Assembly (NCBI GenBank): GCA_950097015.1 | Contig: CATNEN010000001.1 | Location: 25,110,001-25,174,000, forward strand | DNA length: 64,000 nucleotides | Source: Macrostomum hystrix | Lineage: Eukaryota > Animalia > Platyhelminthes | Reading direction: 5' to 3' | Shown here: piece after piece, positions 1-64,000 of the stretch | How the letters are laid out: every line of letters begins with the position of its first letter | Numbering within the stretch: the first letter of the stretch is position 1 | Notes under the pieces: generated by a model | Seen by the model: only the letters and a program-made list of their open reading frames with translations | Databases searched by the model: none | What the model was told of the DNA's origin: nothing | Program-made: the position numbers and the translations under genes

Positions 1-3000
1 TGGAGGGGGAGATAAGGAGAGAGTTGGAGGGGGAGATAAGGAGAGATTTTGAGGGGGGATAAGGAGAGTTGGAGGGGGAGATAAGGAAAGAGTTGGAGGG
101 GGAGATAAGGAGAGAGTTGGAGGGGGAGATAAGGAGAGAGTTGGAGGGGGAGATAAGGAGAGATTTCGAGGGGGGATAAGGAGAAAGTGGGAGAGGGAGA
201 TAAGGAGAGAGTTGGAGAGAGAGATAAGGAGAGATTTTGAGGGGGAGATAAGGAGAGAGTTGGAGGGGGAGATAAGGAGAGAGTTGGAGGGGGAGATAAG
301 GAGAGAGTTGGAGGGGGAGATAAGGAGAGAGTTGGAGAGAGAGATAAGGAGAGATTTTGAGGGGGGATAAGGAGAGAGTGGGAGAGGGAGATAAGGAGAG
401 AGTTGGAGAGAGACATAAGGAGAGAGTTGGAGGGGGAGATAAGGAGAGTTGGAGGGGGAGATAAGGAGAGAGTTGGAGGGGGAGATAAGGAGAGAGTTGG
501 AGGGGGAGATAAGGAGAGAGTTGGAGGGGGAGATAAGGAGAGAGTTGGAGGGGGAGATAAGGAGAGAGTTGGAGGGGGAGATAAGGAGAGAGTTGGAGGG
601 GGAGATAAGGAGAGATTTCGAGGGGGGATAAGGAGAGAGTGGGAGAGGGAGATAAGGAGAGAGTTGGAGAGAGAGATAAGGAGAGAGTTGGAGGGGGAGA
701 TAAGGAGAGAGTTGGAGGGGGAGATAAGGAGAGAGTTGGAGGGGGAGATAAGGAGAGAGTTGGAGGGGGAGATAAGGAGAGAGTTGGAGGGGGAGATAAG
801 GAGAGAGTTGGAGGGGGGATAAGGAGAGTTGGAGGGGGAGATAAGGAAAGAGTTGGAGGGGGAGATAAGGAGAGAGTTGGAGGGGGAGATAAGGAGAGAG
901 TTGGAGGGGGAGATAAGGAGAGATTTCGAGGGGGGATAAGGAGAGAGTGGGAGAGGGAGATAAGGAGAGAGTTGGAGAGAGAGATAAGGAGAGATTTTGA
1001 GGGGGAGATAAGGAGAGAGTTGGAGGGGGAGATAAGGAGAGAGTTGGAGGGGGAGATAAGGAGAGAGTTGGAGGGGGAGATAAGGAGAGAGTTGGAGAGG
1101 GAGATAAGGAGAGATTTTGAGGGGGGATAAGGAGAGAGTGGGAGAGGGAGATAAGGAGAGAGTTGGAGAGAGACATAAGGAGAGAGTTGGAGGGGGAGAT
1201 AAGGAGAGTTGGAGGGGGAGATAAGGAGAGATTTCGAGGGGGGATAAGGAGAGAGTGGGAGAGGGAGATAAGGAGAGAGTTGGAGAGAGAGATAAGGAGA
1301 GATTTTGAGGGGGGATAAGGAGAGAGTGGGAGAGGGAGATAAGGAGAGAGTTGGAGAGAGACATAAGGAGAGAGTTGGAGGGGGAGATAAGGAGAGTTGG
1401 AGGGGGAGATAAGGAGAGATTTCGAGGGGGATAAGGAGAGAGTGGGAGAGGGAGATAAGGAGAGAGTTGGAGAGAGAGATAAGGAGAGATTTTGAGGGGG
1501 AGATAAGGAGAGAGTTGGAGGGGGAGATAAGGAGAGAGTTGGAGGGGGAGATAAGGAGAGAGTTGGAGGGGGAGATAAGGAGAGATTTCGAGGGGGGATA
1601 AGGAGAGAGTGGGAGAGGGAGATAAGGAGAGAGTTGGAGAGAGAGATAAGGAGAGAGTTGGAGGGGGAGATAAGGAGAGAGTTGGAGGGGGAGATAAGGA
1701 GAGAGTTGGAGGGGGAGATAAGGAGAGAGTTGGAGGGGGAGATAAGGAGAGAGTTGGAGGGGGAGATAAGGAGAGAGTTGGAGAGAGATATAAGGAGAGA
1801 TTTTGAGGGGGGATAAGGAGAGAGTTGGAGGGGGAGATAAGGAGAGAGTTGGAGGGGGAGATAAGGAGAGATTTTGAGGGGGGATAAGGAGAGTTGGAGG
1901 GGGAGATAAGGAAAGAGTTGGAGGGGGAGATAAGGAGAGAGTTGGAGGGGGAAATAAGGAGAGAGTTGGAGGGGGAGATAAGGAGAGAGTTGGAGGGGGA
2001 GATAAGGAGAGAGTTGGAGGGGGAGATAAGGAGAGAGTTGGAGGGGGAGATAAGGAGAGAGTTGGAGGGGGAGATAAGGAGAGATTTTGAGGGGGGATAA
2101 GGAGAGTTGGAGGGGGAGATAAGGAAAGAGTTGGAGGGGGAGATAAGGAGAGAGTTGGAGGGGGAGATAAGGAGAGAGTTGGAGGGGGAGATAAGGAGAG
2201 ATTTTGAGGGGGGATAAGGAGAGTTGGAGGGGGAGATAAGGAGAGTTGGAGGGGGAGATAAGGAGAGAGTTGGAGGGGGAGATAAGGAGAGAGTTGGAGG
2301 GGGAGATAAGGAGAGAGTTGGAGGGGGAGATAAGGAGAGAGTTGGAGGGGGAGATAAGGAGAGAGTTGGAGAGAGAGATAAGGAGAGATTTTGAGGGGGG
2401 ATAAGGAGAGAGTGGGAGAGGGAGATAAGGAGAGAGTTGGAGAGAGACATAAGGAGAGAGTTGGAGGGGGAGATAAGGAGAGTTGGAGGGGGAGATAAGG
2501 AGAGAGTTGGAGGGGGAGATAAGGAGAGAGTTGGAGGCGGAGATAAGGAGAGAGTTGGAGGGGGAGATAAGGAGAGAGTTGGAGGGGGAGATCAGGAGAG
2601 AGTTGGAGGGGGAGATAAGGAGAGAGTTGGAGGGGGAGATAAGGAGAGAGTTGGAGGGGGAGATAAGGAGAGATTTTGAGGGGGGATAAGGAGAGTTGGA
2701 GGGGGAGATAAGGAAAGAGTTGGAGGGGGAGATAAGGAGAGAGTTGGAGGGGGAGATAAGGAGAGAGTTGGAGGGGGAGATAAGGAGAGAGTTGGAGGGG
2801 GAGATAAGGAGAGATTTCGAGGGGGGATAAGGAGAGAGTGGGAGAGGGAGATAAGGAGAGAGTTGGAGAGAGAGATAAGGAGAGATTTTGAGGGGGATAA
2901 GGAGAGTTGGAGGGGGAGATAAGGAGAGAGTTGGAGGGGGAGATAAGGAGAGAGTTGGAGGGGGAGATAAGGAGAGAGTTGGAGGGGGAGATAAGGAGAG

Positions 3001-6000
3001 ATTTTGAGGGGGGATAAGGAGAGTTGGAGGGGGAGATAAGGAGAGTTGGAGGGGGAGATAAGGAGAGAGTTGGAGGGGGAGATAAGGAGAGAGTTGGAGG
3101 GGGAGATAAGGAGAGATTTTGAGGGGGGATAAGGAGAGTTGGAGGGGGAGATAAGGAGAGTTGGAGGGGGAGATAAGGAGAGAGTTTGAGGGGGAGATAA
3201 GGAGAGATTTTGAGGGGGATAAGGAGAGTTGGAGGGGGAGATAAGGAGAGAGTTGGAGGGGGAGATAAGGAGAGAGTTTGAGGGGGAGATAAGGAGAGAG
3301 TTGGAGGGGGAGATAAGGAGAGAGTTGGAGGGGGAGATAAGGAGAGAGTTGGAGAGAGAGATAAGGAGAGATTTTGAGGGGGATAAGGAGAGTTGGAGGG
3401 GGAGATAAGGAGAGATTTTGAGGGGGGATAAGGAGAGTTGGAGGGGGAGATAAGGAGACTTGGAGGGGGAGATAAGGAGAGATTTTGAGGGGGATAAGGA
3501 GAGTTGGATGGGGAGATAAGGAGAGAGTTGGAGGGGGAGATAAGGAGAGTTGGAGGGGGAGATAAGGAGAGATTTTGAGGGGGGATAAGGAGAGTTGGAG
3601 GGGGAGATAAGGAGAGTTGGAGGGGGAGATAAGGAGAGAGTTGGAGGGGGAGACAAGGAGAGAGTTGGAGGGGGAGATAAGGAGAGATTTTGAGGGGGGA
3701 TAAGGAGAGTTGGAGGGGGAGATAAGGAGATTTGGAGGGGGAGATAAGGAGAGAGTTTGAGGGGGAGATAAGGAGAGATTTTGAGGGGGATAAGGAGAGT
3801 TGGAGGGGGAGATAAGGAGAGAGTTGGAGGGGGAGATAAGGAGAGAGTTTGAGGGGGAGATAAGGAGAGAGTTGGAGGGGGAGATAAGGAGAGAGTTGGA
3901 GGGGGAGATAAGGAGAGAGTTGGAGAGAGAGATAAGGAGAGATTTTGAGGGGGATAAGGAGAGTTGGAGGGGGAGATAAGGAGAGAGTTAGAGGGGGAGA
4001 TAAGGAGAGAGTTGGAGGGGGAGATAAGGAGAGAGTTGGAGGGGGAGATAAGGAGAGAGTTTGAGGGGGAGATAAGGAGAGATTTTGAGGGGGGATAAGG
4101 AGAGTTGGAGGGGGAGATAAGGAGAGTTAGAGGGGGAGATAAGGAGAGTTGGAGGGGGAGATAAGGAGAGAGTTTGAGGGGGAGATAAGGAGAGATTTTG
4201 AGGGGGATAAGGAGAGTTGGAGGGGGAGATAAGGAGAGAGTTGGAGGGGGAGATAAGGAGAGAGTTTGAGGGGGAGATAAGGAGAGAGTTGGAGGGGGAG
4301 ATAAGGAGAGAGTTGGAGGGGGAGATAAGGAGAGAGTTGGAGGGGGAGATAAGGAGAGAGTTGGAGGGGGAGATAAGGAGAGAGTTGGAGGGGGAGATAA
4401 GGAGAGAGTGGGAGAGGGAGATAAGGAGAGATTTTGAGGGAGGATAAGGAGAGAGTTGGAGGGGGAGATAAGGAGAGATTTTGAGGGGGATAAGGAGAGT
4501 TGGAGGGGGAGATAAGGAGAGAGTTGGAGGGGGAGATAAGGAGAGAGTTGGAGGGGGAGATAAGGAGAGAGTTGGAGGGGGAGATAAGGAGAGATTTTGA
4601 GGGGGATAAGGAGAGTTGGAGGGGGAGATAAGGAGAGAGTTGGAGGGGGAGATAAGGAGAGAGTCGGAGGGGGAGATAAGGAGAGAGTTGGAGGGGGAGA
4701 TAAGGAGAGAGTTTGAGGGGGAGATAAGGAGAGATTTTGAGGGGGGATAAGGAGAGTTGGAGGGGGAGATAAGGAGAGTTAGAGGGGGAGATAAGGAGAG
4801 TTGGAGGGGGAGATAAGGAGAGAGTTTGAGGGGGAGATAAGGAGAGATTTTGAGGGGGATAAGGAGAGTTGGAGGGGGAGATAAGGAGAGAGTTGGAGGG
4901 GAGATAAGGAGAGAGTTTGAGGGGGAGATAAGGAGAGAGTTGGAGGGGGAGATAAGGAGAGAGTTGGAGGGGGAGATAAGGAGAGAGTTGGAGGGGGAGA
5001 TAAGGAGAGAGTTGGAGGGGGAGATAAGGAGAGAGTTGGAGGGGGAGATAAGGAGAGAGTGGGAGAGGGAGATAAGGAGAGATTTTGAGGGAGGATAAGG
5101 AGAGAGTTGGAGGGGGAGATAAGGAGAGATTTTGAGGGGGATAAGGAGAGTTGGAGGGGGAGATAAGGAGAGAGTTGGAGGGGGAGATAAGGAGAGAGTT
5201 TGAGGGGGAGATAAGGAGAGAGTCGGAGGGGGAGATAAGGAGAGAGTTGGAGGGGGAGATAAGGAGAGAGTTGGAGGGGGAGATAAGGAGAGAGTTGGAG
5301 GGGGAGATAAGGAGAGAGTTGGAGGGGGAGATAAGGAGAGATTTTGAGGGAGGATAAGGAGAGAGTTGGAGAGAGAGATAAGGAGAGATTTTGAGGGGGG
5401 ATAAGGAGAGAGTGGGAGAGGGAGATAAGGAGAGAGTTGGAGAGAGACATAAGGAGAGAGTTGGAGGGGGAGATAAGGAGAGTTGGAGGGGGAGATAAGG
5501 AGAGAGTTGGAGGGGGAGATAAGGAGAGAGTTGGAGGGGGAGATAAGGAGAGAGTTGGAAGGGGAGATAAGGAGAGAGTTGGAGGGGGAGATAAGGAGAG
5601 AGTTGGAGGGGGAGATAAGGAGAGAGTTGGAGGGGGAGATAAGGAGAGAGTTGGAGGGGGAGATAAGGAGAGATTTTGAGGGGGGATAAGGAGAGTTGGA
5701 GGGGGAGATAAGGAAAGAGTTGGAGGGGGAGATAAGGAGAGAGTTGGAGGGGGAGATAAGGAGAGAGTTGGAGGGGGAGATAAGGAGAGAGTTGGAGGGG
5801 GAGATAAGGAGAGATTTCGAGGGGGGATAAGGAGAGAGTGGGAGAGGGAGATAAGGAGAGAGTTGGAGAGAGAGATAAGGAGAGATTTTGAGGGGGATAA
5901 GGAGAGTTGGAGGGGGAGATAAGGAGAGAGTTGGAGGGGGAGATAAGGAGAGAGTTGGAGGGGGAGATAAGGAGAGATTTTGAGGGGGGATAAGGAGAGT

Positions 6001-9000
6001 TGGAGGGGGAGATAAGGAGAGTTGGAGGGGGAGATAAGGAGAGAGTTGGAGGGGGAGATAAGGAGAGAGTTGGAGGGGGAGACAAGGAGAGAGTTGGAGG
6101 GGGAGATAAGGAGAGATTTTGAGGGGGGATAAGGAGAGTTGGAGGGGGAGATAAGGAGACTTGGAGGGGGAGATAAGGAGAGAGTTTGAGGGGGAGATAA
6201 GGAGAGATTTTGAGGGGGATAAGGAGAGTTGGAGGGGGAGATAAGGAGAGAGTTGGAGGGGGAGATAAGGAGAGAGTTTGAGGGGGAGATAAGGAGAGAG
6301 TTGGAGGGGGAGATAAGGAGAGAGTTGGAGGGGGAGATAAGGAGAGAGTTGGAGAGAGAGATAAGGAGAGATTTTGAGGGGGATAAGGAGAGTTGGAGGG
6401 GGAGATAAGGAGAGAGTTAGAGGGGGAGATAAGGAGAGAGTTGGAGGGGGAGATAAGGAGAGAGTTGGAGGGGGAGATAAGGAGAGAGTTTGAGGGGGAG
6501 ATAAGGAGAGATTTTGAGGGGGGATAAGGAGAGTTGGAGGGGGAGATAAGGAGAGTTGGAGGGGGAGATAAGGAGAGTTGGAGGGGGAGATAAGGAGAGA
6601 GTTTGAGGGGGAGATAAGGAGAGATTTTGAGGGGGATAAGGAGAGTTGGAGGGGGAGATAAGGAGAGAGTTGGAGGGGGAGATAAGGAGAGAGTTTGAGG
6701 GGGAGATAAGGAGAGAGTTGGAGGGGGAGATAAGGAGAGAGTTGGAGGGGGAGATAAGGAGAGAGTTTGAGGGGGAGATAAGGAGAGAGTTGGAGGGGGA
6801 GATAAGGAGAGAGTTGGAGGGGGAGATAAGGAGAGAGTGGGAGAGGGAGATAAGGAGAGATTTTGAGGGAGGATAAGGAGAGAGTTGGAGGGGGAGATAA
6901 GGAGAGATTTTGAGGGGGATAAGGAGAGTTGGAGGGGGAGATAAGGAGAGAGTTGGAGGGGGAGATAAGGAGAGAGTTTGAGGGGGAGATAAGGGGAGAG
7001 TTGGAGGGGGAGATAAGGAGAGAGTTGGAGGGGGAGATAAGGAGAGAGTTGGAGGGGGAGATAAGGAGAGAGTTGGAGGGGGAGATAAGGAGAGAGTTGG
7101 AGGGGGAGATAAGGAGAGAGTTGGAGGGGGAGATAAGGAGAGATTTTGAGGGGGATAAGGAGAGTTGGAGGGGGAGATAAGGAGAGAGTTGGAGGGGGAG
7201 ATAAGGAGAGAGTTGGAGGGGGAGATAAGGAGAGAGTGGGAGAGGGAGATAAGGAGAGATTTTGAGGGAGGATAAGGAGAGAGTTGGAGGGGGAGATAAG
7301 GAGAGATTTTGAGGGGGATAAGGAGAGTTGGAGGGGGAGATAAGGAGAGAGTTGGAGGGGGAGATAAGGAGAGAGTTTGAGGGGGAGATAAGGAGAGAGT
7401 TGGAGGGGGAGATAAGGAGAGAGTTGGAGGGGGAGATAAGGAGAGAGTTGGAGGGGGAGATAAGGAGAGAGTTGGAGGGGGAGATAAGGAGAGAGTTGGA
7501 GGGGGAGATAAGGAGAGAGTTGGAGGGGGAGATAAGGAGAGAGTGGGAGAGGGAGATAAGGAGAGATTTTGAGGGAGGATAAGGAGAGAGTTGGAGGGGG
7601 AGATAAGGAGAGATTTTGAGGGGGATAAGGAGAGTTGGAGGGGGAGATAAGGAGAGAGTTGGAGGGGGAGATAAGGAGAGAGTTTGAGGGGGAGATAAGG
7701 AGAGAGTTGGAGGGGGAGATAAGGAGAGAGTTGGAGGGGGAGATAAGGAGAGAGTTGGAGGGGGAGATAAGGAGAGAGTTGGAGGGGGAGATAAGGAGAG
7801 AGTTGGAGGGGGAGATAAGGAGAGAGTGGGAGAGGGAGATAAGGAGAGATTTTGAGGGAGGATAAGGAGAGAGTTGGAGGGGGAGATAAGGAGAGATTTT
7901 GAGGGGGATAAGGAGAGTTGGAGGGGGAGATAAGGAGAGAGTTGGAGGGGGAGATAAGGAGAGAGTTGGAGGGGGAGATAAGGAGAGAGTTGGAGGGGGA
8001 GATAAGGAGAGAGTTGGAGGGGGAGATAAGGAGAGAGTGGGAGAGGGAGATAAGGAGAGATTTTGAGGGAGGATAAGGAGAGAGTTGGAGGGGGAGATAA
8101 GGAGAGATTTTGAGGGGGATAAGGAGAGTTGGAGGGGGAGATAAGGAGAGAGTTGGAGGGGGAGATAAGGAGAGAGTTGGAGGGGGAGATAAGGAGAGAG
8201 TTGGAGGGGGAGATAAGGAGAGAGTTGGAGGGGGAGATAAGGAGAGAGTTGGAGGGGGAGATAAGGAGAGAGTGGGAGAGGGAGATAAGGAGAGATTTTG
8301 AGGGAGGATAAGGAGAGAGTTGGAGGGGGAGATAAGGAGAGATTTTGAGGGGGATAAGGAGAGTTGGAGGGGGAGATAAGGAGAGAGTTGGAGGGGGAGA
8401 TAAGGAGAGAGTTTGAGGGGGAGATAAGGAGAGAGTTGGAGGGGGAGATAAGGAGAGAGTTGGAGGGGGAGATAAGGAGAGAGTTGGAGGGGGAGATAAG
8501 GAGAGAGTTGGAGGGGGAGATAAGGAGAGAGTTGGAGGGGGAGATAAGGAGAGATTTTGAGGGAGGATAAGGAGAGAGTGGGAGAGGGAGATAAGGAGAG
8601 AGTTGGAGAGAGACATAAGGAGAGAGTTGGAGGGGGAGATAAGGAGAGTTGGAGGGGGAGATAAGGAGAGAGTTGGAGGGGGAGATAAGGAGAGAGTTGG
8701 AGGGGGAGATAAGGAGAGAGTTGGAAGGGGAGATAAGGAGAGAGTTGGAGAGAGAGATAAGGAGAGATTTTGAGGGGGGATAAGGAGAGAGTGGGAGAGG
8801 GAGATAAGGAGAGAGTTGGAGAGAGACATAAGGAGAGAGTTGGAGGGGGAGATAAGGAGAGTTGGAGGGGGAGATAAGGAGAGAGTTGGAGGGGGAGATA
8901 AGGAGAGAGTTGGAGGGGGAGATAAGGAGAGAGTTGGAAGGGGAGATAAGGAGAGAGTTGGAGGGGGAGATAAGGAGAGAGTTGGAGGGGGAGATAAGGA

Positions 9001-11713
9001 GAGAGTTGGAGGGGGAGATAAGGAGAGAGTTGGAGGGGGAGATAAGGAGAGATTTTGAGGGGGGATAAGGAGAGTTGGAGGGGGAGATAAGGAAAGAGTT
9101 GGAGGGGGAGATAAGGAGAGAGTTGGAGGGGGAGATAAGGAGAGAGTTGGAGGGGGAGATAAGGAGAGAGTTGGAGGGGGAGATAAGGAGAGATTTCGAG
9201 GGGGGATAAGGAGAGAGTGGGAGAGGGAGATAAGGAGAGAGTTGGAGAGAGAGATAAGGAGAGATTTTGAGGGGGATAAGGAGAGTTGGAGGGGGAGATA
9301 AGGAGAGAGTTGGAGGGGGAGATAAGGAGAGAGTTGGAGGGGGAGATAAGGAGAGATTTTGAGGGGGGATAAGGAGAGTTGGAGGGGGAGATAAGGAGAG
9401 TTGGAGGGGGAGATAAGGAGAGAGTTGGAGGGGGAGATAAGGAGAGAGTTGGAGGGGGAGACAAGGAGAGAGTTGGAGGGGGAGTTAAGGAGAGATTTTG
9501 AGGGGGGATAAGGAGAGTTGGAGGGGGAGATAAGGAGACTTGGAGGGGGAGATAAGGAGAGAGTTTGAGGGGGAGATAAGGAGAGATTTTGAGGGGGATA
9601 AGGAGAGTTGGAGGGGGAGATAAGGAGAGAGTTGGAGGGGGAGATAAGGAGAGAGTTTGAGGGGGAGATAAGGAGAGAGTTGGAGGGGGAGATAAGGAGA
9701 GAGTTGGAGGGGGAGATAAGGAGAGAGTTGGAGAGAGAGATAAGGAGAGATTTTGAGGGGGATAAGGAGAGTTGGAGGGGGAGATAAGGAGAGATTTTGA
9801 GGGGGATAAGGAGAGTTGGAGGGGGAGATAAGGAGAGAGTTAGAGGGGGAGATAAGGAGAGAGTTGGAGGGGGAGATAAGGAGAGAGTTGGAGGGGGAGA
9901 TAAGGAGAGAGTTTGAGGGGGAGATAAGGAGAGATTTTGAGGGGGGATAAGGAGAGTTGGAGGGGGAGATAAGGAGAGTTGGAGGGGGAGATAAGGAGAG
10001 TTGGAGGGGGAGATAAGGAGAGAGTTTGAGGGGGAGATAAGGAGAGATTTTGAGGGGGATAAGGAGAGTTGGAGGGGGAGATAAGGAGAGAGTTGGAGGG
10101 GGAGATAAGGAGAGAGTTTGAGGGGGAGATAAGGAGAGAGTTGGAGGGGGAGATAAGGAGAGAGTTGGAGGGGGAGATAAGGAGAGAGTTGGAGGGGGAG
10201 ATAAGGAGAGAGTTGGAGGGGGAGATAAGGAGAGAGTTGGAGGGGGAGATAAGGAGAGAGTGGGAGAGGGAGATAAGGAGAGATTTTGAGGGAGGATAAG
10301 GAGAGAGTTGGAGGGGGAGATAAGGAGAGATTTTGAGGGGGATAAGGAGAGTTGGAGGGGGAGATAAGGAGAGAGTTGGAGGGGGAGATAAGGAGAGAGT
10401 TTGAGGGGGAGATAAGGAGAGAGTTGGAGGGGGAGATAAGGAGAGAGTTGGAGGGGGAGATAAGGAGAGAGTTGGAGGGGGAGATAAGGAGAGAGTTGGA
10501 GGGGGAGATAAGGAGAGAGTTGGAGGGGGAGATAAGGAGAGAGTTGGAGGGGGAGATAAGGAGAGATTTTGAGGGGGATAAGGAGAGTTGGAGGGGGAGA
10601 TAAGGAGAGAGTTGGAGGGGGAGATAAGGAGAGAGTTGGAGGGGGAGATAAGGAGAGAGTGGGAGAGGGAGATAAGGAGAGATTTTGAGGGAGGATAAGG
10701 AGAGAGTTGGAGGGGGAGATAAGGAGAGATTTTGAGGGGGATAAGGAGAGTTGGAGGGGGAGATAAGGAGAGAGTTGGAGGGGGAGATAAGGAGAGAGTT
10801 TGAGGGGGAGATAAGGAGAGAGTTGGAGGGGGAGATAAGGAGAGAGTTGGAGGGGGAGATAAGGAGAGAGTTGGAGGGGGAGATAAGGAGAGAGTTGGAG
10901 GGGGAGATAAGGAGAGAGTTGGAGGGGGAGATAAGGAGAGAGTTGGAGGGGGAGATAAGGAGAGAGTGGGAGAGGGAGATAAGGAGAGATTTTGAGGGAG
11001 GATAAGGAGAGAGTTGGAGGGGGAGATAAGGAGAGATTTTGAGGGGGATAAGGAGAGTTGGAGGGGGAGATAAGGAGAGAGTTGGAGGGGGAGATAAGGA
11101 GAGAGTTTGAGGGGGAGATAAGGAGAGAGTTGGAGGGGGAGATAAGGAGAGAGTTGGAGGGGGAGATAAGGAGAGAGTTGGAGGGGGAGATAAGGAGAGA
11201 GTTGGAGGGGGAGATAAGGAGAGAGTTGGAGGGGGAGATAAGGAGAGAGTTGGAGGGAGGATAAGGAGAGAGTTGGAGGGGGAGATAAGGAGAGATTTTG
11301 AGGGGGATAAGGAGAGTTGGAGGGGGAGATAAGGAGAGAGTTGGAGGGGGAGATAAGGAGAGAGTTGGAGGGGGAGATAAGGAGAGAGTTGGAGGGGGAG
11401 ATAAGGAGAGAGTTGGAGGGGGAGATAAGGAGAGAGTGGGAGAGGGAGATAAGGAGAGATTTTGAGGGAGGATAAGGAGAGAGTTGGAGGGGGAGATAAG
11501 GAGAGATTTTGAGGGGGATAAGGAGAGTTGGAGGGGGAGATAAGGAGAGAGTTGGAGGGGGAGATAAGGAGAGAGTTTGAGGGGGAGATAAGGAGAGAGT
11601 TGGAGGGGGAGATAAGGAGAGAGTTGGAGGGGGAGATAAGGAGAGAGTTGGAGGGGGAGATAAGGAGAGAGTTGGAGGGGGAGATAAGGAGAGAGTTGGA
11701 GGGGGGAGATAAG
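1..11713. repeat. Purine-rich 24-bp tandem satellite (GGAGAGAGTTGGAGGGGGAGATAA)n with higher-order structure; runs off the left edge
   Basis: Continuous array of 21-24 bp units, + strand almost C-free. The ORFs here (EGEIRREL, LSPPPT etc.) are translations of the unit. Confidence 0.97.
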
Positions 11714-12116
11714 CAGAGAGTGGGGAGATGAGAGAGGGAGTTGGGAAGTTAGAGGTATCAAGGTACCACGGAGGATGACGAAGATAAGAAAAAAGCCGAG
11801 CCAATATTATCCCCAATGATGAGATGGTAAAATGGGTGTGTAAATAGATAATGGGGAGATTAAAAGAAACGGGAGCGGAAAGCATGGGAACAGCAAAACA
11901 CAGGCCGGTTGGCTCACACAGCTGGGAGACAAGCCCGGGTTCAGCATCAAGGCAGCTCGCAACGGCACCGATTTCTACTATCGATCGATAGATCAAATTT
12001 GCTTTTTAGCCAGCTCTGAGGGCAGCAGAAATTGCTGCTCACAGAAACAGAATCTAAATTAGGTTGAACTTCAAAGAAAATCCCGCTATTAATAGACGCT
12101 ATTATGTAACTCACGA

Positions 12117-12147
<31 letters not shown>

Positions 12148-12150
12148 GGC

Positions 12151-12231
<81 letters not shown>

Positions 12232-12238
12232 GGCAGAT

Positions 12239-12276
<38 letters not shown>

Positions 12277-12282
12277 GCAGAC

Positions 12283-12319
<37 letters not shown>

Positions 12320-12349
12320 GGCAGACAGACAGGCAGACAGGCAGACAGG

Positions 12350-12387
<38 letters not shown>

Positions 12388-12434
12388 GGCAGACAGACAG
12401 GCAGACAGACAGACAGACAGGCAGACAGACAGGC

Positions 12435-12475
<41 letters not shown>

Positions 12476-12618
12476 GGCAGACAGACAGGCAGACAGACAG
12501 ACAGACAGGCAGACAGATAGACAGACAGACAGACAGACAGGCAGACAGACAGACAGACAGACAGACAGGCAGACAGATAGACAGACAGACAGACAGACAG
12601 ACAGGCAGACAGACAGGC

Positions 12619-12651
<33 letters not shown>

Positions 12652-12738
12652 GGCAGACAGACAGACAGACAGGCAGACAGATAGACAGACAGACAGACAG
12701 ACAGGCAGACAGACAGACAGACAGACAGACAGACAGGC

Positions 12739-12771
<33 letters not shown>

Positions 12772-12786
12772 GGCAGACAGACAGGC

Positions 12787-12819
<33 letters not shown>

Positions 12820-12840
12820 GGCAGACAGACAGACAGACAG
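12117..12840. repeat. (GACA)n / (GGCA) tetranucleotide microsatellite
   Basis: About 720 bp of CAGA units with GGCA/GATA variants. Confidence 0.97.
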
Positions 12841-13260
12841 TCACTGCTGTCGGGTGAGGACATAATTAAAAATCCGTGCTCTGATTCAATAAAGAAACAA
12901 AGATCAGAAAATCAGATTGACTTTGATCTTCCCTTCCGCAAAAAGCCCCCCCCAATCGGGGATCAAGATGATGAGCTCTAAGGATGAGACGGTGGGAAAT
13001 AAAGGACATGGAAGAAATCGAAGTAAATCTTTGGCCTAGCTCTGGGGCAGTATTTCTGTAGTAAGTTCGCAGCAATTTACGAGTGTAGAATCGGTGCAGC
13101 AATTATTTGGCAGGACTCGATGGAAGACCTGATCAATGCGTGATCTGAGCCAATTATGATTTCGGCAAAAAGTACTCCAGATTGGAGAATGCTTCCAGGC
13201 TTATCTCAATTTGGCCAGTAAGATTGGTTTATTTGAGAGTGAGTGAAAATCAAAGTGCAT

Positions 13261-14085
13261 AAATGACCGATGAGGGTAGGTGGGTCATGACCGACTGAAT
13301 GACCGATGAGGGTAGTTGGGTCATGACCGACTGAATGACCGATGAGGGTAGGTGGGTCATGACCGACTGAATGACCGATGAGGGTAGTTGGGTCATGACC
13401 GACTGAATGACCGATGAGGGTAGGTGGGTCATGACCGACTGAATGACCGATGAGGGTAGTTGGGTCATGACCGACTGAATGACCGATGAGGTTTAGTGGG
13501 TCATGCCCGACTGAATGACCGATGAGGTTTAGTGGGTCATGCCCGACTGAATGACCGATGAGGTTTTGTGGGTCATGCCCGACTGAATGACCGATGAGGT
13601 TTTGTGGGTCATGCCCGACTGAATGACCGATGAGGGTAGGTGGGTCATGCCCGACTGAATGACCAATGAGGTTTAGTGGGTCATGCCCGACTGAATGACC
13701 GATGAGGTTTAGTGGGTCATGCCCGACTGAATGACCGATGAGGTTTAGTGGGTCATGCCCGACTGAATGACCGATGAGGTTTAGTGGGTCATGCCCGACT
13801 GAATGACCGATGAGGTTTTGTGGGTCATGCCCGACTGAATGACCGATGAGGTTTAGTGGGTCATGCCCGACTGAATGACCGATGAGGTTTTGTGGGTCAT
13901 GCCCGACTGAATGACCGATGAGGTTTAGTGGGTCATGCCCGACTGAATGACCGATGAGGTTTAGTGGGTCATGCCCGACTGAATGACCGATGAGGTTTAG
14001 TGGGTCATGCCCGACTGAATGACCGATGAGGGTAGTTTGGTCATGACCGATGAGGGTTGGTGGGTCATGACGAGCTAAATGACCG
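13261..14085. repeat. 36-bp minisatellite (GAATGACCGATGAGGTTTAGTGGGTCATGCCCGACT)n
   Basis: About 22 copies; each unit holds an ATGACC/GGTCAT inverted pair. Confidence 0.95.
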
Positions 14086-14454
14086 GATTAATGCGGAGGT
14101 TTCGCATCTAGTCACAGAATAATAAAAAGACTGAATGAAAACTTGCTGAAGTACAATTACATAGGCAAATTCGCAAAATTACAATCTGAACTAGTCATCC
14201 GCAATGGCTATATTTGTAGAGGCTGAATATGGCAAATAAATACACGCAATATAGCAATGATGTACTGATGAGGCACATCTCACATGTAGTTTATTGGGTA
14301 GGTTGGATTGTATGAAATTTCGGCATTTCTTGGAAATTCAAGAAACCAACAAAACAATTAAATGTTTCAACTTTGTGTTCTAGATTAACAAAAATACAAA
14401 TGACGTCAACATTTTAGTCTTGCGACAATAAATAAACGATCAATACGTTAGAAA

Positions 14455-15408
14455 ATGTATAATCAAAACAATGATGTAGCTAACAATTCAGCTTCGGTTC
14501 TTGCTAACGACCCAGCTACGATTCTTGATAAGAAACCAGTTTCCCTTCCAGCTTCGATTCCAGCAAAGGATCCAGCTTCGATTCTAGCTAAGGATCCAAC
14601 TTCGATTCTAGCTAAGGATCCAGCTTCGATTCTAGCTAAGGATCCAGCTTCGATTCTTGATAAGGATCCAGCTTCGATTCTAGCTAAGGATCCAGCCTCG
14701 ATTCTAGCTAAGGATCCAGCTTCGATTCTAGCTAAGGATCCAGCTTCGATTCCAGTAAAGGATCTAACTTCGGTTCTTGCTAAGGATCCAGCTTCAATTC
14801 TATCTAAGGATCCAGCTAAGGATACAGCTTCGGTTCTTGCTAAGGATCCAGCTACGATTCTTGATAAGAAACAAGCTTCCCTTCCAGCTAAGGATCCAGC
14901 TTCGATTCCAGCAAAGGATCCAGCTTCGATTCCAGCAAAGGATCCAGCTTTGATTCCAGCTAAGGGTCCAGCTTCGATTCTAGCTAAGTATCCAGCTTCG
15001 ATTCCAGCTAAGGATCCAGCCTCGATTCTAGCTAAGGATCCAGCTTCGATTCTAGCTAAGGATCCAGCTTCGATTCCAGTAAAGGATCTAACTTCGGTTC
15101 TTGCTAAGGATCCAGCTTCAATTCTATCTAAGGATCCAGCTAAGGATACAGCTTCGGTTCTTGCTAAGGATCCAGCTACGATTCTTGATAAGAAACAAGC
15201 TTCCCTTCCAGCTAAGGATCCAGCTTCGATTCCAGCAAAGGATCCAGCTTCGATTCCAGCAAAGGATCCAGCTTTGATTCCAGCTAAGGGTCCAGCTTCG
15301 ATTCTAGCTAAGTATCCAGCTTCGATTCCAGCTAAGGATCCAGCTTCGATTCCAGCTAAGGATCCAGCTAAGTATCAGTTAACTAGGGAACTTCGAAAGT
15401 CGAGTTGA
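14455..15408 (+). repeat. 24-bp minisatellite (GCTAAGGATCCAGCTTCGATTCTA)n forming an open 317-aa AKDPASIL-repeat ORF; coding status uncertain
   Basis: Tandem units over ~14490-15375 with a 324-bp internal duplication; ATG-started ORF stays open throughout. Confidence 0.8.
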
Positions 15409-15560
15409 ATAACATGATAACAAAATTTTATTTGGCAAAACCACCAGAGTAATGGAACATGGTCGAGACGAAAAGAATTATTCAAAACCAAGCGATAAAT
15501 AAAGTTATTCTGTATATTTAAAGTATCAGATTCCCAGTTTCAACAGCCAGCTGCTGGCTC

Positions 15561-16523
15561 TTACCGCAGCCGAAAGCTGACATCCTGAAACTCCCTATCG
15601 GCTTCCTTCTTCTTTCTAAGAAACTTCTCAGCCTTGCCGCGGTCCTTCTCCTGCATGGCGGCCTTGGCGTGATTGGCGTAGGTGGCAGAGAGCTGCTGCA
15701 GCACCGAGCAGTACTGCCGCCTCTCGGCCTCGCTGAGATTGGCCATAGACAGTTTGTGCTGAGCCAGGCGCTGCTCCAGACCCCGCACCGCCTCGGCAGC
15801 TTTGGCGTTGGTGGCTGCGTGCGGCTTGAGCAGGCTGATCTCATACTGCAGTACGTAGGCGCTGCAGTCTGGAACACCCTGGCTGGCGCTGATCCGCTGA
15901 CCGGCGGCAGAGGGCCTGGCGCTTGACTGCCGACTGGCAGGCAGCTCCTGATTGGTGTGCTCAATTAGCAGCCACTGTTCGCGAACCTAGCGCAACAAGA
16001 ATAAAAAACGGTTATTTTAAACAGCGAATAATACAGACTACTGACCAGCAGCACATTAGTAGTGTGAATTGAGTATCATTTTCTAGATTTATCATCACGG
16101 TAAAAACTACAAAATTATGCTAAGCCTTCTCAGCGCGGCCGCAGATTCGAGCTCGTGACGAATGAATGAATCAGTGAATTAGCACAGCAGTCAAGGGGGT
16201 CTGTGGCAGAGCAGTCTAACGCATTTGTCTCGCACACCACGGTACCTAAGCTCATTTGGCGGCGAGGCCGCATTCATTTGGAGGCTTGGGGGCTTGTCGT
16301 GCAATTTACGCCATTGAAGGCAAGCCTCCAAGGCACAGTGAGGATGTAAACTGCCTGACGATGAGAAAGTCAGGGCAGATGTACACACCTGTGTGAGCTG
16401 TGTCTGCGTACAGTATCTGTGTGCGTGTGTGCTCAGGAGTCAGCGAAATGGGCAGAATTGCCTCCTCGCTGGCTGCGGGTCTAGTGTCACCACATGAGTG
16501 CCATTGCCCGCAGCCCTCGAGCA

Positions 16524-16560
<37 letters not shown>

Positions 16561-19500
16561 GCAAAGCAGCTGAGGTCAAGTTGGGCGGATTAAACTCACC
16601 TGGTCAGTCTGCGTTCCGCCCAGCGGTTCTCTAAGTCGCACCTGAACCTCCAGCCGGCCGCCAACAGCCTTCCTGCCATCCATGAGGTCCAGGCCCTGGT
16701 GCAGGGCGCACTGGGTCTCCAGATCCTCAAGCTTCATGCTGGCGCTGCCAAGGATGCCGTCTTTCTTCAGGAAGCCGCGCTTGTAGGCGATGTCAAACTT
16801 CAGGCCGCGAGTCTTGAACACCCGGCTGGTGCTGCGAGCCTTCCGGTTCACCTCGAACCTTGTGGCGAAGTCGTAGCTGGGATTGTTCGCGCCTTTCACC
16901 CAGCCAGTTGACTGCGTCAGGGGCGCCTCCGTGCTGATCGGCAGCTCGATTCTCACCTGAAGCGGTTCGTTGGGATCAGATTCTACCTGAAGGCCATGGA
17001 AGCCAGCAGATGGAAGTGGATAATAGACAGTTCCTACCTGAAGGCCATGGAAGCCAGCAGATGGAAGTGGGTAATAGACAGTTCCTACCTGAAGGCCATG
17101 GAAGCCAGCAGATGGAAGTGGGTAATAGACAGTTCCTACCTGAAGGCTAGGGAAGCCAGCAGATGGAAGTGGGTAATAGACTGTTCCTACCTGAAGGCCA
17201 TGGAAGCCAGCAGATGGAAGTGGATAATAGACTGTTCCTACCTGAAGGCCATGGAAGCCAGCAGATCGTTCAGCTAGCAAAATGTTAGAATCAGCAGCAG
17301 CAGCTCACCTGAGTTTCCAAGTCGCTCTCCTTGAAGCCGGCAGGCAGTGGCAGGCTGATGCCGTTGAGCACCTTGACCTCCAGAGTGTTCTCCCCAAGGT
17401 CAGGGTTGCAGCGCACGGCGCTCACACTCTGCCAGATGAAGTGAAACTTTGGCGGCGGCTTCTTGAGTCGTCGCTGGCCCAGCAGGTAGTCCAGGTCGGC
17501 TGTGGCACTCCGGCCCAGCTTGGCCCACCGATCGGCTGTGCCGATTTGGCCCATGGATTTGAAACGGCGCGAGTTCTCCTCGGCTAGAGCGAGCTTCTCC
17601 TGCGATTCGGTGAAATATCATTGGCTGGTAGAAACGGTAGAAAGAACACGGGGGTATTTCAAGTACATATACATTTTTCTAGTTTTCTGTATCTCCTGAC
17701 GATGATAAAATATTCTACAATGACGCTTGTTACCGCAGCAATGATTCGCGCAAACAAGGCATGTGTACAGCTGTTCAGTCCGTGGACTGAGGGCCACGTA
17801 GGGTACTCATGTTACAGCTGGGTGAACCAAAGCAATGGATAATTGCGGGACACAAATAGTTTAGTATCCCATTGGCTTCGATTCGAACTCCGGACCTCTG
17901 AGTCAGGACTGCAAAGCTCTAAGAGTCTGGCCAACCTTGAGCGTTTTCTCCAGCGCATCGTAGACAGCATCGGGATCCTTCAACGAGTCGCCCTGCAGCT
18001 CCTTGGGCACTTCGGAAACTTCGCAAATTGCTGGCGCCGAGGCAGACGGAGCTGCGGCCGGATTGGCGGAGGCGGACTCGCCTGGCAAGGGCGGCAGCTG
18101 CGACAGGTCCACGGGCATGCCGGCCTGGGCAGCTTGCAGCATCGGCTCGCAGCCCTTGGCGTAGCTGAGCATCCGCTTGGCTGTGTTCAGGTCGCCTGTT
18201 CGCTTCGCCTGTAGAAATGCATGGATAAACATTTATCTCAGCTCTGCATCGCACTACTGTTAGTCGCACTACTGTTAGTAGGCTGGATAGCGAGCAGGGT
18301 GGAATATAATGCTAGTCGCAGACAAATTCAAAAGACTGAAATTAAGACAGAATTGAGAAATTAGTAAGGCCGCATCAAGACTGCGACTCGCCTGCACGGC
18401 GGCCATCTTGTACTGCTGCTGTCGCTGCATCAGCAGCTTCAGCTGAGCGCCCGCCTTTCCACCCATAGCCGCAGCGGCTGACATCGACGACGATGCGGTT
18501 GGCGCGGACGAGGCGCCGGCTGCGGGCCTGGCGGCGGCAGGCAACGGCCCGAATCCTGGGGGCGGCGGCAGCGAGGAGAAGTCGAAGGCGGCTGCGGCTG
18601 CTCCGCCGGAGCGCAGTGCGGCCGCGGCCTCGGCGTACTGAGCCAGGATGCGACCCATGCGGCGGGCCTTGCCGCTCTCATTGGCCTCCTTGGCCTTGTC
18701 CTGCAGCTGCTTGTAGGCAGACTGACGGTTGGCCAGCTCCGCGGCAAGGCCGCCTCCGCCGCTGCCACTAGCGGCTGCTGCAGGTTGCTGCTGCGGCGGA
18801 GGAGGTGGCGGCGACGGCGCCCGCTGCTGCGGCCCGGCAGCTGCTGACGCTTGTGACAACGGCGGCGGCGGCCCAGGGACATCGTCCGGATCCACCGTCT
18901 CGCCAGATTTCACGGCGGCAATCGCGGCTTCAAACTGGCGATGAACCCGAAGCAGCTCCAAGGCGTCTTCGGTTTTGCCTGCGGCTTTGGCTGCGGCCGC
19001 CGCGACGCGGTACTCGCGAGAGCGCTGCTCCAGCAGGGCGATGATCTGCGGCCCGCCGACACCGACGGATGGCGCCTGGCTTGGCGGGTTGATATAGTCC
19101 AGCACTGCCTGCTGAACATTGGTGAGCTGCTGATGCTGGTGTTGCGGCTGCTGCTGCGGCGGTGGCGGCTGCTGCGGCGGCTGCTGCGGCGGCTGCTGTG
19201 GCGGGGGCTGCGGTGGCTCTGGCGGAAGCGAGTCCAAATCAATAGCACGGCCACTTCGAGCATCGGACATCGCCGAGTTCAACAGCTGGACGCTGCGTTC
19301 TAGACGGCGACGCTTAGAGGCGTCCTCCGTGGCAGCGAGGAGGCGCTGGTAGCCAGCTAAGCGGCTGGCGACGACGGCTGAAAAGTCCTGCCTCGGCTGC
19401 GGAGACGGAGTCGGCGTAGACTGCGGCGAGGGCCCACCTACCGGCCCGTCAGATCCGAGGTAGCCCTAAGGATTTGCAATGGGTTAAAATTAGTATAGAA

Positions 19501-20308
19501 ACTTGTCTTTTATATGGGTTTTACGGGTAAAAAAGTTAGTGGCAGGACGAGTAAGGCGTTTGCCTCTCGCAACAAGGTCCCTGAGCTCGATTCCGCGAGG
19601 CCACATTTGTTTGGGCGCAGCCGCGGAGAGAAGACTTGGGGGCTTGTCGTGCAATTTACGCCCTTGAGGGCCAACCTCCAAGGCACTGTGAAGTGTACAC
19701 TGCCTGACGATGAGAAAGTCAGGGCAGATGTACACACCTGTGAGCGTGTGCCTGTGTACGGTATTTGTGTGCGTGTGTGCTCAGGAGTCAGCGAAATGTC
19801 CAGAATCCCCTCCTCGCTTTCAGCAGGTCTAGTGTCACCAAATGATGCGCCATTGCCCGCAGCGCTCCTGCAATTACTACACTATTTTTAATAATAATAT
19901 TATTGTTATGGGTATAACACTCCACCAATCAAGTAGTAAAACAGCACACACATGCAGCTCGCTGAGCAGGTCGGGATCATTCTCATCAACTTCAACATCC
20001 TCATCTTCGTCGACATCGGCCGCAGCCACCAGAGGTCGCTCCTTTGCTTTCGTTGACGACAACGAAGTCGCAGATTTTGTTTCAAGAGGCGCAGCGGCGA
20101 CTAGTCGTCGACTTTTGGACGGCGAAGTGTTGGTGGAAGAGCCGCCGCCGCCGAGCAGTTCGTTTAGCTCGCGCTCAAGCTCCGCGTCGTCTTCAACTCG
20201 GCCGTAGAGGCTGTCTTCGATCTGCTGATGGCTGGAGCCGTCCGGGTTAAGGCCCAGACCGCCTAGCAGGTTGGCTGTCATTTCATTTCTAGTTGGCTTG
20301 CGGGACAT
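15561..20308 (-). CDS. CC2D1: Coiled-coil and C2 domain protein 1 (CC2D1A/B, Drosophila lgd). Coding exons 20308-19952, 19465-18392, 18208-17936, 17599-17309, 16956-16600, 15986-15561
   Basis: Four DM14-type repeats ending in G..(V/I/F)D...(L/V)PP-like motifs, a C2 domain (LEVKVLNG...KAVGGRLEVQVRLREPL, then EQWLLI) and a CC2D1A-like C-terminal helical extension. All junctions are phase 0 and the spliced frame is continuous; intron 2 is GC-AG. Confidence 0.9.
16195..16560 (+). mobile_element. tRNA-derived SINE, copy 1 (in CC2D1 intron 5, antisense to the gene)
   Basis: Shares body with copies at 19539, 59053 and 63760; (TTA)n tail; near-TSD TTAGCA(C/A)AGCAG. Confidence 0.85.
16984..17265. repeat. 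51-bp minisatellite in CC2D1 intron 4
   Basis: About 5.5 copies; each minus-strand unit contains CCTTCAG|GTAG. Confidence 0.92.
19539..19905 (+). mobile_element. tRNA-derived SINE, copy 2 (in CC2D1 intron 1)
   Basis: B-box-like GAGCTCGATTCC, same body including CTGCCTGACGATGAGAAAGTCAGGGCAG, AT-rich tail. Confidence 0.85.
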
Positions 20309-20842
20309 GTCAGCGCGGTTGCAGCTAAAACAGAAGTTGACAAGGGATTTGATAGGCATGACAGCCAACACGGACGCTTGTGGCGCTACGCAGCGCTATC
20401 CCCTAGGCTGAGGTTCGAACCTAGGACCTCTTGGTCCTCGCGGTTTCGAGTACAAAACTTTCCTTTTTTCTCAGGGGGGAAATAGCGTGTTGTCTTTCTA
20501 CTGTTTATTGCCTGAACCACTTTGACTGTAAATAAACGTAGCAAATCAATAAGCTAAAAACCAATTGTCGATATCGTTTAATAACTTTCAGCTCGACTTG
20601 CAGTATAAAATTTATTAATAAAAAACGTTTTAGTCTCGTTTTTTAATCGTGATTTGAAACAAAAATTTAGGACAAAAAGAGTAATTGAACCGAAGTCATC
20701 ATAAAAATATATTAGAAATAAAATTACATTGAAAAATGAAATTTAAAAAATTGGAAAGGTAAATTCAAAGAAAATTGTATAATTGGGCATTTGAAATACG
20801 CCGACATTTGCTGAACGATTTTAAGTGGGGAATAATTAACAT

Positions 20843-21862
20843 CAGGAACTGAGGAACAGTTTCTGAAGCTGAACCGCAGGATCTGGGGAACAGTTGCTGA
20901 AGCTGAACCTCAGGATCTGGGGAACAGTTGCTGAAGCTGAACCTCAGGATCTGGGGAACAGTTGCTGAAGCTGAACTTCAGGATCTGGGGACCAGTTGCT
21001 GAAGCTGAACCTCAGGATCTGGGGAACAGTTTCTGAAGCTGAACCTCAGGATCTGGGGAACAGTTGCTGAAGCTGAACCTCAGGATCTGGGTAACAGTTT
21101 CTGAAGCTGAACCTCAGGATCTGGGGAACAGTTGCTGAAGCTGAACCTCAGGATCTGGGGAACAGTTGCTGAAGCTGAACCTCAGGATCTGGGGAACAGT
21201 TGCTGAAGCTGAACCCCAGGATCTGGGTAACAGTTGCTGAAGCTGAACCTCAGGATCTGGGGAACAGTTGCTGAAGCTGAACCTCAGGATCTGGGGAACA
21301 GTTGCTGAAGCTGAACTTCAGGATCTGGGGAACAGTTGCTGAAGCTGAACCTCAGGATCTGGGGAACAGTTGCTGAAGCTGAACCTCAGGAACTGGGGAA
21401 CAGTTGCTGAAGCTGAACCTCAGGATCTGGGTAACAGTTTCTGAAGCTGAACCTCAGGATCTGGGGAACAGTTGCTGAAGCTGAACTTCAGGATCTGGGG
21501 AACAGTTGCTGAAGCTGAACCTCAGGATCTGGGGAACAGTTTCTGAAGCTGAACCTCAGGAACTGGGGAACAGTTGCTGAAGCTGAACCTCAGGATCTGG
21601 GGAACAGTTGCTGAAGCTGAACCTCAGGATCTGGGGAACAGTTGCTGAAGCTGAACCTCAGGATCTGGGGAACAGTTGCTGAAGCTGAACTTCAGGATCT
21701 GGGGAACAGTTGCTGAAGCTGAACCTCAGGATCTGGGGAACAGTTGCTGAAGCTGAACCTCAGGATCTGGGGAACAGTTGCTGAAGCTGAACCTCAGGAT
21801 CTGGGGAACAGTTGCTGAAGCTGAACCTCAGGAACTGAGGAACAGTTGCTGAAGCTCTGAAG
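20843..21862. repeat. 34-bp minisatellite (GGGGAACAGTTGCTGAAGCTGAACCTCAGGATCT)n
   Basis: About 29 near-identical copies. Confidence 0.96.
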
Positions 21863-22565
21863 TTCTGAAGAAGTCTTAACTTAACGCATCTTAACTGCAT
21901 CTGATTTGTTTGAAAATATTTTTCTATTTACTAGCACGATTTTCCAATCCATTATCGTCAGCGACAGCATTTCGGTATAAAAATGAACTTTAACCACAAA
22001 GGATTCAGGAACACCGAACAGACGTGACTTATGGAGGAACAACTCAAAATACTAGAAAGAGTATAATATAAAAGACTGAAGATTGGACACTGCTTGTGGT
22101 CCACTAGGCGCAGAGCACAGAAAGGTATCCCGTTATTCAGCTGAAAAAATAGAATTATGCAATAACTAGGCTACGTACACTATGCGATCTATGCAATAAC
22201 ACGGTAAACAATACAAATGTAAATATGATACACAAGTACCTCATCAGACCCATGCAAGCTGTTGCTTGATAAGTAAGTTTAAAAAAGACATAGAGCTTTC
22301 AAAGCAGAGACCGAAGTAGATGATGCAGTCGAGTAAACTTGAAAATAACAATAAAAAGATCTACATAAGGGGTGAAGCAGATAATTAGATTGAAGCTTTA
22401 CTCGAAAATGACTCACGGTAGCAAGCTGTGTACATGTGTACAGATGTGCTTGCCTTACCGACTAATGACTCTGATGATTGACAACACTCACTGATTGGGG
22501 CTGGACACAGGTCTAGGTTTTTAAACAGTAACATTTCAAAATAGCAGATATGAATAGCTAAAACT

Positions 22566-22742
22566 AGACAGACAGGCAGACAGACAGGCAGGCAGGCAGA
22601 CAGGCAGACAGGCAGACAGGCAGGCAGGCAGACAGGCAGACAGGCAGACAGGCAGGCAGGCAGACAGGCAGGCAGGCAGGCAGACAGACAGGCAGGCAGG
22701 CAGACAGGCAGACAGGCAGGCAGGCAGACAGGCAGGCAGGCA

Positions 22743-22779
<37 letters not shown>

Positions 22780-22815
22780 ACAGGCAGGCAGGCGGGCAGG
22801 CAGGCAGGCAGGCAG
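22566..22815. repeat. (GGCA/GACA)n microsatellite downstream of the SIAH stop
   Basis: Directly visible. Confidence 0.95.
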
Positions 22816-22934
22816 AAAAAAGTGTCTGCTAGTACAGATTGATCAGGCACATAGACAGTGTGAGGACACTAAAAGACACAAGAAAGAGCTCATAAGGCAG
22901 CCTCAGAGACAAGTGAGTCAGGCTGAGCAGTCAC

Positions 22935-24473
22935 TCAGCCCATCGGCATAGGCTGAGCCATCGAAGATGAAGAATTAGACGAGCAGGTCGATGCGGATGT
23001 CTGGGGCTGGTGACCCACTGGGCTGGCTGCGGGGTTGGCGCCACCCGCCATGCTGATGGTGACGCTGATGCCAAGGTTGCCAGTCTCGGCAAACAATGAG
23101 GCGATGTTGGAATCGAACACCAGACAGTCGGAGTTGGCGATGGCCGCCTGTACGCCGTCGTGAATCGAGCGCGGCGTGGCCTCCCAGGTGAGTCGGCGGC
23201 GCTGTCCGTTGAGCTCCAGGCGGTAGGCGAACTGGTCGGCCTGCTTGCGGGTCCCTATGAGCTGCACGATGGCGTAGAACATCACCTGGTTCTCGGCGCT
23301 GCGCTCCTGTTTCTCCAGCACCAGCATGAAATGATAGCCGAAGCAGCTCTGCATCATCACCCAGTCCACAGCGCCGGGCAGGTTGATGTCCGTGGCCAGG
23401 AAGATGATGTCCTCGCCCTGCAGGGTGGTGATGCTCTTGTGCTGCTGCATCAGGTGATGCATCACCTGCGGGATGGGGTTGCGGTTTGGGTTGCAGCAGA
23501 AGCTGAAGGACTTCTCAATAACCCGCAGGAATTATATAACTGAGAAAACTGAATGAGAAACTCGGGCAGACAAGTGAAACTTTAAAAGGATAGGTGAAAT
23601 CCCTAAATTATTGGTGAGATCTCTGAAATATCGGTGAGACCCCAGAAGGATAGGTGAGATCCCTGAAGGATCGGTGTTAAACCCTGAAGAATCTGTGAGA
23701 CCCTGAAGGATCGGTGAGATCTCTGAAGGATCGGTGTTCACGGATCTACCAGAAAACCTGAAGGATCTTTGAGAAGCTTCAAAGGGTCTTGGTCAAACCC
23801 TGTAGGATCTTTGAGAAGTCGTATAAAGGATCCGCAGCAGCCCTAAAAACAAGGGACATTTCTAGTTGACTCTTAGCAGCCTCCCTACCTGATCCAGCGA
23901 GCCCTGCCACTTGCAGCTGGCGCCGGGGCACGGGCAAGTGTACGGCCTGAACTCGCACACATCCTCATGCTCAGCCTTGCTGCTGTGAATGAAACTATCT
24001 GAGCAGCCGTTGGTGACGTATTTGCACGGAAACAGAACCTGAGCGGCCAGCTTGTCCATCACCAGGTTGCGAATGTTGGCCAGGGGACCCCGGCAGGTCG
24101 GGCAGCTGGTGAGCTTCGAGCGGCAGGCGGCGCACACAATGTGCCCGGCCTGGCACTGCAGAATCGGCGGCAAGGCGTAGTCGAAGCACACGGGGCACTC
24201 GAACAGCGAGGCCAGCTCCAGGTTGTGCGCCGGGTCTGACGCACCCGCCGCCGCGGCTGCCGCCATGGCTGCGGCTACGGAGCCTCCGCCGCTTCCGCTG
24301 CCGCCGCCGCCAACACCGACGATTGCGGCTGTCAGCGGAGCGGGAACCGCCACCGGCTTGCTGCCAACGATGCCGATCTGAGCGGCGCCGTCCAGATGAG
24401 CTGAGGAGGAGGCCGCGGAGTGGTGCCGGCCAATCATTGAGCTGGGCTTTGAGCTGGGGTGAATCTTGCTCAT
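22935..24473 (-). CDS. SIAH1: E3 ubiquitin ligase SIAH/seven in absentia. Coding exons 24473-23889 and 23465-22935
   Basis: RING ([25 protein letters not shown]...CPTC), SIAH zinc fingers, substrate-binding domain ([31 protein letters not shown]...[10 protein letters not shown]); GT-AG phase-0 intron. Confidence 0.96.
23585..23835. repeat. Degenerate ~20-bp CCCTGAAGGATC-core minisatellite in the SIAH intron
   Basis: Repeating GTGAGA(C/T)CCTGAAGGATC units. Confidence 0.75.
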
Positions 24474-24540
24474 GACTCTCAGGATTAGCTTTGCTCTGCT
24501 CGGTTTCCGCGACTCAAACTGGAATTCGGCGAATGAAATG

Positions 24541-24995
24541 AGATCTTTCAGGGATCTTACAGATCCTTCAGGGGTCTCACAGATCCTTCACGTATCTTAC
24601 AGATCCTTCAGGGGTCTCACAGATCCTTCACGTATCTTACAGATCCTTCACGTATCTTACAGATCCTTCAGGGGTCTCACAGATCCTTCACGTATCTTAC
24701 AGATCCTTCAGGGGTCTCACAGATCCTTCACGGATCTTACAGATCCTTCAGGGGTCTCACAGATCCTTCACGGATCTGACAGATCCTTCACGGATCTGAC
24801 AGATCCTTCAGGGGTCTCACAGATCCTTCAGGGATCTTACAGATCCTTCAGGGGTCTCACAGATCCTTCACGTATCTTACAGATCCTTCAGGGGTCTCAC
24901 AGATCCTTCACGTATCTTACAGATCCTTCAGGGGTCTCACAGATCCTTCACGTATCTTACAGATCCTTCAGGGGTCTCACAGATCCTTCAGGGTC
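24541..24995. repeat. 20-bp minisatellite AGATCCTTCA(GGGGTCTCAC/CGTATCTTAC)
   Basis: About 22 units with two alternating variants; reverse complement of the 23585-23835 array. Confidence 0.95.
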
Positions 24996-25963
24996 TTTCT
25001 TTATCTCCTAAGATATTCAACCAATGACCCTGAAAATGCAGAACAAGGGCTAAAATTTTCCGCTTTATCCGATTAAACAACTTCAAGAATCAAAAAACAT
25101 CCTCGAGATATTCAATCCACAAATAGAGGCATACTTTTTCTGCTCACAAAATGTCAATTGTTCAACTATTTTGGACTGATAAAACTTTCTTTTATATATT
25201 TGACCAAGATGAATTCGACACAAAAGTTTAAACAGAGCCTTGTTAGCTTGTCCTTGTCACCAGGGTATTTGAATGTGTCCTCGCCGCGGAATCGAGCTCA
25301 GGACCTTGCTCTTCTTTAACTATTTATCTGTTTCTGATAATCTATGTAATTAATGTAATTAATCATCAAAGTCTGAAGGCCCTATAAACTTTATAAACGA
25401 ATAGAGCAATAAAATATATTTAGCAAATTCGCAGTATAAATAAGATTTTCAATGACAAAACACGCTTGAAATTTATCTTTATTTATAAAAAATAGACATA
25501 AATATAAAGATGCAATAACTAGAACTAAATTTGTCTGACACTGTTACAATTATACTACTGGTATTATAAAAATAAGTAGTATGATAAAAATCTTCAAACT
25601 GTGTCGATGTGGGCAGAGAGATAGAAATAAAAAACAGTGCAATCTTTGTTTCAGTTATCTACTTTGAAAGCTACAAAAAAACGCGGAGAAAACAGCAAAG
25701 GTAAAGAAGGCACACAATAGCTAAGCGAAAAATATTCTAGAATAAAAAATCTGCTCAAAATAGTTAAAAAAATAGCTAATTTAAAAAGTGAAAAACACAG
25801 CGGAGCTTAATTATGGCTAAATATATTTACAGTGATATTCGTTTAAAAAAACAATTTTTAACGAAAAAATACTGACAAAAATCACTTGGTAGGTTTAGGC
25901 GCAAAGCTGTAGGAAAAAAACAAATCGAATGACTGACTGTCAGCTGCACTGAGCAGAACTCAT

Positions 25964-27216
25964 CTAAACATTGGCCTCTTCGCAGGCGTCAATCCATTCG
26001 CTGTAGACATCGATGGCCTCCGACAGATAGTTGATGCTGGTCTGGAAGTCTTCTAAGCAGACACGACAGGAGATGCTGCCGACTCGGGCCCGCTTGTTGC
26101 TGAAGGCAAGGGTTCAGTGTGGGTTCAGTGTGGGTTCAGTGTGGGTTCAGTGTGGGTTCAGTGTGGGTTCAGTGTGGGTTCAGTGTGGGTTCAGTGTGGG
26201 TTCAGTGTGGGTTCAGTGTGGGTTCAGTGTGGGTTCAGTGTGGGTTCAGTGTGGGTTCAGTGTGGGTTCAGTGTGGGTTCAGTGTTAGGTTCAGTGTGGG
26301 TTCAGTGTGGGTTCAGTGTGGGTTCAGTGTGGGTTCAGTGTGGTTTCAGTGTAGGTTCAGTGTGGGTTCAGTGTAGGTTCAGTGTGGGTTCAGTGTAGGT
26401 TCAGTGTGGGTTCAGTGTAGGTTCAGTGTGGGTTCAGTGTGGGTTCAGTGTAGGTTCAGTGTGGGTTCAGTGTAGGTTCAGTGTGGGTTCAGTGTAGGTT
26501 CAGTGTGGGTTCAGTGTGGGTTCAGTGTAGGTTCAGTGTGGGTTCAGTGTGGGTTCAGTGTAGGTTCAGTGTGGGTTCAGTGTAGGTTCAGTGTGGGTTC
26601 AGTGTAGGTTCAGTGTGGGTTCAGTGTGGGTTCAGTGTAGGTTCAGTGTGGGTTCAGTGTAGGTTCAGTGTGGGTTCAGTGTAGGTTCAGTGTGGGTTCA
26701 GTGTGGGTTCAGTGTGGGTTCAGTGTGGGTTCGGTGTTAGGTTCAGTGTGGGTTCAGTGTGGGTTCAGTGTGGGTTCGGTGTGGGTTCAGTGTTAGGTTC
26801 AGTGTGGGTTCGGTGTGGGTTCAGTGTGGGTTCAGTGTGGGTTCAGTGTAGGTTCAGTGTGGGTTCAGTGTGGGTTCAGTGTAGGTTCAGTGTGGGTTCA
26901 GTGTGGGTTCGGTGTTAGGTTCAGTGTGGGTTCAGTGTGGGTTCAGTGTGGGTTCGGTGTGGGTTCAGTGTTAGGTTCAGTGTGGGTTCGGTGTGGGTTC
27001 AGTGTGGGTTCAGTGTGGGTTCAGTGTTAGGTTCAGTGTGGGTTCGGTGTGGGTTCAGATTGGGTTCAGAATGGGTTCGGGGAACACCTGGAACACTCAC
27101 AGCTTGACTTCGCAGGATTTCTCATGGTTACAGAACGGACAGTTGAACTGCTCGTCCAGCGGCACAATCACCTTGGCCTTGGGTGGCGGCTTGCGAGCCT
27201 TCCTGCGGCGTCCCAT
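25964..27216 (-). CDS. ELOF1: Transcription elongation factor 1 homolog (Elf1/ELOF1), 83 aa. Exons 27216-27101 and 26099-25964
   Basis: Not in the ORF track. Manual splice gives [83 protein letters not shown], the Elf1 zinc ribbon; GTGAGT...TTCAG intron. Confidence 0.96.
26110..27080. repeat. 11-bp minisatellite (GGGTTCAGTGT)n filling the ELOF1 intron
   Basis: About 87 units with GTAGG/GTTAGG variants. Confidence 0.96.
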
Positions 27217-27354
27217 GCTGATTAGTTGATGAGCTGGAATGGGAAATTTATTCGCGTGAGATAGGATTCACTGACGTTACAAGGAGACTCGAAACTAATT
27301 AATTAATCAACAAAAAACCCTTAAGTCACTTATGCGAAATAAATATTAAAGTAT

Positions 27355-28420
27355 CAGGGGAACCCTGAAAGAAGAGGCCAAACCTGAAGGATCAGAGGAA
27401 CCCTGAAGGATCAGAGGGACCCTGAAGGATTAAGGAAACCCTGAAGGATTAAGGAAACCCTGAAGGATTAAGGAAACCCTGAAGGATTAAGGAAACCCTG
27501 AAGGATTAAGGAAACCCTGAAGGATTAAGGAAACCCTGAAGGATTAAGGAAACCCTGAAGGATTAAGGAAACCCTGAAGGATCAGGGTGTAACACACTAA
27601 AAGTGGGGAACGAACCTCGCGCTGGCAGACCGAGACCGGTTTCTGGCTTGTTTGCCTTCGTCAGTCAGCCATAGCCACACGCAATCCTCCCCCACCACTC
27701 TTAGTGTGCACAGAAGTCTTTTTAAGCTTGCCTGTTTTATGGCGATATTTTTTTCTTGTTATGTGAGAGTTTTGCAGCCAAGTCTTTGCTTTTCTACTGT
27801 TGTCAGTAGTCTGAATTGTATCTCTCTCACAGGGCAAACCTAAAGGATCAGGGGAACCCTGAAGGATCAGAGGAAACCTGAAGGATCAGGGGAAACCTGA
27901 AGGATAAGGGGACACCTGAAGGATCAGGGGACACCTGAAGGATCAGGGGACACCTGAAGGATCCAGGGAACCCTAAAGGATCCAGGGAACCCTGAAGGAT
28001 CAGAGGAAACCTGAAGTATAAGGGGAACCTGAAGGATAAGGGGAACCCTGAAGGATTTGGGGAAACCTGAAGAATCAGGGGAAACCTGAAGGATCAGGGG
28101 AAACCTGAAGGATCCAGGGAACCCAAAAGGATCCAGGGAACCCTGAAGGATCAGAGGAAACCTGAAGTATAAGGGGAACCTGAAGGATAAGGGGAACCCT
28201 GAAGGATTTGGGGAAACCTGAAGAATCAGGGGAAACCTGAAGGATCAGGGGAAACCTGAAGGATCAGGGGAAACCTGAAGGATAAGGGGAAATCTGAAGG
28301 ATAAGGGGAAACCTGAAGGATCAGGGGAAACCTAAAGAATCAGGGGAAACCTGAAGGATAAGGGGAATCCTGAAGGATCAGGGGAACCCTAAAGAATCAG
28401 GGGAAACCTGAAGGATCTGG
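27355..28420. repeat. 19-20 bp CCTGAAGGAT-core minisatellite, interrupted by the insertion at 27588-27829
   Basis: GGAAACCCTGAAGGATTAA and GGGGAAACCTGAAGGATCA units. Confidence 0.93.
27588..27829 (+). mobile_element. Short (~240 bp) TG...CA element, solo-LTR/TRIM-like, copy A
   Basis: Starts TGTAACAC, ends TCTCA, flanked by CAGGG direct repeats; an inverted near-identical copy lies at 51903-52145. Confidence 0.75.
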
Positions 28421-28739
28421 TGGAGTGAAATATCGAAGGAACTAAAGCTATATATAATATTATTCGCTTTACAACCAATGAAACATATTCCTATGAAAAA
28501 AATAAATTAAATGAGATCAGCTTTTTAGCACACTGTTGTGTATTTATCTGCACCACAGGCAGTGACAAATTTGCATTTCTCACGATTCCAATACATCATA
28601 CTACTTAACAGAAGTAGTGCTAAAGTCGGCCAAAAATTTTAAAGGAAATACAATGCAACAACCAAATGCGACTCGCTTGCTAAGAAGACTGCTCAAAAGT
28701 GTAATTTGATTATAGACTCAACAAGCATGCCCAGTTTTC

Positions 28740-31700
28740 TCAGCCTGTCCCGTGACCGGAGATAATCTTCAACGCCCGGCGCTTCAACGCCGCTAAACGT
28801 TTGGCCTCGAGTTTCTCGTTGGCAGCGGCAGACTCAGCTGCAGCTGGGGTGGCTGCAGGATCTTTCTTAGACTTTCTTTTCTTGTTCCTCTTGTTCTTGC
28901 TGCTCCTAGTGCCGCCATTGTTGGTGCCAGCGGCAGCTGCGGCAACAGAAGAGGCCGGCTGCTCCACCTGTTGAACCTGTTCAACAGCCTCCTCGTCTTC
29001 ATCTAGTTCCATGGTGGCATCGGCCTGATCCTTCGAATCAGCAGCCTGCGGCAGATCCTCGGCGCTCGGGAGCGGAGGAAGGCGCAGCTGCAGCTGCAGG
29101 CTGCAACTCGCGGAGCCAAGCCTCAGCCGGGTTGTCTTGGCCGCGGTGGAGGCTGCGGACTGCTGCTGCTGCGGCAGACTTCGCTTCAGCTGACCGTGCA
29201 TCATGAGCGAATGCCGGCAGCCTGCGGTGGCTGGCGGCGGCGGGCAGGCGATGAGCAGGCAGGAGACGGGCGATGAGGAATGACGCAGGCTGAGCAGCTG
29301 GGCCAGGTTGGGACAGGACACAATGACCACTCGGCCACGACTCGAACCCACGGCCAGCCGGTCCGCTAATGCCGAGGCGGCTAGGGCGACAGCGTCGCCA
29401 TCCTCAGCCGGCCAGAGACGATGCGTTGCTAAGCGACCCGCAGTGTCGCTGGAGTCGCTAACGATGGCGGCGGTGGCGGCGGCGGTGTCGGCCCTGCCAG
29501 AGGACAGCAGCGGGCGCATCAGGCAGAGCCGGATTGCCAAGCCGTTGGCGCAGCCGAAGAAGCCGTGAGTCAGGGTTGCGTCACCGCTCAGAGGGGGCTG
29601 CGGCAGCAGCAACTGCAGCAGGCGGCGACCGGTGGAGCAGCAGAGCAGGCTCACCTGACAAGGCGGAAGTTGGAATTTTGTGATTTAAAAAATCGGCCTA
29701 ACATATGATCCGTGACTGGGAAAACATGTTTCTACTTAAAGTAGTATGAACAAACTTAGCATTGCAATTGCATGACAAGGTATTACCAACGGATAGGGGA
29801 TTTGTCTTGTCAAATTCGCGTCAGAGTGTCCATAGTGGCCTAGTTCCACCTGTTGTAAGCCCTTGAAGGTCAAGCAGTCCGTCTAGATAAAGGTAGGTGT
29901 CAGTTGACCACCGAAGACGGAGATGATGGGGGGCACATTCGGGTGACATGCTGATAAAGTTTGAAGGCCTGGCAAGGCCGCACTGAGGCGCAGTGCTAAT
30001 TTGTGTATATAGGAGTTTATGAAAAACACTAGCGCTTATGGGAAAAATCTGACCTTCGGCCAGAACCATTGAATTTCTCGACGATCTGAAGAGCTGGCGA
30101 CTTGATTCTTGTTTTAGAAGATGCGCAACAAAAATTTGGCCCTTGTTCTTGAGTTTCGTGTACCTGTTTTGCTCCGTTCGGGTGAAGCACCAAAAAATTG
30201 TCAGGGGGATTTCCCCTTGGTAACTATCAAGCAAGTGGGCAATGAAACTCACCTGTCCATTAGCAGCCCAGGCCATGAGTTGGCAATTATGCGGCGCCGA
30301 TCCGATTGGCCGAACGCCAATAGCAGGGCACAGAGCAGCGACCCAGCTCTGCGCCGGCTTCAGAGCAGCCGATGATGAACTGGCGCCATCCAGGCTGCCA
30401 ACGAGCTGCAGGTGGCCGCTATTGAGAGCAAGCCCGGTGTCCCACAGGCACACGAGACCATCGTCACCAACTGAGGCCAGGTAGTGAGCCGGCTGCGACC
30501 AGGCCAGGCAGCGGATGCGCCTGTGGTGGGCGCCGGACAGGACTGCCAGCAGGTCGCCTGTGCCACTGTGCCACAGCTGAGAGCGAGAGGACAATGGCGC
30601 TGCCACATTGTAGCTAACCGAATTCAGCTGGGTATTATACTACCTCCGAAGTCAAGAAATCGATCCCATAACCAAGATGCCAAATTATCCCTATTCCCAG
30701 TAAGGAAACGATCGCATAACCTAGATTCCAATTTGAATAAAATTAAATCGATCCCATACCCTAGATGCCAAATTATCCCCACTCCCAGTTAGGAATCGAT
30801 CCCATAACCTAGATCCCAAATTATCCCCACTCCCAGTAAGGGATAGATCCCATAACCTAGATCCCAAATTATCCCCAGTCCCAGTAAGGAATCGATCCCA
30901 TACCCTAGATCCCAAATTATCCCCACCCCCAGTAAGGGATAGATCCCATAACCTAGATGCCAGATTATCCCCACTCCCACTTAGGAATCGATCCCATACC
31001 CTAGATGCCAGATTATCCCCACTCCCAGTTAGGAATCGATCCCATACCCTAGATGCCAGATTATCCCCACTCCCAGTTAGGAATCGATCCCATACCCTAG
31101 ATGCCAGATTATCCCCACTCCCAGTTAGGAATCGATCCCATACCCTAGATGCCAGATTATCCCCACTCCCAGTTAGGAATCGATCCCATACCCTAGATGC
31201 CAGATTATCCCCACTCCCAGTTAGGAATCGATCCCAAATTATCCCCACTCCCAGTAAGGAATCGATCCCATAACCTAGATCCCAAATTATCCCCACTCCC
31301 AGTAAGGAATCGATCCCATAACCTAGATCCCAAATTATCCCTATCCCCAGTAAGGAATCGATCCCATACACTAGATCCCAAATTATCCCCACTCCCAGTA
31401 AGGAATCGATCCCATAACCTAGATCCCAAATTATCCCCACTCCCAGTTAGGAATCGATCCCATACCCTAGCTGCCAAATTATCCCCACAGCCACCCAGAT
31501 CTTCAGTAAGCTCACCAGAATCCGTTCTCCCAGGGCGGCAGCGCACACATCGCCGCATTCAGTGAACGCCAGAGCTGTGGCCTGCCCAGCCAGAACTATT
31601 CGCCTGTGTTGTTGCTGCTGCTGCTGTTGCTGTGATGACGTCATCTGCCAGCAGGAGATAAGCGGCTTGCCGGCAGCAGCTGAGAAAACAGTGCCAGTAT

Positions 31701-31836
31701 CTGGCAAGTAGCATAAGCTACCAGGTACTGGAGGTTCAACCTGGCGGCACTGCCTAAGCTGGCTGCCACTGCGAATGTCATAGCAGGCAGTGACACTGCC
31801 GCCGCCTCCAATGCCCGAGTCACTAACAATTACCTG
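28740..31836 (-). CDS. WDR18: WD40-repeat protein, WDR18/Ipi3-like. Exons 31836-31516, 30576-30253, 29654-28740; start codon probably in an upstream exon (candidate ATG CAG at 33588-33583)
   Basis: VIVSDS...YDIRSGSQL...GKPLISCW...RIVLAGQATALAF...ERIL|LWHSGTGDLLAVLSGAHHRRIRCLAWS...SVGDDGLVCLWD parallels the WDR18 N-terminus; phase-0 GT-AG junctions; basic C-terminal tail. Confidence 0.75.
30655..31490. repeat. 48-bp minisatellite in a WDR18 intron
   Basis: AGGAATCGATCCCATACCCTAGATGCCAGATTATCCCCACTCCCAGTT units. Confidence 0.94.
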
Positions 31837-31865
31837 CTGCAAAGAAGATAAGTGATTCAATAAAA

Positions 31866-32100
31866 TATCCCCACTCCCAGTAAGGAATCGATCCCATAAC
31901 CTAGATCCCAAATTATCCCCACTCCCAGTTAGGAATCGATCCCATACCCTATAGATGCCAAATTATCCCCTCTCTCAGTAAGGAATCAATACCATACCCT
32001 AGATGCCAAATTATCCCCTCTCCCAGTTAGGAGTCGATCCCATACCAAATTATCCCCACTCCCAGTTAGGGATTGGGGATATCTTCTAACTCCCAGTTAG
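31866..32100. repeat. Same 48-bp minisatellite on the other side of the WDR18 exon, same orientation
   Basis: Same unit, about 4 copies. Confidence 0.88.
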
Positions 32101-32414
32101 AAGATCAGTGATTCAAATAAAAAAACATAAATAAGAAGCACAGTATATGTACAACATATTTATACAAGTCTAGTTGTACACATTTGCATAACTTTAAGAG
32201 TCAACACACCAGAAAAGATGCCTACAATAAATCATGGAACCTTGAGCTCACAACACTTATTTCAACCATCCATCTAACTTGGAAACCAAAAAAGAAGCTT
32301 AAAAGAAGCCACAAGGCTTAAAGTTTGTCATGAAAACTGGATTTGCCTAAAGAGCAGAAGAGAAGTAGGAAATGAAACTTATGTACTTTATAAATGTAAT
32401 AATATGAGCTCCAG

Positions 32415-32820
32415 TGTAAAGTGCTGTGGAACTATGGAAGGCCATGATTTTGACTGTCCTGCTATACAACACCAAGAACTTGATGCTGACAGACACAACA
32501 CACTTGAGACTGTTCAATGCTGTCTTCAAGCTGACAAGAGCATCAAGACTGAGCCAATCCTGTGCCAATGGCATTTTCAACTGGCTGGCCACATGAGCTA
32601 CTGCGCCCAACCTGCTCAGTGTGTCTTGCTGCTGACTCAGGCGGGACTGTTCAGATGGGGGCCACATGTTGACTTTGATATATGTGGACTACACATTTTA
32701 GTGACCCTATGGCATCCAACACTGCCTACTGGCCAGATTTTGTTTGGATGCTCTGGGGCATGCCATCTGTTGCTGCCCTTGACTACACTGTTGCATTTGC
32801 AACTTGGGGGCTGGGTTTAG
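32415..32820 (+). mobile_element. Degenerate RTE-type LINE 3' remnant
   Basis: Frameshifted + strand pieces VELWKAMILTVLLYNTKNLMLT and WHFQLAGHM resemble post-RT motifs of RTE LINEs (VLLYGxETWTLT; RRLQLAGH). Confidence 0.4.
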
Positions 32821-34970
32821 GTGCATTGTTGTGCTAAGTATTAAAAAAATTAATTTTTATAAAGTTTATATCATAGTTTTCAGCTAAAGTCCATTTGATT
32901 TTTTATAATCAAAATTGCAAATGAAGCTTCTGAAATACAAATATATTGCTAATGGTTGAAAACAAAATAATGTTATTGCTATTATAAAAAATTAATTTGC
33001 ATGCTACTAAATTATAGTTTAAATTGTTGAACTTAAGAAATACAGCAACCATAGTCCAAATCATGCAGGCTACACACTAGAAAGAGTTTGACATGCTTTC
33101 TGCCTTTATGCCAATTTATGTTAAATGGAAAATGGCCCCAAAGCCTTATGCCAAATTATGGCAATCAAAAAAGAATGCCCAGAATTAAGGAAAAATTCTA
33201 AGTTATGGTTCAGGTTAAAAAGTTTTTTAAACAGATGTTTGAAATTTTCAATTAAATATGAAACTTAATAATACATTAAGTTATACATTAATACATTATA
33301 CATTATACACTATACATTAATACATTAATAATAATACATAATACATGCTTTATATTTGTGACTAAATAAAATGTTGAACAGTAGGCCCCTAACAAAAAAC
33401 AAAAATGTGAACCAAAAATAAAATGTAAAATTTTTTGGTAAAAACAACAAGGAGTTACACAAAGGTTGTGAATTTATGTTAACATACAACATCATAGATA
33501 TTACATAAGTTGCAACTAAAATTTTGATAATTAATAAATTGTTTCTAACTACATCTAAACTTTTGTACAACTTCATTTCCACCTGCATTTTAACCGATTT
33601 GGATGCTTGGACTTTATACACCAACAAAACTAACGTCAAATTTGTTTCCAAATAATAAGCCTACACCTGAAATTTAGAGCATTAACTACATGATCTAGAC
33701 TATGTGACTATGTCTATAGGACAGCAATTCAAATTCAAAACCAAAAGCAACAAAATTTTGGATAGCAAAATAACCTAAAGTATCACAATCAATGTGCTGT
33801 ATTTTTGTCGATAGGCCTATTAATTTTGCCCTTGTGGTGGACAGTCAACATGTGACCAGCCAGAGCCAGTGCAGCCGCACTAAAACCTCTCATCCTCAGT
33901 CTAGTTAAGGTGGGGTTGGTGCACCCAGCCAGCCAGCTTGCTAAGCTGGGGGGTTTGCAAAGTCCAACCACTTTTCGCACCCCCTAGGCCGACTCAGACT
34001 TGCAAATCCAACATTTTAGTAATCAAGCTGACATATGATGCTTTAAGAAATTATGAAACGGTTTATTAGAAATTAAACATGAAATAGTGCATATCCAGGA
34101 ATAGTTAGATTAGAAGTAAAAAGGTAGATAGATTAAAAAAAGTACCACATGATTAAGCATGCTTTAAAATGTTACGTTTTATGGAAAACAAAGACAATTT
34201 TCTAATTATAGGCCTATTTTTGTTATTTTTTTTAAAACAACTTGAGGCACCGGCAAAACTTTTAAAGTTTGTGTTTTATAATTTATTAACTAATTTATTG
34301 AGCCTTAAGCTACGAATGTGTCATGATTTTTTCTCTACACTTCGTCTCTGCTTGGAACACTAAAGTTTACTTTTTTAGTGTGTAGCAGCTGTGTACTAGC
34401 TCATCTTGTATGATGGAAATTTCCAATTCCAAAAGGAGTGGAAAAATCCATTTCCACTGGTTATCGTGGTAATTCCTTGGTAATTTTCCACTTTTTTAAT
34501 TTCACTCTTTGAACAGAAGGGTGCAGTTGCTCTTGACCGCGTACTCGACGAAACAGCGTGTAATTGATAAGCAAGCACAATTGCAGATATCTACTGTATA
34601 AAAATATTATATAACAATAATCAATCAATCAATAAAAACAAAGCAGAAGCAAGTTTTGAATGTCCAATAACTAAAAGATGGTGCAGCGTCAGAAAAAAGC
34701 TTTATGTTTAATTTAACTTTTTTCAGTACAACGCAATTTCACATGTACTACTGCTAGTACTAGCACAAGAAAGTGTCATATTTGACGGCTTTAATAAATA
34801 CAGTGTTCTATTTGCAAACTTGCACAAAATCTTACGCATCGATTGAAAGTTTTGAAATAGAATGCACACGTATTAAAATTTGAAAAACTCGTAACTCACA
34901 ATAACTAACTCAAAAAACTGCCGAAACCGTCCAATCGTACTTCTCAAATTGCTGAAATGTACTTTAATAG

Positions 34971-36127
34971 TGTGATATTTTGACTTAGGTCTCTCTTTAC
35001 GTTGAGATTCCTAAATGAGGTCGGGTGTCCTACTCTTTGTGAGAGATTCCCTTTTCGCAACTCGAAAATAACGAAGACAAGACGATTCAAATCCCAAGCT
35101 AAACAGCTGATATTTAAGTGTTAACCAGTAAATAAGAGAAAGCTATGATCACTGATCAATTCCCCTGGCAGCGCTCTTTTCGTCCCCTGCCAGGTACTGT
35201 ACTTAATTCAATCCAATTCACAATTCGCACTAACAAAATCTCGATAACCGCAACACAAAACACGAACTCTACTCGATAATACGACACGATAAATAACACA
35301 AATAAATCCTAGACAAACAGATAGTCCCTATAACAAACAAGACAAATAACGCGAAACCTAACCAAAATCCCTAACATAAAACCGAGGCGACCAGCAAGCA
35401 CTTCTGCACTATGGCACAACGATAGTTCTATCGTGCCACACCTAATGTCTGTTCGACGGCGTCCCACCGATGATTGTCGGCGATATGGAGAGTGCTTCCG
35501 TGCTTGCCAATCCCTATCTAACACTCCGTCAGCAGTTGGCCAGACGTACCGAGCTCAGCGCAAGCTACTTACTGACGTGGGGTTGAGTGTGGGGGTTTTC
35601 TTTGACTAACTAGTTGGACCGGTTTACCTGTCCCGGTATCTATTTACTAGGATGCGTAACACGAATGAGAACAATATCAAGATCAAGAGCAAGAGCAAGG
35701 TCGAACGCGAGACCAGAATCACATGAGAACAATATTTCAGCGCAATAGTCAGTTTTATAGTCAAGCGCCCGCCCCAGCCCTCATTAAAGCCTGGGTGCCG
35801 GCCGCGCCGCTTGTTCTTCTGCCAGGTCGACCCTGCCGGTTAACGAACCGGCTGCTGATTGGCCCGGCTCGGGGTGTCGCACTTAAGTCGGTTCACTTCA
35901 ATCGGCTAGCCGTCCTCCCATTGGTTGGGCCCACCAGACCAGGGCTAGTCTGATGCCTTGGCTGTAGAGCAGGGGTGACCGGCCGGTCGCGTGTTAGGCC
36001 TGGCTGGGGTGCGCATGTACAAACAACTAACCTATCAGATACATTAAAATAATTCATAATATTGACGTGCGCGAATAAGTTACTACAAGTAGAAATATAC
36101 GCATTATAAAAACATGCCGACACTACA
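34971..36127 (-). repeat. 3' LTR
   Basis: + strand TGTGATATTT...CCGACACTACA; direct repeat of 43207-44363. Confidence 0.96.
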
Positions 36128-36139
36128 CTCCCCCCTCCT
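36128..36139 (-). other. Polypurine tract (AGGAGGGGGGAG) abutting the 3' LTR
   Basis: + strand CTCCCCCCTCCT immediately inside the LTR; second copy near 36260. Confidence 0.88.
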
Positions 36140-36757
36140 AAAAGAAGTGGAGTGCGAACAAAACAGAAAATAACGGACACAAGACTCGATACCTAAATAA
36201 ACTGGAAACCGAGATTTAAACAGAAAACGAAAATTTTCAACTCCTCTGGGGGACACCTCCTCCCCCCTCCTAAAAGAATAGGAGCTGGTTTAACGCGAAA
36301 AAGAAAATTTTACGCTATCTATAATCGTATTAAAGAAACAATACAGAAAGCAAAGGTTGTCCAAAGCACAATGTTTTGACTAACGCTTGTATTCCTTCGT
36401 CGCCGAAAAGGTACAATTTCAAAAAAATTTAGATTAATAATAACAGAACTAAAGCATATTAAGGTTTGCTTAAAGAATTCCATTAGATTTAAATTCAAAA
36501 TACAAAATTCTGCAACTTGTCATCAAAATTTTACGATTAACTACAAAAGGAACAATAGAATGATCAGTTTAACAGCAAATTTAACAATTCGACTTCAAAA
36601 TTCAACACTTGATTACAAAATTTCAATCAATATTCATGCCTTTTTCAGCGCAAATTTTCTGACATTATAATTTAATTTGCAAGAAATATACTACTCTTAA
36701 AAGTATATCACACGCTTTCGCAAGGAAAATCTGTACGATTCACGGACTCAACAATTT

Positions 36758-39700
36758 TCACAAATCCAATCTACTGGGCGGTCGGATACACGCTCTGTTT
36801 CTCAATCTCGGAGCCCAACGCTGCTGAACTGGTAATTCCTCTCTTTGTCCTCGGGGCCGGCGTCCTCGGCCTTCTCGGTTCACTACGGCTGGCGGCACTG
36901 CGCCACCGCGCGCCGTTGGCACAACTAGCGTGGCTCGCGGAATCTCTGTCCGCACTGGAATTACTGGCACCCTTGGCACTGACGGCATTGCCTGCCTGTT
37001 CGGCACCGGTATCTGTGACGGTGCTTGCCGTGGCGCTACTTGGTGTGGTGGCCAATCGATTTCAATATCCGGGTATTCTTCCTCCGGTTCCACCTCTGGC
37101 GCTCCGGCGCCGACTATCCCACGCCATGCGCATAATTTTTCTTCCGACAGATAACACGGTTTGACGCGATCTACACTGACTATTTCGTGGATCCGATCTG
37201 GCTGTTCAATGCCATGAACCTTGGGTCCGGGTTCGATTCTTAAACACTTGCCACTACCGGTGACCTCAAGTACGCGGTATGGTCCGACCCACTTCCGGTT
37301 CGTATTAAACTGTTTGTGGCCATTCGAAAGCCAAACTAAATCATTCGGTTTATAAAAATTTTGAAATACTTTTGCGTCGTAGTTGGTTTTCATTCGAGTT
37401 ATTGCTACTGATTGTCGTTGCCTAGCAACGCGAAAGGTCTCCATGCACTTCCGGTACAATTCATGCACGTGCCGATCCGCAGTTTTTTGTTCTGGCGGAG
37501 GCAAACCGATTTCTGCGTCTACTGGCAGTCTCATCTTTCTGGCAAATAGCATTTCAAATGGACTGAACTTGTTCGACTCGTTAATCGCACTGCGCTGTAC
37601 CATCACGACGTGGGGCAAGACTTCATCCCACGCGAGGTCTAGTTCGTCACGCGCTAGCTTAATTCCATCCTTCACAACTCTGACCATTCGCTCACACTTC
37701 CCATTCGCTTGTGGGTGGTAACTAGTAGTGTGGCGCAAATCAATACGGAAATTCTCCGTTAAGCTCTTCACGATATCTGCGGTGAAAGAAGCTCCTCTAT
37801 CAGAAATGAATGCTTCCGGTGCGCCATATCGGCAAATCCACTCCGTGTACAGAGTCCATGCGGTGCTCTCTGCTGTACAATCGCGGAGGGCCTTCACCTC
37901 CATCCATCCGGTGAAATGATCGACCATCAGCAGCAGGTATTTATTCCCTCGCTGCGTCGTGTCAAAGGGTCCTGCGTAGTCTATGTGGACCTTCTCGCCC
38001 ATGTAGCTACTAAGCTCGGGCTCCAATGGCGCTCTCAAATTCGGGCCGTATTTCTTTCTAGTCTGACATTCCGGACAAGTCTTAATATAGCGTTCTAAAT
38101 TCGCAGAATAATTTGGCCACCAGAACCGTTGTCTAATCAGGTCTCTGGTCTTGGAGATTCCTCCGTGGGCCATCTGATTATGATACCGCTCGAACAATTG
38201 CTTTTCGAGTTGCTCACTTTCTGGCAGCACGATCTGCTTAAATTCGCGGCCTTCATGATCTCTATAACATCTGTAGATAATGTTCGAGTCTACAGTCAAC
38301 TTGTCATAATCACTGTACAAGGACTTATAACTCCGATGCATTCCGATCCATTCGATCTTTGGCGGGCACTGCTCTCGCGCTAACAGGCGGGTTTTCAGTT
38401 TCAGCAACTCAGGCTGGCCGTCCTGAAGTTCGACCACACCTGCCGGAGAACTTATGTCTATGGCCCCGCAATCTATTCCGTCCGGTTTTCTAGCTGTATT
38501 GCACGTGGGGCACTCCTCGTGGTACTTTTTCGGGGGTCCGTCACGTGATGGTCGGCGGCTTAACGCATCTGCATTGCCATGACTCAGACCTTGGCGATAT
38601 TCTATGGTAAAATCGTACTCTTCCATTCGGCTTATCACTTCGAACTGATCGAACTGTTCGAGGATCATGTTCCATCTTCCCAACATGCCCTTCGCACCGT
38701 GGCACTTCCTCAGCCACTGCAGTGCCGCGTGATCTGTTCTGATCTTAAAATGGCGACCAATCAGATACGGGCGATAGTGCTCGAGAAAATAAATTAGGGC
38801 GTACATCTCCTTCATCGTGGTGCAGTAATTCAACTGGTGCTGATTTAACGGGTGGGACGCATAAGCGATCACCTTCTCTTCCCCGTCCTGCTCTTGCAAC
38901 AAATTCCCTCCGATCGCGCTGTCGCTGGCGTCTACATCCAGGACAAAGGGTCCAGCTTCCTTATCGAATCTGGGATAGCTGAGGACAGGCGCGTGGGTCA
39001 ATTTTTCTTTCAGCAGTTCGAAGGCTTTCTGGCACTCCTCATTCCAATGATATTTAACATCCTTTCGAGTCAGATTATTCAGCGGTTCGCTGATTCGGGC
39101 AAAGTCTTTAATAAATCGGCGATAGTAGCCTGCTAATCCTAGGAATCCTCTAAGCTCAGAGATGTTCTCTGGCCTAGGCCATCGTTGTACTTTCTCAATC
39201 TTGTCTTTACTGGTGTACACACCATGCTGACACACAGTATGACCGAGGAATTCAACCTCCTTCCGAAAGAGAAAAGTCTTTTCGGGCTTAATTTTCATTC
39301 CTGCTTCCTCTAATCTGGCAAAAATAAGATCTAAATTTCTCAGCATCTCTTCGAAATTCTTGCCCGTGCAAATGACATCATCTAAATACAACAGGGCGAA
39401 CTTGTAAGCGTAATCTCCTAAGATTCGCTGCATGATCCTTTGGAAACAGGCTGGACCGTTGGTTACTCCAAACGGCAGCACCTTCCACTGGAATAATCCA
39501 TCGTGGGTTCGAAACGCCAATTTCTCTCTGTCACTCTCGCGCACTTTGACAGACCAGTAAGCTCCTACCATGTCCAGTGTGCTAAAGTACTGGTTGCCGG
39601 CGAGGGACTCTAATGATTCTTGAATTAATGGCAATGGGAAACTGTCCTTCTTAGTCTTGTTATTCAACTGTCTAAAATCACAGCAAAAGCGAAATTCACC

Positions 39701-41632
39701 GTTCTTCTTCCGAGCGAGGACTATAGGACAACTCCACTCGGACTCTGATGGTTCTACAAGATCGTGATCTAGTAATTGGCGGACATGTTCGCTGACAAAC
39801 TCACGCTGCTCAGGGCTCTGCTTTCGCAGTGGAATTCGAACTGGAATCTCGTCGGTCGTCTCAATCTTAAATTCGCCGACGCGGGTCTTTCCAATGTCCC
39901 ACTGATTCTGCGAAATCATACCTTGATACCGGTGTAGCAACTCAATTACTTTCAGTTGCTGATTTGCTGTCAGATCAGTCTCATCCAGTCTAAATTGATC
40001 CCTTATCTTAGTTGCTTCGCTCAGCGTGGGGATCCTCTTCTGATCTTGCCGCTGCTCGGCTGGCTCAGCTTTATCTACAAGAAAAATCTCTAACTCTTCG
40101 TTCGCTGGCTCATACTCAGCAATAACCTCATTCTCATGAATGGTCTTCTCATGCTCGGTTGGGTTCATGACCCTAACAAAGGTTTCGCCGAATTCATCTA
40201 GCGACGTTAGTCCCTTTGCAACTAGAATCGACTGATCCTCATCCTGACCGCTTTTCCTGGTAACAAAACCGTACTCAGCTGCATCAGGGGTCTCCCTACA
40301 TTTGACTTTAATAAATTTCTCACTCAGTGCCGGAATCTTTGCCATGCTGGTTACTTGCAGTAGCACGCAACGTGCACTTTCATCTGCAGTGGTTAGTCTA
40401 ATCCGAATGTTATTAAATTCTAGCGTCTTCTCAGCTATATCGAGCTTAATTCGGTGACGGGTCAACAAATCGAGACCAATAATCGAAGTGGTTAGCAGGT
40501 CTTCTGCGACAAAGAACGGGTGGATCACCTCGCTCTGTCCGATTCTAACTCTTAAGGACACCTGGCCCAACAGTCTGGTAGACTGGCTGTTGGCCGATTT
40601 CATGTTAATAGCGCACGGTTTTAATGCGGCTTTACAGGAGAAGAGCCGGTCAAATAGACTCTTGTCAATCACGCAGTGCGACGCTCCCGTATCAATCAAA
40701 ATTTCTTCACTAACGCCGTTCAACTGACTGTGCAGAAATAAACCTGAGTTTATGGCCTGATTGGAAATAATCGGTTGGACAAATCCGGCTGCCTGCTTTT
40801 TTGCAAGCTTCTCTCCGGCTGCGGCTTCAACCTGCACGGAGTTTTCGAGCCTATTCATTTCCTTTCTAAATTCTCTTATTTCTTTCTTCAGTTCCTCAAC
40901 TTCCTTAGACTTCAGCCTCTCCTCTGGCTTCCTCACAGTCTGTTGCTGTGGAGCTCTACTAGTTACAGGCTCTCGCTGCTTTGCAGCTGCTTTTGCAGTC
41001 TTCACAGGTGCTTTCATTTGCACTTCTTGGCGCAATTGCCGAATCTCTTCTCGCAGCTCTGACAGTTCATTTGCTGCCGCTGCATCTACGGACTTTCGCT
41101 GCTCAGTCTCACTGACTCTCAATTCAATGCCGTTTAATTTTCGGCGGTTGGCGTCAAAGGCCTGGCTCTGAGCTCTGCGCTCTGCCTTCTCTGTTTCGAT
41201 TCCTGCGCAATCGGCGCAACTACAATAGGATTCTACAGACTCCGATATTGAATTAATAGACTGTTCGCTGTGTCCGCAGCATTCTACCTCTAAGGCGCGC
41301 TGCTTGTTACTATGAGTAGTATCACTAGCCCTAATAAAAGAAAAACTAGCTCGCTTCCTCAAATACAATAATAAATCGTAATTAGTTACTCCGCACGTGT
41401 CCCGCAAATGAAAGAAAATCTCCTTGCCTCTCCTATCTCTGAGGAATCCGTAGCCTCTGTTATAATTGTACCACACTAATTTTCCGAACTCTACGTTATT
41501 AAGCTTAATCTGCCGTGCGTCATTAATCACATCTCTCTGCTCAACCGGCCTTCGGTTATTGCCGGGGGTAAATAAATTTAGTGGCGGGGAACGGTCAACC
41601 CCCCTCTGCTGCCGTTCCGCTTGCAGTTTAAA
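36758..41632 (-). CDS. pol: Pol frame (-1 to gag): cold-shock domain, Cys-rich and coiled-coil segment, aspartic protease, RT, RNase H, integrase
   Basis: LIDTGASH (DTG at 40685-40693), LPFG...YLDD (39377-39388), LDVDASD, H-x4-H...CPEC, HIDY/SDRG/E. Frame is open from the slippery site at 41632 and has no ATG of its own near the start. Confidence 0.95.
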   Translation of the reverse strand, partial: FKLQAERQQRGVDRSPPLNLFTPGNNRRPVEQRDVINDARQIKLNNVEFGKLVWYNYNRGYGFLRDRRGKEIFFHLRDTCGVTNYDLLLYLRKRASFSFIRASDTTHSNKQRALEVECCGHSEQSINSISESVESYCSCADCAGIETEKAERRAQSQAFDANRRKLNGIELRVSETEQRKSVDAAAANELSELREEIRQLRQEVQMKAPVKTAKAAAKQREPVTSRAPQQQTVRKPEERLKSKEVEELKKEIREFRKEMNRLENSVQVEAAAGEKLAKKQAAGFVQPIISNQAINSGLFLHSQLNGVSEEILIDTGASHCVIDKSLFDRLFSCKAALKPCAINMKSANSQSTRLLGQVSLRVRIGQSEVIHPFFVAEDLLTTSIIGLDLLTRHRIKLDIAEKTLEFNNIRIRLTTADESARCVLLQVTSMAKIPALSEKFIKVKCRETPDAAEYGFVTRKSGQDEDQSILVAKGLTSLDEFGETFVRVMNPTEHEKTIHENEVIAEYEPANEELEIFLVDKAEPAEQRQDQKRIPTLSEATKIRDQFRLDETDLTANQQLKVIELLHRYQGMISQNQWDIGKTRVGEFKIETTDEIPVRIPLRKQSPEQREFVSEHVRQLLDHDLVEPSESEWSCPIVLARKKNGEFRFCCDFRQLNNKTKKDSFPLPLIQESLESLAGNQYFSTLDMVGAYWSVKVRESDREKLAFRTHDGLFQWKVLPFGVTNGPACFQRIMQRILGDYAYKFALLYLDDVICTGKNFEEMLRNLDLIFARLEEAGMKIKPEKTFLFRKEVEFLGHTVCQHGVYTSKDKIEKVQRWPRPENISELRGFLGLAGYYRRFIKDFARISEPLNNLTRKDVKYHWNEECQKAFELLKEKLTHAPVLSYPRFDKEAGPFVLDVDASDSAIGGNLLQEQDGEEKVIAYASHPLNQHQLNYCTTMKEMYALIYFLEHYRPYLIGRHFKIRTDHAALQWLRKCHGAKGMLGRWNMILEQFDQFEVISRMEEYDFTIEYRQGLSHGNADALSRRPSRDGPPKKYHEECPTCNTARKPDGIDCGAIDISSPAGVVELQDGQPELLKLKTRLLAREQCPPKIEWIGMHRSYKSLYSDYDKLTVDSNIIYRCYRDHEGREFKQIVLPESEQLEKQLFERYHNQMAHGGISKTRDLIRQRFWWPNYSANLERYIKTCPECQTRKKYGPNLRAPLEPELSSYMGEKVHIDYAGPFDTTQRGNKYLLLMVDHFTGWMEVKALRDCTAESTAWTLYTEWICRYGAPEAFISDRGASFTADIVKSLTENFRIDLRHTTSYHPQANGKCERMVRVVKDGIKLARDELDLAWDEVLPHVVMVQRSAINESNKFSPFEMLFARKMRLPVDAEIGLPPPEQKTADRHVHELYRKCMETFRVARQRQSVAITRMKTNYDAKVFQNFYKPNDLVWLSNGHKQFNTNRKWVGPYRVLEVTGSGKCLRIEPGPKVHGIEQPDRIHEIVSVDRVKPCYLSEEKLCAWRGIVGAGAPEVEPEEEYPDIEIDWPPHQVAPRQAPSQIPVPNRQAMPSVPRVPVIPVRTEIPRATLVVPTARGGAVPPAVVNREGRGRRPRGQREELPVQQRWAPRLRNRACIRPPSRLDL
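41563..41632 (-). promoter_or_regulatory. -1 programmed ribosomal frameshift signal (U UUA AAC plus predicted pseudoknot)
   Basis: Heptamer in the correct gag phase (CCT TTA AAC), 7-nt spacer, stem GGAACGG/CCGUUCC, loop GGGGGU complementary to downstream ACCCCC. Confidence 0.85.
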
Positions 41633-42882
41633 GGCTGTAGTCTCTGGGGACAGTCTCGCGCTACATGACCTGGTTGGTCGCAGATGTAACAGGTTCTGGG
41701 TCGTGCAGTAGGCGCATTCGCTCCCGCAGGATTGAAACGGTCATTGGCTGGTTGGCCTCGCCAACCTGACTGCCTTTCGACACCAGTCTGCTGTCTAGTG
41801 GGATTAAACTGCCTAGGTGGAAACATTCTGTTGTAACTGCTCATCTGCGGATTAAAATACGGTTGTGGCTGCGTCTGAGCCGGCGGTCTCATTGGCCGCT
41901 GAGTCTGCATCGATGCGAATTGCGGTCGCTGTTCCTGCCGGTAAAAGTACGGCGAACTCTCAGTGCGAAATTGCGGTGGTGGATAATAATTCGGTTCCTC
42001 TATCTGCTCAAACTGCGAGCTCTGCCTAGCGGCTTTGCCACGGAACTGTGCCTGCTTGACGGGTTCAACCTGGGAAACCAAAGTCTCAGGCGGTTCCGCT
42101 TTTCTTCTACCCTTAGCCCCTTGGCTTGCCAGCTCATCGAGGATCTCCTCGTTCTTGGCTGCTGCGAGCAAATCCATGGCGGTATAAGCGTCGCCTCTGG
42201 ACCGTCTGATAGAAATGACAGCCCGCCTAATTTTGTAATTCAAAATTCCGGCTTCAAATCGCTCAGAAATTCTTTCTCTGGCCTGATTTTCAAGGCCTGC
42301 CTTCCGAACTAATTCAACAAGAGCGTCATAAAAGTGCTCAATGCTCTCGCCTTCCTGTTGTTTCCGGTTCATCAACTGAATTTTTGCTTCTTCCTGCTGG
42401 GCAACTGGCCTGAATTTCTGCTGCAAACTCTCAACTAATCGTGGGTAAGCGAGGTTCGGGTCAAGGCCTAGATTAATATAAATCTTGTAAGCTTCTTCAT
42501 CCAGCAAAGACAATAATTGGCAGGCTCTGGCATCAGCCTCAATGGCGTTACCTTGGCAATAGTTAGTAAAAATCTTTAGAAAAACTTCAAAGTCTCCTCC
42601 GACAGCATAAGGCTTGGGTTTCGCTACTGAATTATTATTCCTATAAATAAGTCTAGGGGCAGCTCTCAAATTCTGGATCTGATTCTGCAGATCGGTAATT
42701 AAAGCTCTTAGTTGGTTATTGTCAGCTGCTAAGTTCTCTACTACTGCGGCTTGAGCATTGACCTGTGGGTCGGCTAAGTTTTGACCTTGGTCTGGCCCGA
42801 GAGCAGGGCCTTCATTCTGTTCATTGGCTACGGCCGCAGGGTCTGGGCCAGCACATCTAATTTCAACTCCTACACCCGCCAT
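41578..42882 (-). CDS. gag: Gag with capsid-like region and one CCHC zinc knuckle
   Basis: RKQQEGESIEHF (MHR-like) and CYICDQPGHVARDC at 41650-41691; first ATG at 42882. Confidence 0.93.
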   Translation of the reverse strand: MAGVGVEIRCAGPDPAAVANEQNEGPALGPDQGQNLADPQVNAQAAVVENLAADNNQLRALITDLQNQIQNLRAAPRLIYRNNNSVAKPKPYAVGGDFEVFLKIFTNYCQGNAIEADARACQLLSLLDEEAYKIYINLGLDPNLAYPRLVESLQQKFRPVAQQEEAKIQLMNRKQQEGESIEHFYDALVELVRKAGLENQARERISERFEAGILNYKIRRAVISIRRSRGDAYTAMDLLAAAKNEEILDELASQGAKGRRKAEPPETLVSQVEPVKQAQFRGKAARQSSQFEQIEEPNYYPPPQFRTESSPYFYRQEQRPQFASMQTQRPMRPPAQTQPQPYFNPQMSSYNRMFPPRQFNPTRQQTGVERQSGWRGQPANDRFNPAGANAPTARPRTCYICDQPGHVARDCPQRLQPLNCKRNGSRGGLTVPRH

Positions 42883-43186
42883 GTACAATTTTTATGAGTC
42901 ACTGATAAGAAAGTCTGCGCGGGCGCTTATCTATAATAGAATCTAACTAACCGAGGCAATAAAATTTCAATCGACCAATTGTACTAACACTGGCCTTTTA
43001 AGTTTGTAGCAAAAATAATAATAAGGTGGAATCTTTAATTAGATTGCAGAAGAACTATATCAATATAAGAACCGTGGAGGTATGTACTTCTCCAGGCTAT
43101 CTCTATAGCAGAACTCTTAAACTTTCTTCTCAACAGGAATTCTCCTTTCTCTCAATAGAAATCAATCCTCCTTCAATAGAAATCTC

Positions 43187-43204
43187 TCCTCCCTAGAGGC
43201 TCCA
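43187..43204 (-). other. Primer-binding site TGGAGCCTCTAGGGAGGA
   Basis: Starts with TGG 2 nt after the 5' LTR end, complementary to a tRNA 3' CCA; tRNA identity not assigned. Confidence 0.75.
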
Positions 43205-43206
43205 AA

Positions 43207-44363
43207 TGTGATATTTTGACTTAGGTCTCTCTTTACGTTGAGATTCCTAAATGAGGTCGGGTGTCCTACTCTTTGTGAGAGATTCCCTTTTCGCAACTCG
43301 AAAATAACGAAGACAAGACGATTCAAATCCCAAGCTAAACAGCTGATATTTAAGTGTTAACCAGTAAATAAGAGAAAGCTATGATCACTGATCAATTCCC
43401 CTGGCAGCGCTCTTTTCGTCCCCTGCCAGGTACTGTACTTAATTCAATCCAATTCACAATTCGCACTAACAAAATCTCGATAACCGCAACACAAAACACG
43501 AACTCTACTCGATAATACGACACGATAAATAACACAAATAAATCCTAGACAAACAGATAGTCCCTATAACAAACAAGACAAATAACGCGAAACCTAACCA
43601 AAATCCCTAACATAAAACCGAGGCGACCAGCAAGCACTTCTGCACTATGGCACAACGATAGTTCTATCGTGCCACACCTAATGTCTGTTCGACGGCGTCC
43701 CACCGATGATTGTCGGCGATATGGAGAGTGCTTCCGTGCTTGCCAATCCCTATCTAACACTCCGTCAGCAGTTGGCCAGACGTACCGAGCTCAGCGCAAG
43801 CTACTTACTGACGTGGGGTTGAGTGTGGGGGTTTTCTTTGACTAACTAGTTGGACCGGTTTACCTGTCCCGGTATCTATTTACTAGGATGCGTAACACGA
43901 ATGAGAACAATATCAAGATCAAGAGCAAGAGCAAGGTCGAACGCGAGACCAGAATCACATGAGAACAATATTTCAGCGCAATAGTCAGTTTTATAGTCAA
44001 GCGCCCGCCCCAGCCCTCATTAAAGCCTGGGTGCCGGCCGCGCCGCTTGTTCTTCTGCCAGGTCGACCCTGCCGGTTAACGAACCGGCTGCTGATTGGCC
44101 CGGCTCGGGGTGTCGCACTTAAGTCGGTTCACTTCAATCGGCTAGCCGTCCTCCCATTGGTTGGGCCCACCAGACCAGGGCTAGTCTGATGCCTTGGCTG
44201 TAGAGCAGGGGTGACCGGCCGGTCGCGTGTTAGGCCTGGCTGGGGTGCGCATGTACAAACAACTAACCTATCAGATACATTAAAATAATTCATAATATTG
44301 ACGTGCGCGAATAAGTTACTACAAGTAGAAATATACGCATTATAAAAACATGCCGACACTACA
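43207..44363 (-). repeat. 5' LTR with candidate CCAAT (~44094), GC box (~44004) and TATAAAA (43995-43989)
   Basis: Direct repeat of 34971-36127; promoter motifs lie in the expected order on the minus strand. Confidence 0.95.
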
Positions 44364-46276
44364 ATAGTACACTACTAGTGATACACTAATAATAGTTTCC
44401 TTCTTTCATGAAGGCATTCGCCCCAGGGGATTTTACGCTTTGGGCGCTGATTTTCCATTCTCTGCTGGAGAGTCGTTATGGAAACGAAAGTTATAGAAAC
44501 AGAAGGAAAGTGTGGATTGGACTAAGTTACCAGTTGAAAGTGCTTCCAAATTCTTGAAACATTTATCTATAATTTTTAAACATGATTATGAAACATTTCA
44601 TTGCAGGAATACAATACATTTTCAACATACTTTCCTCACTAATTACTTTACAGAATACAGCCTATTTTTGAGGCTTGGGATAGACATTGGATTGTCTTAA
44701 TAATAGTCTTGAATATCTGATTCTTATCTGATTCTGTTACAATACGCGTTGAACGTGTTTTCAGCACAAACAACTTATAGTCTATATTGCGTTACGAGTT
44801 CATCAGGAGGACAACTTTTGTTATGTTTGATTAACGATCTAGCCAAGACACTCCAGCTATTTCTTTAGTGGGTGGAGGCTACTTATAAAATATTCACCTG
44901 CTGGCTACCTGCTATAGAAGCAGAAACTTATATACAATGCCTTGTTTAGAGTTTCTGTTGCAAATATGAGTTAGGTTGCAACGGAAAACTGCAGCTTTGT
45001 CTTCAGCAGCACTTGAATTAAGTAAGGCTGCAGATTGGCACTCAAAGTTTCCCATGCCTCTTCTCCAGTTGAAGAGGAAAAAATATTTTTTTATAGAAAG
45101 ATCCAAAATTATTTGCTTGCTGCAGGCACTTGCAAGCAAGATTAGCAACGTAGAATTCTTTCATTTTTGTTGCAGTAAAATGCGGGTTTCAGGGGGAAGC
45201 AACAAGTAAAGCCTACTAAATAGCTTCCATGTCGTTTAAATTTCTCTTTTTTAAAAGGCATTGCCTGATTAAATATGAAAACCTTCACCAAATCCAACAT
45301 TCTACGCATTCCATGCTGGATGCTCTACAGTGAAAATTGAGCCTAAGGGACTCTGCACAAGGGACAGTAGCTTAGAGCCACAGATAGGAACTGCAGGTAG
45401 GGGACTATGTTTTTTGCAATCACTTTTGCACTCTTACAGTTGGATTAGGCTAATCCTGCTGGAATGAATGCAGTAAAGTTTTTGTAGTGCAATCATCTGC
45501 TGCCTGTGCACCATTCGGCAGTTAAAATAAACTCAAAAGAATTGACTACTTGCCAAAGTTTTTATACTCCTGGCTTAAAACATTTGAACTTTTAGCGAAT
45601 TCTAATAATTATAAAGTTAGCTCTTAAGGTTGCAACAATGCTTTCTTTACAATTTAATTTCTACACCCAAGAGTGACTAGCATGACTTCACCACATTGAA
45701 TTTGCATGGAAGACAACGCAACAGATTTTACCGGTCCAGTTACATCAGCTTGACATTAAACATCTTCTAACACAGGAAATCAATAGCTACTAAAGAAGTT
45801 TCTCAATATCGAAAAAATATAGGCCTTTCAAAATTTATGTTCTACGGTTACACTTTTATTTACGCTTATAATGAGTTAAAGTATTAGATTGTGAATTAGA
45901 CATCGGATTATGAACAAAAATGTGAGAAAGTATAGTTTAATATTATAAGCTTTGCTTATAATATATCTTCAGTTAACTTAACTTATAACTTCAGTTGCTA
46001 CGGTAAAATGATAAAAAAATTGCGTATAATGGAACAGAAAATATTTTGGCTTTATCAAGAACGACTTGCTAATGAAAGTTTTCTTTCATTTTACTGTATC
46101 TAAATTTAGTGCTTAAAGTATATGATAGATTGAGTATTTGGTACTGCCACTCAGTATTTAGTTTGCATTACTCAGAATCAGCAAATAAACTATGGTGCGC
46201 TCAAAGCTAGTTCATCGTCTCATTAATCTCAATATAATTGAGTCGAACAGCATAATTATTCAATCATCTGCGTTGG

Positions 46277-47443
46277 TTACGTGCACATTGTCTGCAGCTG
46301 ACTTAGCTCGGCCGCTGAGAGCGTATCATTCGCAATCGCGTAACAGACGTAGCGACCTTTCAGAGCGCCGTTAGAGTTGCTGGTGTAGCCAAGGCGAAGA
46401 CAGAGCGGTGTGCCAGAGCAAGAGCCGCCAGAATCTTCAGATGCTACAGCAACGCCTTTACTATAGAAGGTGGTCAGGCTAGCTCCGTTGAACACTGCAC
46501 CAGCTGAAGCGTACTGCAAGTCTGATCCACTGTACATCGAGGTGGTGGATATTTTCCTGACGCAGGCATGCGAGGGGCCACCTGAACTGGGAAATATGTG
46601 CGTAATGCTGAGTTTCTCCCCCGTATCGAAAAATTCTCCACGACTCGAAGTCGGCGAGTTGCAGTCATAGAAGTAGTGATAGGACTGATGACTTTCTGAC
46701 GTCTGTCGATGAAGATTAGCATAAAAGGTAAACTTCTTAGTGTGCGCCAGGTAATTTGGCACCAACCTGTTTCCATCTGTGTCAATCTCGATGTAGTCAG
46801 AAGTGCTTCCGCCAGGAAAGCTTACTCCGGTACTGCTCTGAGTGAGAGATCCATGCGGTGCGGCGTTGTACTTCAACGGGTTGGCCAGGTTCGTGTAGCC
46901 CTGTCGAAAGTCAAAGAAGACGATCAGCTTAGACTGGAGAGCAGCGGGAATCGCAACTGATCCTCCAGTTTCTGATGCCGTTACCGCTTCTGGCATCGGG
47001 GCAGCAGCAGCAGCAGCTGGGGCAGCAGCAGCAGCAGCAGCTGGGGCAGCAGCAGCAGCAGCTGGGGCAGCAGTAGCCAGCTGAGCAGGGAGGCTGGTCA
47101 AGACGCTCGCCAAATTCGGCAGCTCCAAGTTCCTCGCGTGACTTACGCACGGATCAGTTCCAGGGACGTTCGCCGGTGAGAATTGGGTGGCCAGTTGCTG
47201 CGAGGTTCCAAAGTAGCAAATACCTGAGCTGCTCCTGAACACCACGGAGCAGTTGGTTGTGAGCGCGCACTCAACAAAGCAGGCCCTCGAGTCGATGGCA
47301 CCATCCAGCTTGGTGAGCTGGGCCAGGGTCGCGCTGGACGGACAAGTTTGGGTCAAGCTGAAATTCACCTTCAGAGTGACGGCACAGTCGGGTCCCACAG
47401 TTAGGAGGACCATTGCAGCCAGAAGCAGAGCCTGACCTCTCAT
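46277..47443 (-). CDS. Secreted protein family copy 1: signal peptide, PAN/apple-like Cys domain, Ala/Pro linker, LamG/ConA-like domain
   Basis: Intronless ORF; hydrophobic N-terminus from MRGQ; CFVECA-x4-CSVVF-x6-CYF; VFFDF...LRLGY...ALKGR...DTLSAAELSQL resembles LamG/pentraxin ends. Domain names are inferred. Confidence 0.8.
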   Translation of the reverse strand: MRGQALLLAAMVLLTVGPDCAVTLKVNFSLTQTCPSSATLAQLTKLDGAIDSRACFVECALTTNCSVVFRSSSGICYFGTSQQLATQFSPANVPGTDPCVSHARNLELPNLASVLTSLPAQLATAAPAAAAAAPAAAAAAAPAAAAAAPMPEAVTASETGGSVAIPAALQSKLIVFFDFRQGYTNLANPLKYNAAPHGSLTQSSTGVSFPGGSTSDYIEIDTDGNRLVPNYLAHTKKFTFYANLHRQTSESHQSYHYFYDCNSPTSSRGEFFDTGEKLSITHIFPSSGGPSHACVRKISTTSMYSGSDLQYASAGAVFNGASLTTFYSKGVAVASEDSGGSCSGTPLCLRLGYTSNSNGALKGRYVCYAIANDTLSAAELSQLQTMCT

Positions 47444-49097
47444 TGCCAATTTCCAAGCAAGAGACTCGCTACACAAAATAGGGAGATATTTTTCCAGCAG
47501 ATGCAAACTGCCATCCACACTCCAAAGTGGGTCGTGTGCGTGCTGCTTCTATGCGCCTGTGGCTTTAATTTATAACAAGCGGATCGCTCCAACTAATATG
47601 AAACCCAGTTACCATGGCAAAGCATGATTTGGCGCTAAATTTAGAGTAAAACTTGTTCAAGCAATTTGCATGAATGCAAAATCGTAGTTTTTATCGAGAA
47701 AAAACTGCCAGGCACAAAAGGCATTTGCAGGTTAGCTGTTCGAATGATGATCAACCAACGATGCGTTCTCTTTACAGAGAGTTCACAGAGTACTCACGTC
47801 TAATTTAGAAAAAGTACGCCACTTTTTTAACTTTACCCAGCTCACAGTTAGCGGAAAAATGCGCAGAAAATGGTTTCATTTTTTAGTAATTTGTAAAGAA
47901 GAAAAACAAAAGAACGAATTCTCTGTAAAAAGACATGGTACATCAAATATTAAAAATATTGAACTACAAAACCAAGTAAAAAATTTGAATGGAAAAGGTT
48001 TTAAGATTTCCATTGTCGATTAGCTTTGTAGCGAAAAAAATAGCGGAATTTTCTAATTCGAGTTCATAGCAAAAGCAGAGACACTAGCGTTACTACTATT
48101 AGTGCGGTAGATGAAACGAGCCTTCTAAAATATATAAGATAATTTAAATACCTTTTTTGATAAAGGAATCGGCATAATGAAAAGCAAGGAGCCATACTCT
48201 TACGAGTACATTTCATTTTTCACTGAAAGGAAATAATCAAAGGATGATTTACAGTCGGATGTAATTTTACTCAACTTTATATTCATATTCTTCACATTCA
48301 ACTTTACCCGTTCAAATGATAGGCGAAAATTTTCCAATTCAGATGAAATGGGCTTGTCAAGTCAGGACTGTCATGTCGTGAGCTGACCCCTGACATCTCA
48401 GCTAAAACTTTGGAAGCTTCTCTGCAATCTCTGCTTTAGGAAACCGATTGAATGCTCTCTGGCATCAGAAAGGCGTGTAGGACTGTCGCATTGCTTCTTT
48501 TATACACCCATAGCCTGGGCATAGGGGAGCAAAAGAACAGAGAATCATTTTGCATACTGATAGGACAGGTGTTCTATTGGTTTCACATTGCTGAATATCG
48601 ACAGTGAGGGGGTCCAGTGGGTTAATTTGCAAGCATTTGGAGCCCATTATTTGGTTTTAGCATTCTGCCTAGTGTCTTGGAAAACTGTAGGACTGGCTAG
48701 AAAATTGCTCGTGAAATCAAAAGAGGCAAGAAACTCTCTTGTATACAGAGAAAAGTTTCTAACAGTTTGCTTTTTCGGCAGCAATCTTACCCTATTCTTC
48801 CAAAAGAAGTGTCTCGTGCCTACTGATTACTGAACACTAAAATAGGCGTGCGATATAGTGGGTACTGTAAGCTCGAAATTAAATTCTTCATACAAAAAAA
48901 ACATTTTAAATTGCATCAACAGATGAAATTTTACAGTATGGCGGTGCCTAACCCAACTCTACACAGCTGTGAAGTGCTAGAAATTTTTGCGGGTGTGGTA
49001 GTTTTGGTCTAGCTTTCGTGTTCTCCACTTTAAAATATCTTTTGTTGGCGTGCACCTGAAAACGCCGTAAACCAAGATGATTATCTTCCACATAAAC

Positions 49098-50174
49098 TCA
49101 GCTGGTACAGAAAGATTGCAGCTGCTTGAGCTCAGACAGCGTCAGTGTGTCATTGGCCACGACATAGCAGACGAAGCGGCCTTTCAACGCGTAAGATGAG
49201 GTGCTGTGGTATCCAAGACGCAGGCACAGAGGCGGACCTGAGTATGATCCTGAAATGGGATCAGTGCTCTGAAGTCCTCCACCTTTGAACAGGCTGACCA
49301 GGCTGTTGCCACTGAAAATTGCGCCCACAGATGCCAGTTGCAAATTGTCATTGTCTCCGAAAACCGTATTTTTTGACTCTTCCGCAACAGAACTAGATGA
49401 CATTGTAGGATTAGAAGTTCCTGGAAACATGTGCTTGATCCTCATTTTCTCTCCAGTATCGAAAAATTCGCCATGGCTAGCAGTCGATGAGCAATCATAG
49501 AAGTAATGGTAGGTCTGACGCTCGTCACTCTGTCGGTAGAGTCTAGCATAGAAGGTGAACTTCTTTGCGCGAGCCAGGTAAGTCGATGCCAGACTGTTTC
49601 CATCAGTGTCAACCTCGATGTAGTCCGAAGAGGTACCTCCGGGAAAAGTTACTCCGGTACTATCTCGAGAAATAGATCCGTGAGGAGTGGCAGCATACTT
49701 CGATGGGTTCGCCAGGTTGTTGTATCCCCGTCGGAAGTCGAAGAATATAACTAGCTTGGACTGGAGAGCTGCTGAGATTCCGATTGATCCAGTAGGCGCA
49801 GGTGTAGTCGGTGTGGTAGCAGTGCTGCCGGACATTAGGAGTGTCGCCCATTTCGTAGATTCTGAGATCCTCACGTGACTAACGCACGGATCAGTTCCAG
49901 GTGTGTTCGTCGGCGAGAACTGGGTCGCCAGCTGCTGCGAGGTTCCAAAGTAGCACATGCCTGAGCTGCTCCTGAACAGCACGGAGCAGTTCCCCGCGAC
50001 TGCGCACTCGACGAAGCAGGTGATGGAGTCGACGGCGCCCTCCAGCTTGGTGAGCTGACTCAAGCTTGAATTCGCCGGACAGGTGTGGGTCTTGGTGAAG
50101 TTCACTTTAAGATTCAGTGCACAGACTGATATTGTGGTCGTGGAAACCAAGATAGCTATAAATATGTTTCTCAT
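49098..50174 (-). CDS. Secreted protein family copy 2 (358 aa)
   Basis: Paralog of copy 1 with signal peptide and conserved Cys pattern. Confidence 0.85.
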   Translation of the reverse strand: MRNIFIAILVSTTTISVCALNLKVNFTKTHTCPANSSLSQLTKLEGAVDSITCFVECAVAGNCSVLFRSSSGMCYFGTSQQLATQFSPTNTPGTDPCVSHVRISESTKWATLLMSGSTATTPTTPAPTGSIGISAALQSKLVIFFDFRRGYNNLANPSKYAATPHGSISRDSTGVTFPGGTSSDYIEVDTDGNSLASTYLARAKKFTFYARLYRQSDERQTYHYFYDCSSTASHGEFFDTGEKMRIKHMFPGTSNPTMSSSSVAEESKNTVFGDNDNLQLASVGAIFSGNSLVSLFKGGGLQSTDPISGSYSGPPLCLRLGYHSTSSYALKGRFVCYVVANDTLTLSELKQLQSFCTS

Positions 50175-51160
50175 TGCGTATCTGCGAGTGAAGTATTTCT
50201 CGGTCGTTAGTCTTGAGGTTTTCCTGCAAGCTACGCTTTAGCGCTGAGTTTTTGTCTGCAATGTGTTGCAATCAGCCATCCAATGGAAATTTTTCGGATC
50301 AGTTGCTATGGCAGTTGCCATGGCAAAGCGCCATCTATGCATCCAGGAGTTCCTAACATTATTTAAAGTTGTGCCAACATGTAGGGTCAAGTATAGGGTA
50401 GGGTAACAAGTTGACAAATTTTTTAGCAATACAAAAGTTTCTGCGACTCAGTGAGGTAGCTCTTGGAAGATGCAGATGCGTTTAAAAATTTCAAGCCATT
50501 TTCACAAACTATGCTGCCCTGCCATTGCTTTCAAGGCTCTGCGTGCATCCTCATTCACTTGATTATTGTATTTTTTCAAGCTGAGATACAAGCCACAAAA
50601 TTGGGAGCTATCTATTTATCTATCTATCTATCTATCTATCTAGAGCTAAACTTGTTTTTTTGCTCTAGCCCGCATTGAAGCAAAAAATCGATCGGCTCCA
50701 AAGGCAGGCACCCTGACAAGCCAGTTCAGGGCAAGCTGGGCAAAAGACTGCTTGGCTCCTGTCAGATGGTCGCTAAGAACTCCAGCCCAAGCAGAAGGTA
50801 CTCCAAGTGGCTTTTTTAACAAAGGGAAGCAGGAGCCGGGGCATTCCGGTCTCACTGAAGCGGCCGGGTACCCAACGAGGTCATGCCTGAGTTATGTGCG
50901 GGCCCAAAGAAAAGGCTTTGAAACAAATTTTTTGATTCAAAACATTTGTTTGATATTACCTGACAGTGGTTTATTACAATTAAATTAATTTTCAGCACAG
51001 TTCAGATCCTTTAAACTATTAAAGACAGAAGCATTCATAATCTTTGATAGATACATAAAGTTACTCTCGTATTGTTACTTTTTTATCCACTTAATTTCTT
51101 AAGGATTGTCATCATTCCTTGACCATTGAATTTGTAGATGCAGATCCTGATTGGTTTCAC

Positions 51161-52441
51161 TCAACCGAGGCAGAAGCCCTCAAGTTGTTGTAACTCGCTT
51201 TTCGACAGGGTTGCGTTGGCCACTGCGTAGCACACAAACAGGCCACTCAAAGCGTCCGACGGATTTCGTTGTAACCAAGACGGAGGCACAGAGGCTGGCC
51301 TGAGTTGCTGGAGCTGTCGTCATCTTGGTTTCGGAAATCTCCACTGACGTAGAACTGGTTCAGACTAGCTCCGTTGAAAACTGCGCCAGCTGAAGCGGAC
51401 GTCCTCGATGATGAGAAGGAATCGTCGCTAGTCTTCTTCGCCACAACCGCAATCGAATAACCGTTAGTGGCGGGAAACATATGCGTCACGTGCAGCCTTT
51501 GGCCGTCATCGAAAAATACGCCCCGATTGTTCGCTGTGGTCTCACAGTCGTAGAAGTAGTGGTAGGTTTGGCGTGAAGAACCCTGGCGAAAAAGTCTAGC
51601 GAAAAATGAGTACTTCATCGAATGGACCAGATAGGTTGAAGCAAGTGACTGGCCATCGGTATCCACCTCGATGTAGCTGGGCGAGTTGCCAGGAAAGTAG
51701 GCACCGCTGATAATTTTGTAGACAGATCCGAAGACGGATACGTTGTGCTTTGCCAGGTTCGCTAGGTTGGTGTAACCCTGTCTAAAGTCGAAGAAAATCA
51801 CGAGTTTCGACATCAGATCCGCAGTCAGGCTCGCTGGAGGGACTGGATTAGAGCCACCTCCGGCGTTAGTCTAATCCCAAGTCCTCACATAGCTCTCACA
51901 CTTGTGAGAGATACAATTCAGACTACTGACAACAGTAGAAAAGCAAAGACTTGGCTGCAAAACTCTCACATAACACTAAAAAAGTATCGCCATAAAAATA
52001 GCTAGCTTAAAATAGACTTCTGTGCACACTAAGAGTGGTGGGGGAGGACGGCGTGTGGCTATGGCTGACTGACGAAGGCAAACAAGCCAGAAACCGGTCT
52101 CGGTCTGCCAGCGCGAGGTTCGTTCCCCACTTTTAGTGTGTTACAAAACTATTCGAGGCCGGGAAGATTGATGGCAGAAAAATTGCTCTCGAGTTGATCC
52201 TTCGTTCCAAAGTAGCACACACCTGAACTGCTCCTGAACACCACGGAGCAGTGCTTCACTGAGGCACAGTCAGCGAAGCAGGCTCTCGTGTCGACAGTGC
52301 GTTCCAACTGTCTTAACCGCCTAGGCTGGCGTTGGATGGACAGGTTGGCGTCCTTGTGAAGTTCACTTTCACGATGACAGCCCCATTAGATGAGGAAATA
52401 CTCGAGAATATTGTTAAAAGAAGGAACTTAGTATATTCCAT
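51161..52441 (-). pseudogene. Secreted protein family copy 3, disrupted
   Basis: Homologous throughout, but with a frameshift/stop near 52313, TAGs near 52150 and 51871, a ~240-bp insertion and a frameshift near 51255. Confidence 0.85.
51903..52145 (-). mobile_element. Short TG...CA element, copy B, inserted in the pseudogene
   Basis: Reverse complement of 27588-27829; flanks ACACT/AAACT (5-bp TSD with one mismatch); removing it plus one TSD restores the paralog frame. Confidence 0.8.
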
Positions 52442-54499
52442 TATTTTCACCTTGTATCGGCGTTTTCTGTCGAATTCCCTCCGTGTTATAAGCCTCATCA
52501 TTTTCTCGTGCAATATTTTTATCATCCGGCAGACTCCGGCGTCGTCCAATAGCAGGAAAGCATGCATATTTTGCGGCAGAGCTCATAGTCAGCAAACACT
52601 CGTGTTTATCTGGTTACCTATTCAGATCTTTTCGCCCTAATGAGTTCGTGCTGCTGTTTAGTGAGGCAATTAAAACATAAAGTATTGAGGAAAATTTCTC
52701 AAAAAATGCTCTCAACCAAGTCTCACGAAGATGTGGACTCGAACTGAATTGATCAGGCCAAATTGACAACTTGCTGCACTTTATTCTTCTAGTCACTTCG
52801 TACGTTCAATTTAAGGGGTGTCTCCTTGAGGCCCACCAATGAACAGCGTTTCTGTGTCTTCTTAATTTCGAAACTTTTTAACAATGTATTGATAAATTGA
52901 TTGCTGCGCAATGAGCTACTCAAAGCACTCAATACACTCGCAATACAGTTACCAGCAATAAACTAGCTGTAGAAATTAGTTCTCAAAATGACTTGAATCT
53001 TATCTGGTCTGGCTCTGTTGTGTATGTCTGGTTGAACGAAACAGTGAAACACTCAATAATTCCCTCATCTCACTACTAAAATGTTTTTGGTTGGCAGTCA
53101 GTTTGTTATTGGTTCGATCGTTAACCATTAATTTAATAATTGCGTGGCAAAACTGCAAAGCGCAAGCAGTAGATTTTAATTTTAAACCTTAATAAATGTA
53201 ATAATCGTTTCAGTGTACCAATGCCGTTATACTCGTAGTTTGAAAGCACAATTTTGAGCTTAAAAAGTTATTGGATACATGATCAATGGCTGTCGTATAA
53301 CTCCTAAAAATAGAACGCCCTAGCTGGCTACGTGCAGGTGATCCGTAAGTCACAAGGTACGTCCTAATTTATTGTGAGCAGATTAGCGGAAACTCTGAAA
53401 GGCCCAACTAGTGCTATTGTACTAAGTGAGCTCTAGTTTCCAGATCGTGACTACTAACAAAAGGTTTACAAGGGAAACGACACCCTTTTCGGTGAAAAAT
53501 CTTTTTTGCTACTATTATGCTCCGTTCTTTCTGTTCCAACCGCCGTCATCAAATTGTCTATAGTTCTACCCCTGTTTCCCTGGTAACGGATTCTAACTAA
53601 CTTTAACTTCTTAATAAATCTAGCTTTTCATATTAAATGGTTTCCTAAGACAATCTTTGTAATTGCATTTTTTCCAAAATTAGCAACGCGGTTGACAAAA
53701 TAGCAAAAAAGCTTTCCATTGTTCTCGGAAGCGGCTCGGAGCGAAAAAAAGCCCTTTGCATTTGGCGGATCGTAAAATACGACGAAATTACGAGACTCGT
53801 AAAATATTCCTTTGTCTAAAACAGACTCTAAAATTAAATCTAACAAATGCTTTCATCATTGCATGCAGGCATTCGAAAAGACATAAAAATATATTCCCGT
53901 AGTACAGTAGTTTTTTGACCGAGTTTTATTAGGGGCTATCAAGCGCATGGGAAAATCTACAAACTACGAGCTCAAAATTAAACCTAATTCTGAACGCATT
54001 AGCTAGGACTCAAACTAAACTGAAATTAAGCCATCCATTTTTCTGGCATGATTCTTATAATTAGTTTAACATTTAATAGACGGAAACGCGACCCATAATT
54101 CATCACAAAGGAAATCGAAACCATAAAAGCACATTAACTTTACACCAGCGAAGACCGGGCTGAAGTTGGATTAAGCAGAAACTAGTATTGTATCTTGAGT
54201 CGCGGATAAATTCACATTGCACATGCTAACTCAGCTTCGCAACTTTGAAGTCCCGGACATGCGTACGTGTCGATATGAATGCGAGCGAGTCACAGTTTGT
54301 AACAGCCGCGAAATTGTGCAAAAGGTAACGAATTTTAGTTTTGCCACGTGTATTTTAGAGGTGGGCAGACAGTAGTGATATCCGAAAGAAAGTCTAAAAC
54401 ATTACAGTGAGGGAGCTTAGACTTTTCTATCACGAACAGCTTTTAGCTCGTAGTCAATCAGCAGTCACATCAGTCTATCTCTATCAATCCCAGAATCGT

Positions 54500-55555
54500 T
54501 CAGTTGGCGCAGTAAGTCTCAAGCTCTTGCAGCTCGCTCAGTGAGAGGGAGTCGTTCGCCACAGCGTAGCAGACGAAACGGCCCTTAAGAGCGGACGACG
54601 AGTCGCTGTGGTATCCAAGACGAAGACACAGCGGCTGACCCGAATAGCTGGCACTGGAACTATCCTTGCTCTTGAAGGCTCCGAGGCTAAACAGACTCAG
54701 CAGGCGACTGCCGTCAAAAACGGCACCAGCTGAGGATAGCTGCTCCATGCTGCTGCTGCTGAGCACGTTTTTGTCAGTCTTGTAAGCCACAATCCTCTCA
54801 GAGAAGTATCCGACGCTAGGAAAACTGTGCGCCACCCGAATCCGACTTCCGTCGTCATAGAATTCACCGCGGCTTTCAGTCGACGCGCAGTCGTAAAAGT
54901 AGTGATAATACTGCCGACCCGTGCTCTGGCGGCGCAGTCGGGCGTAGAAGGTGAAGCGTTTGCTGTGGGCCAGGTAAGTGGATGCCAGAGTGGCTCCATC
55001 TGTGTCCACTTCAATGTAGTCCCGGCTACTTCCAGTAGGAAAGCTGGCTCCCTGACTATCTCTGACAACAGACCCGTAGGCGACAGCGTTGTACTTGGAT
55101 GGATTCACAAGGTTGGAGAAGCCTCTGCGGAAGTCAAGAAGGATTACGAGCTTTCCCAGGAGAGTGGCGCTCATGTTAGCGGTTAGCTGCTGACCTGCCA
55201 TAGATCTGTTGGCATCATTCGGTCCATCCCAGATCCTTGCGTAGCTTTCGCACGACTTAGAACTGAGATTTTTCTCAGCAGAAAAGTTGGCCTGAAACTG
55301 CAGCTGGCTTCCAAAATAGCAACCACTTGAGCTGCTCCGGAACAGCACTGAGCAGTCATTCGCAACCGCGCACTCCAGAAAACAGGACAGCGAGTCAAGA
55401 CCGCCACCGAGTTTGGCTGGCCGCAATTGGCTCAGCATTGAGCTCGACGGGCACACCTGAGCCCTGGCGAATTTCACACGGAGTTTGAGAGCGCTGTCAC
55501 ATCCTGCAAATAAGCAGAATAGCACAGCCACGGTTGCGAGCACCAATTTGCTCAT
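54500..55555 (-). CDS. Secreted protein family copy 4
   Basis: Intact paralog starting MSKLVLATVAVLFCLFAGC; TATAAAA about 70 bp upstream. Confidence 0.85.
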   Translation of the reverse strand: MSKLVLATVAVLFCLFAGCDSALKLRVKFARAQVCPSSSMLSQLRPAKLGGGLDSLSCFLECAVANDCSVLFRSSSSGCYFGSQLQFQANFSAEKNLSSKSCESYARIWDGPNDANRSMAGQQLTANMSATLLGKLVILLDFRRGFSNLVNPSKYNAVAYGSVVRDSQGASFPTGSSRDYIEVDTDGATLASTYLAHSKRFTFYARLRRQSTGRQYYHYFYDCASTESRGEFYDDGSRIRVAHSFPSVGYFSERIVAYKTDKNVLSSSSMEQLSSAGAVFDGSRLLSLFSLGAFKSKDSSSASYSGQPLCLRLGYHSDSSSALKGRFVCYAVANDSLSLSELQELETYCAN

Positions 55556-55916
55556 TTTTTCAGTTATGATCGAAACTATAGCTGTGAACGACTCTAGAAA
55601 AAAATGCTGCCGAAACTCCTCCCTTTTATACTCTGACTCATCCAATCACAGTCCTCTCGGCTTGTCCTTCGCTTGCTTCTAAAATTCTGTTCGTTAACCG
55701 AAGCGTCCGCAAAAAGGCATAGAAATTTGATGCCAGAACACGCTACTGCAGATGGGTGTAATAAAGTAGCATCGCAAAGGATATGAAGGTCTCATTCAGA
55801 TGTTTTTCATCACAGGAATCGAATTCACTGCGATTTTGACCCACGATTTTATAAAAGTAACGAGGACAGAAAAGGAGCTAATAACTCATACTGATATTAT
55901 TAGCTATATTATTAGT

Positions 55917-56095
55917 CCGTCCAGCGCGACCCTGGCCCAGCTCGCCAAGCTCGAGGGTCTGCTTTGCTGAATGCGCGCTCACAACCAACTGCTCCGTGGT
56001 GTTCAGGAGCAGCTCAGGTATTTGCTACTTTGGAAACTCGCAGCAACTGGCCACCCAATTCTCACCGGCGAATATCCCTGGAACTGATCCTTGCC
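55917..56095 (+). pseudogene. Inverted fragment of the copy-1 PAN-like region
   Basis: Closely matches the reverse complement of ~47150-47342 with an internal deletion. Confidence 0.8.
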
Positions 56096-57582
56096 TGCGT
56101 GCCTGATATCGGTATTTGAAATATTTCAATATTTGAAATTTGAGTATTTGAAAATCGGTATCTAAAATACAATTTCTCCCTTCAATGTTTAACCACTGTG
56201 GTGGTGGTGGCAGCTCCGATGCTATCTTACTACTTTCAGTACACACGTCAGCTGCCCGGTAACTTACGATGGGTTTCCTCAGCTCATAGACTGAATAGTC
56301 ATTCGCAGCCTTCGGATGCACCGCGCTATATCTGTACCTGTGCTCTCGGCTACGCTTGCGGATTGGGGCAGGTGTAATCAATCATGGGTGCTGACTCGGG
56401 TCATTTTAGGGCCCCGTCATAAACACTTATACTATGACCGTGTATACTAAGTAAATATAATTGTGTACAGAGAATCGTGCTGTTGACGCTCTGTCATACT
56501 AATTGCTCGACCTGGTGTAACGAAAGAGCGCTGCGACTCGAGGTGCAGTGACACTCAGGAGTGCTTCTAGTTGACTCGTCTGAGAAGTCGCTTGGCAATG
56601 GGACACAATGCACCTGATACTGTAAGGAGCTGCTGTGCTGCAGTGGTCACCTTTACTGGCGTGATGATGATGCAAGGAAATACTACTGCTTGACTTGTAA
56701 AGAAGCGAGATCTTACCGGTGCCTATTTCTATAGCTAGCTTAAAGATGCACAACTCGCCGTTAACTTTTCGATTGTATATTAGCAAGTATTGATAGTAAG
56801 AGACAGTTTTCAGCACTCACTTGCAGAGCATCAGGCGCAGTAAAAACTCGATGGATAGCAGAGCGAGAGAGAGAAAGAACCAAAAATGAAGAAAGACAGA
56901 CAGAAAGATAGAGAGAACCATTCTCACAGGGCTCAGCCAATCAGAGTAGAGCTCCGAGCTAGACAAAAATGGGGAGAAGGAGGAGAATACATTAAAGAGG
57001 GCGAGAAAGAGAGAGAGCCGATCCAGCCAATAGGGTGACGAAACTTCGTACACAATTACACCAAATTGGTGCTAATTAAACAGGAGCCGGCTCGCCAACC
57101 CCAGACCATCAAGAACTGGTCCAGGAGACTGGTCAAGAGTGTCCGTCAGCGCGAAAAGGAACAATCGGAAAGTGTAGCACACTGACGCGAATAAAGCGCG
57201 TCAGGAACTATTTGTTCCTAAGAAATTATTGACAGTGGGGTGGTTAAGAGTTTCTGTTTGGAGTCGCAGGTTGGGTTTGAGGTGGATGCGGTACCCCGAT
57301 TGGCTGGGTGAGCCTGATTGACAGGCTACATAACTGAAAGTGGATAGAAGTTCAGTACTGTATATGCTCGTATGTTATATAGTATAAAATAAATACCTTA
57401 CTTTTTCTTCAAGCTTAAACTGATCACAAGGTTTAGCGCTCGGTACAAATCAGAAGAAGGACGAAGAAGGCTTACACGATGCAACTCACTACAGTCTTAA
57501 TTCACTAAAGACACAATTCGCTTCTTTGATATCCTGTTAAAAAAATCGTTATTTCTTCTTCCATACTATTCTCAAAAACAAC

Positions 57583-58665
57583 TCAGCTTGCGCAGAACGA
57601 TTGGAGCTGCGTGAGCTCAGACAGTGTCAGTGTGTCATTGGCCACGACATAGCAGACGAAGCGGCCTTTTAGCGCATAAGTTGAGGTGCTGTGGTATCCA
57701 AGACGCAGACACAGAGGGGGACCTATATACCATCCTGCAACGGAATTAGTGTTCTGAAGTCCTCCATCCTTGAACAGGCTGACCAGGCTGTTGCCATCGA
57801 AAATTGCACCCACTGATGCCAGCTGTGAGTTATTACTGCCGCTGAACACAGAATTTGTAGTCTCCTGTGAAACAACGCTGAACGAAATGAAAAAATTGTC
57901 ACTTCCTGGAAACATGTGCGTGATCCTCATTTTCTCTCCAGTATCGAAAAATTCGCCATGGCTAGCAGTCGATGAGCAATCATAGAAGTAATGGTAGGTC
58001 TGACGCTCGTCACTCTGTCGGTAGAGTCTAGCATAGAAGGTGAACTTCTTTGCGCGAGCCAGGTAAGTCGATGCCAGACTGTTTCCATCAGTGTCAACCT
58101 CGATGTAGTCCGAAGAGGTACCTCCGGGAAAAGTTACTCCGGTACTATCTCGAGAAATAGATCCGTGAGGAGTGGCGGCATACTTCGATGGGTTCGCCAG
58201 GTTGTTGTATCCCCGTCGGAAGTCGAAGAATATAACTAGCTTGGACTGGAGAGCTGCTGAGATTCCGATTGATCCAGTAGGCGCAGGTGTAGTCGGTGTG
58301 GTAGCAGTGCTGCCGGACATTAGGAGTGTCGCCCATTTCGTAGATTCTGAGATCCTCACGTGACTAACGCACGGATCAGTTCCAGGTGTGTTCGTCGGCG
58401 AGAACTGGATCGCCAGCTGCTGCGAGGTTCCAAAGTAGCACATGCCTGAGCTGCTCCTGAACAGCACGGAGCAGTTCCCCGCGACTGCGCACTCGACGAA
58501 GCAGGTGATGGAGTCGACGGCGCCCTCCAGCTTGGTGAGCTGACTCAAGCTGGAATTCGCCGGACAGGTGTGGGTCTTGGTGAAGTTTATTTTCTGGGCT
58601 TCAGCTACATCGGCTTCTGAAAGTAAACCGATCAATACGATAGCAGCTGTAATTTTCACCTGCAT
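57583..58665 (-). CDS. Secreted protein family copy 5
   Basis: Intact ORF from MQVKITAAIVLIGLL; central ~680 bp nearly identical to copy 2. Confidence 0.85.
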   Translation of the reverse strand: MQVKITAAIVLIGLLSEADVAEAQKINFTKTHTCPANSSLSQLTKLEGAVDSITCFVECAVAGNCSVLFRSSSGMCYFGTSQQLAIQFSPTNTPGTDPCVSHVRISESTKWATLLMSGSTATTPTTPAPTGSIGISAALQSKLVIFFDFRRGYNNLANPSKYAATPHGSISRDSTGVTFPGGTSSDYIEVDTDGNSLASTYLARAKKFTFYARLYRQSDERQTYHYFYDCSSTASHGEFFDTGEKMRITHMFPGSDNFFISFSVVSQETTNSVFSGSNNSQLASVGAIFDGNSLVSLFKDGGLQNTNSVAGWYIGPPLCLRLGYHSTSTYALKGRFVCYVVANDTLTLSELTQLQSFCAS

Positions 58666-59052
58666 TTTTTTCTCAGAACGCTTGCTTGCGCACTTTGATA
58701 ATGCATTTTTCAGTGAATATGGCAATTTTATGCCCCCGCTGCGAGCCCTCATTGGCTGAAATTTTCAAACAAATCGGTACCTGAGCAGGCTTAAGACTTG
58801 TATCTCCCTCTCGAATGCATCATTTCTACTGTCTTCCAGCCTTCGACCGTCTGTATGAGTCTTATGGTGGAAAAAGCTATTTTCTTGAGAATACATATAC
58901 GAGTATTTTGCGCCTTTTCTTTGGGTTTTCTTAAAAGTATCTTATTTTCTTATGTAGCCATGTCAGCTATAATTTTTACTCAGTTTGTATTGATTCCATC
59001 TGACATGGATTTTCCATGGAGGTTTATACAGAGCAATGTTATTAGCGTAGTT

Positions 59053-59431
59053 GGGGAATCGGTGGCAGAGTGGTTATCGCGTTTGCCTCTCGCACCACGG
59101 TCCCTAAGTTCGATTCCACGGCGAGGCCACATTTATTTGACGCGCAGCCGCGAAGAGAAGGCCTGGGGGCTTGTCATGCAATTTACGCCCCTGAGGGCCA
59201 ACCTCCAAGGCCCCTGCTTTGGAAAGTGTACACTGCCTGACGATGATAAAGTCAGGGCAGATGTACACACCTGTGTGAGCGTGTGCCTGCGTACAGTACG
59301 CTCGTATCTGTGTGCGTGTGTGCTTAGGAGTCAGCGAAACGGGCAGAATTGCCTCATCGCTGGCTGCTGGTCTAGTGTCACCAAATGATGTGCCATTGCC
59401 AGCAGCCCTCCTGCAATTATTATTATTATTA
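59053..59431 (+). mobile_element. tRNA-derived SINE, best-preserved copy
   Basis: A box TGGCAGAGTGG, B box AGTTCGATTCC, (TTA)n tail; TSD TAGCGTAGTT at 59043 and 60318 brackets the SINE plus the nested element. Confidence 0.9.
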
Positions 59432-60304
59432 CACCTTTTTCCGTTCAATTTCAACAAAACTCGCATTCAATTTTATATATAGCTTGACAAATCAACATTC
59501 CAATTCAGCAAACGCACATTCAAGTTCAACAAGCAACATTACAATTTCGGCAACTGGCATTCAATTTCATACCGTAGCAAAAGCTATTGTACTGTCTATT
59601 GTGAAAGGGGGTTGTAGCGTGTAGAAATCTTATTCGATTTCGGCATTTGGCATTCAATTTCAACATGTATATTTCAGGTTGAACACGTTCACATCAAACA
59701 GAACGGAGCAGAAAGAACACACACAACGAAAACGAACACAATTTTTGTTCATGAGTCATGAGTCTTGCAAGACTGACATAATCTTGCCCGCTCTCATGGG
59801 CATCAAGAAGGCGGGCTCTATCCCCGTTGGACACTCTTCCGTATGGCCCTCGGGCTTCCTCTTCTTCTTCTTCCTCTTCTTCATCGCCCTCTTCTTCGAA
59901 GATTTCCTCGTCGATCATAGACGCTGCTCTAGTGTCTTTGAGAGTGGTCGTGTAGAAAGCATACGTGTCAGAAAGTTGGCTTCTGTGTGCTTTCTCTTGT
60001 ATGGTCTGTACATGTTGTATGGATGTGATTGGGATATCTATGGTTGAAATTTAATGCAAGATGCCGAAATCGAATGAGAGTCCTACACGCTACAACCCCC
60101 TTTCACCATAGACAGTACAATAGCTTTTGCTACGGTATGAAATTGAATGCCAGTTGCCGAAATTGTAATATTGCTTGTTGAACTTGAATGAGCGTTTGCT
60201 GAATTGGAATGTTGATTTGTCAAGCTAAACATAAACTGACGAATTTGATTGTCGGCTTGCCGAATTTGAATGCGAGTTTTGTTGAAATTGAACGGAAAAA
60301 GGTG
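59432..60304 (-). mobile_element. Non-autonomous TIR DNA transposon (Tc1/mariner-IS630-like derivative) inserted in the SINE tail
   Basis: Inverted arms of about 230-260 bp (CACCTTTTTCCGTTCAAT...ATTGAACGGAAAAAGGTG); internal residual ORF RVSNGDRARLLDAHESGQDYVSLARL resembles a transposase N-terminal HTH. Confidence 0.8.
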
Positions 60305-63299
60305 ATATTATTTATACTAGCGTAGTTGTCCTTGTCACCAGGGTCTTCGACAAGAATCACTAAATACACTGAATATCTCGACAATGCCTACGTCGGACGG
60401 CTTTGAAAGTTAGTTTGACGTTAAGGGGGGATTTTTGTCCATGGAAAAAATGGAAATGAAGACATTAAAATGGAATGAAGCTAAATATCAGTTTGACTTC
60501 AGGCTAATGCTAGAAATAAAGATTGTCTACGAGCTAACACCTGTTGCTTAGCAACTTGCTGAAGGAGTTGAATGAGCCCGGCTGCACATCATTAATGTCA
60601 TCAGCAAACTTTCTGTTTCGCATTCAGCGCTGCTAGCGGAAGGATGTCAGTCCTTCCAGGATGCGAGGGCCGAGCGAGGCTCCGAGCTGGTGTTGGGTTT
60701 GTCAGGATTTGTCAGGATATTGTCTTTAGGGCAGAAATTTCCTTAAGAAATCAACCATTCTTGCTCGTAGTTTCAGATGTTTTGATGGTATTTAGCGACT
60801 AGGGAATTCAATGCACAGAGTTGGTCGATACGCTGACAAACTAGCTTCCAACAAATTCTCTCGCTTCTTTGTCGTTTCCTTCAACCTTTCACCTGAGTGA
60901 GATAGCTATCAGTGAAATCTTTAAGCAAACATAAGCCAGCTGACATATGGCTACTTTAGATTGTGGAGAAACTTGTATCAATTATTTTTGGGGTGCGAGT
61001 ATTCCTTATTGTGGAATGCAACCGGTGATTCCTTCATTGCGTGACTATCATATTCTACTCAATCCACCGATCAATGCATCAAGTTAGGGAGGCTACTTAA
61101 CTGTGTCTATTAGTCTAGCGAAGTCCATCCCAAAGGTAATCTTTGTCGTATCTATTGACGTAGGTCTTAGTGAGATTAGGAAAGTTTACTTCTTGTGGTG
61201 TCAACGAAGATGAAAAAAAATTGCTTCCAATGGAGGGGTTTCAGTAGAAACACTTTTTGCGATATTTTGATTGCAGCTTAGCTGTAATCGCATAACAGTT
61301 TAGTATTAATCAAATAGAACATCAAAGAACTTTGAATGGGATTCCAGATTCTAAAATTAATATTGGGATTTCGGAAAACAGACAATATGAGTTTTGGGAG
61401 TTCAGAATGGGACTTATCATTTATTTTCGTCGCTTCGGTTCATCAATCAATGATCGACTCGGTACACTTGCCTATCTTTTCTTTAACATCAGATATTTAC
61501 GCTCGTGAGTAGTATGACTCAAGCCTACCTGCCAAATCTATCACAATAAGTTAATTAGAGTAGTTTCCAAGAAATATGTAATTTTAACTAATTGTATCTG
61601 CAAGCAGTACAGGAAAAATTATCCTACATTTTCTAAAATTTCTAGTTGATAATATTCTTTTAGCGCTAGTTTCAAGTAGTTTCAATGCTAGGTTACTTAG
61701 AGTAGTAATATTCACAATTAAACTCCGCAATTCGGAAAGCTCCATTTCACAGTTTGTTTTCAATAAATGAAGACTTAAATTTTGAAGCTTTTCTGCATTG
61801 TGACTAACTAAATTAGATTTTTCAGCCAAAGTTATGCAAGCAATTCAGCATTGTAGTTGAAAATAATAATTTAAACAAATTTGGTCACTTCCAGAATCAA
61901 AAAGTGCCACTTTGTGTTATTTTTTGCTTTTTGTGCGATAATATTTCCGAAATGAAAAGCTCTCTGACAATTTTGTGAACATTGTCACGATAGAATTCTT
62001 TTAGAATCTTTAATTAAAAATGTTGCTAACGTGTACAGACTTAGTGTGTTTTCGATCTCATCCCAGCTCAATTCACGCCGCTTATTATAAGAAATCGACA
62101 CCGACAATGTTAAAAAGCGAATGTCATTCAATGTACACCAAGAGATGATCACGCGACTTTAAATGCATCGCCAAATGAAGACGCGAAAAGCGAAACCGAA
62201 AGTCACATTTTAGAAACAAGCGCCACACGTCATTGTTGCCCGAGAGATAGAAGAGGCAACAGCGGGACTCGTCTTTAGGCCCCTCCTTCCCCCGGCGCTG
62301 CAGGTGTACGGCAGTTCGCTTTATCTGCTGAATCAGCTAAAAAATATCACTCCACAGCGCAGCAGAGCGAGGGAGGCGGAGAGACAGAGAGAAGCTGGGG
62401 TGACGGTTGCTGGCTGGGTTATTGGAAACCAGCTGCTTACCAGCCTTCCCAGTCCTGGGAATCGCTGTGGAGCAACCCCATCTATCCGAAGGCATGCCCA
62501 CCTGTCTCCTTTTCAAAGCAGCAACACGGCAGCAACACTGGGCCTGTGTTGTCATGCCAACAGATAAAGCCATCACAATGGGGCATGAGCAGGTTCTGTC
62601 CCAGGAGGTTCGGCAGTTGAGCATTGAGCATGGGAGAAGGCCAGGTGGGGGGGTATAATCCATTTGGCGTCATCCCCAAGCATTATCTTGTTGAGTTTTT
62701 GGCTATATATTTTTAGCGCTACTCCAGCCCGAGGCGGATCCAAGCCTGTGATGCAGACAAGCCTCATCATGCTGGTAGCCGCTGCGACCTAGGATAATTG
62801 CCTGCGGCATTCCATCCCACTTCCCTCCCATCTCTCGCAGATGTATGGAAATTATTTCTTTGTTCTTCGCTATTTGGCCTGTACTTTGTTGTGTGGCAGT
62901 ACTTTATCATAAGTTTATGGACGTCATAACTTCTCACCTCGCATTACCTAGACACAGGTACCCCAAAAATCTGAGTAGAGGAACGCAAACGATTATAAGC
63001 ATAGTTTTAATAACGTTGAGTAATCTAACTTCTTCGACCATTTCTGCATTCTAAGATGATTTAAATCCGCTTTTTTGATTGTTCCGAAGTAAATCTTTTT
63101 TACGTTCACGACAATTTAAAAAATGTATGCTTGAAAATTCACTCAGTTAACAGCAAGAAAGAATACGAGCTAGTTAGATTAGAATTAGGCGTCCGTGGCA
63201 ACGACTGACGAAGTCTATGAGAAAAATCGATCACAATGACCAACGAAGCCTATCGCACCCCACAATGGTTCTCAAACGCCATGTCTTTCTATTCTCCGC

Positions 63300-63602
63300 T
63301 CAGTCGTCAACAATGATCTTTCGCCCGCCGGGTGTCAAGGAAACAGCCGACCGCCTTGTTCGGTTGGAGCGAGCCCGATTAGCGCCGTGCCGTCCGGAGT
63401 AGTCCGACTCATCGCTGTCGGTGTCGCTGTCGCTGTCCGAGTCGCTATAGAAGTCCTCCGGCCGGCTGATGCCCAGCTTCAGGCTGAGCCACATCAGCTT
63501 GGCGGTGATCTCGTCCTGGATCAGGTTCATGCACATGGACAGCATGGCCAAGCCGAAAACGCAGTAGACAGCGCCGATGAGTAGTTCAATCACGACGCTG
63601 AT
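63300..63602 (-). CDS. Last coding exon of a two-pore-domain (K2P/TWK) potassium channel; rest of the gene lies beyond the window
   Basis: TTTCCAG acceptor, then ELLIGAVYCVFGLAMLSMCMNLIQDEI, typical of K2P TM4 and proximal C-terminus. Confidence 0.75.
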   Translation of the reverse strand: MSVVIELLIGAVYCVFGLAMLSMCMNLIQDEITAKLMWLSLKLGISRPEDFYSDSDSDSDTDSDESDYSGRHGANRARSNRTRRSAVSLTPGGRKIIVDD

Positions 63603-63761
63603 CTGGAAAGCGAAGACCTTCTGGTCATTTTCCTGCATCATTGTGCTTCGTTTTTGTGACAACGCGTATCCGGTTGCAAGCACAAATTTAAATAGAATTC
63701 GAAGCAGTTTCGAAAAAAAGATAAAAAGATGGAATAAATACAACAGATAATAAAAAAAAAT

Positions 63762-64000
63762 TTAATAGCAGGAGGGTTGCGGCACATCATTTAGTGACAC
63801 AAGACCCGCTGCCAGCGAGGAGCCAATTCTGCCCATTTCGCTGACTCCTGAGCACACACGCACACATCGTCAAGCAGTGTAAACTCTCACTGTGCCTTGG
63901 ATGTTGGCACTCAAGGGCGTAAATTGCACTACAAGCCCCCAAGCCTTCTCTCCGCGGCTGCGCCCCAAATAAATGTGGCCTCGCCTCAGAATCGAGCTTA
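63762..64000 (-). mobile_element. tRNA-derived SINE copy with an internal deletion, cut by the window edge
   Basis: Reverse complement of the SINE body. Confidence 0.85.

Follow-up and report, generated by a model that had tools for sequence, protein, structure and literature searches.

A predicted cold-shock domain between nucleocapsid and protease in a clade of Ty3/Gypsy retrotransposons of the flatworm Macrostomum hystrix

In LTR retrotransposons and retroviruses the nucleic-acid chaperone is the nucleocapsid (NC), a small, basic, zinc-knuckle protein. Accessory domains such as the chromodomain, the dUTPase and the extra RNase H have each exposed a distinct aspect of element biology. Among Ty3/Gypsy elements, the integrase chromodomain of chromoviruses and the extra RNase H of the Tat group are lineage-specific gains that have been kept clade-wide. 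In the betaretroviruses MPMV and MMTV a dUTPase lies between NC and protease (PR), is reached by -1 frameshifting and forms part of an NC-dUTPase transframe protein. LINE-1 ORF1p, an RNA-binding chaperone, couples a coiled coil to an RRM. The pairing of a cold-shock domain (CSD) with a retroviral-type CCHC knuckle is found in Lin28 and in plant proteins of the CSP/GRP2 type, where it serves RNA binding and chaperoning.

The element described here lies on the minus strand of the window, by which is meant the whole 64-kb stretch of DNA that was analysed. It is a 9.4 kb Ty3/Gypsy retrotransposon with intact Gag and Pol, and its Gag-Pol appears to carry a CSD at the junction of NC and PR (Table 1). 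Its likeness to the betaretroviral arrangement is an accessory domain between NC and PR reached by -1 frameshifting, but the dUTPase is an enzyme of retroviruses, whereas the domain of this Metaviridae-type element is a predicted RNA-binding OB fold. As with the chromodomain and the Tat RNase H, the gain has been kept clade-wide, yet the CSD differs from both in type and in its position at the NC-PR junction. The combination of CSD and coiled-coil-like linker can also be likened to the coiled coil and RNA-binding chaperone domain of LINE-1 ORF1p. Like Lin28 and the plant proteins, the element places CSD and CCHC in one polypeptide, but there is one knuckle only, and the pair is joined by ribosomal frameshifting within Gag-Pol whereas the others are free cellular proteins. 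The Lin28-like pairing proposed in a preliminary description of this DNA stands as an analogy of domain content and not as membership, since inside Gag-Pol the CCHC knuckle precedes the CSD, the reverse of the order in those proteins.

Table 1. Features of the element, in its 5' to 3' direction (window coordinates)
Feature	Position	Strand	Basis or remark
Target-site duplication ATAG, 4 bp	44364..44367; second copy 34967-34970	.	flanks read
5' LTR, 1157 bp, TG..CA	43207..44363	-	100% identical to 34971-36127
Putative primer-binding site, begins TGG 2 nt past the 5' LTR	43188..43204	-	sequence read
Gag ORF from first ATG; stop 41578-41580	41578..42882	-	weak Pfam matches to Retrotrans_gag and PNMA
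Pol open frame of 1660 codons, shifted by -1 from the Gag frame	36758..41740	-	frame analysis
Single CCHC zinc knuckle (nucleocapsid), Gag 398-415	41644..41697	-	PF00098, 32.1 bits (cut-off 20.8)
-1 slippery heptamer U_UUA_AAC, gag phase 0, in the 160-nt gag/pol overlap	41626..41632	-	frame analysis
Stem-loop, 11 bp, 7 nt downstream of the slip site	41588..41618	-	MFE -18.8 kcal/mol
Cold-shock domain: beta1-beta3, inserted helix, beta4, beta5	41279..41494	-	profile searches, structure prediction
E/A/K/R/Q-rich charged linker, coiled-coil-like in appearance, CSD to protease	40745..41233	-	composition
Aspartic protease, ORF residues 269-358	40457..40726	-	PF13975, 34.9 bits; PF13650, 32.5 bits
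Reverse transcriptase, ORF residues 607-766	39233..39712	-	PF00078, 119 bits
RNase H, ORF residues 829-960	38651..39046	-	PF17919 and PF17917, ~106 bits
Integrase, H2C2 zinc and catalytic core, residues 1106-1273	37712..38215	-	PF17921, 64 bits; PF00665, 31.7 bits
Polypurine tract AGGAGGGGGGAG, adjoins the 3' LTR	36128..36139	-	sequence read
3' LTR, 1157 bp	34971..36127	-	100% identity with 43207-44363

The identical LTRs with their TG..CA ends and the ATAG duplication bear out the earlier statement that the element is intact. The short duplication around these LTRs, the CCHC-bearing Gag and the PR-RT-RNaseH-IN order given by Pfam are those of a Ty3/Gypsy element; a Pfam scan of the window Pol detected no chromodomain. 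As had been stated, the Pol frame does not open with protease, the Pfam PR match starting well inside the ORF, and the CSD begins (41494-41491) 51 codons past the end of the knuckle, against a first estimate of about 50. The 70 residues originally singled out are the minus-strand translation of 41285-41494, where the plus strand holds stops only. Pfam matches of the charged linker to coiled-coil families are at noise level only.

The identity of the domain was assessed by profile searches. With the window copy alone, PF00313 scores 23 bits against a gathering score of 27 and covers profile positions 3-31 of 66, and within the whole window Pol it scores 18.6 bits. The same profile reaches 27.8 bits over positions 3-64 in a relative, L009, and so passes the Pfam cut-off; in single-ORF sister families it scores 28.5-33.5 bits in a genome scan and 22-27 bits on the complete polyprotein. 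A sequence search of the PDB returned cold-shock and Y-box proteins as all of its best 40 matches (best E 3e-4). A profile built from two sequences, the window copy and a 47%-identical relative, was searched against 1.84 billion proteins and gave 116 matches at E<=1e-3, 114 of which carry PF00313. The best of these library matches are multi-CSD proteins from metagenomes, and the full-length, single-stretch ones include a foraminiferal protein with both CSD and CCHC (P0051, Pfam 49.7 bits). Comparison with canonical CSDs by hhalign, five host Y-box paralogues included, gave a probability of 98.9% (E 3.8e-17, 66 columns). In the alignment the aromatic face formed by RNP1 (YGF) and RNP2 (FFH) is retained, and equivalents of five of the six nucleic-acid-contacting residues of Bc-Csp (W8, Y15, F17, F27 and H29) are kept, giving the W/Y/F/F/H binding face of cold-shock proteins. 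The equivalent of the sixth, F30, is L in the window copy, A in L009 and F in two further proteins (P0002 and P0104). At 70 residues the domain is too short to support a reliable deep tree.

Modelling of the segment by AlphaFold with a 25-row alignment (pLDDT 91.4, pTM 0.80) returned a five-stranded antiparallel beta-barrel of the OB type (strands 5-14, 19-24, 29-33, 54-61 and 69-76), the fold predicted to be shared with CspA/CspB, YB-1, Unr/CSDE1 and Lin28. It differs from these proteins in the alpha-helix of about nine residues inserted between beta3 and beta4, in the longer beta4-beta5 loop and in being embedded in a retrotransposon polyprotein. The closest structure found by VIA-align was Unr CSD1 (Z 11.6, rmsd 1.4 A over 70 residues), with CspA and YB-1 at Z ~10 and Lin28 also matching; the best 50 matches were all CSDs, as were the top matches of Foldseek. 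The evidence from the fold is not independent of that from sequence, because the alignment behind the model includes canonical CSDs, and modelling from the single sequence gave a poor result (pLDDT 42.7). The identification made in the preliminary description is borne out by the sequence profiles, by the comparison of profile with profile and by the predicted fold, and on their combined reading the segment encodes a genuine cold-shock domain.

Some searches were less informative. A word-indexed search of proteins 0.55-1.75x as long as the query found no match, either for Pol residues 1-130 or for the stretch from CCHC to CSD in a single-ORF family, a result that says little because shared 5-mers and similar length are required. 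The ESM Atlas, queried with the CSD-linker-PR region, returned a weak retropepsin cluster only, and a genome-contig scan for P0002 gave no match. Set aside were bacterial CSD halves and a decayed CSD-like stretch lacking ORFs (contigs L013 and L014) from a metagenome-contig scan, and ordinary CSD halves of a giant-virus MAG and a phage from viral-contig scans.

In the window element the slip site, a canonical X_XXY_YYZ heptamer, lies four codons past the CCHC knuckle. The stem-loop that follows it has the same energy as shuffled sequences and is thus not significant alone (z = 0.07). Pairing of its G-rich loop with a run of C at about 41563-41568 would give a candidate pseudoknot, recognised by eye only. 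In the Pol frame the first Met falls after the CSD, and with none upstream of it the domain would be made only as a Gag-Pol fusion; together with the in-phase heptamer in the overlap, this agrees with the proposal that knuckle and CSD are joined by frameshifting. The further suggestion that the domain is made only at Pol stoichiometry applies to the window subclade and fails for four sister families, in which Gag-CCHC-CSD-PR-RT-RH-IN is one frame and the amount of CSD should consequently equal that of Gag. The only public run that holds the element is a metatranscriptome from sediment; its two 151-nt contigs, which may derive from RNA, cover gag and the 5' UTR but none of the CSD.

Six families with the order CCHC-CSD-PR were found in the M. 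hystrix genome, four of them with a single-ORF Gag-Pol of ~2000 aa, and the CSD occupies the same position, directly upstream of PR, in all six. In a tree of RT-RH sequences with unnamed Gypsy families as outgroups, the six form one clade with a Macrostomum lignano protein, P0118 (support 98/95). Ten further Gypsy families, sampled from this genome as shorter stretches, are without a CSD and fall outside this clade. P0118, which nests within the CSD clade, is also the closest Pol among public proteins, with 70% identity to the window Pol and 84% to that of L009. CSD, linker and PR follow one another in the same way in P0002, a protein from a marine metagenome. Ty3/Mdg4 (Gypsy) families have been catalogued in M. 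lignano, and the text of that catalogue does not mention a cold-shock domain (PMC12801592). A literature search found no earlier account of an LTR retrotransposon with such an accessory domain, a result that, with the absence of the CSD from 10/10 of the other families sampled, upholds the view that the domain is foreign to the canonical Ty3/Gypsy architecture.

Selection on the domain was assessed from pN, pS and per-domain identity; no dN/dS ratio could be computed, since every between-family pair is saturated at synonymous sites. Between the window element and L009, amino-acid identity is 57% in the CSD, 40% in the adjacent linker and 67% in PR, with pS saturated. Among the single-ORF families the corresponding values are 47-63% for the CSD and 52-60% for PR, against 17-35% for the flanking linkers. 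Many copies of the elements retain intact open frames. Across the six families of the RT clade the domain has persisted past saturation of synonymous sites, at a level of conservation close to that of protease and far above that of the linkers around it. Maintenance by selection had been proposed from the window copy, and judged by these sequence comparisons the CSD clade keeps the domain under purifying selection.

The reading favoured here, with a probability of roughly 0.6, is that the domain is a genuine CSD, acquired a single time by the ancestor of one flatworm Ty3/Gypsy clade, retained by purifying selection and acting as a nucleic-acid chaperone beside NC. The domain would be a five-stranded OB-type barrel with the RNP1/RNP2 aromatics and an extra beta3-beta4 helix, set in a Gag-Pol of predicted order CA-NC(CCHC)-~45-aa linker-CSD-charged linker-PR-RT-RNaseH-IN that is one open frame in the four sister families. 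In the window element it would be made only when ribosomes slip by -1 at U_UUA_AAC. Next to a single-knuckle nucleocapsid it may provide a second module for binding and chaperoning single-stranded nucleic acid, and an auxiliary RNA/ssDNA chaperone role of this kind is suggested by analogy, since CSDs and NC proteins act so elsewhere. Such a module could aid in binding or packaging genomic RNA through Gag-Pol, in annealing the primer tRNA, or in melting secondary structure at strand transfers; an NC-CSD transframe protein may persist past protease processing.

Other explanations differ in whether the domain is real and in what it does. That an RNP1-like motif arose by chance in a beta-rich spacer, or that the segment is a piece of a captured host gene carried along neutrally, is very improbable: the sub-threshold Pfam match of the window copy over half the model and the poor single-sequence fold would suit it, but PF00313 in nearly all library matches, an hhalign alignment across the full domain, intact frames in many copies and protease-like identity over an RT clade that is deep and saturated at synonymous sites all speak against it. 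A real domain might instead act chiefly as a transframe module, structural or regulatory, that lies between NC and PR and binds nucleic acid only secondarily. In the manner of retroviral p6*/transframe regions, it would then govern the incorporation of Gag-Pol, dimerisation or the moment at which protease becomes active. The invariant place of the CSD immediately upstream of PR and the long charged, coiled-coil-like segment that follows it in the window subclade fit this proposal, which is nonetheless unlikely; retention of the aromatic face is unexpected of a mere spacer, and it is the barrel that is conserved, whereas the linkers, which would bear the cleavage sites, evolve fast.

About as unlikely is the proposal that a real, conserved CSD serves host mimicry and control of RNA fate rather than chaperoning in replication. 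In germline or stem cells, a Y-box/Lin28/Unr-like module might steer the element mRNA into mRNPs for storage or translation; alternatively, it might shield that mRNA from small-RNA silencing. In the structural models the nearest folds are indeed those of eukaryotic translational regulators (Unr CSD1, with YB-1 and Lin28 matching), at least five Y-box paralogues and also Unr-like genes are present in the host, and production of the CSD at the level of Gag in four families would suit an abundant mRNP factor. Against this, the CSD of the window element would occur only in a frameshifted minority product, tethered to Gag-Pol, and a free CSD protein is without evidence. The retroelement CSDs are also highly diverged, at 22-33 Pfam bits compared with ~90 for host Y-box CSDs, which argues against close mimicry. 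A somewhat slimmer chance still is given to the stronger form, in which the domain imitates host regulators of the Y-box/Unr/Lin28 type as a counter-defence or RNA-fate module beyond mere chaperoning; whether set free from Gag(-Pol) or still part of it, the domain might then direct element RNA to mRNP granules of germline or neoblasts, boost its translation, or protect it against piRNA/small-RNA silencing.

With the favoured reading, a cold-shock OB fold beside a single-knuckle NC, kept through deep divergence, would amount to a natural experiment on the need for chaperoning and RNA binding, and the CSD-CCHC pairing in this clade would have an origin independent of Lin28 and the plant CSPs. 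The question is approachable because the elements look young, are numerous and occur in a flatworm genus with transgenesis tools. Domain-based TE annotation pipelines are likely to miss or misread the CSD region, an example being P0118, the one public M. lignano gene model for a clade member, which begins just before PR and leaves the region upstream outside it.

The element carrying the cold-shock domain (CSD) in the window is an intact, very recently inserted Ty3/Gypsy-type element of 9.4 kb, and it has the features by which Ty3/Gypsy LTR retrotransposons are defined. The CSD peptide is a minus-strand translation, the plus strand giving stops only, and lies near the start of a Pol open frame of 1660 codons. 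Consistent with the preliminary description, intactness is indicated by the identical LTRs, the ATAG flanking both outer sides of the pair and the long Pol frame, and that frame does not open with the protease (PR), which the CSD precedes.

Features of the window element and other loci mentioned in the text (Pol residues are counted from the GTG at 41530; G000 is the genome of the window)
Feature	Position	Strand	Basis or remark
LTR pair	34971-36127 and 43207-44363	-	1157 bp each, 100% identical, TG..CA ends
Candidate primer-binding site	2 nt inside 5' LTR	-	TGG start; sequence reading
Polypurine tract	abuts 3' LTR	-	sequence reading
Gag ORF	upstream of Pol, other frame	-	436 codons, one CCHC knuckle (Pfam, 32 bits)
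Frameshift heptamer	41632-41626	-	in gag/pol overlap
Pol open frame	41740 to 36758	-
CSD peptide	41285-41494	-
Aspartic protease	Pol residues 269-358	-	Pfam
Reverse transcriptase (RT)	Pol residues 607-766	-	Pfam
RNase H	Pol residues 829-960	-	Pfam
Integrase (IN)	Pol residues 1106-1273	-	Pfam
X1 contig match, gag	42363-42512
X1 contig match, 5' UTR	42909-43059
413-codon ORF	46277-47518	-	adjoins insertion site
24-bp satellite array	2000-11721		9.7 kb
(ACAG)n array	12117-12840		after the satellite
Single-ORF family L038	G000:C39:17711800-17721799
Truncated window-family copy L008	G000:C14:1336613-1339714		pentapeptide ORF at 640-1551
Host Y-box-type genes (L026-L030)	G000:C39:18597571, C3:9298226, C10:2406428, C30:2369550, C39:20748517		about 90 Pfam bits each

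Taken by itself, the window copy gives borderline sequence evidence of identity: the Pfam CSD family PF00313 scored 23 bits, below its cut-off of 27, with only profile positions 3-31 of 66 aligned. A phmmer search of PDB sequences returned cold-shock/Y-box proteins as its top 40 matches (best E 3e-4), restricted to the N-terminal half of the domain; only two unrelated proteins came up, with E near 1 or higher. The CSD of L009, a second family in the same genome, scores 27.8 bits over its full length (profile 3-64), above the Pfam cut-off. A profile made from the two segments (47% identical) and searched against 1.84 billion representative proteins gave 116 matches at E<=1e-3, 114 of which carry PF00313 by Pfam scan. 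Several of these were single and full-length, among them one to a 239-aa foraminiferal protein (P0051) that combines a Pfam-passing CSD (49.7 bits) with a CCHC knuckle. Profile-profile comparison of the retroelement alignment with canonical CSDs, a set that took in five Y-box-like genes from this genome, gave 98.9% probability (E 3.8e-17) over 66 columns, covering the whole barrel.

AlphaFold2 modelling with a 25-row alignment (pLDDT 91.4, pTM 0.80) predicted five strands (model residues 5-14, 19-24, 29-33, 54-61 and 69-76) and a helix (42-50). The best Foldseek matches in the PDB were CspA, Bc-Csp, CRHSP-24, Unr and YB-1; VIA-align superimposed the model on Unr CSD1 with Z 11.6 and an rmsd of 1.4 A over 70 residues, its best 50 entries being CSDs or OB domains closely related to them. 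As canonical CSDs were part of the alignment, and modelling from the single sequence did poorly (pLDDT 42.7) although it gave the same beta1-beta3 plus helix, the fold corroborates the identity and is not independent proof. Equivalents of W8, Y15, F17, F27 and H29 of the Bc-Csp aromatic binding face are present, the sole replacement being F30 to L. Compared with textbook CSDs, a helix is inserted between beta3 and beta4 and the beta4-beta5 loop is longer. With the exception of the Pfam cut-off on the window copy, the segment is a CSD by sequence, profile, predicted fold and motif, as had been proposed from the sequence pattern.

The genome surveyed (220 Mb, 42 contigs) holds four window-family copies with the complete Pol frame (99-100% identity), one with a shortened frame and two fragments. 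L009 is degenerate, with RT 89-92% identical to that of the window copy. Beyond host genes, a PF00313 genome scan gave about twenty matches of 28-33 bits over the full domain length, sitting in open frames of about 2000 codons. These represent four more Gypsy families (L038, L039, L040, L041), with identical LTRs, whose single ORF runs through Gag, CCHC, CSD, PR, RT, RNase H and IN with no frameshift between Gag and IN. Their CSD lies about 30 residues past the knuckle and about 25 ahead of the protease, and matches canonical CSDs (hhalign 97%). It also matches that of the window family (hhalign 80%, E 1.3e-5), both having the insertion between beta3 and beta4. Their RNase H-IN spacer, of about 240 residues, is poorly conserved. 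Ten other Gypsy families of this genome, sampled via RT, had no CSD-like segment upstream of the protease, even when every HMMER filter was switched off.

In a maximum-likelihood RT-RNase H tree, the phylogenetic check suggested in the preliminary description, the six CSD families and a Macrostomum lignano Pol (P0118) formed one group (98/95 support) that included none of the ten CSD-less families or the non-flatworm outgroups, so a single gain suffices. P0118 shows 70% identity to the Pol of the window element and 84% to that of L009, a likeness from which a Macrostomum-like flatworm was taken to be the host; its gene model begins just ahead of the protease, leaving the CSD region outside. 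Beyond flatworm records, a 234-aa marine metagenome protein (P0002), from a contig assigned to a bacterial MAG, has the CSD-charged linker-protease order of the window element, with CSDs 35% identical, and a fragment of 59 aa in a different sample aligns with the C-terminal half. A full-text literature search found no description of a CSD in a retrotransposon Gag-Pol architecture, and the words cold and CSD are absent from the M. lignano LTR retrotransposon catalogue (PMC12801592) and from the DARTS paper. Within the literature searched, the accessory domain of this Gypsy clade is new.

Pol of the window element is in the -1 frame relative to Gag, with an overlap of about 160 nt containing one in-phase X_XXY_YYZ heptamer, U_UUA_AAC, four codons past the knuckle end. 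A stem-loop starts 7 nt downstream, its energy no better than that of shuffles (z 0.07); a G-run in its loop could pair with a downstream C-run in a candidate pseudoknot seen by eye. The first Met codon of the Pol frame follows the CSD, and the domain can therefore arise only within the Gag-Pol fusion, in the order knuckle, linker of ~45 residues, CSD, charged E/A/K/R/Q-rich stretch of ~165 residues, protease. The earlier proposal of a frameshifted product joining knuckle and CSD agrees with this, while synthesis at Pol stoichiometry holds for the window element but not for the single-ORF families, where the CSD is made in the same quantity as Gag. The Lin28-like pairing likewise stands in part: the CSD and CCHC content is shared with Lin28 and plant cold-shock proteins, but the order is reversed and the context different, making this an analogy and not membership.

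Because synonymous sites have reached saturation in comparisons between families (pS 0.7-1.0), per-domain amino-acid identity was used in place of a dN/dS ratio. Between the window copy and L009 it is 57% in the CSD, 40% in the flanking linkers, 67% in the protease and 92% in RT; among the single-ORF families the values are 47-63%, 17-35% and 52-60%, with 81-89% in RT. The barrel is a conserved island amid fast-evolving linkers, the pattern that purifying selection on a folded, functional domain would be expected to leave, in line with the earlier suggestion that it is maintained by selection. Chance resemblance or a neutral passenger is effectively excluded.

The CSD, conserved and intact in its aromatic face, is part of Gag-Pol, next to a single-knuckle nucleocapsid (NC). 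By analogy with CSDs and NC proteins elsewhere, it would add single-strand nucleic-acid binding and melting/annealing, a reading to which we assign a probability of about 0.6. It might serve in genomic-RNA capture by Gag-Pol, primer tRNA placement or reverse-transcription strand transfers. Betaretroviruses have an NC-dUTPase transframe protein, and an NC-CSD counterpart may similarly persist after processing. A host-mimicking module acting on RNA fate or against silencing would fit the closeness of the predicted fold to Unr and YB-1 and the Gag-level amounts in single-ORF families, but is unlikely given that the domain is tethered to Gag-Pol and has little similarity with the Y-box CSDs of the host. 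Equally doubtful is a transframe module whose main role is structural or regulatory, in the control of Gag-Pol assembly or of protease activation. The five host Y-box-type genes and at least one multi-CSD Unr/CSDE1-like gene (L050) are potential interaction partners or donors, but none of them is close to the CSDs of the retroelements.

The genome is rich in distinct Ty3/Gypsy families: more than 100 scored matches have RT 41-47% identical to that of the window (loci L051-L060), the Pol frame in most of them being open over 1300-1650 codons, and the LTR-element population looks young and is probably active. The truncated copy L008 abuts a 303-codon ORF of MGDEA/MGDQA pentapeptide repeats. Two 16 kb metagenome contigs, Ga0126338_10001158 (L013) and Ga0126339_10001401 (L014), have no ORF of at least 150 codons. 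In each, a stretch full of stops includes a 'GRGKEIFFHLSD' motif similar to the CSD of the window family, which could be a decayed relative or chance. Two 151-nt contigs of a 2020 sediment metatranscriptome (X1), the sole public run with any of the window element, are at least 99% identical to its gag and 5' UTR; they do not cover the CSD and may be of DNA origin. That sediment is probably home to the host species or to a very close relative with the family. In the window itself, the 413-codon ORF, which includes a long run of Ala/Pro and matches no Pfam family, may be a host gene exon, and the satellite (about 415 copies, 90% matches) and (ACAG)n arrays account for long overlapping 'ORFs' without Pfam hits in their part of the sequence.
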